From contig CM022668.1 of assembly GCA_012295275.1 (NCBI GenBank), forward strand, positions 6,324,001 to 6,388,000: a stretch of 64,000 nucleotides of DNA, written 5' to 3'. The position numbers were made by a program, and so were the translations under genes. Shown here in pieces: positions 1 to 64,000 of this stretch; positions within the stretch are counted from its first letter, which is position 1, and each line of letters begins with the position of its first letter. The DNA comes from Chrysomallon squamiferum. Its lineage: Eukaryota > Animalia > Mollusca. The notes under the pieces were generated by a model. It was not told the DNA's origin, ran no database searches, and worked only from the letters and a program-made list of their open reading frames with translations.

Positions 1-3000
1 TTTATTTCTCTTTGGTCGATGTTTTGTGTATTTCTTTCTTCTGTGTACAAATTCAGCTGACATTCTTAGTATTTCATCTTCTCCTTTTCTTAAGCTGCTG
101 AGTGATATTTTAGGTGACATTTTTAAAACATAACTTTGTTGAGCTACTTGACAATTTAGGTGACATAGTAAATGCTTTTGCTCTCTTCTTTTTAACATCT
201 CGTGATATTTCAGTTGACATTAAAAAAAATCCTTTTTCTCTCAGTAATTTTCTATTTCCTTTTTCTTGTAATTTTCTATTTCCTTTTTCTTGTAATTTTT
301 GGGCATCTAACTCTTTTCTTTTTCTCAGTCTTCTATGTGATATTTTAGGTGACATGTCAACTATTCTCTCTTCTTTCATTTTTATTCTTCCACGTGGTAT
401 TTTTGTTGACGTAAATTATTCCTTCTTTCCTTTGTGATCTTATAACTGACATCTTGTATAATTTTTATTATATTGTTCTTCTTGGTATTTCAATCTATGG
501 GAGGAATTCTCAGGTAATATTTTAACATCTTTCTATTACTTTTTACAATCTTCTATGTGACATGTTTTCTGATTTCATGACATCTTATTTGTCTAAGTAT
601 TTCAATCTGTGGGAGGACTTCTCTGGTAATATTTTAACATCTTGTTCATCTCGATATTTCAATCTGTGGGCTTCTCTGGTAATATTGTAACATCTCTCTC
701 TACTCTTTTTTCTGATATTCTTTGTGACATATTTTATTATTTTTTATCATCTTGTTCGTCTTGTTATTTCAATCTGTGGGAGGACTTCTCTGGTAATGTT
801 TTAACATCTTGTTCATCTCGGTATTTCAATCTGTGGGAGGACTTCTCTGGTAATATTTTAACATCTCTCTCTACTCTTTTTGTGATTTCCTATGTGATAT
901 GTTTTTGATTTTATGACATCTTGTTCATCTTGGTATTTCAATCTGTGGTAGGACTTCTCTGGTAATATTGTAACATCTCTCTCTACTCTTTTTTCTGATA
1001 TTCTTTGTGACATATTTTATTATTTTTTATCATCTTGTTCGTCTTGTTATTTCAATCTGTGGGAGGACTTCTCTGGTAATGTTTTAACATCTTGTTCATC
1101 TCGGTATTTCAATCTGTGGGAGGACTTCTCTGGTAATATTTTAACATCTCTCTCTACTCTTTTTGTGATTTCCTATGTGATATGTTTTTTGATTTTATGA
1201 CATCTTGTTCATCTTGGTATTTCAATCTGTGGTAGGACTTCTCTAGTAATATTTTAATATCTTACTCATCTCAGTATTACAATCTGTGGGAGGACCTCTA
1301 GTAATATTTTAATATCTTACTCATCTCAGTATTTCAATCTGTGGGAGGACTTCTCAGGTAATATTTTAACATCTTGTTCATCTCGGTATTTCAATCTGTG
1401 GGACAACTTCTCCGGTAATATTTCAACATCTTGTTCATCTAGATATTTCAATCTGTGGGAGGATTCTTTAGTAATATTTTAATATCTTGTTCATCTCAGT
1501 ATTTCAATACCTGGGAGAACTTGTCTGGTAATATTTCAACATCTTGTTCATCAATACCTGGGAGGACTTGTCTGGTAATATTTTGACATCTTGCTCTACT
1601 CTTTTTTTGTGGTCTTCTTTTAGGCGTAATTTGTGATTTTATCACATCTTGATTTCTCTCATTATTTCAATCTGTGCTCTTCTCTGGAAATATTTCAACA
1701 TCTCTATCTACTGTTTTTTCTGATTTTCTATATGATAAGTTTTGTGATTTTATAACATCTTCTCTCAGTATTTCAAGGTAGTAGCAGTAATCTTGTGATA
1801 TTTTAATATCTTGTTCATCTCTGTATTTCAATCTGTGGGACAACTTCTCTGGTAATATTTTAACATCTCACTCTACTGTTTTTTGTGATTTCCTATATGA
1901 TATATTTTTTGATTTTATGACATCTAGTTCATCTTGGTATTTCAATCTGTGATAGGACTTCTCTGGTAATATTTTAATATCTTACTCATCTCAGTATTTC
2001 AATCTGTGGGAGGATTCTTTCGTAATGTTTTAATATCTTGTTCATCTCAGTATTTCAATATCTGTGAGGACTTCTCTGGTAATATTTTGACATCTCACTC
2101 TAATTTGTTTTTTCTGGTCTTCTTTTAAGTGTAATTTGTGATTTTATCACATCTTGTTTGTCTCATTATTTCAATCTGTGCTCTTCTCTGGTAATATTTC
2201 AACATCTCTATCTACTGTTTTTTCTGATTTCCTATGTGATAAGTTTTGTGATTTTATAAGAGCTTCTGTCAGTATTTCGAGTTAGTAGGAGTAATCTTGT
2301 AATATTTTAATATCTTGCTCATCTCAGTATTTCAATCTGTGGGAGGACTTCTCTTGTAATATTTTATGATCTTGTTAATCTCGGTATTTCAATCTGTGGG
2401 AGGACTTCTCTGGTAATATTTTAACATCTCGCTATACTCTTTTTTCTGACCTTTTTTTCCACATATTTTTTGATTTCATCACATCTTACTTATCTCAGTA
2501 TTTCAATCTGTGGGATTCTCTGGTAATATTTTAACACCTCTCTCTACTCTTTATTCTGATTTCCTATATGATATATTTTTTGATTTTATGACATCTTGTT
2601 TATCTCAGTATTTCAATCAGTGGTAGGACTTCTCCGGTAATATTTTAATATCTTACTCATCTCGGTATTTCAATCTGTGGGAGGATTCTTTAGTAATGTT
2701 TTAATATCTTGTTCATCTCAGTATTTCAATATCTGTGAGGACTTCTCTGGTAATATTTTGACATCTCACTCTAATTTGTTTTTTCTGGTCTTCTTTTAAG
2801 TGTAATTTGTGATTTTATCACATCTTGTTTGTCTCATTATTTCAATCTGTGCTCTTCTCTGGTAATATTTCAACATCTCTATCTACTGTTTTTTCTGATT
2901 TCCTATGTGATAAGTTTTGTGATTTTATAAGAGCTTCTGTCAGTATTTCGAGTTAGTAGGAGTAATCTTGTAATATTTTAATATCTTGTTCATCTCAGTA

Positions 3001-6000
3001 TTTCAATCTGTGGGAGGACTTCTCTTGTAATATCTTATGATCTTGTTAATCTCGGTATTTCAATCTGTGGGAGGACTTCTCTGGTAATATTTTAACATCT
3101 CGCTATACTCTTTTTTCTGATATTTTTTTTTTCCACATATTTTTGATTTCATCACATCTTACTTATCTCAGTATTTCAATCTGTGGGATTCTCTGGTAAT
3201 ATTTTAACATCTCTCTCTACTCTTTATTCTGATTTCCTATATGATATATTTTTTGATTTTATGACATCTTGTTTATCTCAGTATTTCAATCAGTGGTAGG
3301 ACTTCTCCGGTAATATTTTAATATCTTACTAATCTCGGTATTTCAATCTGTTGCAGGACTTGTCTACTAATATTTTATCATCTTGTTCATCTCGATATTT
3401 CAATCTGTGGGACGACTTCTCTGGTAATATTTTAACATCTCGCTCTACTCTTTTTTGTGATTTCCTATGGGATATAGTTTTTCATTTTATGACATTTTGT
3501 TCATATCGGCATTTCAATCTGTGGGAGGATTTCTCTGGTAATATTTTAAATTCTTGTTCATCTCAGTATTTCAATCTGTGGGAAGACTTCTCAGGTAATA
3601 TTTTAATATCTTCTTCATCTCGTATTTCAATCAATGGGAGGACTTCTCTGGTAATATTTTAACATCTCGCTATACTCTTTTTTCTGATTTCCTATATGAT
3701 ATATTTTTTATTTCATGACATCTTGTTCATCTCGGTATTTCAATCTGTGGTAGGACTTATCTGGTAATATTTTAACATCTCGCTATACTCTTTTTTCTGA
3801 TTTCCTATATGATATATTTTTTGATTTCATGACATCTTGTTCATCTTGGTATTTCAATCTGTGGTAGGACTTCTCTGGTAATATTTTAATATCTTCTTCA
3901 TCTCGGTATTTCAATGTCTGGGAGGACTTCTCTGATAATATTTTAAAGTCTTCTTCATCTCAGTATTTCAGTCTGTGGGAGGACTTTTCTGATAATATTT
4001 TAACATCTTTTTCATCTTGATAAATCAATCTGTGGGAGGACTTGTTTACTAATATTTAAATATCTTCTTCATCTCAGTATTTCAATCTGTGGGAGAACTT
4101 CTCGGGTAATATTTCAACATCTTGTTCATCTAGGTATTTCAATCTGTGGGAGGATTCTTTACTAATATTTTAATATCTTGTTCATCTCAGTATTTCAATA
4201 TCTGGGAGGATTTCTCTGGTAATATTTTGACATCTCACTCTAATTTTTTTTTTTGTGGTCTTCTTTTAGGCGTAATTTGTGATTTTATCACATCTTGTTT
4301 CTCTCATTATTTCAATCTGTGGTCTACTCTGGTAATATTTCAACATCTCTATTGTTTTTTCTGATTTCCTATGTGATACGTTTTGTGATTTTATAAGAGC
4401 TTCTGTCGGTATTTCAAGTTGGTAGGAGTAATCTTGTAATATTTTAATATCTTGTTCATCTCAGTAGTTCAATCTGTGGGAGGACTTCTCTGGTAATATT
4501 TTATCATCTTGTTAATCTCAGTATTTCAATCTGTTGGAGGACTTCTCTAGTAATATTTTAACATCTCACTATACTCTTTTTAGTGACCTTTTTTTCCACA
4601 TATTTTTTTATTTCATCACATCTTGTTTATCTAAGTATTTCAACCTGTGAGATTCTCTGGTAATATTTTGACATCTCTGTCTACTCTTTTTTCAGATTTC
4701 CTATATGATATATTTTGGGATTTTATGACAACTTCTTCATCTCGGCATTTCAATCTGTGGTAGGACTTCTCTGGTAATATTTTAATATCTTGTTTATCTC
4801 AGTATTTCAATCTGTGGTAGGAATTCTCGGGTAATATTTTAATATCTTCTTCATCTCTGTATTTCAATCTGTGAGACGACTTCTCTGATAATATTTTAAC
4901 ATCTTTTTCATCTTGATAAATCAATCTGTGGGAGGACTTGTTTACTAATATTTAAATATCTTCTTCATCTCAGTATTTCAATCTGTGGGAGAACTTCTCT
5001 GGTAATATTTTAACATCTTGTTCATCTCAGTAAATCAATCCGTGGGGGGACTTCTCTACTAAAATTTTAACATCTAGTTCATCTCGGTATTTCAATCTGT
5101 GTGAGCACTTTTCTGGTAATACTTTAACATCTTGTTCATCTCAGTAAATCAATCCGTGGGGGGACTTCTCTACCAAAATTTTAACATCTCGTTCATCTAC
5201 TGTTTTTTTTTATGTGATTTTTTTTTTCTCAGTATTTTGTGACTTTTTATGACATCTTGTTTATCTCGGTATTTCAATCTATGGGAGGACTTCTCTGTTA
5301 ATATTTTAACATCTTGTTAATCTCTTTTATTTCAATTTCCTATGAGGATCTTTTTTTTATTTTAACATCTTGTTCATCTCGGTATTTCAATCTGTGGGAG
5401 GACTTCTCTGGTAATATTTTAACATCTCTCAAAAATGTTTTCTGATTTCCTATATGATAATTTTTTTGATTTTATGACATCTTGTTCATCTCAGTATTTC
5501 AATCTGTGGCAGGAAGAACATTTTGTTCTTGTGGGTAGTATTTTCAATCTGTGGGAGGAATTCTCGGGTAATTTTAATATCTTCTTCATCTCTGTATTTT
5601 AACAATGTTTTCATCATCTTGATTTCAATCTGTGGGAGGACTTCTTTGGTAATATTTTAACATCTTGTTCATCTGCATATTTCAATCTGTGGGAGGACTT
5701 TTCTAGTAATATTTTAATATCTTCTTCATCTCGGTGTTTCCATCTGTGGGAGGACTTCTCTGGTAATATTTTAATATCTTGTTAATCTCAGTATTTCAAG
5801 TGCATGGGACGACTTCTCTGGTAATATTTTAAAATTTCGCTCTAGTTTTTTTTTGTGACTCTTATTCACACATTTTTGTTTTTATGATATCTTGTTTGGT
5901 CTTCTTAGTATTTCAATCTCTTGGAGGATTTCTCTGGAAATATTATAACATCTTGTTCATCTCAGTATTTCAATTGTTCATCTGGGTATCTTCTTCATTC

Positions 6001-9000
6001 GTATTTCAATCTGTGGGAGGACTTCTCTGGTAATATTTTGACAAATCTCTCTACTGTTTTTGTGATTTTGTATGTGATAAGTTTAATTTTTTTGATTTTA
6101 TGACATCTTGTTCATCTCAGTATTTCAATATGTGGTAGAACTTCTCCAGTAATATTTTTTTAACATCTTGTTCATCTGAGTATTTCAATCTGTGGGAGGA
6201 CTTATCTAATAACATTTTAACATCTTGTCCATCTCGTTATTTCAATCTGTGGGAGGACTTCTGTGGTAATATTTTAATATCTTCTTCATCTCAGTATTTC
6301 AATCCTTGGGAGGACTTCTCTGGTAATATTTTAACATCTTGTTCATCTCAGTATTTCAATCTGTGGGAGGACTTTTCTAGTAATATTTAAACATCTTTTC
6401 ATCTCAGTATTTCAATCTGTCTTTTTTCTGGTAATATTTTTGACATTTTGTAGGTATTTTTATGATAGCTTATTTTAATATCTTGTTCATCTCAGTATTT
6501 CAATCTCTGGGACTTCTCTGGTAATATTTTGACATCTCTCTCTAATTTTTTTTTTTTTTTGTGATTTCTTTTTATGTGATATGTTTTTGATTTTATGACA
6601 TTTTGTTCGTCTCATTATTTCAATCTGTGGCAGGACTTCTATTTGCTAATATTTTAACATCTTGTTCATCCTATGTGGTATTTCAATTTGTGGGAGGACT
6701 TTCAGGTAATATTTTAACATCTTTTTCATTTCAGTATTTCAATCTGTGGCATGAATTCTCTAGTAATATTTTATCATCTTGTTATTCTTCTTGGTATTTC
6801 AGTCTGAGAGAGGATTTCTCTTGTAATATTTTAACATCTTGTTCTTCTGGGTATCTTAATCTGTGGGAGGACCTTTTTTCCTAATATTTTAACAATGTGT
6901 TCATCTCAGTATTTCAATCTGTGGGAGAACTTCTCTAGTAATATTTTAACATCTTGCTCTACTTTTTTTTTGGCGTTTTTTAACATATATTTTTATTTGA
7001 TCACATCTTGTTTATCTCGTATTTCAATGTGGGAGGACTTCTTGGGTAATATTTTAACATCTTGTTTATCTCGGTATTTCAATCTGTGGGAGGACTTCTC
7101 TGGTATTATTTTAATATCTTGTTAATCTCAGTATTTCAATGCATGGGAGGACTTCTCTAGTAATATTTTAAAATTTGTTCTCTAGTCTCAATTTTTGTGA
7201 CTTTTTAGTCACATATTTTGTGTTTTTTATGATAGCTTGTTTATCTTAGTATTTCAATCTCTCGGCTTCTCTGGAAATATTATAACATCTCTCTCTACTC
7301 TTTCTTGTAATTTCCTATGTGATATGTTTTTTGATTTTATGACATTTTCTTCGTCTTGGTATTTCAATGTGTGCTAGGACTTCTCTGGTAATATTTTAAC
7401 ATCTTTTTTCATTTCAGTATTTCAATCTCTGGCATGAATTCTCTAGTAATATTTTAATATGTTATTCATCTCGATATATATCAGTCTGTGGGAGGATTTC
7501 TCTTGTAATATTTTAATATCTTGTTCTTCTGGGTATCTTAATCTGTGGGAGGACTTCTCTCCTAATATTTTAACATCTTGTTCATCTCAGTATTTCAATC
7601 TGTGGGAGAACTTCTCTAATAATATTTTAACATCTCTCAAATTCTTTTTTGTGATTTTTTTTTAACATATTTTTTATTTGATCACATCTTGTTTATCTCA
7701 ATATGTGGGAGGACTTTTGGGTAATATTTTTAACATCTTGTTTATCTTGGTATTTCAATCTGTGGGAGGACTTCTCTGGTAATATTTTAATATCTTGTTA
7801 ATCTCAGTATTTCAGTGCATGGGACGACTTCTCTAGTAATATTTTAAAATTTCGCTCTAGTCTTTTTGTGACTTTTAGTCACATATTTTGTGTTTTTATG
7901 ATAGCTTGTTTATCTTAGTATTTCAATCTCGGCTTCTCTGGAAATATTATAACATCTCTCTCTACTCTTTCTTGTGATTTCCTATGTGATATGTTTTTTG
8001 ATTTTATGACATTTTCTTCGTCTTGGTATTTCAATGTGTGCTAGGACTTCTCTAGTAATATTTTAACATTTTGTTCATCTGGGTATTTCTCTCTGTGGGA
8101 GGACTTCTCTTGTAATATTTTGACAAATCTCTCTACTGTTTTTGTGATTTCGTATGTGATAAGTTTCGTGATTTTATGACATCTCGTTCATCTCAGTATT
8201 TCAATATGTGGCAGAACTTTTCCAGTAATATTTTAACATCTTGTTCATCTGAGTATTTCAATCTGTGGGAGGACTTATCTAGTAACATTTTAACATCTTG
8301 TCCATCTCGTTACTTCAATCTGTGGTAGGACTTCTGTGGTAATATTTTAATATCTTGTTCATCTGAGTATTTCAATCTGTCAGAGGACTTTTCTAGTAAC
8401 ATTTTAACATCTGGCTCTAGTCTTTTTTGTGACCTTTTTTTTGACATTTTGTTTCTTTATGATAGCTTGTTCATCTCAGTATTTCAATCTCTGGACTTCT
8501 CTGGTAATATTTTATCTCTCTCTGCTCTTTTTTGTGATTTCCTATATGATATGTTTTTCGATTTTATGACATCTTGTTCGTCTCAGTGTTTCAATCTGTG
8601 GCAGGACTTCTCTGGTAATATTTTAACATCTTACTCATCTCGGTACTTCAATCTGTGGGAGGACTTCTCTGCTAATATTTTAACATCTTGTTCATCTCAG
8701 TATTTCAATGTGTGGGAGGACTTCTCAGGTAAAATTTTAACATCTTGTTCATCTCGGTATTTCAATCTGTGGGAGGACTTCTTTAGTAATATTTTAATAT
8801 CTTGTTCATCTCAGTATTTCAATCTCTGGCATGATTTCTTTAGTACTATTTTAATATGTTATTCATCTTGGTATTTCAATCTGTGGAAGGACTTCTCTTG
8901 TAATATTTTAATATCTTCTTCTTCTCAGTATTTCAATCCTTGGGAGGACTTCTCTGGTAATATTTTAAGATCTTGTTAATCTCAGTATTTCAATCTCTGG

Positions 9001-12000
9001 GAGGACTTCTCTGCTAATATTTTAACAACGTGTTCATTTCAGTATTTCAATCTCTGGCATGAATTCTGTTTTAATATTTTAATAAGTTATTCATCTCGGT
9101 ATTTTAATCTGTACGAGGATTCTCTTGTAATATTTTAATATCTTGTTCTGGGTATTTCAATCTGTGGGAGGACTTCTCTGATAATATTTTGACATCTCTC
9201 TATACTGTTTTTGTGATTTCCTATGTGATAAGTTTTGTGATTTTATGACACTTTTTTGTCTTTGTATTTCAATCTGTTGAAGAACTTCTCTGGTAATATT
9301 TTAACATGTCGTTCATCTGAGTATTTCAATCTGTGGGATGACTTCTCTGGTAATATTTTCACATCTCTCTCTACTGTTTTTGCGATTTCCTATGTGATAA
9401 GTTTCATGATTTTATGACATCTTGTTCGTCTCAGTATTTCAATATGTGGCAGGTCTTCTCCAGTAGTATTTCAACATCTTGTTCATCTCGGTATTTCAAT
9501 CTGTGGGAGGACTTATCTAGTAACATTTTGATATCTTCTTCATCTCAGTATTTCAATCTATGGGAGGACTTCTTTAGTAATATTTTGATATCTTGTTCAT
9601 CTCAGTATTTCAATCTCTGGCATGATTTCTTTAGTAATATTTTAATATGTTATTCATCTCGGTACTTCAATCTGTGGGAGGACTTCTATAGTAATATTTT
9701 AATATCTTCTTCATCTCAGTATTTCAATCCTTGGCAGGACTTCTCTGGTCATATTTTAACATCTTGTTCATCTGAGTATTTCAATCTGTGGGAGGACTTA
9801 TCTAGTAACATTTTAACATCTTGTCCATCTCGTTACTTCAATCTGTGGTAGGACTTCTCTGGTAATATTTTAATATCTTCTTCATCTCAGTATTTCAATC
9901 CTTGGCAGGACTTCTCTGGTAATATTTTAACATCTTGTTCATCTCAGTATTTCAATCTGTCGGAGGAGGACTTCTCTGTAATATTTTAATACCTTGTTAA
10001 TCTCTGTATTTCAATCTGTGGGAGGACTTCTCTGCTAATATTTTAACAACATGTTTATCTCGGTATTTGAACCTGTGGGAGGACTTCTCTGCTAATATTT
10101 TAACGTGTTCATCTCGGTATTTCAAGCTGTGGGATGACTTCTCTAGTAGTTTTTTAACATCTTTTTCATCTGGGTATTTCAATCTGTGGGAGGACTTCTC
10201 TCGTAATATTTTAATACCTTGTTAATCTCTGTATTTCAATCTGTGGGAGGACTTCTCTGGTAATATTTTAATATCTTCTTCATCTCAGTATTTCAATCCT
10301 TGGCAGGACTTCTCTGGTAATATTTTAACATCTTGTTCATCTCAGTATTTCAATCTGTCGGAGGACTTCTCTCGTAATATTTTAATACCTTGTTAATCTC
10401 TGTATTTCAATCTGTGGGAGGACTTCTCTGCTAATATTTTAACAATATGTTTATCTCGGTATTTGAATCTGTGGGAGGACTTCTCTGCTAATATTTTAAC
10501 AATGTGTTCATCTCGGTATTTCAATCTGTGGGAGGACTTCTCTCGTAATATTTTAATACCTTGTTAATCTCTGTATTTCAATCTGTGGGAGGACTTCTCT
10601 GGTAATATTTTGACATCTCTCTCTACTGTTTTTGTTATATTCTATGTGATAAGTTTTGTGATTTTATGACATCTTGTTCATCTCAGTATTTCAATCTGTG
10701 GCAGAAGAACATCTTGTTCTTCTGGGTATTTCAATCTGTGGGAGGACTTCTCTCCCAGTACTTTAACAATGTGTTCATCTCAGTATTTCAATCTGTGGCA
10801 GGACTTCTCCGGTAATATTTTAACATCTTGTTCATCTGCATATTTCAATCTGTCGGAGGACTTTTCTAGTAATATTTTAATATCTTCTTCATCTCGGTGT
10901 TTCCATCTGTGGGAGGACTTCTCTGGTAATATTTTAATAGCTTGTTAATCTCAGTATTTCAGTGCATGGGACGACTTCTCTAGTAATATTTTAAAATTTC
11001 GCTCTAGTCTTTTTTGTGACTCTTATTCACACATTTTGTGTTTTTATGATAGCTTGTTTATCTTAGTATTTCAATCTCTTGGCTTCTCTGGAAATATTAT
11101 AACATCTCTCTCTACTCTTTCTTGTTCATCTGGGTATTTCTCTCTGTGGGAGGACTTCTCTGGTAATATTTTGACAAATCTCTCTACTGTTTTTGTGATT
11201 TCGTATGTGATAAGTTTCGTGATTTTATGACATCTCGTTCATCTCAGTATTTCAATATGTGGCAGAACTTCTCCAGTAATATTTTAACATCTTGTTCATC
11301 TGAGTATTTCAATCTGTGGGAGGACTTATCTAATAACATTTTAACATCTTGTCCATCTCGTTACTTCAATCTGTGGTAGGACTTCTGTGGTAATATTTTA
11401 ATATCTTCTTCATCTCGGTATTTCAATCCTTGGGAGGACTTCTGTGGTAATATTTTAACATCTTGTTCATCTCAGTATTTCAATCTGTCAGAGGACTTTT
11501 CTAGTAATATTTTAACATCTGGCTCTAGTCTTTTCTCTGACCTTTTTTTGACATTTTGTTTGTTTATGATAGCTTGTTTCTCTCAGTATTTCAATCTCTG
11601 GACTTCTCTGGTAATATTTTATCTCTCTCTACTCTTTTTTTGTGATTTCCTATGTGATATGTTTTTTGATTTTATGACATTTTGTTCGTCTCATTATTTC
11701 AATCTGTGGCAGGACTTCTCTGCTAATATTTTAACATCTTGTTCATCTCGGTATTTCAATGTGTGGGAGGACTTCTCAGGTAATATTTTAACATCTTTTT
11801 CATTTCAGTATTTCAATCTGTGGCATGAATTCCCTAGTAATATTTTAATATGTTATTCTTCTTGGTATTTCAGTCTGAGAGAGGATTTCTCTTGTAATAT
11901 TTTAATATCTTGTTCTTCTGGGTATCTTAATCTGTGGGAGGACTTCTCTCCTAATATTTTAACAATGTGTTCATCTCAGTATTTCAATCTGTCGGAGAAC

Positions 12001-15000
12001 TTCTCTAGTAATATTTTAACATCTCGCTCTACTTTCTTTTCTGGCGTTTTTTTAACATATATTTTTATTTGATCACATCTTGTTTATCTCAATATGTGGG
12101 AGGACTTCTTGGGTAATATTTTAACATCTTGTTTATCTCGGTATTTCAATCTGTGGGAGGACTTCTCTGGTATTATTTTAATATCTTGTTAATCTCAGTA
12201 TTTCAATGCATGGGAGGACTTCTCTAGTAATATTTTAAAATTTCGCTCTAGTCTTTTTTGTGACTTTTAGTCACATATTTTGTGTTTTTATGATAGCTTG
12301 TTTATCTTAGTATTTCAATCTCTCGGCTTCTCTGGAAATATTATAACATCTCTCTCTACTCTTTCTTGTAATTTCCTATGTGATATGTTTTTTGATTTTA
12401 TGACATTTTCTTCGTCTTGGTATTTCAATGTGTGCTAGGACTTCTCAGGTAATATTTTAACATCTTTTTCATTTCAGTATTTCAATCTCTGGCATGAATT
12501 CCCTAGTAATATTTTAATATGTTATTCATCTCGATATATCAGTCTGTGCGAGGATTTCTCTTGTAATATTTTAATATCTTGTTCTTCTGGGTATCTTAAT
12601 CTGTGGGAGGACTTCTCTCCTAATATTTTAACAATGTGTTCATCTCAGTATTTCAATCTGTCGGAGAACTTCTCTAATAATATTTTAACATCTCGCTCTA
12701 CTCTTTTTTCTGGCGTTTTTTTAACATATATTTTTATTTGATCACATCTTGTTTATCTCAATATCTGGGAGGACTTCTTGGGTAATATTTTAACATCTTG
12801 TTTATCTTGGTATTTCAATCTGTGGGAGGACTTCTCTGGTAATATTTTAATATCTTGTTAATCTCAGTATTTCAGTGCATGGGACGACTTCTCTAGTAAT
12901 ATTTTAAAATTTCGCTCTAGTCTTTTTTGTGACTTTTAGTCACATATTTTGTGTTTTTATGATAGCTTGTTTATCTTAGTATTTCAATCTCTCGGCTTCT
13001 CTGGAAATATTATAACATCTCTCTCTACTCTTTCTTGTGATTTCCTATGTGATATGTTTTTTGATTTTATGACATTTTCTTCGTCTTGGTATTTCAATGT
13101 GTGCTAGGACTTCTCTAGTAATATTTTAACATTTTGTTCATCTGGGTATTTCTCTCTGTGGGAGGACTTCTCTTGTAATATTTTGACAAATCTCTCTACT
13201 GTTTTTGTGATTTCGTATGTGATAAGTTTCGTGATTTTATGACATCTCGTTCATCTCAGTATTTCAATATGTGGCAGAACTTTTCCAGTAATATTTTAAC
13301 ATCTTGTTCATCTGAGTATTTCAATCTGTGGGAGGACTTATCTAGTAACATTTTAACATCTTGTCCATCTCGTTACTTCAATCTGTGGTAGGACTTCTCT
13401 GCTAATATTTTAACAACGTGTTCATTTCAGTATTTCAATCTCTGGCATGAATTCTGTTTTAATATTTTAATAAGTTATTCATCTCGGTATTTTAATCTGT
13501 ATGAGGATTCTCTTGTAATATTTTAATATCTTGTTCTGGGTATTTCAATCTGTGGGAGGACTTCTCTGATAATATTTTGACATCTCTCTATACTGTTTTT
13601 GTGATTTCCTATGTGATAAGTTTTGTGATTTTATGACACTTTTTTGTCTTTGTATTTCAATCTGTTGAAGAACTTCTCTGGTAATATTTTAACATGTCGT
13701 TCATCTGAGTATTTCAATCTGTGGGATGACTTCTCTGGTAATATTTTCACATCTCTCTCTACTGTTTTTGCGATTTCCTATGTGATAAGTTTCATGATTT
13801 TATGACATCTTGTTCGTCTCAGTATTTCAATATGTGGCAGGTCTTCTCCAGTAGTATTTCAACATCTTGTTCATCTCAGTATTTCAATCTGTGGGAGGAC
13901 TTATCTAGTAACATTTTGATATCTTCTTCATCTCAGTATTTCAATCTATGGGAGGACTTCTTTAGTAATATTTTGATATCTTGTTCATCTCAGTATTTCA
14001 ATCTCTGGCATGATTTCTTTAGTAATATTTTAATATGTTATTCATCTCGGTACTTCAATCTGTGGGAGGACTTCTATAGTAATATTTTAATATCTTCTTC
14101 ATCTCAGTATTTCAATCCTTGGCAGGACTTCTCTGGTCATATTTTAACATCTTGTTCATCTGAGTATTTCAATCTGTGGGAGGACTTATCTAGTAACATT
14201 TTAACATCTTGTCCATCTCGTTACTTCAATCTGTGGTAGGACTTCTCTGGTAATATTTTAATATCTTCTTCATCTCAGTATTTCAATCCTTGGCAGGACT
14301 TCTCTGGTAATATTTTAACATCTTGTTCATCTCAGTATTTCAATCTGTCGGAGGACTTCTCTCGTAATATTTTAATACCTTGTTAATCTCTGTATTTCAA
14401 TCTGTGGGAGGACTTCTCTGCTAATATTTTAACAACATGTTTATCTCGGTATTTGAACCTGTGGGAGGACTTCTCTGCTAATATTTTAACGTGTTCATCT
14501 CGGTATTTCAAGCTGTGGGATGACTTCTCTAGTAGTTTTTTAACATCTTTTTCATCTGGGTATTTCAATCTGTGGGAGGACTTCTCTCGTAATATTTTAA
14601 TACCTTGTTAATCTCTGTATTTCAATCTGTGGGAGGACTTCTCTGGTAATATTTTAATATCTTCTTCATCTCAGTATTTCAATCCTTGGCAGGACTTCTC
14701 TGGTAATATTTTAACATCTTGTTCATCTCAGTATTTCAATCTGTCGGAGGACTTCTCTCGTAATATTTTAATACCTTGTTAATCTCTGTATTTCAATCTG
14801 TGGGAGGACTTCTCTGCTAATATTTTAACAATATGTTTATCTCGGTATTTGAATCTGTGGGAGGACTTCTCTGCTAATATTTTAACAATGTGTTCATCTC
14901 GGTATTTCAATCTGTGGGAGGACTTCTCTCGTAATATTTTAATACCTTGTTAATCTCTGTATTTCAATCTGTGGGAGGACTTCTCTGGTAATATTTTGAC

Positions 15001-15750
15001 ATCTCTCTCTACTGTTTTTGTTATATTCTATGTGATAAGTTTTGTGATTTTATGACATCTTGTTCGTCTCAGTATTTCAATATGTGGCAGGACTTCTCCG
15101 GTAATATTTTAACATCTTGTTCATCTGAGTATTTCAATCTGTGGGAGGACTTATCTAGTAACATTTTAACATCTTGTCCATCTCGTTACTTCAATCTGTG
15201 GTAGGACTTCTCTGATAATATTTTAATATCTTCTTCATCTCGGTATTTCAATCCTTGGGAGGACTTCTCTAGTAATATTTTAACATCTCGCTCTAGTCTT
15301 TTTTGTGACCTTTTTTTGAGATATTTTGTGTTTTTATGATAGCTTGTTTATCTCAGTATTTCAATCTCTTGATTTCTCTGTTAATATTTTAATATCTCTC
15401 TCTACTGTTTTTTGTGATTTCCTATGTGATATATTTTTTGATTTTATGACATCTTGTTCATCTCGGTATTTCAATCTGTGGGAGGACTTCTCTGGAAATA
15501 TTTTAACATCTTGTTCATCTCAGTATTTGAATCTGTGGATGGACTTCTCTGGTGATCTATCTAAAATCTGTCTGTCTCTTTCGTTCAGTTCTGTAGATGA
15601 TTTTTTTGATGCACTCATCAAATTATTGCTATTCTTAGCAGCATTCATTCTGATGAGGTTTTCTTTCTGTGTATCTATCTCCAATAAATGTTTCTCTCTG
15701 AGATCTTTTTTAAACATTTGCACTTTGCTATATAATTACAAAGAACTTCA
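1..15750 (-). pseudogene. Degenerate, expanded duplicate of the terminal exon of the upstream gene (head + repeats + SPK-rich tail)
   Basis: Head 15520-15723 (FKKDLREKHLLEIDTQKENLIRMNAAKNSNNL) matches the exon start (YKKDLEETHLLEMDIGERENFTRIHAVKNSNNL). Tail 1-420 (MSPKISHRRLRK) matches 15788-16200 (MSPKVSHRRPRK). Many in-frame TGA/TAA stops and indels lie between. Confidence 0.75.
480..15540. repeat. ~15-kb satellite of 57-bp units (about 260 by length) derived from the coding repeat, with nested higher-order duplications
   Basis: Consensus aacatcttgttcatctc(a/g)gtatttcaatctgtgggaggacttctctggtaatatttt recurs throughout, interleaved with a second 57-bp variant (ctctactcttttttgtgatttcctatgtgatatg...). 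Near-identical ORFs at 9414/13802 and 9997/14383 show a ~4.39-kb offset duplication. Confidence 0.97.
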
Positions 15751-16146
15751 ACATCTAAGCAGTATCTGTTTCTGTACTGACAGTTCTTTATTTATGTCTC
15801 TTTGATCGATGTTTTCTGTGTTTCTTTCTACTGTGTACAAATTCAGGTGACATTCTTAGTATTTCATCTTCTCTTTTTCTTAAGCTGCTGAGTGATATTT
15901 TGGGCGATATTTTAAAAATGCATTCTTCTGCCTTTGTTGAGCTGCATGATAATATGGGTGATAGTATAGTAAATCTTTCTGATCTCTTTTTTGATCTTTT
16001 ATGCAACTTTTTGGGAGACTTTCTAACGTCTTGCACTTCTTTCTTTCTTAATTTTCCAATTGATATCTCAGGTGACATAATAATTCCTTTTTCTCTCATT
16101 AGTGATTTTCTTGGTCTTCTATGTGATACTTTAGGTGACATGTGAA

Positions 16147-17574
16147 CTATTCTCTCTTCTTTTGTTCTGATTCTTCCATGTGGTATTTTTGGTGACTTGT
16201 CTTGTAACTTTTATCATCTTGTTCATCTTGGTATTTCAATCTGTGGGAGGACTTCTCTGGTAATATTTTAACATCTCGATCTATTCGTTTTTGTGATCTT
16301 CTATGTGACATATCTTGTGATATTTTATCACCTTGTTCTTCTTGATGTTTCAGTCTGTGGGAGGACTTCTCCGGTAATATTTTAACATCTTGCTCCAATC
16401 TTTTTTGTGATCTTGTATGTGACATATTTTGTGATATTTTATCATCTTGTTCTTCTTGGTGTTTCAATCTGTGGGAGGACTTCTCTGGTAATATTTTAAC
16501 ATCTTGCTCCAATCTTTTTTGTGATCTTGTATGTGACATATTTTGTGATATTTTATCATCTTGTTCTTCTTGGTGTTTCAATCTGTGGGAGGACTTCTCT
16601 GGTAATATTTTAACATCTTGTTCATCACGGTATTTCAATCTGTGGGAGGACTTCTCTACTAATATTTTATCATCTTGTTCATCTCGGTATTTCAATCTGT
16701 GGGAGGACTTCTCTGGTAATATTTTAACATCTTGTTCATCTCGGTATTTCAATCTGTGGGAGGACTTCTCTGGTAATATTTTAACATCTTGTTCATATCT
16801 GTATTTAAATCTGTGGGAGGACTTCTCTGGTAATATTTTAACATCTTGTTCATCTCGGTATTTCAATCTGTGGGAGGACTTCTCTGGTAATACTTTAACA
16901 TCTTGTTCATCTCTGTATTTAAATCTGTGGGAGGACTTCTCTGGTAATATTTTAACATCTTGTTCATCTCGGTATTTCAATCTGTGGGAGGACTTCTCTG
17001 GTAATATTTTAACATCTTGTTCATCTCGGTATTTCAATCTGTGGGAGGACTTCTCTGGTAATATTTTAACATCTTGTTCATCTCGATATTTCAATCTGTG
17101 GGAGGACTTCTCTGGTAATACTTTAACATCTTGTTCATCACAGTATTTCAATCTGTGGGAGGACTTCTCTGGTAATATTTTAACCTCTTGTTCATCTCGG
17201 TATTTCAATCTGTGGGAGGACTTCTCTGGTAATATTTTAACATCTTGCTCTACTCTTTTTCGTGATTTTCTATGTGACGTGTTTTGTGATTTTTTGATAA
17301 CTTTTTCTTCTTGGTGTTTCACTCTGTGGATTTTTTTGTGTGATCTTTCTGAAATTTGTCTTTCTCTTTTGTTCTGTTCTGAAGATGATCTTTTTGAAAC
17401 ACGTATCAAATTATTGCTGTTCTTAACAGCATGAATTCTGGTGAAGTTTTCTCGCTCTCCTATGTCCATCTCCAATAAATGTGTCTCTTCTAGATCCTTT
17501 TTATATAATTTCCGAATAATCTTAATCAAATTATCATCGTCTGGGCACTGGTTTAAAACTTCATTTACCATGAC
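16147..17574 (-). CDS. Terminal exon of the membrane-protein gene, carrying intact 19-aa repeats (DVKILPEKSSHRLKYRDEQ and variant DDKISQNMSHTRSQKRLEQ)
   Basis: 480-aa ORF in the track; acceptor tttcattcag|GTC at 17574; the 57-bp units have no stop on this strand. Confidence 0.8.
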   Translation of the reverse strand, partial: VMVNEVLNQCPDDDNLIKIIRKLYKKDLEETHLLEMDIGERENFTRIHAVKNSNNLIRVSKRSSSEQNKRERQISERSHKKIHRVKHQEEKVIKKSQNTSHRKSRKRVEQDVKILPEKSSHRLKYRDEQEVKILPEKSSHRLKYCDEQDVKVLPEKSSHRLKYRDEQDVKILPEKSSHRLKYRDEQDVKILPEKSSHRLKYRDEQDVKILPEKSSHRFKYRDEQDVKVLPEKSSHRLKYRDEQDVKILPEKSSHRFKYRYEQDVKILPEKSSHRLKYRDEQDVKILPEKSSHRLKYRDEQDDKILVEKSSHRLKYRDEQDVKILPEKSSHRLKHQEEQDDKISQNMSHTRSQKRLEQDVKILPEKSSHRLKHQEEQDDKISQNMSHTRSQKRLEQDVKILPEKSSHRLKHQEEQGDKISQDMSHRRSQKRIDRDVKILPEKSSHRLKYQDEQDDKSYKTSHQKYHMEESEQKKRE

Positions 17575-18999
17575 CTGAATGAAATACATTTTTTATCAAC
17601 AGTTTAAAAATATTTTACAAGTAATTCAGTTTTCTGATTAATTAATAGGAAAATAGATATTATTCACATATTATAACATAGAAGCAATTTCTTCGACTAC
17701 CTTTTGTGAGAAGAATTCCTGTTAGCTTTTCTGAGATGGAATAAAACATTTTTATATTGATAAACTGTAATTTCTGCATAAAATATTAGTTTCTTTTATT
17801 TCTCCATGTTTCTGTCTATAGCAGCAGGAATAAAAAGAGATAACAGGTAAAAAACAGTAATTTTAAATGTTACTTACTTCATATGGTACTTTTGATAAAT
17901 CCAGTGTAAGATCCTTAAATGGAGAGACCTGAAAAATAAACAGAATAATGCTTTACCAAAGAGCCATATAATTTATTTTATATAAGTTCTGGTTTTGAAC
18001 ACCATAAGTATAAAATAGGAAATGAAGAATTATAATGCTGCTATGATAAGAAAAATTATGTTTCAACAAGGAATAACAGACACTGTCTGCAGGGTCATTC
18101 TGGTTGTATGGTTTGACATCAGAAGGCTACAGAAATATTAAAAATAAAACTGATTAAGTAATTGTTTAACATATGCTGTTTGACTGCTACATTTTTATTT
18201 AAGGAATGTCTTTTTGATAATGATAATAACAATAACAACAAAAACAATAATAATAATAATAATAATGATCATAATAACAATAATAACAACAACAAGAATA
18301 ATAATAATAGTGATAATAATGATGATGATGATGATGATGATAAGAAGAAAAAGAAGAAAAAATAATAATAGCAATAATAACAACAATAACAGTATATCAA
18401 ATTCTAATTTAGACATGACAAGATTGTTTGGTCAGAAGTGATTCAACACACAGCCTTAAAACTCTGTCCCACTGCATTTATTTTATACATGTCACTGTCT
18501 TAAGATATTTAAACAATTAATGCTCACCGCTTCAACAATTTCTGATCTTTCGACAGGATCTTTGAGTTCCTTTTCTGGCAATGTATCATGGATCTTAACA
18601 TCATCATTTTCACAGATTTGTTCTGGCTTTGTATCATTTGGCATAATGTTTTTCTCTTGTAACTCCTGTTTGAATGTTTGTACATCATCATATAATTTGT
18701 GAATACTTATAATCAAAGGATCATCGCTTGGTAAGCGGTTCAAAACTTCATTTACCATGGACTGAAATAAATATATTTTTTATCAATGTATTCTATTGGT
18801 TTCTTATAAATTTATTTGTTTCTGTTAAACACACTGGAATACAAACAGATAAAAATAAACACACTAATTTGAAATGTTACTTACTTCATATTGTAACTGG
18901 GATGAATCCAAAGTATCATCTTTCCTTTGAGACACCTGAAAAATAAAACAAAATAACTTTACCACATCTCAGCTAAGAATATTTTTAAGTGTATGCATG

Positions 19000-19034
<35 letters not shown>

Positions 19035-20245
19035 CTCCATATGTCTGTGCTTACACAAAGAATAGAAAGAGAAGCAAAATTTTATCTATTATGACTGATG
19101 AATTATAATCTTAACCTTAACTCTATCATAAAATTAGAGTCTGTTATTTTCATTATTTTAACCTTTTATTAATTTTTATCAAGATCTGAAATGTATCATT
19201 TGTGGATTTTTAAAAAAGTTAAATTCATACACACTCAACTAGAATAGCAAAAATAGAAAAATTAATGAACTGAAGAATCATAACATACTGATAGATTATA
19301 CAACAATTATGTTAAACATAGTAAAATAATATGGTTACTCACCTCTGTCTCAGACACATTCACATCTTCATTGTTAATGATATCCAAGTTCTTGCCAGGA
19401 TCTTTGTGCTGATCATCTGTTTTGCTATCATGCTGATTCAGAAAAGGTACATTTTTCAGATTAATTATCCTCTCCTTCCTCCTTCTTCCTAGAGCTGAGG
19501 TATTTTTGTTATAAATATGCTGGAGAAATCTTCTGGGAGAGAACCATTTTATCCAATTTTCTTTTTCCTGGTAGAGAACAAAATTGAAAAATTGCAGTTA
19601 TGTTAATTCTAATTAAATCTGAAAGAAATCAGTCCATATAGTATAAAAAAGAAAATATTTAATTTAGAAATTTCCTGGCAATAATATATTAAGAAAGTAT
19701 TTTAATTTCAAATAATTTTAATTTACAGATTCTTTTAATTCTATGACAGCAATATGCAGAAAGTAAAATTAAGAATAAATGCATTTTTCTGTATTCACCT
19801 CCAACTTGTGTTTAATTTGTTCTATATTTATAATAAAAAATCAGTGTTAATAAATCTCACAAAAATTCATTTACCACAGTGTGAAAGAATTATTTTGTTA
19901 ATAAATCAGAAAGTACTGTAGTTACACAGTATTATCACTGATTTTTGTTATATCACAGTTACAATTTTTTTTGTTTTCAACTTCATTCCATAACTGTTAA
20001 TTTTCTGAGATAGAATGAAATAAAATATGCTACACAGAGGTTTCTACCTTAAATGTTAGTGTCTTGTATTTTTTTATTTGTTCCAGTCTATACCAGTTGG
20101 AATACAAACAGATGAAAAATAAATACACTAATTTTAAATGTTACTTACTTCATCTGGCTTTGATGACAAATCCAGTTGAAAATCTTCAAAAAGCTGAAAA
20201 ATGAAACAAGATCTCAATGAAGATAATTTTAAGTATATACATTAA

Positions 20246-20292
<47 letters not shown>

Positions 20293-21735
20293 ACTATAAT
20301 ATATAAACTATAATGCTTCATAAATCAAAAAAATATTTTTAATAAAATAGTCAACCATATTACTTGCAAAGACTAATTGTTGCTAAACATAATTATAATG
20401 GTTCTTGAGCAAAACTTACTGTAATTTGCAGACTATATTAATATTTAAATTCATAATCAGATGAAAATATTAGTAGTAATAATAACAAATCAGGAAAATT
20501 TAATGCAAAGTAAACTATACAGATGGGAAAAAATTAGAAGCAAGAAACAACCTGTGACAATGGAAATGAGATGTTAATATTAAGATATTTATTTGTCAAA
20601 AAGTAATTCATAAATATTTTAAACTCATAGAATAAAAGAAGTGAGTGAATTTTAAACTGCTCCAGCTGATTTATATTTACATGGGACTAATAACTTTATT
20701 TTAAACACTAACAAATAAAACTGTCATATTATTGACCGTCGATTTCATAGACCTTGCTTTTCCAAATCTGAAAAAATCACAACTTGACCCCATTTTCCAC
20801 TGGAAACCTTATTTAAAGCTACTATTATGTTATTTTGAGTACCACTATACAGTCACAGCAACCATTTTCAACCCATTTTCCATCAAGGTAAGAGAAAATT
20901 TGACAACAGCCCCATAACTATTCTAACCTAACAAACTTCAGCCAGTCTAGCCTACATTTTTGTACTGTACATTTTTCTTTATATATACTGTCCGCATGAA
21001 ATTTCTAGACTTTTGCAATAATTGGACTGGTGCTACCCCCTATTAGCCCATGAAATTAAAGGTCAACGGTATATAAACTATTTCAAAACAGATAGATATC
21101 AGTGATAAAATTATATCATTACTTACATTGATAACAACTGCTTCTAATGGATGAGACCTCTGCAAAAATTAAAGAATCACAACAAATAATCAAAAATCTT
21201 TCACCACCTTATTAATTTACAAATGTAAGAAAGTCTTCCCTCTAAAAAAGTTTCATTTTTATTGTATTAAATGGAAATATTTTCTGAAATGTGTTAATTT
21301 ATAATTTGAATTAAAACACAGTGAACAAATCATACCTTATGGTGAAAGTCAAGAAGAACAAATTTACATATGAATCGGTTTTTTTTCACCCATTATGTTA
21401 CAAACTATATAGATGCAGTAAGATATTTTTTTCAAAATGTTATAAAAATAAAAACAGCAGCAAAGTTATTTATAATCAGTGAATAATTAAAACAAGCTGG
21501 AAAGATAAAAATAATTTAAACAGTTAATAATAATTACTCACCCCTCTTTCTAGATCATTCCTGTCATGTGCAGTTGGATGAGAAGTCTGTGGAAATATTC
21601 AAAACAAAAAATTAAAATAATTGTTTAATGTACTCTATTTGACCACTATATTTATGTTAAGGAAATATCATTCTTTTATGTATGATATATTAACAACAAC
21701 AACAACAATAATAATAATAGTTATAGTAGTGGTAG

Positions 21736-21775
<40 letters not shown>

Positions 21776-24700
21776 TGTAATAGTAATAGTAATAGTAGAA
21801 GTAGTAGTAATAATAATAATAAAAATTACATTATATCAAATCCCTATTTAAACATGATAAAGTTGATTGGTCTCTGTGACGGACACACCTGCTGACCTCT
21901 CAGAAAGCGTGCCTGTCGTAGACGTGCTTCACAACAGCTTGCTCTGATTAGCACATTAATTTTTTTCAGTTTCAGATTGGTCTCAGTGTACAAGGGATTT
22001 AACAAACAGCTTAAAACATTTCACCTTCTGCATCTATTTTAAGCATATGAAAATTTTAATAATGCAAAATTTATGTTAAACAGCAAATAATAGTTACTCA
22101 CCTCTGTCTCAGACTCACTCTGATCATTTAACAAAAGAGGTACTGCCTACAGAAACATCACAAATAAAACATATCAGCTGGTGTACTTGACTATATTTTT
22201 ATTAAAATAAATATAATAATAATAAGAAGAATAGTAATAGCACTTAGTCATAATAATAATAATAATAATAATAATAGCATTAACAACAATGAAACTGACT
22301 GGTCTCTAAGCAGAATGGATTCAAAAAATAGTCTCAAGTATCTAATCTCCTCCATTTACTTTATACACATGAACATCTCAATAAGGCCAAATTAAAAATT
22401 CTCACTCACTTCTTCACTGTTAAGTATTTCCCTCTTTTTGCCTGGATCTTTCGGCCGCCTGTTTGATTTATTATCATTCTTACTCAGAAATTGTTCTATG
22501 CCTTCTTCTAAGTCAGTCATTCTTTTCTTCTTCTTTCTTCTTAGAGCTGAGGTATTTCTATTATAGAGATGCTTGAAAAACTTTTTTGGAGAAAAACTTT
22601 TATCGGTCTTCTTTATCACCAGCTAGAGAATAAAATTAAGAAAAACTGCTATAAGTTAATTGTTATCAAATGTGATAGAAATCAGTCCATATTATTTAAA
22701 AAAAGAGAAAGGACTTTTTATTTTTCATTTTAATATTTATTTAAATTTATTTAATTTTTGAAAGTTTCTGACAATTACACATTCAGAAAGTTTTTAAATT
22801 TCAAATACTTTTTGGTAACAAATCTTTCACTCTCTCATTTCTTGTTTTTATTTTTCATTCTTAATACATCAGTACATATACATTAAATTAACTAGATTAT
22901 TAACTGTATTGCTGGCTTAAAAAATAAAAATGTTTTTAGGGCAGTCTAGCACCCACTAACAATTAATATTTTCAAATAAACATGTTTTATGTAAAATTTT
23001 ATCCACAAAATAATGTAATTTTTACTTTTCATATTAATTTTGTCATAGGTATCTACTGTATTTATCTATATGTCTATCTAAGGAAAATTATTTATTTTAC
23101 GTCTATTTATTTACCTTCCAGACTAAAATTATAATAATAACAAAAATCAGAACAAAATGGCAAGCGACAATTATTATCATAAGCATCTGCAATAGGTCTT
23201 TATCTTCTTCCTGAAAATAAAGGTTATGATCAGCTTTAGACTTATTTTAATGATTTAAGATACATTTAGAGTGAGTTATAAGTTTATTAAGGGTCAGGTT
23301 AAGTAAAATTAAATAATCCCTTTCATTAAATGAAATGACTAAGCATTTCCATGTTGACACTTTACTTCTTTGTCAATTTATTTTTATAAATTTTGTCATT
23401 AGTTTGTAATTATTAATTTCAAATTCCATGTTCTTGTGCATATGAGCTTACTAACTCAAGGTAGAAAATGAAATGAAAAAATTAAACTTTAACTACATTA
23501 AAATAACAACTAATTGTAGTATAACATGTGATAAAGAGTGCAGGACACCAAAATATCCATCTTCAATACATCTGCATTTCCTCCTCATAGGTGTAAGTAA
23601 GCTGAAAATTAAATAATCAATAAAAGAAAATGTCATATGTGAAAAACATACACAGACCAAAAATCCAACTGAAAGGAACAATTTTGATACCCAATGGAGA
23701 AGCACTTATTATTTTAAGCTTCTCCAGCTTCTATACTTGTCTACTGTCTTCTGTGTGCTAATGAATTCCTTGAAAACTGAAACAACCATGACTGTTTATG
23801 GTAAATGATGCATTCAGTTTCTCAACCACCTTTATCAGGGTTAACTTGGCCATTTGTAAATGTTATTATTTGGTAGCATGACACATATTTTATAGTCATA
23901 AACCCACATAATTCCAGAATATCACTTTTTTTTTAACTTGGTTTCATTCCATTTACTCTGACCTTCTGCAGTAATGAAGCTTGTAGCATTGTTCAATAAA
24001 TGCTTTCTACATCAAACAGAATTCAATACAAGCATTTCACAGCACCACCAAGGCAATTAACAAGGTGGAAAAAACTTCCAAGATGAGAAAGTGATCATTT
24101 TCCTCTGAGGTGAGAAGCAACTATACAGACCGTTGCTTAACTGCTTCAGGCAGTTCACTGAATTCTTTGAGTGACTTCGTTAAAATTTTATGACATGCAT
24201 TATTTACCCTATATTTAACAGTACACAGTAAATGCATTACCATTATTCAAAGTCTACAAAACATAGCCACTTAGGAAAGTATAATGCTGACATGTCTTCA
24301 TAGGGTATGAAAATTTGGAGATGATCTTTATTTTTTTTCCTCATTTTTTTTTTCTTGAATTGCTATATCACCAGGGATTTCTTTCAAAAAACTATATAAA
24401 GCAACTTTTTTGTGACAAGCATTATACCATCAAGACAACAAATGTTTATGACTAAATCATGATTTAAGAACAAGCTGTCATGATATACAGATAATAGCTA
24501 AACGAAGATTCTTGAAATAAATAGGGCTGTGAGAGGTGTTTACTGGTATTCATTAAAAGTAAATATATCCCTTCTTTACACATGATTTTGAATTAATTTA
24601 CATCTGTCTATCTATTTATATGTCTATCTAGAACAACAATAATAATAAACAAATAATATATTCTTTTCTTTTTGAATTAAAAGGTAGAAAAAATGATAAA

Positions 24701-27257
24701 TAAATAAACATTATAATAATGTTAATAATAACATCAGTTTAACAGAAACTGTTCTGAACATTCTGTGACATGTCTTTTACTAATTATGTGTAGTTATGTT
24801 GAAAGCATGAGGGTAACAAAATCAAAATTTCATTTAAAAATATAAATTATACTCCCAAATGTGCAATTCAAAATTTTTAAATGATTAATTGTGTTCTTAC
24901 AGGAAGCTCATAATCTTCACTATCCTCCTCATCATCTTCTCCTTCTGGTTCTTCATCTAAGCCTGGCAAACCTTCATTAGAGCCCAATAAACCCTTTGCA
25001 TTACCCGCTGAAACAGAAAACATATTAATCATTATCTCACTTACTTGCAATTTAAGGGACTAATTTTCTACATCTTCTTTTTATTCTTATTATTATTGAG
25101 AGTTATATTTTATCAAAGATTTATATTCCTTCACTAAAATTAATTTATTCCTTCTTCTAAAATACATTAAAAATAAACTTTCTTTATTCAAAGCTTTGTC
25201 TGAATCAGAATTCACTGTGTTATAAATTGGGTCTTTAGCTAAACCCACAGACAAAGCAAAAGATTCAGATGACTGCTTGTAAAAAGTTAACAATACTGTT
25301 GACGCTCTATTTCATGGGCTTATATGGAAGAGAAACATTCCAGAAAAATAAAATATAAACATTAATCCTAAAATACACCAAATCATTAAACTTTAATATA
25401 TATATATATAACGCTATATATAATAATGTAAGAACAATACAGAGACATATAAACAATTAACGAAAAATGTAGGCTAGATGGGTGAAGTTTATTACATTAT
25501 GGGTGCAATTGTAAAATTTAGTCTTACTTTAAGAGGTAATCATAATAATTATATCTAAAAGTAAGGTTTCAAATGAGAGCAAGTTCATATTTTGTGAGTT
25601 TTCCAGATTTGATATGGATTTCCCCAAATCTGGAAAACTAAGATCCATGAAATTGTAATTATATAAGTATAGTACACCCATGGTTTAAAGATTCAATAAG
25701 GTCAAAGGATATATATTGGAGTTTGTAAAATGATAATTTAATTAAATTATAAGTACCTAAAATTTTGAGATAAGATGTGATTCAGATAATGAATGCTAAC
25801 AACCCTAGTAGTTCATGAATGTGTTTTCACAACTAGTACAACCTGTTGACCATCTACTGAGTTACTTTCCATGTGAATTCATCATTAAAGAAATTCTAAA
25901 GGAATTAAGTCTGAAAATAATCTGTTTCTAAGACTAAATTCCAGCAAGGTGACTTTCATTAAATCGAGGATACACTTTGTATACAAAAGAAATCAAGAAA
26001 TAAAACAACTCACGTTCTTCAATGGGCCCTTCGTCTTGTTCAGCTTCCAGTTCAGGATTGTCCATGATGTTATCAAGTGCCAACACAGCATTTTCTACTA
26101 TTTGTTCTTCAGCAAGCAAGTATTTCTCTTTGGAGGATGGATTGCTTAAAGAAGCTATGATTTTCTTGTGATCAGCATACATGTCTGTTAAACGGGTTTC
26201 AAAATCTTCACCATTGAGGTCAAAAACTGTGCCAGTGTACATTGCAAATACAGGTTCCTCACCAGAGAGTGTTGCTGATTGGGGTACCTTACCTAAATGA
26301 AAATAAATAAATAAATTAAAAACAAATTAAAAAATGACACAGTTGTTAAGAAAGACCAATTTAATATGTATATTATGATTCTAAAACTCAAAGATTATTA
26401 TATATAATTAGTAATAAAAATTATTGTATCAGAATGTAGATATTTCTATTTTTATATATATTAAATTAATAGTGTAACGAAGTAGTCAATTTATTATCTA
26501 AGCAGTCTTACCGCAATTAGTGATATCATTGGTATCACAAATATCATCATGGAAAACAATTGTCTGTGGCTTTTTTTGAACAGCTATGCAAAATTCTAAA
26601 AACTCGCATTTGCATTTTAACTCATGACGCCTGATATCACTGAAAATTAAACATTCAACATTAACATTATTAAAATATGAAAATTTTGTTAAATTATTAC
26701 TCACAGCAACTTAAGAGCAGTTCTAAATTTTCATCTTACTTCTCAAAAAATCTATTTTAAAAATATAAGTGATATAAATTAAAGAAAAGTTAAAGATTTA
26801 GCCAAAAGACTGTAGAAATTATTGTTTGTATGGCTGCAAAAGAATTAAAAAATTAAAGACAATAAAACTATTAAAAAAGGACAAAACAAAACAAAAAATA
26901 TATTTTTTCTTTTTAAATTGCAAATAAAATAAGACCTAATATTTGATTAATTGCTGTACTATAAAGAAATGGAGAAATCTCAGTAATGACATTATAAAAA
27001 AGATTTATCATAAATTTCAATAAGTTCCAAAGAAATCTGCTAAAAAACAACAGTTAATTAAAAATATCAAAAACCTACACAATTAGTACACCAGAATGTT
27101 TTGCAATACATTTTGAGAGTTGGTCTAAATCTTTCTCTAAGAGGACATTACAGGAAACAACTTCGTTTTCCAGTCTACATCCTTCAAAGCAAAACTGCGA
27201 GGAGTTTCCTTGAGATGTAACAACAAAGGTGCTTAATAACAGCAGTACTGTCAACAT
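16147..27257 (-). CDS. Uncharacterised 16-exon type I membrane protein: signal peptide, LRRNT/LRR/LRRCT-like ectodomain, acidic stalk, TM helix, long cytoplasmic tail ending in 19-aa tandem repeats (~1067 aa as assembled)
   Basis: Hand-built exons, all AG/GT bounded and phase-compatible: 27257-27079, 26639-26512, 26292-26014, 25007-24901, 23210-23115 (TM: LLQMLMIIIVACHFVLIFVIIIILVWK), 22622-22410, 22146-22102, 21586-21542, 21159-21127, 20193-20149, 19567-19343, 18935-18885, 18761-18528, 18126-18082 (weak donor GTCTGT), 17928-17878, 17574-16147. N-terminus MLTVLLLLSTFVVTSQG is signal-like. Cys patterns CFEGCRLENEVVSC and VLIVDIRRHELKCKCEFLEFC resemble LRR caps. The true stop may be 15788 if the 1-nt deletion near 16210 is an assembly error. 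Confidence 0.78.
16215..17300. repeat. Coding 57-bp tandem repeat, ~19 highly homogeneous units
   Basis: Same unit as the satellite, nearly invariant and in frame. Confidence 0.95.
18217..18390. repeat. (AAT/AAC/GAT)n compound trinucleotide microsatellite, intronic
   Basis: Seen directly; paralogous tracts at ~21690-21825 and ~22215-22290. Confidence 0.9.
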
Positions 27258-28149
27258 AATGCTCCTGCTGCAGCATAAGAAAATAGAAAAAAAGCCATTA
27301 ATACTATTTTATTATTTAAAAATTAAAACAAAAATTAAGTAAAATAAAACTATACTAAACAACACATATACACACACATGCACAAAAACAAAATAAAAAC
27401 AATAAAAAAAATAAATAACAGTACAACAAATTTTATGGTCTGTAATGTACCATTTCTGGAAAGGAGGAAATTTTTCCTGGAATACTATAAAAAAAAAAAA
27501 AAAAGACCTCAACTCTTTAAACAATATGAAATTAGACTGGACATACTGAGATAAATATTGATTAGATTCACAAGATTAGAATAGCCTGTGTCTCTCATAT
27601 TTATCAGCATTCCATGCAAATAATTACTCTTTAATATTTTTTTAATGCATTATTTAATATTTTAACATCAGTTGTGTGAAAAATAATGCTTATTACTCTT
27701 CAATATTTTAAAAAAGTATTAGTTAATATTTCAGCATCCTTTATGTGAGTTTTATTTTTTATTATTATTATTTTTTTTTTAAATGTTACTAGAGCTACCA
27801 GATAGTTTATCCAGATTCAAGAAAACTGGTAAGGGTATAAATTTGCCATTAAATACAATTTCGTTTTTGTTTTATACTAGCCATTGCTTATTTAGCATTG
27901 ATAAAAGTTTACATTAACAAAAATATTAAAAAAAAATCCAGAAATATGAGGAACTCCAAAAATATTTGATAAAAGGTGTCACCTGTGATCTGTACCACAA
28001 AATATATTTAATTATTATTTTGAGCAGCTTAAGTCAGTTATTTCTGGGAGGCGTTAGAATCAGTCACTATGTGTCCTGGTCTGACTTAATATTAATTTAA
28101 TCATTAAGAGCTCTCAAACTTTGACTCAAAGAAATTATTCGGGCCTGTG

Positions 28150-28193
<44 letters not shown>

Positions 28194-28194
<1 letters not shown>

Positions 28195-28410
28195 TGTTAT
28201 TCTTGTACAAACAACAGTTCTCTATCATTCAAAAATTTATGTTAATTTAAATGAAATTAATTCAAAGCTGTACGAAGCAGACGATCAAACCATAGATAAT
28301 GGTAACTATGACACGTCATCACAATAAGGCGGAAGTTACTATATATGGTTACATCCGGGATATTTTAGCGTCGCTCTGTATCATGTCTATAAATAAACAC
28401 TGATTGGTTT
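28194..28410 (-). promoter_or_regulatory. Possible 5' non-coding exon and promoter of the membrane-protein gene
   Basis: Donor-like AACAG|gtaat at 28194; locally CpG-richer stretch with ETS-like GGCGGAAGT (~28328) and CCAAT box (ctgattgg, ~28400). Confidence 0.3.
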
Positions 28411-28983
28411 CTTTCCTTTGATGTCTGTCTGTCTCTAAAATAAAAAATGAATCTATTTCCAATAATAGTATTTTGTAAGAATGTGGGATATTTTGTTCTT
28501 GTTGTTGTTTGTTTGTTGTTGTTTTGAGTTGTTTTTGTTTGGGTTTTTTATTGGTTTTTTGGTTTTTTGTTGGGGTTTTTTATTGGTTTTTTGGTTGTTG
28601 TTTTTATTTTTTTTATTTTTTTTTTTTTTTTTGGTAATACAGTGAGATCAGCATGATTCGGAGTTCGCGCCATTTATTACTTTTAAATAGAGTTAAACCT
28701 CGTTATAAAACCTAGTGGTATACCGCCATCCTATATAATGTACTGATTTCAGTAATCGTGTCTTAATGATATGATACGAGATCTTAAAAATTAAGCTTTC
28801 ATTAATTTATTCATTTGTTCATTCATTCATTCAATCATTTATTCCTTTAATTTGTATACAGTGATCAACAGAGAGAATGAATTAAAAAGAAAATCCAAGA
28901 AGAATATACCTCTATCTCTCCTGTTCCGTATAAACCTCTTTCTCACTTTCTGTCTTTTTCCCTGTCTTTCTTTCTATGTTTTT

Positions 28984-28985
<2 letters not shown>

Positions 28986-29052
<67 letters not shown>
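28986..29052. repeat. (CT)n microsatellite
   Basis: Seen directly. Confidence 0.95.
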
Positions 29053-29056
<4 letters not shown>

Positions 29057-30145
29057 CTGTCTGTAAAAGAAAAGAAACTATTATTATACAAAACAAAAAA
29101 TAAAAATCATTTAACTTCTCTGTACTGTTTCTATTTCTAACTGAAGTAGCTAACACTTATTGTCTATCGCTTCCTGAAGTCTTAAAATAACTGATAAAAA
29201 TAAACGCAATCGTAGACAAATAAAGATTTTTTTTTATTATCATTGACGTAGAGCTCTTTGTTTTCAACAAGATCAGTTAAATAATATCTTCCTGTAATTT
29301 ACAGGTAACATGAATAGTTATGAGCAGCAATAGTCATATTAATAACCACAACAACAGAAATAATAATAATAATAACAACAACAACAATAACAATTACAAC
29401 ACCAGTAATATAGTAATAATAACAGTATTTATTTATAATATTACTATTATTATTATTAATATTGATAGATAAATTGATTAACTGACAGACAGATAGGCAG
29501 ATACAGATTTCTAAATTGATGTAGATACTGATATAGATCTAGATAAACAATGATGATGACAATTTAAAAAAGCCTATTTCAGAAATCTAGCTAGGATAAT
29601 AATTTCTTTCTGTTTAGACAAGTCAGTCATTGAACAAGTTACAGATGACTTGATACGGTGATGTTGATATTATTCCAGCTCTATTATTTACAGTCCACTA
29701 TATCGAACGTCTACCGTTCTTTTATCATCCACCAGTTGATGTTTTACTACATGTATGCCTTACGATCACATATTAAACATTTCACGTAACCATTGCATGT
29801 GTTTAACACTTATTAACGGCATAACAACACAGTTAGCATGACAACCAGTTAAGAAAGGGAGAATCGTTATATCAATTTATAATGTGCATATCGCACTTTA
29901 TTCTGCCCTGAGAGACAGAAAAATCTGTAATAGAAATTGATGTGACTTTTTCTCTACATTTTTTTTATGCGTTTCCGTGCGACGTACAATTGTAAAATGT
30001 GTGTTTAAGCTCTCGATAAAGTGGTTGTGATTCTCAAAGGAAAATACATTCTAAAGTGTTAACTACAGGTCAAAAGTGTATTTTATTTATTTATAATTAT
30101 CAACAAATTTGAATTTAAAAAAATAATAATAATAATAATTTAGAA

Positions 30146-33749
<3,604 letters not shown>

Positions 33750-33792
33750 AATTACTAAATGAAACTGTATTTTGGTTTCTGTCGATTAAGAG

Positions 33793-33826
<34 letters not shown>

Positions 33827-34027
33827 AGAGGTCTTATGATTGGTTGGAGATTGATTATTCATCAGCATTCGTGTCAAACTGTGTTGCAGCTTTATCATTG
33901 GTTAATTACCAAGTAGGAGCCGTTTCATTAGCTGCACATTTTACTGAACATCTCTTCGTGATCCGTTTTGTCAAAATTTTGTGTGGGTTTTTTTGTGTTT
34001 TTTTCTTTTCACTGGTTAATACTTTTT

Positions 34028-34065
<38 letters not shown>

Positions 34066-34191
34066 TAAATTTTGTTCCTGCTTGTTTGTTCGAAAAGCTA
34101 ATAAACGTACATAGGTAAATTTGGTTTGTTAGGGAACAATCTTAATCTTCAGATATTTACTTCATCTCAGCAAACGATTGATTTTGTACAG

Positions 34192-34224
<33 letters not shown>

Positions 34225-35099
34225 GACACACACACAAACACACACACAAACACACTACCGTTGTGCATACTTACCGTGAAAATATAATTACTTAATATTT
34301 GTAAATTCTTTATTCACAGCTACTCGTAAAATTCATGAAGAAAATGAACTGTTTTGCTTTTGTCGTTTTCTTGAGGCAGACTGAAAAAATTATTTCAGTA
34401 TCGACCGTTTCCTGCATATTGACTATTTCGTTTTATTATCATTAATATTATTATTATATTTCTGAATATTTCTAAAGTCGAAGTTTTTACGATTTCCTTT
34501 TTCCTGTTGGCTTTTACCATGTTTTTAATGACGTGCTTCTACGACAATAAAAATGATATTTGTTTTTACAGTTTCTCTCTCTTTCTTTCTTTCTTATTCT
34601 CTTTCTCACTTTCTCTCTTTTTACAAAGACTGACAGACTGATTGACAGACAGATTGCTGTCCATCTCTACTTCTGTATAACCACCGGTTTCTTTTTCTAT
34701 ATATCTACAGCTTGTCATTTTCTCTCTGAATCTAAATATATAGATATATATGGGTCTGATTGTGGGTTTCTATGTGTTTGTGCGTCTGTGTGTGCGTATT
34801 AATACACACAGTTTTCTTTCTCTTTTTCTCTGTCTATCTACCTACCTAACTATCTATCTATATATACATATCTATCTATCTATCTATCTATCTATCTACC
34901 TATCTATCTATATATCTATATATCTATATATCTATATCTATATATACATACATATATATATATATACCCTATCTGTATATATAAAATAATTTATATAAAT
35001 TGTGTGTGCATGAGTGTGTGTATGTATGACAGAGAGGAGGAAAAACAGACAAAAAAGAGTGATAGGGAGAGGCAGAAAAATTACAGACAAAGGCGTAAA

Positions 35100-35269
<170 letters not shown>

Positions 35270-36377
35270 CCTCCGTCATATTAAATTGCTGTAACAGAAA
35301 CCTCATTCGATTACATCAACCAATTATAAACTCTAGCGACTGAAAGGATAAAAGACAGAAATCATTAAAACTGTCTTTATTATTTTATTTTTGTTCAGTT
35401 TTATATTGACCTAAACGATCTAAGTATGAGGCACTTCACAATTCGTCATTCAGAAAAACTCAAAATAACTATAAGAAGCAACCGCATGAAGGCACATGAT
35501 GAAAAACATCATTATTCACACTGCTTCTTCAACCAAAAAGTGGAATAAAATGAAACGAAAGAAAATATCGAAACAGAATGATGACCGTTTGCAAAATAAT
35601 AGTTTCTTTCATAGAAGAACTTTTAAATATTCAATAATGATAGATTAATTTAAAAGTGCACCTTGTTTATATAATTATAACACGTGTGTTAGAATTCAGT
35701 ATAAAGAGTACTACACGTACAGTAAGTAATGATTAATAACGATGATTAATATTAAGATGTTAATAGTTATGATGATAATTATTATTATTAAATATTAATG
35801 AATAAATTAATAATAATAGGAATAATAATAATATTTTTATTAATAATAACAATAATAATAATAATAATAAATTGTAGGGTTTTGTTCAGACTAGTCGTGT
35901 TTTATATATTACTGTTTCTTCCTTCTTTCTTTATTACTTTTCTTTAACGTATACATGTGTATATTTATTTTTATATATATCTACCTACATATCTAGTTAT
36001 TTCTCTCTATATCTGTGTGTGTGTATGTGTGTGTATACATTTATAAAACAAACTTTTTTATTGTGATAGCTAAAAGACAATGAATTATTATGTAATTAAA
36101 CAGTGTGTACGTAGGAGATGCTACATATAATTACAATTATAAATAAAACACAAATTATTATCTTTTTATTTAATCGTAGCGTTTATTCTATCGAATACAT
36201 ATTGGGTCTCTGTACGTGTGTGTGCGTGTATGTCTCTTTGCATGGGTGTGCGTTGGTGTGTGGGTGTTTATATGTGTGAGTGTTTTTGGGAGTAGGTACG
36301 TGTGCATGAGTGTACATCTGGTTGTCTGTCTGCGTACGTTTTCTAGCTTCATTCGTTATCAGGTGGTACTCCTGCTT

Positions 36378-41797
<5,420 letters not shown>

Positions 41798-42183
41798 TTT
41801 CTTGTTCTCAACACCCTCACAGTGATAACACAGTTTTTGTCTGGCAGTTACTGAGGTGCGCTTTTATCTACGGACAAAATCAATAACGCGAAAGAACGTA
41901 CCTTGAAAATTGCATTGTAGAAAACGGTCAGTTTATTTTATTAATAAGTCGTACTTTTTCATCTTCTTCTTCTTCTTCTTCTTCTTATTATTATTATTAT
42001 TATTATCTCTAAGCAGTATCCTTTCACATGCATTGATATAGAGGGATTTATTTAGGAATATTTAAAGCTACTGTCACACAGTGCGATTCAAAATAAGATC
42101 ATTATTATTTATTTTTTCCCTAATGAAAAGTGAGTTAGCCAGTCAGCGAGTCAGCGCTTCATTTTAATCAATGGAGGATTTGT

Positions 42184-42223
<40 letters not shown>

Positions 42224-43973
42224 ATATTATAATTATTCTTATTTCATTTCTATTTTTTATTTTTTTTTATTATTTTTTTTTTCTACTTCATTTTATTGTA
42301 ACTACCAGTTTTCCTATTTAGAAAACAGGGTAGTTCTCAATAAAAAGTGGTTTGACTATCAGCGTCATTACTGTTTGTTTGTTTAGGGATTTCCAAGCCC
42401 GACACTCTTAACCATACGTAATTATAACTTGTAGAATTGTCTAGTGTGTAAGGGCCTTTAACCTTACAATCATTATATTTTCAATTAATGCGCTGAAGAA
42501 CCCGAAGGTGTTTAACAATACTGTTGTCAAAACGCCATTTTAAATTATTAATTATATTTTTTATTTAATTAATCCACTGCATATAAAAGTATTGATTGTG
42601 TTGAATTTTCTGTTTAAATTATAAAAGTGTGAAACTAAACGAAGTGTTCAAGCATATTCAAAAATATATGTAATCGTTACCTTAATACGATCTTATTAAA
42701 AAGAAAACAACAATTATTTGTTATTATTTTATTCTAAGCGATCCTGAAATAAACCTTAAGCAGGTAAAATCCAATTATCTTCATTAATTTTATTATTTGA
42801 TATAATCGATTATTTCTAAATGAAATAACTCAGTGTTTCCTATCGATAATTGAGAGGAGTTCATTTATAGAAAGATATATTGACTGATACTCAGACAGAC
42901 CGACAGACAGACAGTGAGACTCACAAACAGACGGATACAAAGACTATAGAGACATGTAGACAAACAGAAAAACAACCAAGTAAATGCTACAGTCGTACTG
43001 ACGTCTTTCATATTGTATCGATTATCGTTAGCAATCACAAATGCACGAAGAAATAGATAAACACGAGAAACTGACATATAGACAGACAGATAAATGGTAC
43101 AGTCGTACTGACATCTTTTATATAATATCGATTATCGTTATCATTCACAAATGCACAAACATACAAACAGACAGACAGAGAGTGTTAGAACTAGGGATGT
43201 GCATATATTTATAGATACTAACAGACATATACATTTATGGATGGAAGAACTAAGTGACGGACAATGAACAGATAAGCGGAAGAAAGCATGAATCTGTGAA
43301 TGGATGGATGGATGGTCAGATGAATTGATGTATTAGAAAATTCTAGATATCTCATGGACACATGTAATTATACAAAGAGATATGCTTAATAAGATGCACC
43401 CTTCGAAACTATCCCATTTCTAAAATCAGTCTAGATTATTCTACACTTTTACAAATTAAGCAAATCCACAACGTTAAGCAAGTCCTCAACACTAAACAAG
43501 TCCATAATATCCAGCAAATCGACAACGTTAACATAGTCCTGAGCGTCAAGCATGTCTTCAACGTTAAGCAAGTTCAAACTTGAGCTTCACTTGAAATGTT
43601 TCGCCTCAAAGATCTTCAGTCGTATTTCATGTTTTATAATTCCTAAAAGAAATGCACGATTATTCAGCGGGTTAAAATTTAATTAAAATGTAGTTTGAAT
43701 ACTGTGTTGTCGTTGTTGTTTTTGTGAATGGTGTCTTCATCTTTCTTGACGTGTTCGTCATCACATTTGTTTCGAGAGAGTAAACTCCTGAGACGTTTAC
43801 AGAAAATCGTTTCAAAGTTTCATGTTTCTAAAGAATACATTAAGAATGAAATAAAGAGTCATGTGTTAAATGCCTTCGAAAAGAATGATGCGAAATTTAT
43901 CATCGATGTCACCAGTATGTGAATAAATGAATGAATGATCTGAAAAGGAATGTCATAGTGAAAGAAGATGATG

Positions 43974-44210
<237 letters not shown>

Positions 44211-44389
44211 CAAAGTTCAACAAGATAATTAGGTGTTATATCTGGATTAAATTTTAAAAAAAAAAAAACACTTGAAATGTAATACATCGTCGTATATATG
44301 CACGTTTCAAATTAAATAATACAATCAAGCAAACTAATGTTCAGTATATTTGTTCGATCGCCTCAGAAGACAGCTGTTTATCGACAATT

Positions 44390-46673
44390 TTAAAGATTTA
44401 CAGAATGTTCCGTGTTATTTTGTAGATGATTCTTCAAATTCATCTTTCCACATTTTTTCCAGAACTCCTCTGTTACGTCATCAACATTCCCAGCATTCCA
44501 ATCTTCCAGTTTGTGACTCCTCCACAGAAATATCACCCACAGCAAATTAAAGACATCCTGTGATATTAGGTACGAGGTGTTCCTCTCCAACATCCTCAAC
44601 AAGAAAATACCGTCCTGTTGCAAATAACGTCGGCAGAATGTGTGAAAAAGACCCATGTCGTCTGCTAGCATATTTTTCATACTGACTCGGTATTTTTCCA
44701 GAAATCTCTCTCGTTTAGAAACGATGATTAACTCGGTTGTCCATGAGATGAGGCTAAGGACGGTTGCTACTGCCAGCAAAGCAAAGATGAACCAAAGGAG
44801 TATGTACATCTTCTCCAGAAAGAGGTTGATGGACAAGACACACTGCACTGTCCAGTTCTGGATATTCTGAAGTTGTCGGATCTCGAAGTCACAGAGCGAA
44901 ATTCTCGGGAACTGACGGGAATCGATCCAAAATTCGTTTCGTAAGAGGGACGAAACGACCTCGATGCCGTAGGTGTAGTAGTCAATTTTCAAGAAAGCTG
45001 AGAGCAGAGGAAACTGAACGATGACGTTGACGAGGTAGAGAATCTTTGTCAAAAGAAACAACAGGACGAGATAGGACCCAGACTTGGTGGTGAGAGACAG
45101 GAATTTTTTAGAAAACATGTCTCTAAATCTGTCTATGTAGACAGCTGTTTGACTCAGAATCTCTCGTCTTTCCTTTACATCAGTGTGTTCCAAATCAGCG
45201 TCTATTGTCTTCTCAATGATGAGTTTAATATTCACCCCGCATTTAGCATTTAGCGATTTCCAGAAAAGATGCGGCAGGAAAAACAGCAATGCCTGAACCA
45301 TGAACATAATGGCCACCCAGGGATAGAAAATTATTCTCGTTTTCTGTCGATTTGTTTGCTCAACGGGGATTGGGTCATTCATGGTCACGTGATACATTGA
45401 CGATATCCAGCAGAAAGAATTGACGTAAGCAGTGAACTGGTCTGGTTCTGTCGCGTATTCGGCTGGAACCCAGCAGTGAATAGGATCGCCTACCAGCTGT
45501 GACGTGCCCACCGACACCGCCATCACCAGCAGTAATACAGCTACGACGACATAATGAAGACGGTCGACTTTGTCGTCGTCACGGACAGGTCGCAGTAGTT
45601 TGAACTTTGGCAGCGCGCCAAATATTTGGTCTAACCTAAAATAACAAAGAAAAATGCATATATAGTCAGAAACATACATACATAGATATACACACACACA
45701 TATATATAATGTACATACATATACACATACATACATACACTCATGCACACATACACACTTTTACACATATATAAAAACACAGTCATACATACATACGTAC
45801 GAATGCATATATATATATACACACGAACATACATACATACATACATTATATGTACAGACACATACATACATACCTACTGACATACACATACATATAAAGA
45901 TACATATATGCATACATAAATACAACACACAGCCACAGGTACACACATACATACATACATATATACATACATACAAACACGCACGGACAGACACACACAC
46001 ACACACATACACATATAGAAACACGCTCATACTTCTGAGACTATATGAAAAATGTATATATATATATATCCTTTCATAAATAAATACCGCATATACAGAC
46101 ACACAAACAGGTAGTAGCTGCTTAGACAGACAGACAGACAGTTGGACAAACGAGAACATCTCAATAGCATTTTTAACAGCGCAGAGTCTGTGAAACTCTC
46201 ACTTTAAGTCAGTTTATGTCTAACACAGTAAGCAGTTCACTCTTTATTTTTATTTATGTCTAACACAGTAAGTAGTTCACTCTTTATTTTATTTATGTCT
46301 AACACAGTAAGCAGTTCACTCTTTATTTTTATTTATGTCTAACACAGTAAGCAGTTCACTCTTTATTTTTATTTATGTCTAACACAGTAAGTAGTTCACT
46401 CTTTATTTGTATTTATGTCTAATACAGTAAGTAGTTCACTCTTTATTTTTATTTATGTCTAATACAGTAAGTAGTTCACTCTTTATTTTTATTTATGTCT
46501 AACACAGTAAGTAGTTCACTCTTTAATTTTATTCATCATCATTATTTGCTTCTACTACTACCTTTACTACTACTATTACTACTACTACCACTACCACAAA
46601 TCTATAATTATTATCATCATTATAATCATCATACTTATCATTTTATTATTATTATTATAACCACTGCTACTAC

Positions 46674-46735
<62 letters not shown>

Positions 46736-47697
46736 TTATTAAACATTCAAAAAACAATATATACGTACATACAATCATATATATATAATCACATACACAC
46801 CAACACATACACACCCATCCATATAAAAGTAACGGAGTCAAAGTTGTAAGATAAAATTATATCATTTTCATTTCGCTGAAACAAAACACTCGACTTTTTA
46901 CCCAGAAACGAGCAACTATCTTAGATAAAATTCCCGTAAAGATATTTTGAAATCTTAAATCACAAAATTAAATATTTTTCGTTTTTAATTACTATTTATG
47001 TATTTAATTCATTGTCATTATCCTTTATGTTAACACACACACACACATACACACACACCCAAACACCCATATAAAAGTTACGGAGTCAAAGTTGTAAGAT
47101 AAAATTATATCATTTTCATTTCGCTGAAACAAAACACTTGACTTTTTACCCAGAAACGAGCAACTATCTTAGATAAAATTACCGAAAAGATATTTTGAAA
47201 TCTCACCTCACAAAATTAAACATTTTTCGTTTTTAATTACTATTTATGTATTTATATCATTGTCATTATCCTTTATGTTAACACAAACACACAAATATAT
47301 ATATAGATATATGTTAATGTTTTGATTTGTTTATTTATTTATCTATTTTTTATTTTTTATTATTTTTTTTAAATATATTTTTGTTTTATTGCTATTTCGT
47401 ATAATTCTTTATTAAATGTTAACATTATAAAAAAAATGCTTTAAAAATTATACTTTAAAAAGTCATCAAAAACACTTTATTTCTTTATTTAATATTTTTA
47501 AATTATTATTAATTAACGGCTATTGTTGATACAGGAGTGTTATTTAATAACAGATGTGGACAGTTTTTCAATTTCAGATATATATCTATATATATATAAG
47601 TAAGTAAGTAAGTAACGAAATAAATTAACTTAAAAAGATGATATATAAATATATTATAATATGACCTAATAAAATAAGCTATATGTTCTACTTACAT
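44390..47697 (-). CDS. Innexin, copy 1 (~415 aa)
   Basis: Main exon 45635-44390 after acceptor ttgttattttag; AT of the start codon at 47697-47696 before GTAAGT. Motifs DDDKVDRLHY, VGDPIHCWVP, YVNSFCW, FYPWV, FPRISLCDF, TVQCVLSINLFLEKMY, YLQQDGIFLLRML; four hydrophobic segments. Confidence 0.95.
46215..46530. repeat. 40-bp minisatellite (~8 units) in the innexin-1 intron
   Basis: Unit tatgtctaacacagtaag(c/t)agttcactctttatttttatt. Confidence 0.95.
46810..47285. repeat. ~255-bp tandem duplication specific to the innexin-1 intron
   Basis: catataaaagt(a/t)acggagtcaaagttgtaagataaaattatatc... at ~46820 and ~47068; only one diverged copy at ~52780-52980 in unit 2. Confidence 0.9.
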
Positions 47698-48429
47698 TTT
47701 TTAATTAATTTTCCTTCCTTCAAATGTTTCGTTTTTCTTTTCCTCACTTTTCTGTTTTCTCCCTCTCCTTTGTGATTATTATTAATATTAGTATTATAAA
47801 ACTGTACGGTGAACAAAGAAGAGATCAGAAAATAACTAAACAAACAGCTGATTAAACTGATCGGTAGCTATCGGAATCTAATAATATACTCAGTCACTGA
47901 TAAAAATAACAACACTTTCCCCAGGATCAGTCAAATTCTAGGAATATATTACATTTCTGTCTTTGCTTTTGTTAAAACTTTACATTTTGTTTATTTGTTT
48001 GTTTTATTATTTTTTTATTTTTTTATTTATCACTTTTGTAATTTTATTATTTTTCTAAACGCGTGTAGCTATTCATCACCTGTCCGTTTGTCTGCGTATC
48101 AGTCTAGCTACGTGTACGTGCGTGTGTGCGTGTTCGTTCGTGTGTTTGTATGTGTGCTTCTGTGTGTTTCTGTCTCCATATCTGTATGTGTGTATAATGT
48201 GTATGTACGTATATGCAAACGGGCATACATACATCGATGCACAAATATAACCACACATATATTTACATAACACCCACACACCCGCTCACATGCCCACCTT
48301 CACACACATATCTTAACGTGATCTGCCTTTGGAGTACGGGCGAATGGTAAAATCAAACTATCTTCACTAATTTAATTATTTGATATAATCGATTATTTCT
48401 AAATGAAGGCCAGATTATTGTACTGTTTT

Positions 48430-48705
48430 AGGTGTTAAGCAAATCCACAACACTAAGCAAGTTCGTAATATCGAGCAAATCGAAAACGTTAAGCAAGTTC
48501 GTAATATCGAACAAATCGAAAACGTTAAGCAAGTCCATAATATCGAGTAAATCGACAACGTTAACCAAGTCCTCAGCGTCAAGCGTCTCTTCAACGTTAA
48601 GCAAATGCTCAACACTAAGCAAGTTAATAACATCCAGCAAATCGACAACGTTAAGCAAGTCCTTAGCGTCAAGAATGTCTTCAACGTTAAGCAAGTTGAA
48701 AACTT
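48430..48705. repeat. Diverged 18-bp minisatellite (~15 units); shorter homolog at 43455-43580
   Basis: Unit like aacgttaagcaagtcctc; gives hexapeptide-periodic ORFs in several frames. Confidence 0.85.
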
Positions 48706-49157
48706 GATCAAAGACAACAAGAAATATTAGCAGTAGTACGTGAAATACACGCTTCACTTGAAATGTTTCGCATCAAAGATCTTCAGTCGTATTTCATGTT
48801 TTATAATTAATAAAAGAAATGCAGGATTATTTAGCGGTTTAAAATTTAATTAAAATGTAGTTTGAATACTGTGTTGTCGTTGTTGTTTTTGTGAATGGTG
48901 TCTTCATCTTTCTTGACGTGTTCGTTATCACATTTGTTTCGAGAGAGTAAACTCCAGAGACGTTAACAGAAAATCGTTTCAAAATCTGACGTCTTAAAAG
49001 AATACATTAAGAATGAAGTGAAGTATCAAGTGTTAAATGCCTTCGAAAAGAATGATGCGAAATTTATCAACCATGTCAACAGTACATGAATAAATGAATG
49101 AACGGACGAATGAATGAATGATCTGAAAAGGAATGTCATAGTGAAAGAAGATGAGGT

Positions 49158-49246
<89 letters not shown>

Positions 49247-49549
49247 AATTTCATCTTTATAACAACAACAATACGTTTTCAACACGAATACGTTTTCATT
49301 TTTGATGTTTTATTTTTGTTGTTACTATCATCACCATTATTATCATCATCATCATTATTATTATTATAAAAGTTCAAAAAGCTAATTAGGTGTTATATCG
49401 GGATTATCTTTTAGAAAGAGTAAAACGCTAATCTTGAAATCTAATACTGTCATATGTATGCACGTTTAAAACTAAAAAATACAATCAAGCAAACTAATAT
49501 TCAGTATATTTGTTCGATCGCCTCAGAAGACAGCAATTTATCGACAATT

Positions 49550-52500
49550 TTAAAGATCTACAGAACGTTCCGTGTTATTTTTTAGATGATTCTTCTTCAA
49601 ATTCATCTTTCCACATTTTTTCCAGAACTCCTCTGTTACATCACTAACACTCCCAGCATTCCAATCTTCCAGTTTGTGACTCCTCCACAGAAATATCACC
49701 CACAGCAAATTAAAGACATCCTGTGATATTAGGTACGAGGTGTTCCTCTCCAACATCCTCAACAAGAAAATACCGTCCTTCTGTAAATAACTTCGGCAGA
49801 ATTTGCGAAACAGAACCCTGTCGTCTGCTAGCATATTTGTCATACTGTCTCGGTATTTCTCGAGAAATTTCTCTCGTTTAGAAACGATGATTAACTCGGT
49901 TGTCCATGAGATGAGGCTAAGGACAGTTGCTACTGCCAGCAAAGCAAAGATGAACCAAAGGAGTATGTACATCTTCTCCAGAAAGAGGTTGATGGACAAG
50001 ACACACTGCACTGTCCAGTTCTGGATGTTCTGAAGTTGTCGGATCTCGAAGTCACAGAGCGAAATTCTCGGGAAGTGACGGGAATCGATCCAGAATTCGT
50101 TTCGTAAGAGGTATGTAACGACCTCGATCCCGTAGGTGTAGTAGTCGATTTCCAAGAAAGCTGAGAGCAGAGGAAACTGAACGATGACGTTGACGAGGTA
50201 GAGAATCTTTGTCAAAAGAAACAACAGGACGAGATAGGACCCAGACTTGGTAGTGAGAGACAGGAATTTCTTAGAAAACATGTCTCTGAATCTGTCTATG
50301 TAGACAGCTGTTTGACTCAGAATCTCTTGTCTTTCCTTTACATCAGTGTGTTCCAAATCAGCGTCCATTGTCTTCTCAATGATGAGTTTGATATTCACCC
50401 CGCATTTAGCATTTAGCGATTTCCAGAAAAGATGCGGCAGAAAAAACAGCAATGCCTGAACCATGAACATAATAGCCACCCAGGGATAGAAAATTATTCT
50501 CGCTTTCTGTCGATTTGTTTGCTCAACGGGGATTGGTTCATTCATGGTCACGTGATACATTGACGATATCCAGCAGAAAGAATTGACGTAAGCAGTGAAC
50601 TGGCCTGGTTCTGTCGCGTATTCAGCTGGAACCCAGCAGTGAATAGGATCGCCTACTAGCTGTGACGTGCCCACCGACACCGCCATCACCAGCAATAATA
50701 CAGCTACGACGACATAATGAAGACGGTCGACTTTGTCGTCGTCACGGACAGATCGCAGTAGTTTGAACTTTGGCAGCGCGCCAAATATTTGGTGTAACCT
50801 AAAATAACAAAGAAAAATGCATATATAGTTAGAAACATACATACATACACTCATGCACACATACTCACTTTTACACATATATAAAAACACAGTGTCATAC
50901 ATACATACGTACACATGCATATATATACACACGAACATACATACATACATACATTATATGTACAGACACATACATACATACCTACTGACATACACATACA
51001 TATAAAGATACATATATACATACATAAATACAACACACAGCCACACGTACACACATATACACATACATACAAACACGCACGCACAGACACGCACAGACAC
51101 ACAAACATACATATATAGAAACACGGTCATACTTCTGAGACTATATGAAAAATGTTTATATATATATATCCTTTCATAAATAAATACCGCACATACAGAC
51201 ACACAAACAGATAGTAGCTGCTTAGACAGACAGACAGACAGACAGTTGGACAAACGAGAACATCTCAATAGCGTTTTTAACAGCGCACAGTCTGTGAAAT
51301 TCTCACTTTAATTCAGATTATGTCTTACAGAGTAAGTAGTTCACGCTTTATTTTTATTTATGTCTAACACAGTAAGTAGTTCACTTTTTATTTTTATTTA
51401 TGTCTAACACAGTAAGTAGTTCACTCTTTATTTTTATTTATGTCTAACAGTAAGCAGTTCAGTCTTTATTTTTATTTATGTCTAACACAGTAAGCAGTTC
51501 ACTCTTTATTTTTATTTATGTCTAACACAGTAAGTAGTTCACTCTTTATTTTTATTTATGTCTAACACAGTAAGTAGTTCACTCTTTATTTTTATTTATG
51601 TCTAACACAGTAAGTAGTTCACTCTTTATTTTTATTTATGTCTAACACAGTAAGTAGTTCACTCTTTATTTGTATTTATGTCTAACACAGTAAATAGTTC
51701 ACTCTTTGTTTTTATTTATGTCTAACAGTAAGCAGTTCACTCTTTATTTTTATTTATGTCTAACAGTAAGCAGTTCACTCTTTATTTTTATTTATGTCTA
51801 ACACAGTAAGTAGTTCACTCTTTATTTTTATTTATGTCTAACAGTAAGCAGTTCACTCTGTACTTTTATTTATGTCTTTAGTAAGTAGTTCACTCTTTAT
51901 TTTTATTTATGTCTAACACAGTAAGTAGTTCACTCTTTATTTTTATTTATGTCTAACACAGTAAGTAGTTCACTCTTTGTTTTTATTTATGTCTAACACA
52001 GTAAGCAGTTCACTCTTTGTTTTTATTTATGTCTAACACAGTAAGCAGTTCACTCTTTATTTTTATTTATGTCTAACACAGTAAGTAGTTCACTCTTTAT
52101 TTTATTTATTTTATTTAGTAGTTCTCTTTGTTTTTATTTTTATGTCTAACAGTAAGCAGTTCACTCTTTATTTTTATTTATGTCTAACAGTAAGCAGTTC
52201 ACTCTGTACTTTTATTTATGTCTAACACAGTAAGTAGTTCACTCTTTATTTTTATTTATGTCTAACAGTAAGCAGTTCACTCTTTATTTTTATTTATGTC
52301 TAGCACAGTAAGTAGTTCACTCTTTATTTATATTTATGTCTAACACAGTAAGCAGTTCACTCTTTGTTTTCATTTATGTCTAACACAGTAAGTGTTTTTA
52401 TTCATCATCATTTGCTTCTACTACCACCATTACTACTACTATTATTACTACTACTACTACCACAAATCTATAATTATTATCATTATCATCATCATAGTCA

Positions 52501-52561
52501 TCGTCATAATTATAATATTATAATTATTATTATAACTACTACTGATACTACTACTACTACC

Positions 52562-52629
<68 letters not shown>

Positions 52630-53353
52630 ACATTCAAAAAACAATATACACGTACATATAATCCTATATATATACAGAGAGAGAGACACACACACCCTCA
52701 CACAAACACAGATAATATATAAGATTAACGAAAACAAAGCCATAGTTAGATTTGTGTTTCAAGTTTCCTGTTAGAACGCTTTGAGATAAAATTATATGAC
52801 AATCATATCTCTGATAAAAAAACAAAAACTCAGTTGACATTTTACCCAGCTACGAACAGTTATCTCAGCTAAAATTCCCGAAAAGATATTGTGAAATCTT
52901 ACCTCACAAAATTAAATGTTTTACTTTTTAAATTATTATTTATGTATTTATTTCATTGTCATTATCCTTTATGTTAACACACACACACACACACACACAC
53001 AACACACACACACATTCACACACATACACATATGCACACACACACACACACACACATACTCACACACACATATATATTTATTATTTATTGCAGTTTCTTG
53101 TCGTTTATTTGGGATTCGGTCAAAAGGTTAACATAATAAAATAATGTTTTAAACGTCCCAGTTTTAAACATTATACTTTAAAAAGTCATTAAAAATACTT
53201 TTATTTATTTATTTATTTATTTATTTAATATTTTTTATTATTATTATTAATTGTTGATAGAAGAATGTTATTTAGTAGACGTGGTTAGTTTTCCAATATC
53301 AGATATATAAGTAAGAAAGTAAGGAAATAAATAAAATAAATAAATAAATAAAA

Positions 53354-53384
<31 letters not shown>

Positions 53385-53466
53385 ATATAACTTTTAACAA
53401 AAAAGAGGATACAATAAACATATCATAATATGAACAAATAAACTCAACTACATATTTTACTTACAT
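49550..53466 (-). CDS. Innexin, copy 2 (~416 aa), ~94% identical to copy 1
   Basis: Main exon 50798-49550; AT|GTAAGT at 53466-53465; same innexin motifs as copy 1. Confidence 0.95.
51320..52393. repeat. 40-bp minisatellite (~27 units, some 38 bp) in the innexin-2 intron
   Basis: Same unit as 46215-46530. Confidence 0.95.
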
Positions 53467-53968
53467 TTTTGAATCCCTTTTCGTTTAACTTTTCTTCTCT
53501 TTTCTGTTTTCTCTCTCTCCCTTACGATTAATATTAGTATAATAAAACTGTACGGGGAACAAAGTAAAGATGACAAAAAAAAAAACAACTAAATAAACAG
53601 TTTTGAACTTAACAGATAATTTCCAAACAGCAGTGTGGTTTTCAACTGATTAAATTAATGGCCTCGTATTGAATACTAACAATGTAACTTCCGTCATAGA
53701 TAAAAATAACAACAGTTTTCCCAGGAATACAAAACTGCTAGGAAAGTATATCTATTTATCTATATATCTCTTTGTCTGTATATATCAGCCTAGCTATGTC
53801 TATGTCTACGTGTGTGTGTGTGTGTGTGTGTGTGTTTCTGTGTTTCTCGCTCCATATCTGTTTTTATGTATATGTTTTTGTGTACGTGTTTGTAAACGGG
53901 CATACATACATCCATTCACAAATATACGCTCACATATACTTACATAATACACATACAAACAAACACAC

Positions 53969-54080
53969 ATCGTAACGTGACCCGCCTTGAGAGTGCGGGC
54001 GGGCGAATGGGAGCCACGAGACTTTGCCCTCCTGCGCCAATGCGTCCCCCAATGTCAACATCGTCTAACCAGACCGAGTA
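53969..54080 (-). other. Candidate 112-nt GC-rich exon, possibly an alternative upstream exon of innexin ending in AT|gt
   Basis: Acceptor ttctctgtcttaag, donor ACGAT|gtgtgt; a GC-rich island between microsatellites. Confidence 0.4.
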
Positions 54081-54094
54081 CTTAAGACAGAGAA

Positions 54095-54900
<806 letters not shown>

Positions 54901-55639
54901 TTAGTTATAATCAATAAAAGAAATTATCATTTTATTACATGTGCGATTGAAACAGTGACGAAAACTCTTTTAGACCGTTAAAACGTGGTTTACTGTATTT
55001 GGGGAAAAATTCTGAACTGTAAAATACAGAGACCTGACTGTAGAAAATGTCGCTTGGCAACTGGCCAAACTTTGAAGTACGCCAGTAAAGATAATTCTGC
55101 AGCAGAAAAGACATTTAAGAATTCATGTTCCAATTTAAAGCACATGATAGCGTGAAAAAAAAAAAAAAAAAAAAAAAATTGCATCTTCTGTGAGCATGGT
55201 CTATTTTTAACTAATTAAAGAGATTTTCTTACTAAAGATTATAGCTTGCCAAAATGTAAAGATTTATTTGTATGTTTATTTGTATCCGGTCTGTATCAGT
55301 CGTTTGGGAAATGAAGAAAAGTCGTTAAAAAAATGAAAAATAATAATAATAATGAAATAAAAAATGTTATATATTTTGAAAGTTTGTTATATATTTTTAA
55401 GTTAAAAAGAATTAATGACGTCATTAAGCGCTGTTTACTTCCAAATTATATATAATGATGGAAGGGTTTATTGTTGTGTTGTTGTTTTCTTGTTGTTTTG
55501 TTGTTGTTGTTTTTGTTTGTTATTTTTGTTGTTGTTGTTTTTTTATCATTGTTATTGTTCTTGTTTTTGGAGGGGAATCGTTTTTATTTTAATGTTTTTT
55601 ATGTTTATAATCTTTTTTTATTTTTTATTTTTAATTTTT

Positions 55640-55681
<42 letters not shown>

Positions 55682-55924
55682 CATTGTTATTGTTCATGAT
55701 TTTTTGGGGGGAATCGTTTTATTTTTATGTTTTTTATGTTTATTTGTAATCTTTTTTGTTGTTGTCGTTGTTGTTGTTATTGTTTTTGTTGTTGTTTTTT
55801 TTGTTTGTATTGGGTTTTTTTTGTTTTGCTTTGTGTGTGTATGTTTATTAGTTGGGAAAGGAATATCTGCCTGTTATATTAATAAAATTCAGTAAATTGC
55901 AGCCATTTTGTTAAATGTTTTAAA

Positions 55925-55971
<47 letters not shown>

Positions 55972-56522
55972 TGAGAAAGAATTAGTGAAAAGGGAGATAA
56001 TTTATGTCCATCTGCCGGAACATCGTTTGACTGAACGTTAATTGATGCGAAACCTTGAGTCTATATATAATTTACTCCACAAACTGTAAATGACATTATC
56101 TGTGAAAAACGAGAACTCTACTTTTAGAACATGTTATGACAGTAACAAGATGATTGATTGGTCGAGTTAAGAATATTTTCTTAACCTTACGTCTAGTTAT
56201 TGCGTATTCGGCTTGGATTAGAACAGATAATGTATCAATTTTTATTTACCTTGTTTTTCTATCTTCTTCTTTTTTTCCCCTAGAAAGTTCTTATTTATTT
56301 ATTTATTTATTTATGTATTCATTCATTTCTTCGTTCATTCGTTCAGTTATTTACTTATTTGCTTATTTATTTATTTATGCTGACTGTACATTATTAATAT
56401 TATCATTGTTGTTGTTGTTGTTGTTTATTTCATTGATTGATTATTTATTCGTCTTATTCTTCTTTATAAAAATTTATGTCGTGTGACTAACATCATTTAT
56501 TATTTAATTAATAAATTTACCA

Positions 56523-56559
<37 letters not shown>

Positions 56560-57164
56560 TATATGAATAAATGTACGTTAATCTGAATATCTTAGAATCA
56601 GACTTTTTAAAATAATGTTATTGATACAGAAAACGCGATATTGCACGAAACACACTTTTCTATTAGCAGGAAGCGATCTTTAGCTGCCACCTTCCCACAG
56701 ATAGCGTCCTTGATAAAGCAGTCTGAAAAAAAGATAATTTAAGGAACGCTAAGAAGTGGGTTACCTCCCCCCCCCTCCCCGCTATTTTATCAGGCGACAC
56801 CTCTGACCCCTGAACCACAATTAAAACTACAGAATGACACAGCATAATGATCGAGTTTGGCTGCCGCACGGATATATAATTGTAACCGCACCGCTATTGG
56901 GACTGGTCCAAGACAGAATTTCTTTGCTGGTGGCTGGAAAACATTCTTTCGGTTTGTACCGGCGTTCGTATTACAACAAATGGTGAAACCTAGAGCGCTC
57001 CGGAGACGTTTATTTTTCATCTGATTAAGAAAACAAGCACAACCTGTACATGAACCGCAGTGTCGGGTCTGTTCTTTATGTGTGGTGTAAATAGTTATAC
57101 AATGCAGATGTCGAGAAAGAAGAATTTCGCAGGCGAAACAGAATGTAAGTCTTCTTTTGCATAT

Positions 57165-57422
57165 GTATGATATGTTAGGGATTGTGGCTGGTATAATGTG
57201 TGTTGGGGGCTATATGTTGCAGATTGTGACATGTTGTAGATTGTGGAGGTATGATATGTTAGGGATTGTGGGGAGTTCAATGTGTGATATGTTGTAGATT
57301 GTGGAGGTATGATATGTTAGGGATTGTAGGGAGTTCAACGTGTGATATGTTGGGGATTGTGGAGGTATGATATGTTAGGGATTGTAGGGAGTTCAACGTG
57401 TGATATGTTGGGGATTGTGGAG
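57165..57422. repeat. G/T-rich ~58-bp minisatellite (~4 units)
   Basis: gtatgatatgttagggattgt... starts at 57249, 57307 and 57365, with a looser copy at ~57165. Confidence 0.85.
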
Positions 57423-57586
57423 GGTATTTATGTGGGGAGACGTTCATCTGTTTGTCAGTTCGTGTGTATGTGTGTAAGAAATGTTGTGGGCGTGAGTTTT
57501 ATTTTCCACATATTTATATGTGTACATCTTTCATTCTCTTTTACTTTGTTTCAGTAATTAGTAGTATATCATGTATTTATATCTCT

Positions 57587-57700
<114 letters not shown>

Positions 57701-58421
57701 CTGTAGGATACTATATATACTGTCATGTATTTCTCTCTTTGTGATTATTCATAAACACAAAAGTACAAACAAAACCTAAACCAACATACAAAGAGACACA
57801 GAGACACACACCATAATTATTATTTCATTATTATTATTACCTACTTCATCACTTTTTAATAAACAATAATATTCTTTTTCATCCTCTTCGTCACCGATAT
57901 AATTATAAAAATAAATTAAACCAAAAAAAAAAAAAATTAAAATAATAATAAAAAATAATAATAATAATAATAATAATTAAAAAAAAAAAAAAAAAAAAAA
58001 AATGGGGGGAAAAGCCATGACACGAATATTTCCATTTCTTATTCTGAGAAAATCGTTCCGTCGAAATCGTAATGGGCTCATTTTCGCCACAAGTCGCCCG
58101 TATTAATTGCATATTATAAATATTTCTGTGTTTGTATACAGCTGTGGTGGTCGTTGTAACTTAATAAGCTGTTTAAAAATGATTAATCATTGCTGCTAAA
58201 TGTTCACAGCTATCAGACTGCAAGAGCGTTGTTTCGAATTTGCCTCGTTCGTACAAGTTTACATATCAAATTAAACTCGCTTTTAAAGGCACGTTATTGA
58301 ATGTGTGCATATGCGTATATGTATTTCTGTGTATGTATTTCTCAGTGTATTTATGTGTATAAAATAAATAAATAAATAAAAATATATATACACATACGTA
58401 CACACACACACGTGTATATAC

Positions 58422-58427
<6 letters not shown>

Positions 58428-58497
<70 letters not shown>
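58428..58497. repeat. (TA)n microsatellite
   Basis: Seen directly. Confidence 0.95.
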
Positions 58498-58502
<5 letters not shown>

Positions 58503-59497
58503 AACATACAATACAATCGCACTTACGTAAGCACAAATGTACGTACACGCTCAAGTACGTAATTATGCACTCACATTTCCTTTCCTGTTGTTTCTGGCAA
58601 AATAATCTTTGTTGTGGCTTAGCTTATTTATAATAAAACAGAAATTTGAAATGTGTGGATTTTTAAGAAAGAGTCAGCGAAATATTTGTTCATCTGGAGA
58701 AATTACGCAAAGCAGAAAAATTAGATGTATTTGCTTTGACTTTGCGAATGTTAGACTTAGCTATCTATAATAAATAAATAAATAAATAAATAAATAAAGG
58801 AGATAAAGATAATATTCTTGAAAATTATAACGCGAACAAAAAAAAAAAAAAAAAAAAAAAATGTATGTCCCTTTTTTAAATTCCCGATTCGCCCCTATCA
58901 CTGGAATTTCTCCGCCATTTTTTTTATAAACTACGTTATCTCGATGTATGCACGTTATTTCCCACTTGCTGTTTATCTGCACGTGTTCTATGTAATTCAT
59001 AACATGGTCTGACAGAAACATCGTTCGCACGTTCGCCCTCGAAATATACAAGTCGTTTTAAATACTGTTTATATGAAAAAATGTGACATGTTCTCGACGT
59101 CTTGAAAAAGAAAGAAAGAAGTATTTCCTAAAGGCGCGTTAATTCGGGAAAATATTTGTTAACGATTTTGACGTCAGTTATTTTGACGTTTTTTTTTATG
59201 ACCTTCTATGGTTGTTATTGTTTGTAGCAGCGGATATATTGTTGTTGTTCTATTTCACACTGTTGTTCTTTTTTGGTACTTGTTTTGTTTTTTTCGTTAT
59301 TGTTGTTATTTTTCAGTTACTGTCGTTTGTTCATTTGTTCCTTCGTTTATTTACGTTGTTATAATGTCATTTTATTTATTTCATTATTTATTAATTTCAT
59401 TATTTATTTATTTTATTTCTTTTTTATTTATTTTTATATTATATAGAAAGGATATTAAAACATTTAACTGTTTTATTTATTTATTTCGTTTTATTTA

Positions 59498-59539
<42 letters not shown>

Positions 59540-59997
59540 ATTCTTCAATTTTTTTTTATTATCTGTACGTCAGACGTACACTGTACACCAAAATTCTAAT
59601 AACGCAAACAAAAATACCAGCGTCAAAACGGGCTGATAAAAGTACCGTCATAAACTGTCTCTTAAAGTGCACAGTGTCTCATTTTAATGGACAACAATGG
59701 ATTCTGAAGTGAAGCGCACGCGCAGCCCTCTCGGCTTGTTAATTTCTGCCACGTGCTATTATTTGTCTTTGTGTTTCAGCGATAATTTTATAAATACAGC
59801 TTTAGCTTCACACAGCGTGATTCGTTGTTAACCTGCTTCACTGTTAATGAACCAGTTTTAAAGTGTCCCTCTCCTTGTTAGGAAAGAGTAGTGTAAAATT
59901 AATACTTACTGCATATACTTTCGAGTTATTTATTTATTTATTTATTTTAATTTGATTTATATTTATTTTATTTTTTTAATGTATTTTTTATTATCTA

Positions 59998-60055
<58 letters not shown>

Positions 60056-60816
60056 TTATTTTAATTAATTAATTTATTTTATTTTTGTTGTTTGTTTGGG
60101 GTGTTTTTCCCTTCCAACCTGAATTTATATATATATATGTATGATGTGTTTGTGCATATATATATGTATATACGTGAGTATATATGTTTATGAATATTTA
60201 TGTGTATGTATTTTTATATAATTGTATATATTGACGTGTATATGTGTGTGTTAATGTGTATGTGTGTGTGTGTGTGTCCGTATAGACGACACGTGTGCAC
60301 ACACAGTCACGCGCGCACGCACACACACTTTGTTATTTCAGTTACAACAGAACATTTAAAAAAAAAAAAAAAAACCAGAAACACCGTCACGGAATATTAT
60401 GAAACTGTTATGACGCTGGAGAAAATCGTTAAGTTAATTCGCACGGTATGAACGAACCTTTAACTCAAATCCACATCGCTTGTAACAAGCGAAAGCAAGG
60501 CGGGATAAAAATGATTCTTCAAATATCTCAAACAGGAATTCATTACTTTTATCCCTTTGCAAAACCATCCAAGATACGTCAAGTGGTTGTGTTCTTTTTT
60601 TTTTTTTTTTTTTTCCAAGTAAGACGTAAGTGCAAAACAAATAAAATGTTTCCATAGCAACCGATAGCTATGTTTATTTAAAATCTTCATCAAACCAATT
60701 TTATGTTGTGTAAACTAAAACGTATGTATTTAATTTTACATGTAGGTAATTAACGTCAGTGTGTTTTCATGGCTGTACAGATATAATGCTAATTTTTGTC
60801 GAGAATTATAGCATGC

Positions 60817-60817
<1 letters not shown>

Positions 60818-60892
<75 letters not shown>
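60818..60892. repeat. (CT)n microsatellite
   Basis: Seen directly. Confidence 0.95.
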
Positions 60893-60895
<3 letters not shown>

Positions 60896-60995
60896 GTAGT
60901 TTTAATATTTTCTACGTATTAACAGATTCAAGCTGACAACACAAGCTACGAAAATGTCGATGTTTGAAAATTGTTTATGTACGATTTGAAATATC

Positions 60996-61029
<34 letters not shown>

Positions 61030-61410
61030 CCCTGTCTCTCTGTTACATGACAAACTTAATATAACTGGCTAGAATACTTACACAAATTTATTACAATTTA
61101 TTTGTTGAAGACAGATGACGTACGCTGTAAGTCTTGTTGCTATGGGTTACATTTTGTTACTAGATGGTAAGTTTTATTTTTTTATTTTAACACATTTTTT
61201 TTTTTGTTTTAATTTTAATATTTTTAAAGTTGGTTTATTCTATGAACAATATTTTGACCGTATAAGTTTTACGTTGCACAACAATTAAGTAAGTAAGTAA
61301 GTAAGTAAATAAATAATGAAACAAATACAAAATTAAAAAGTATTTAAAAAAATAATAATCATTTTAAAAATTAAAATAATAAGAAATGAAGACGAAGAAA
61401 GAACGAAAGC

Positions 61411-61450
<40 letters not shown>

Positions 61451-62335
61451 AAAGAGAGAAAGAAAGAAAACTTCTTATTTCCATGTGTTTTGTGAAACTC
61501 TTTTAACCTTAGAAACTGTAAATAAGATTATAATAAAAATTTCGATTAAGATGTATTAGTACACGTAATGTCATTAAATTGAGCGTGTGGAAATATTAAC
61601 AACGGAAAAATGGAACAAATGGTGCACCTTTTCGAATTGTAGTTTAATATTTCAGTATTTGCTTAATGATTTTAATATGTCTTTATGTGGTAATTTTAAG
61701 GATAACTTTATAAACGTTTTGATATTGGAATTTCCGTTCTTAATCGAAGCGTTATAACTTTATGAGGTCGCTTTAACCTGAATGTGTTATAACGCCAGTA
61801 GAAAATAATAAATGTATGTTATGACACGCTATCACATATATTTGATATTCTACACCATTCAGATGTCTGTGTCAGTTCATGTCGCATTGTTTGTGTAAAC
61901 ATTCACAGGTATATAATACAGCTCTCTCTCTCTCTCTCTCTCTCTAAAATATTTGTGTGCGTTCATATATATATATATAAATGATTGTATATATGTATGT
62001 ATGCAGGTGTATAATGTTAATACGGTTGTCTGTGTATGTATATATTTACTATGTCTGTGTATGTACGTAGTTATGTATGCATGTTTGCACGTTTGTACGT
62101 GCTAATGTAAGTGTATAACAATGTATGTGTTGTAATTTATCAGCATTTGAATTTAAAGTGTATGTCGATGTATCTATACACATATAGTTATATTATTATT
62201 TAACTATTTTCTGATGATTAATGTACGAACTGTTTTGTTTCTGATATTTTTCAGATAACTAATATTTAACCACTCGCCTTGAACTGTGTTTGGTTTTTTT
62301 GTAATCAACATCGAAACTAGATATCTATAGCAACC

Positions 62336-63726
62336 ATGAGCTCCGTCAGCGATCTCCATGACAACAAAACCAAACCAGAAAGAGATGAAAATGACAAGGT
62401 CGAAACAGGTTCTGACTCAACTTCATATCTCGACAAAGCCAAAGGAACGACAACTACGCCGGCGGATGTATATGACAGCACCGACCACCGTGATGTAACA
62501 ACTGGAGGAAAAAATAAAAAGAAAGAACAGGATGTCGACGAAGAAGGAGTCAAGGACGAAGAAATGACAACCAAGAACAGATTAGAACCGTCTCCTGGAA
62601 GAGAAAACAAAAAGGATGGAGCTACGCCAGGAAAAATCCCTGAAAGAAAAGCTCCAGCCGTTATCATGGACGAGAAGGATACCTCTGAATGTCCTGGTAA
62701 GACAGCTTACCAGAAGGAAAGTGGTATAGAACAGGATATTCCGGAAAATAAGCGGAAAGGTTCAGAACCTTCTTATGTACCAGCTAAAGGAAAGGACGGT
62801 AGTGAGAAACACGGTATTACAGCAGAAGTAAATAAAGGTGTTGCCGACGTTGACCACGACGTCACAGAAGACCCGTCCCAGCCTTTGTTAGGACACGAAA
62901 AAGCTGACGACGCAGATGAAAGTATTCGTAAGGATATCGAATTTGCGGATGAAGCTGACGATATCTGTGTGACTGAGGAAATGCCTGAAAACTTCACTTC
63001 AGAAGCTAGTGTGAAAAAATAGATAATCCTGACATTAGTTATCCCAACTCGGATAAGCAGAAGCAGAAGCAACCAATAATTGTTGTAGCAGAGGGCGATT
63101 ATTTGCCTCAGGATACGAGATCTGGGGGTGAAGTGAAAAAAACGATTTTTCCTGACATTTGTAGGGGAGATGATGTTGACACCAAACACCAGCATGTTCC
63201 CGTAATCGTTCTGGGAAAAGATGACGTCCCGAAACCATGTTCTCCATCCCGGGGGAAAAGTAAATCCCCGCTCGATTCTCACTCGGCTAAAAAAGACAGA
63301 GTTAAAATCCCGGACGAAGAAGAAGCTGGCTCCTCGAAGGATTCGAACCCCATTACCGTCACGCCCAAATCCGTGATTGAAGATCCGTCAGAGCAGAGGA
63401 TGGAGCGGTCTGAGAGAAAGATGTCAGACGTCTCAGACGTCGTTCACGAAGTTCCCAACACGAACATCCTCGTTGCCTGTCTTATAACCATGTGCTTCAA
63501 CCTTCCCCTCGGCGCTGTAGCTATTTATTATTCGCTAATGGCGGCCAAAGCGTATAGGGACGGGCTGCGCAAGAAAGGTGCGCAGAGAGCTCGTACGTCA
63601 ATGCTGATTAGTCTGTTGGCTCTGGTGATCACTGTCCTCATTGTGATGTTTCTGGTTCTGTGGATGTCCATCAACAAAAAGAAATTTAAACGTAAATATG
63701 CAAGTAAACCTTCATTCTCACTTTAA
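62336..63726 (+). CDS. CD225/dispanin (PRRT1/PRRT2/TRARG1-like) membrane protein with long charged disordered N-terminus; 1-nt frameshift in assembly (~463 aa if corrected)
   Basis: C-terminal PNTNILVACLITMCFNLPLGAVAIYYSLMAAKAYRDG...A.RARTSMLISLLALVITVLIVMFLVLW is the CD225 pattern. Acceptor tttttcag at 62254 and good start context caaccATG. ORF1 ends at 63022, ORF2 frame is open from 63010; one extra A in the A6 run 63014-63019 joins them. Confidence 0.85.
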
Positions 63727-63760
63727 TACGCATTTTTTAATTTTATTTATTTTCTTTCTT

Positions 63761-63809
<49 letters not shown>

Positions 63810-64000
63810 AATATTATATTACATTTATTGTTTTTTATTTTAATTTTACTTTATTATTTATCGTTTTCCAGTGAATATATAAAAATTCAAATTCAAAACG
63901 GAATGTCTGTAGACCATGTGACAAACGATAATTCTGTGCTTCACTACTTAATATTCGATGAGTAAAAACACCGGAAATTGTTTGTTTTTTTAAATGTTAT

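What the first reader, a model, noticed from the sequence alone, without database searches (positions are those of the whole stretch)
1..17574. A 15-kb satellite that appears to have been born from a protein-coding repeat
Seen: the terminal exon has the layout head - ~19 x 57 bp - SPK-rich tail (17574 to ~15790). The same layout follows immediately (head 15520-15750, tail 1-420), but the repeat section holds about 260 units full of stops and indels. Inference: the exon was duplicated, lost coding constraint and amplified, so the coding parent and its satellite offspring sit side by side. More copies may continue beyond base 1.
Basis: partly seen in the sequence, partly recalled or inferred. 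Interest (0 to 1): 0.8.

Follow-up and report, generated by a model that had tools for sequence, protein, structure and literature searches.

The report
Satellite grown from a coding repeat
In a snail, a 15-kb non-coding tandem repeat sits directly behind a gene whose last exon codes for the same 57-base unit; it likely grew from a dead sister copy of that exon and is likely still read as the gene's long untranslated tail, which would be a rare chance to see a satellite beside its protein-coding source.

Summary
Confirmed, with corrections. Exon 15 of a 15-exon, likely membrane-protein gene (minus strand, 27267-15788; gastropod) holds 19 intact 57-bp units. Behind its stop lie a 5'-truncated head, 268 units (163 with stops, 72 frameshifted) and a tail. 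The window's frame break between repeats and SPK tail is absent from one RNA contig. Coding origin is well supported: the tail is seven old 19-residue units homologous only in frame, the array's A consensus equals the exon unit at 56 of 57 bases, and decay is neutral from the root. Copy 2 is a sister of today's exon, not its daughter (head and B units 16-23% different). Read contigs from two studies confirm the junction and array variants and show further heads and tails outside the window. A spliced-RNA run spans stop to array edge, so the array is likely 3' UTR. Unexplained: 207 flank codons carry no stop (P about 0.01 at the array's rate); the array likely mutates 2-3 times faster. The mechanism (unequal crossing-over) is ordinary; the source is unusual. 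The scan noted analogues in other genomes (LINE-ORF and exon-derived arrays), not this sequence. Genome-wide spread and orthologues untested.

The parts
22410..27267 (-). Exons 1-6 of the host gene (27267-27079, 26639-26512, 26292-26014, 25007-24901, 23210-23115, 22622-22410): predicted signal peptide, Cys-rich ectodomain, acidic stalk, one transmembrane helix (exon 5)
17878..22146 (-). Exons 7-14, predicted cytoplasmic part, built from internal exon duplications (10, 12, 14 alike; 6 and 11; 13 and 15)
   Evidence: sequence, model and alignments; exon 14 to 15 splice seen in RNA run X6
17296..17574 (-). Head of terminal exon 15
   Evidence: acceptor at 17574 used in RNA (joint 17572-17876, GT..AG, 2 contigs)
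16213..17295 (-). Coding repeat: 19 units of 57 bp (15 A, 4 B), no stop, no indel
16209..16212 (-). Four-base A run where the window's frame breaks; one base longer in an RNA-run contig
   Evidence: X6 record 24
15788..16208 (-). SPK-rich tail: seven diverged 19-residue units, stop at 15790-15788 overlapping an AATAAA
15736..15787 (-). 52-bp non-coding spacer between the stop and the truncated head of copy 2
   Evidence: frameshifting gaps among paralogous contigs fall here
15505..15735 (-). Head of copy 2: 5'-truncated, no acceptor, 71 open codons, 58% protein identity to head 1
466..15504 (-). Non-coding array of 268 units (211 A, 57 B; 205 distinct), with higher-order duplications
13390..15065 (.). 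1.68-kb (29-unit) block repeated at 9002-10679; two CpG-type transitions and two small indels apart
1..465 (-). Tail of copy 2: 96 + 40 open codons with one frameshift near 121; runs off the window just before the place of the stop

Best explanation
The 15-kb array is made of the same 57-base unit that the gene's last exon encodes, and it likely arose when a sister copy of that exon lost its splice site, stopped coding and was amplified by unequal crossing-over inside what is likely now the gene's untranslated tail. Steps: (1) shown: an old 19-residue repeat exists in the exon, as seven diverged tail units plus 19 homogeneous A/B units in one frame. (2) Shown: a second head-repeat-tail block follows the stop, truncated at its 5' end. 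Inferred: it came from a paralogous terminal exon that kept coding for some time, and was joined behind exon 15 by a deletion or unequal crossover within a tandem gene family. (3) Shown: the units changed without avoiding stops, on inner and outer branches alike, star-like around the exon's A unit. Inferred: a burst of amplification after function was lost, then block duplications of 5-90 units' spacing. (4) Shown in one study: spliced RNA of the gene continues across the stop to the edge of the array, and array-type variants are in the same RNA run. Inferred: the weak poly(A) site at the stop is read through, so the array is 3' UTR. (5) Inferred: the array mutates about 2-3 times faster than its flanks, so it is younger than its 9% divergence suggests. 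The array itself most likely has no function.
For: Tail units align to A/B peptides only in the open frame: score 137 against 50.6 +/- 11.0, 0 of 500 shuffles; other frames 139 and 203 of 500; SP motifs at residues 5, 24, 45, 64, 83, 101, 120. Array A consensus = exon A at 56 of 57 bases, the difference being a CpG to TpG change that makes TGA; CpG decay runs one way, so the coding state is ancestral (established knowledge). Array B consensus is also open. Stops are 10 of 134 changes on inner and 16 of 195 on outer array branches, neutral expectation 7.1%; exon branches 0 stops (155 distinct A units, duplicates and units with more than 6 deleted bases dropped, CpG site apart). Distance to A: mean 4.95, variance 4.97 over 55 sites. 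6 of 10 variant motifs printed from read contigs occur in the window's array, including single-place ones at 1404, 2014, 4154, 4822. X6 joins across intron 14 and spans 15523-15893 with 0 differences at depth 25, like the tail contigs at 23-33; the 1404 variant is in X6 at depth 13. Further heads and tails: four non-copy-1 tail contigs at 15820 in X1, and a second truncated head with the same spacer.
Against: The flanks of copy 2 hold 0 stops in 207 codons; simulation at the array's substitution rates gives about 4 stops and P(0) = 0.009-0.012, at half rate 0.11, at one third 0.23-0.24, so step 5 is needed and is untested. Head 1 does not align significantly to the units (159 of 500 shuffles). 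dN/dS between the flanks is 0.63-1.10, so constraint there is seen mainly as open frames. All RNA evidence is contigs of one run of one study, with no strand and no single molecule across the array; variants could come from other blocks. 4 of 10 variant motifs are not in the window, so units exist elsewhere or are allelic. No genome-wide search and no orthologue were available. 112 of 268 units have an exact twin, so part of the length could be assembly duplication.
Confidence: 0.7

Rival explanations
1. Two-way exchange: the array and the exon trade units by gene conversion, and the exon's run of 12 near-identical A units was re-seeded from the array.
For: A is the same in both copies although head and B differ by 16-23%; three array units (5420, 1142, 859) are identical to exon A; exon A units are young (mean 1.7 differences from A) and only mildly constrained (5 synonymous, 9 non-synonymous distinct changes).
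Against: Only 3 of 77 intact array units equal the consensus, so a seed from the array would rarely be the exact consensus. It does not replace the coding origin, since the tail units are older relatives in frame.
Confidence: 0.15
2. Captured satellite: an older non-coding satellite was inserted into the exon and its ancestors.
For: Array units are far more diverse than exon units (83% against 93% pairwise). Variants not in the window exist in reads. Genome-wide spread untested.
Against: In-frame diverged relatives make up the tail; both consensus units are open but for one CpG change; head and tail are duplicated with the array; no match elsewhere in the other 46 kb of the window.
Confidence: 0.05
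3. Copy 2's head and tail still matter (coded through a splice that skips the array, or renewed by conversion from working paralogues), so the array is old and the flanks are kept.
For: 0 stops in 207 codons; gaps among paralogous heads and tails in read contigs sum to multiples of 3, while gaps of 2 and 4 fall in the spacer; spliced paralogous transcripts exist.
Against: Head 2 has no acceptor in phase; the transcribed strand of the array is purine-rich with no pyrimidine tract before tail 2 (sequence); tail 2 has a frameshift near 121 that DNA contigs appear to share (10 differences, no gap, over the same interval; matched by count only).
Confidence: 0.12
4. The array is largely an assembly expansion.
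For: A 1.68-kb twin at 99.7% and several shorter twins; the window has at least one likely homopolymer error.
Against: 205 distinct units, 173 clusters at 98%; the twins differ by CpG-type transitions; array-specific variants are in short-read contigs of two studies. At most about a quarter of the length could be removed this way.
Confidence: 0.04

Closest known systems
Satellites seeded from other sequence classes: rDNA intergenic spacer and transposons (PMC5615363, passages; PMC6947457, section 3 part 1); limpet PcH-Sat from a Nin-SINE (PMC11121367, search listing only)
   Same: A local tandem seed grows into a long non-coding array, by unequal crossing-over as those reviews propose, with higher-order units.
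   Different: The seed here is a host protein's coding repeat, still in use 230 bp from the array's edge across head 2 plus the tail; the passages read name only transposons and rDNA spacer as seeds.
Chironomus Balbiani ring genes BR1, BR2.1, BR2.2, BR6 (PMC4192438, passages)
   Same: Long hierarchical tandem repeats inside a transcribed gene, built from coding units.
   Different: BR arrays are coding; this array is non-coding and lies behind the stop.
Read-through from histone genes into satellite DNA in newt and Xenopus oocytes (as cited in PMC11602149, passages)
   Same: A gene's transcript runs on into a neighbouring satellite.
   Different: There the satellite is not described as derived from the gene; here it is homologous to the gene's own coding exon. 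Tissue and strand are unknown here.
Schistosoma SmPoMuc family (PMC2576457, passages)
   Same: Lineage-specific family with tandem repeats, truncated copies, pseudogenes and recombination among them.
   Different: SmPoMuc repeats are about 1-20 genomic units per gene; no decayed array of hundreds of units appears in the passages read.
Accelerated mutation of centromeric alpha-satellite (bioRxiv 10.1101/2020.09.08.285395, passages)
   Same: A 2.2- to 3.8-fold higher rate would account for the decayed array between near-intact flanks.
   Different: Measured at a megabase human centromere, where the rise extends into flanks; here the array is 15 kb and the rate is only inferred.

Membership tests
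Satellite DNA | Head-to-tail tandem monomers in a long array | tested here: met
   268 units over 15,038 bp; by unit length (57 bp) it is a large minisatellite under the 10-99 bp cut-off used in PMC4192438
Satellite DNA | Non-coding, neutrally evolving units | tested here: met
   163 of 268 with stops; stop share of changes 7.5-8.2% against 7.1% expected
Satellite DNA | Higher-order structure from block amplification | tested here: met
   runs of 3-29 units repeated at 96-99.7%
Satellite DNA | High genome-wide abundance, spread to other loci | not testable with these tools
   no own genome held; genome index did not complete
Satellite DNA | Heterochromatic state or location | not testable with these tools
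   only indirect: 89 of 211 A units read TG and 17 CA at the unit's CpG, which suggests germline methylation
Coding tandem repeat (exon 15) | Open frame, unit length a multiple of 3, spliced into mRNA | tested here: met
   19 of 19 units intact; exon 14-15 joint in RNA; protein not shown
Transposon-derived tandem repeat | Monomer or flanks homologous to a transposable element | tested here: inconclusive
   no repeat library available; flanks are spliced host exons; Pfam gave no transposon family for the exon peptides
Type I membrane protein (host gene) | Signal peptide, ectodomain, one transmembrane helix, cytoplasmic tail | tested here: inconclusive
LRR-cap (LRRNT/LRRCT) ectodomain, recalled resemblance | Profile match of the Cys pattern in exons 1-2 | tested here: not met
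   no LRR family at E up to 1 for exons 1-3

The most novel reading that the evidence does not exclude
A gene has turned its own coding repeat into a hypermutable satellite that it still transcribes as a 15-kb or longer, possibly multi-block, 3' UTR, and this array feeds back on the gene, as a donor of units to the coding exon by conversion or as a source of small RNAs matching the gene family's coding repeat. It would be a satellite caught at birth from a host protein, with two internal clocks (flanks and parent exon) that measure how fast arrays mutate.
Probability: 0.15. Interest if true: 0.8.

Novelty: new variant of a known kind. Interest (0 to 1): 0.52.

Why it matters
The source of most satellites is unknown, and the named sources in the reviews read are transposons and rDNA spacer. 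Here the source, an intermediate (diverged in-frame units) and the product lie within 18 kb, and the genetic code gives the direction of change. The near-intact flanks give an internal clock, so whether tandem arrays mutate faster than unique DNA can be tested at a small, non-centromeric locus. It also shows how assemblies and annotation can hide such genes: one base splits the protein in this window.

Tried and rejected
Own genome not held. Genome index answered busy six times, so nothing beyond base 1, no genome-wide count and no orthologue was seen. Protein searches found no relative: exon 15 among proteins of 261-832 aa, exon 3 among longer proteins and among 1.84 billion representatives, Atlas for both; these blanks show neither absence nor novelty, and only single exons were used. 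Pfam hits on exon 15 (PTHB1_pf, Phage_TTP_2 and others) had 0 stretches passing on their own and are taken as repeat artefacts. Tail and unit motifs: 0 matches in JGI metagenome contigs. Run X8 (another organism, share 0.08) laid one 42-nt piece on 15505-16250 and is uninformative; X10 covered only part of the head at depth 3-7. Summed contig depths at unit positions are tens of times the unique depth in X1, X2 and X6 but are not a copy number and were not used as one. Joints of 657-743 nt are artefacts of unit similarity. A tree of 57-bp units is star-like and was used only to class changes, not to root the family. The 362-codon plus-strand frame over the exon repeat is the antisense shadow of the repeat and was rejected as a gene. 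Literature: nine searches showed no title or abstract start describing a satellite born from a host protein's coding repeat; the library lacks most subscription papers, so this is not proof. No supplements were read.
Full report
Setting. The window is animal DNA, about 30% G+C, rich in microsatellites. An innexin at 44390-45760 (Pfam Innexin, E 8e-82) has its best hit in Gigantopelta aegis (52% identity), then Haliotis species, so the host is a gastropod; earlier scan notes on this genome also say snail. No whole genome is held and the genome index did not complete, so all outside evidence comes from contigs of public short-read runs.

One period-57 array spans 459-17247. A core motif matches 172 times on the minus strand and never in 100 shuffles. 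The exon part (17295-16213) is 19 units of exactly 57 nt, 15 of type A and 4 of type B, 61% alike; the second part (15504-466) is 268 units, 211 A and 57 B. No exon unit has a stop; 163 of 268 array units do, 72 are frameshifted, 77 are intact and the longest intact run is 3. Head and tail are duplicated at 77% and 74%.

The host gene. Fifteen GT-AG exons from 27267 give 1052 open codons: a hydrophobic start, a Cys-rich part, an acidic stalk, one hydrophobic helix (exon 5) and a long predicted cytoplasmic part made of duplicated exons. This topology is inferred. RNA run X6 joins exon 14 to exon 15 across the 303-nt intron in 2 contigs, and no contig of it lies inside that intron. In the window the repeat frame stops at 16147 and the SPK tail is in another frame; the one contig that spans the place, from X6, has one more base in the four-base run at 16209-16212, which would give about 1,170 residues. 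Error and allele cannot be told apart. No relative of exon 3 or exon 15 was found, and Pfam gave no hit I accept. The function of the protein is not shown; the likeliest reading is a fast-evolving, lineage-specific surface protein with a disordered, basic, phosphorylatable tail (inference from composition).

Direction of origin. The tail has SP motifs at residues 5, 24, 45, 64, 83, 101 and 120, and aligns to the A/B peptides in its open frame only (137 against 50.6 +/- 11.0; 0 of 500 shuffles; the other two frames 139 and 203 of 500); tail 2 does too (0 of 500); head 1 does not (159 of 500). So the unit is the youngest member of an old in-frame repeat of this exon. The array's A consensus equals the exon's A at 56 of 57 bases; the exception is CGA to TGA at a CpG, a change that runs one way in methylated DNA (established knowledge). 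Array A units lie a mean of 4.95 changes (variance 4.97) from A over the other 55 sites, a star. On a tree of 155 distinct A units (12 exon, 143 array; duplicates and units with more than 6 deleted bases dropped), stops are 10 of 134 changes on inner and 16 of 195 on outer array branches, against 7.1% expected; exon branches have none. The array has therefore been non-coding throughout its diversification, from a coding-state ancestor.

Sister, not daughter. Head 2 begins 22 codons into the head, 52 bp behind the stop, without an acceptor. It keeps an 18-nt segment found in exon 13 and missing from exon 15. Head and tail pieces are 58%, 71% and 80% identical as protein, dN/dS 0.85, 0.63 and 1.10. 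The array's B consensus is open and differs from each exon B at 10-13 positions of 63. Read contigs show relatives outside the window: in X1 four other tail contigs at 15820, one matching tail 2 by its count of 10 differences; a head 94% like head 1; a second truncated head behind the same spacer; and spliced paralogous exons in RNA. I infer a tandem gene family in which a paralogue's terminal exon was joined behind exon 15 and the block was copied at least once more. Where these copies lie is not shown; alleles may account for some.

Assembly. The tail-spacer-head junction is spanned by single contigs in X1, X2 (two studies) and X6. Of 10 variant motifs printed from contigs, 6 occur in the window's array and 4 do not; those at single places (1404, 2014, 4822) have X1 depths of 65-82, like unique contigs at 55-73, while the one at 4154 has 142. 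The array has 205 distinct units; 112 of 268 have an exact twin. The longest twin (1.68 kb) differs by two CpG-type transitions and two small indels: a recent duplication, or two haplotypes joined. At most about a quarter of the length is in doubt.

Transcription. X6 spans 15523-15893 with no difference at depth 25, close to its tail contigs (23-33), although an AATAAA overlaps the stop. The variant unique to 1404 is in X6 at depth 13. The simplest reading is read-through, which makes the array a 3' UTR. Limits: one run, one study, contigs only, no strand, no molecule across the array.

What is unexplained. The flanks of copy 2 have 0 stops in 207 codons and one frameshift. Simulated at the array's substitution rates they should have about 4 (P(0) 0.009-0.012); at half the rate P(0) is 0.11, at one third 0.23-0.24. 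The exon's A unit has also hardly moved from the array's root. Both fit an array that mutates 2-3 times faster than its surroundings, as estimated for human centromeric satellite (2.2- to 3.8-fold; bioRxiv 10.1101/2020.09.08.285395, passages). Conversion from working paralogues, or unit exchange with the exon, are the rivals; three array units are identical to exon A.

Comparison and verdict. Reviews name transposons and rDNA spacer as seeds of satellites (PMC5615363 passages; PMC6947457 outline and section 3 part 1). Balbiani ring genes have coding arrays (PMC4192438 passages); histone read-through into satellite is known (PMC11602149 passages); SmPoMuc shows repeat genes with pseudogenes (PMC2576457 passages). 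Nine searches listed no case of a satellite from a host coding repeat; the library is incomplete and no supplements were read. Earlier scan notes report arrays from LINE coding sequence and from exons in other genomes, unchecked by me, and no look-alike of this sequence. The feature is real, the process is ordinary, the source and the read-through are unusual: a new variant of a known kind, interest 0.52.

Noticed in passing
window 44390-45760 and 49550-50953, minus strand: Two tandem single-exon innexin genes, 52 substitutions in 1309 aligned bases, inside a duplicated block that also carries a 40-bp minisatellite (46213-46533, 51318-52393).
   Followed up: partly
window 63010-63726, plus strand: Frame with a CD225 (interferon-induced transmembrane) domain, E 3e-09, preceded by an open acidic frame at 62321-63022 in another phase.
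   Followed up: partly
window 30119-37284 plus strand; 36180-41863 minus strand: Exon pieces that read like fibrinogen-related proteins with a PAN/apple-like start (labels recalled, not searched); two related starts at 30119-30505 (+) and 41468-41863 (-) suggest an inverted pair.
   Followed up: no
window 48415-48772 and 43456-43573: 18/36/90-bp repeats with open frames on both strands.
   Followed up: no
window 466-15504: G and C bases of the unit are changed in 16-19% of copies, A and T in 4-6%; C to G is unusually common (7%) (copies not de-duplicated).
   Followed up: partly
window 232-303: A 24-bp in-frame triplication inside tail 2: a new micro-array starting in the flank.
   Followed up: no
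window 23570-23600, minus strand: A good acceptor followed by a short acidic frame between exons 4 and 5; not needed for the open model, perhaps an alternative or dead exon.
   Followed up: no
read contigs laid on 17300-18205: Several spliced paralogous transcripts with exon-12/13/14-like pieces not in the window: an uncatalogued gene family.
   Followed up: partly

What the first reader, a model, noticed from the sequence alone, without database searches (positions are those of the whole stretch)
16147..27257. Unrecognised receptor-like protein: minimal LRR ectodomain on a very large repetitive cytoplasmic tail
Seen: 16 exons join in frame, most too small for the ORF track. About 230 aa are extracellular and more than 800 aa cytoplasmic. 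The ectodomain reads as LRRNT-like (C-x3-C-x7-VSC), essentially one LRR strand (VLIV|DIRRHELKCKC, compare LxxLxLxxNxxxCxC) and an LRRCT-like segment, then an acidic stalk. Established: metazoan LRR exons often have a phase-2 intron at this strand position, as here. There is no TIR, kinase or other known signalling domain; instead there are charged 19-aa Tyr-containing repeats. I know no family with this architecture. It could be a lineage-specific adhesion, gamete or immune surface protein with a multivalent intracellular scaffold (inference).
Basis: partly seen in the sequence, partly recalled or inferred. Interest (0 to 1): 0.8.

Follow-up and report, generated by a model that had tools for sequence, protein, structure and literature searches.

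The report
Snail mini-LRR protein, replaceable repeat tail
A spliced, transcribed snail gene encodes a predicted one-pass membrane protein whose small cysteine-rich head, likely a leucine-rich-repeat domain shrunk to little more than its two caps, is shared with a deep-sea vent snail while its 900-residue repetitive tail has been wholly replaced, so it likely works as a partner-binding anchor with a floppy scaffold inside the cell rather than as a signalling receptor.

Summary
The gene is real. Sixteen minus-strand exons join in frame, and RNA contigs follow the exons and join two pairs directly. Four corrections: the stop at 16147 comes from a one-base assembly deletion, and RNA and DNA-type contigs run on to 15788, adding a basic Ser-Pro-rich end (about 1,172 aa); exon 14 looks skipped; a 5' non-coding exon exists; the 'stalk' holds a conserved predicted helical hairpin. 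One true homologue turned up among 1.84 billion representatives: Gigantopelta aegis XP_041351381.1, mislabelled 'rac GEF JJ-like'. It shares the signal peptide, 8 cysteines, the hairpin and a membrane histidine (about 40% identity in the Cys domain), but its 737-aa tail is built from unrelated repeats. LRR origin is supported by motif, cysteine spacing, intron position and a weak GPIb-alpha hit (E 0.086), but no Pfam or fold match confirms it (model pLDDT 59). Best reading: an LRR-derived partner-binding head on an interchangeable disordered scaffold; partner and tissue unknown. The 57-bp coding repeat continues for about 15 kb past the stop as a decayed, apparently transcribed array. The scan had not noted this on other DNA.

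The parts
28318..28586 (-). Likely promoter: two ETS-like sites (28358, 28336), one TGACG CRE-like site (28318), four CCAAT boxes, CpG-richer than the gene body
   Evidence: 2 of the 4 ETS-pattern matches on the minus strand of the window lie here; function inferred
28194..28306 (-). Likely 5' non-coding exon ending in CAG before a GT donor (a second candidate donor lies at 27983)
   Evidence: X1 contig carries 110 unmapped bases upstream of 27270; donors; placement inferred
27079..27267 (-). Coding exon 1 (ATG at 27257): signal peptide, LRRNT-like C-x3-C-x8-C, helix, start of the single LRR-like strand
   Evidence: X1/X2 contigs cover it; 17 of 43 mature residues identical in G. aegis
26512..26639 (-). 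Exon 2: rest of the strand and LRRCT-like C-x-C-x22-C-x7-C
   Evidence: 18 of 42 identical in G. aegis, score 112 against shuffle maximum 51
26014..26292 (-). Exon 3: linker, predicted beta-hairpin plus helical hairpin, start of acidic stretch
   Evidence: AlphaFold pLDDT 85-91 over residues 31-70 of the exon; 19 of 56 identical in G. aegis
24901..25007 (-). Exon 4: acidic linker
   Evidence: joined to exon 3 in an X2 contig
23115..23210 (-). Exon 5: transmembrane segment with a His 14 residues before the first cytoplasmic Lys, as in G. aegis
22410..22622 (-). Exon 6: juxtamembrane SPKK motif, amphipathic basic segment, RRKKKKR run
   Evidence: duplicated as exon 11 (70% nt identity)
20149..22146 (-). 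Exons 7-10 (22146-22102, 21586-21542, 21159-21127, 20193-20149): 33-45-nt phase-0 exons
   Evidence: exon 7-8 junction in two X1 contigs
17878..19567 (-). Exons 11-15 (19567-19343, 18935-18885, 18761-18528, 18126-18082 probably skipped, 17928-17878): copies of earlier exons (6/11, 8/14, 10/12/15, 13/16)
15788..17574 (-). Last coding exon: unique start, 15-18 units of a 19-aa repeat, then about 140 aa of basic sequence (pI 11) with 7 Ser-Pro motifs about 19 aa apart; one base missing in the assembly behind 16208
1..15787 (-). Downstream duplicate of the last exon's blocks (15712-15498 at 77%, 410-1 at 74%) flanking about 15 kb of decayed 57-bp repeats; likely 3' UTR
   Evidence: X1 contig matches 15560-15893 without a difference, and X1 contigs hold stop-bearing units

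Best explanation
This transcribed, spliced snail gene encodes a predicted single-pass membrane protein of about 1,170 residues whose conserved outer part (likely an LRR domain reduced to its two cysteine caps around one strand, then a predicted helical hairpin) likely binds one fixed partner, while the 910-residue charged tail, unrelated in sequence to the tail of the G. aegis homologue, likely acts as a disordered multivalent scaffold or tether. Shown: splicing, reading frame, and head conserved / tail replaced. Inferred: four disulphides from the 8 shared cysteines, assembly with a partner membrane protein helped by the shared membrane His (as small LRR subunits such as GPIb-beta and GPIX do), and a tail that works through bulk properties (length, charge blocks, Tyr stickers, Ser/Ser-Pro phosphorylation sites) rather than a specific domain, which would let it be rebuilt by exon duplication and minisatellite growth.
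For: Gene and frame. Homologue found with exon 1 alone (E 1.9e-5); exons 2 and 3, not used in the search, align in order with scores above all 200 shuffles, while tail, repeats and C-terminal block score no better than shuffles (126, 195 and 189 of 200 reach them). 8 of 9 Cys shared with identical spacing; membrane His at the same place. LRR-like motif in both species, 0 of 20,000 shuffles each, pattern written after seeing the sequence; best PDB profile hit GPIb-alpha LRRCT, E 0.086, at the expected place; exon 1's second and third Atlas hits are LRRNT clusters, 0.87 (Mollusca, LRRNT in 47%) and 0.80, leads only; the model shows strand-helix alternation across the Cys domain. Both tails are long, charged (38-45% D/E/K/R) and poor in order-promoting residues (20-27% against 42% in the Cys domain). 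GPIb-beta has a single LRR and the GPIb-IX subunits assemble through their membrane helices (PMC8976409, passages).
Against: No Pfam LRR, LRRNT or LRRCT match. The Asn of the LRR core is His in both species, and the last LRRCT spacing is 7, not 15-20. The model is of low confidence (pLDDT 59, pTM 0.47) and resembles STAS domains best (Z 5.0-5.9). Only two species are compared, so 'conserved' means about 40% identity with no genome-wide yardstick. The TM plus juxtamembrane block is only marginally above shuffles (12 of 200). No partner, tissue or location is known. Contigs that differ at about 6-12% of bases in exons 3, 6, 13 and 16 point to further copies, which would fit a diversifying family too.
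Confidence: 0.45

Rival explanations
1. A gamete protein, for example an acrosome or nuclear-envelope membrane protein whose basic Ser-Pro-rich tail tethers the membrane to sperm chromatin or perinuclear cytoskeleton under phosphorylation control.
For: The restored C-terminal 140 aa are very basic (pI 11.2) with 7 Ser-Pro motifs including SPKK, and SPKK/SPRR plus a RRKKKKR run follow the membrane segment; SPKK motifs in sperm histones and Lys-rich repeats in mammalian cylicins are recalled, not tested. Fast tail turnover and a CRE-like promoter site fit. X1 holds the transcript, X2 weakly, and X4 of the same study next to none, a hint of restricted expression only.
Against: The G. aegis tail has no S/T-P-x-K/R motif. 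Tissues of the runs are not given, and contigs cannot show levels. No paper held at least 5 of 6 acrosome/cylicin terms, and the SPKK/mollusc search listed nothing on such a protein.
Confidence: 0.2
2. An immune or symbiont-recognition surface receptor of the Biomphalaria GRC/PTC2 type: a lineage-specific single-pass protein that senses microbes and signals through its tail.
For: Snails have resistance loci of single-pass genes with no known domains (PMC7494358, passages; PMC13712769, passages). LRRs are common sensor folds; PAN-fibrinogen genes lie next door; paralogue-like transcripts exist; the homologue's host is a symbiotic vent snail rich in pattern-recognition receptors (PMC7895826, passages).
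Against: No TIR domain; only 3 scattered YxxL/I/M/F/V sites, none in the repeats; no second copy of exons 1-4 in the 64-kb window; the protein is over twice the 166-530 codons of PTC2 genes; one strand offers little of the concave surface that LRR sensors use (inference).
Confidence: 0.2
3. The head is not LRR-derived but a small new disulphide-bonded alpha/beta domain, and the tail is largely neutral repeat growth on a weakly constrained or decaying gene.
For: No family model or LRR structure matches; the tail cannot be aligned between species; the same repeat has decayed for 15 kb beyond the stop (TGA in 45 of 91 scored downstream units); exon 14 has a degenerate donor.
Against: Motif, Cys spacing, intron position and the GPIb-alpha hit agree on LRR caps. 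Both species keep a tail of 740-910 residues in frame, and the apparent frameshift is an assembly error.
Confidence: 0.15

Closest known systems
Gigantopelta aegis XP_041351381.1 / XP_041351380.1 ('rac guanine nucleotide exchange factor JJ-like', an automatic name)
   Same: Signal peptide, 8 Cys with the same spacing, LRR-like strand, hairpin block, acidic stretch, membrane His, long charged repetitive tail.
   Different: Tail sequence unrelated: 19 YSx(D/E/G) tetrapeptides and an E/K/R/Q-rich stretch instead of 19-aa units; it has no Pfam domain at all, so the GEF name is unsupported.
Platelet GPIb-beta and GPIX (small single-LRR subunits of GPIb-IX)
   Same: Type I membrane proteins with a very small capped LRR head, no enzyme domain, assembly through membrane helices (PMC8976409, passages); best PDB profile hit is the related GPIb-alpha LRRCT, E 0.086.
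   Different: Those have short tails (8 residues in GPIX) and, as recalled, one full repeat between the caps; this protein seems to have none, has a shortened LRRCT, an added helical hairpin and a 910-aa tail. No orthology is shown.
Molluscan Toll-like receptors with few LRRs
   Same: LRRNT/LRRCT-type Cys clusters (Cx8C; CxCx22C) and one membrane segment; B. glabrata TLRs carry 1 to 26 LRRs (PMC10903818, PMC1899181, passages).
   Different: No TIR domain; hairpin and acidic linker between LRRCT and membrane; many small phase-0 tail exons.
Biomphalaria GRC/PTC2 polymorphic single-pass genes
   Same: Snail single-pass proteins with no known domain and no homologue outside gastropods (PMC7494358, passages).
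   Different: Those are 166-530 codons, clustered and hyper-polymorphic; here one 1,170-aa gene per 64 kb with an LRR-like head. No sequence comparison with them was made.

Membership tests
Extracellular LRR proteins with LRRNT/LRRCT caps | Hydrophobic pattern of the conserved segment LxxLxLxxNxL | tested here: met
   All four L positions are L/I/V in both species, followed by xCxCxxLxF; 0 of 20,000 shuffles each; pattern written post hoc (consensus from PMC1899181)
Extracellular LRR proteins with LRRNT/LRRCT caps | [quoted passage not shown] | tested here: not met
   His in both species
Extracellular LRR proteins with LRRNT/LRRCT caps | N-terminal cluster Cx5-14C | tested here: met
   C-x3-C-x8-C in both species (one search lists Cx8C for TLR3)
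Extracellular LRR proteins with LRRNT/LRRCT caps | C-terminal cluster CxCx22-25Cx15-20C | tested here: not met
   CxC-x22-C fits, but the last spacing is 7 in both species
Extracellular LRR proteins with LRRNT/LRRCT caps | Match to Pfam LRR, LRRNT or LRRCT models | tested here: not met
   No such hit for single exons, for the G. aegis ectodomain stretch or for the whole G. aegis protein
Extracellular LRR proteins with LRRNT/LRRCT caps | Capped LRR fold | tested here: inconclusive
   Model pLDDT 59 with alternating strands and helices; best matches STAS-type domains Z 5.0-5.9 and helical hairpins Z up to 7.2
Extracellular LRR proteins with LRRNT/LRRCT caps | Phase-2 intron splitting the first Leu of xxLxLxx (typical, not defining) | tested here: met
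   Intron 1 splits that codon in phase 2; pattern documented for rice LRR kinases (PMC3050792, passages), recalled only for animals
Toll-like receptors | Cytoplasmic TIR domain | tested here: not met
   No Pfam TIR in the tail exons scanned (6, 11, 13, 16 and the restored end) or in the G. aegis protein
GPIb-beta/GPIX-type subunits | Single capped LRR with a short cytoplasmic tail | tested here: not met
   Tail of 910 aa against 8 residues in GPIX
GPIb-beta/GPIX-type subunits | Assembles with partner chains through membrane helices | not testable with these tools
   Partner unknown; shared membrane His is only a hint
ITAM/ITIM-bearing immune receptors | Paired or consensus YxxL/I motifs in the tail | tested here: not met
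   Three scattered YxxL/I/M/F/V sites (YESM, YDDV, YEVM), none YxxL/I and none in the repeats
Biomphalaria GRC/PTC2 single-pass genes | Clustered genes of 166-530 codons | tested here: not met
   About 1,172 codons; no second ectodomain copy in the window by blastn
Biomphalaria GRC/PTC2 single-pass genes | Hyper-polymorphic alleles linked to infection outcome | not testable with these tools
   Contigs show variants, but alleles and paralogues cannot be told apart
Rac guanine nucleotide exchange factors (name given to the homologue) | RhoGEF/DH-PH or DOCK domain | tested here: not met
   0 Pfam families for P0002 at E up to 0.1

The most novel reading that the evidence does not exclude
The head is a 'zero-repeat' LRR domain, the N- and C-caps fused around one shared strand and smaller than GPIb-beta/GPIX, founding an unnamed snail family in which a fixed partner-binding head drives a membrane-attached condensate or chromatin/cytoskeleton tether through a tail that each lineage rebuilds from scratch; here the tail's coding minisatellite has spilled into a transcribed 3' region of about 15 kb that would serve as a reservoir for tail turnover.
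Probability: 0.2. Interest if true: 0.75.

Novelty: new variant of a known kind. Interest (0 to 1): 0.45.

Why it matters
If the fold is confirmed, it marks the lower size limit of the extracellular LRR architecture and gives a natural experiment in which the same head sits on two unrelated disordered tails of similar length and charge, a direct test of whether such tails work by bulk properties rather than sequence. It also corrects a misleading database name (a 'Rac GEF-like' label on a protein with no such domain) and shows a one-base assembly error hiding 140 residues. With no partner, tissue or phenotype known and only two species, it does not yet open a long-standing question.

Tried and rejected
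Word-based protein searches found nothing: exon 3 against 162-2000 aa, exon 1 against 32-104 aa and 105-2000 aa; weak evidence by the tool's own note. Four of the 5 HMMER hits (P0001, P0003, P0004, P0005) are sums of short matches in repetitive proteins and were rejected. Pfam hits on the repeat exon (PTHB1_pf, Phage_TTP_2, MYO10_CC, TcdA1_RBD_2; no stretch passing alone) and DUF7748 on exon 2 (E 0.02) are treated as noise. Single-exon PDB sequence searches gave nothing meaningful. Atlas: exon 3 gave no usable hit; exon 1's first hit was a bacterial hypothetical cluster (0.88), and all scores are under 0.9. Foldseek found no match at E 0.001 for either model in PDB or for the ectodomain model among viral proteins, and no LRR protein was among the rows listed by Foldseek or VIA-align; the Cys domain was never folded alone, so this does not exclude the fold. 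A two-copy fold of the G. aegis ectodomain gave no answer (score 0.00). Metagenome scans with exons 3 and 1 found no relative. No whole genome is held, so paralogues could not be mapped. Run X4 holds next to none of the words and was not used as evidence. The idea that the 15-kb array is a giant exon broken only by assembly errors was rejected: the region past the stop matches an X1 contig without a difference and has stops in all three frames, and X1 and X3 contigs carry units with TGA in the repeat frame. The 0 of 10 versus 45 of 91 TGA contrast is partly circular, since the coding part is defined by having no stop. The sigma-70 promoter scan does not apply to an animal gene. Four short peptide motifs were not found in the readable supplements of PMC11871041; its tables seem to list accessions, one file was unreadable, one too large and the spreadsheet cut, so this says nothing. 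PMC11863921 (passages) did not bear on LRR introns.

Full report
Observation. The minus strand between 27257 and 16147 holds 16 exons that join into one 1,067-aa frame with GT-AG introns. The N-terminus reads as a signal peptide and a second hydrophobic run lies at about aa 237-262 (judged by hydropathy, no SignalP). Nine cysteines lie in aa 23-102. Tail exons are copies of each other: 6/11, 8/14, 10/12/15 and 13/16 align, flanking intron sequence included. No tail exon scanned matches a signalling domain in Pfam (5 tail pieces scanned, the short exons were not).

RNA support. Four public runs were listed, from two studies. Laid on 17250-27400, RNA run X1 covers the exon bins and little of the introns (Spearman 0.72 over 29 of 30 bins, the bin with a high-copy repeat left out), unlike the DNA-type run X3 (-0.16). 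Two of the 15 junctions were seen directly (7-8 in X1, 3-4 in X2); the joint table was cut. Exon 14 has almost no cover and a weak donor and is probably skipped. Contigs extend upstream of exon 1; a donor ending in CAG at 28194, just downstream of ETS-, CRE- and CCAAT-like sites in a CpG-richer patch, is the likely 5' exon (inferred). Several contigs differ at about 6-12% of bases in exons 3, 6, 13 and 16, and one variant is also in X3 at full depth, so further copies of the gene probably exist.

The end of the gene is wrong in the assembly. X1 and X3 each have a contig bridging 16208 with one extra base in a 4-base run. This removes the stop at 16147 and joins the repeats to the open frame 16210-15788: about 140 basic residues (pI 11.2) with seven Ser-Pro motifs spaced 18-21 apart, likely older copies of the same 19-aa unit. 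Without exon 14 the protein has 1,172 aa and a 910-aa tail. Past the stop, the blocks of the last exon recur (77% and 74% identity) around about 15 kb of decayed 57-bp units; the whole array has about 295 copies. An X1 contig runs from the coding end to 15560 and beyond with no difference, X1 contigs hold stop-bearing units, and summed depth at the repeat unit is about 100 times that of the flanks in X1 as in X3. This hints that the array is transcribed, as a very long 3' UTR or from paralogues; contig depth is a poor measure, so it stays a hint.

Relatives. Three word-based searches and two metagenome scans found nothing. A full HMMER scan of 1,835,955,588 representatives with exon 1 gave 5 hits at E 0.001; four are repeat artefacts and one, P0002 (E 1.9e-5), is Gigantopelta aegis XP_041351381.1, named 'rac guanine nucleotide exchange factor JJ-like' but without any Pfam domain. 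Exons 2 and 3, which were not in the query, align to it in order (scores 112 and 85; shuffle maxima 51 and 54 of 200). Identity is 17 of 43 and 18 of 42 in the Cys domain, 19 of 56 in the following block and 9 of 23 in the membrane segment, whereas tail, repeats and C-terminal block do not beat shuffles. Eight cysteines keep the same spacing, and a His sits 14 residues before the first cytoplasmic Lys in both. The G. aegis tail (737 aa) is as charged and as poor in order-promoting residues but is built from Tyr-Ser tetrapeptides and an E/K/R/Q-rich stretch. The window is therefore likely from a snail, perhaps a relative of G. aegis; earlier scan notes also call this genome a snail. The species was not determined, and one 59-aa query cannot fix the family's range.

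Is the head an LRR domain? For: both proteins match LxxLxLxx.xLxCxCxxLxF (0 of 20,000 shuffles each, pattern post hoc); Cx8C and CxCx22C fit published cap spacings (PMC1899181, passages); intron 1 splits the first Leu position of xxLxLxx in phase 2, as described for plant LRR kinases (PMC3050792, passages) and recalled for animal LRR genes; a two-species profile ranks the GPIb-alpha LRRCT first in the PDB, weakly (E 0.15 and 0.086); the Atlas lists two LRRNT clusters among the top three hits for exon 1, below its reliability line. Against: His in place of the core Asn, a last cap spacing of 7, and no Pfam match. AlphaFold on the G. aegis ectodomain with the three window exons as extra rows gave pLDDT 59, with strands and helices alternating through the Cys domain and a helical hairpin after it; exon 3 alone gave the same hairpin at pLDDT 85-91. 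The closest solved shapes are STAS domains (Z 5.0-5.9, rmsd 2.6-4.6, 84-98 aligned), which, as recalled from SCOP, are short beta-alpha superhelices as LRRs are; this neither proves nor excludes the fold. I put LRR origin at about 0.7 and do not file the protein in any named LRR family.

How it likely works. Shown: a spliced, transcribed gene; a head kept between two snails; a tail kept in length and character but not in sequence. [quoted passage not shown] The repeat Tyr is not in an SH2-type YxxL/I/M/F/V motif, so a specific phosphotyrosine array is unlikely. Rivals are a gamete tether (basic SPKK-type end, but absent from the homologue), an immune or symbiont receptor like the Biomphalaria single-pass resistance genes (PMC7494358 and PMC13712769, passages), and a non-LRR head on a neutrally growing tail.

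In print? Ten literature searches listed no paper describing this family. In one search none of the 30 listed of 127 papers held the accession numbers or the 'JJ-like' name. Passages of two peltospirid papers (PMC7895826; PMC11871041) do not mention LRR proteins; supplements of the latter were only partly readable. The library lacks most subscription journals. The scan's earlier findings hold no look-alike; one mussel LRR cluster (e1-9883119) is a different family as described there.

Verdict. A real, apparently undescribed snail membrane-protein family of at least two species; a new variant of extracellular-LRR single-pass proteins if the fold holds; function open. Interest 0.45.

Noticed in passing
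window 459-15787 (-): About 15 kb of decayed 57-bp repeats continuing the coding minisatellite; the unit's CGA codon reads TGA in 45 and CAA in 8 of 91 scored units, the signature of CpG decay; internal large duplications (for example near 9354-9851 and 13742-14239).
   Followed up: partly
window 16209-16212: One-base deletion in a homopolymer run of the assembly, shown by RNA and DNA-type contigs; other frameshifts in this assembly may be errors too.
   Followed up: yes
window 30119-33749 (+) and 36955-41863 (-): Two convergent genes, each with a PAN domain exon and fibrinogen C-terminal exons.
   Followed up: partly
window 44390-45760 (-) and 49550-50953 (-): Tandem pair of innexin genes, each with nearly the whole domain in one exon; 417 of 464 aligned residues identical; each lies next to a 40-bp tandem array.
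   Followed up: partly
window 62321-63726 (+): CD225/dispanin gene with a long acidic N-terminal region in an overlapping second frame (possible frameshift or splice near 63010-63022).
   Followed up: no
window 21873-21975: Short element in intron 7 with depth near 50,000 in run X3 and present in all RNA runs: a very high-copy repeat.
   Followed up: no
window 48428-48772 (-) and 43456-43573: 18/36/90-bp repeat giving a Leu/Asp/Val-rich open frame with no Pfam match, with a related 18-bp array near 43500, one beside each innexin copy.
   Followed up: partly
P0002 (G. aegis XP_041351381.1), about aa 340-470: Run of 19 YSx(D/E/G) tetrapeptides resembling, by recall, the Tyr-Ser low-complexity domains of phase-separating proteins.
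   Followed up: partly
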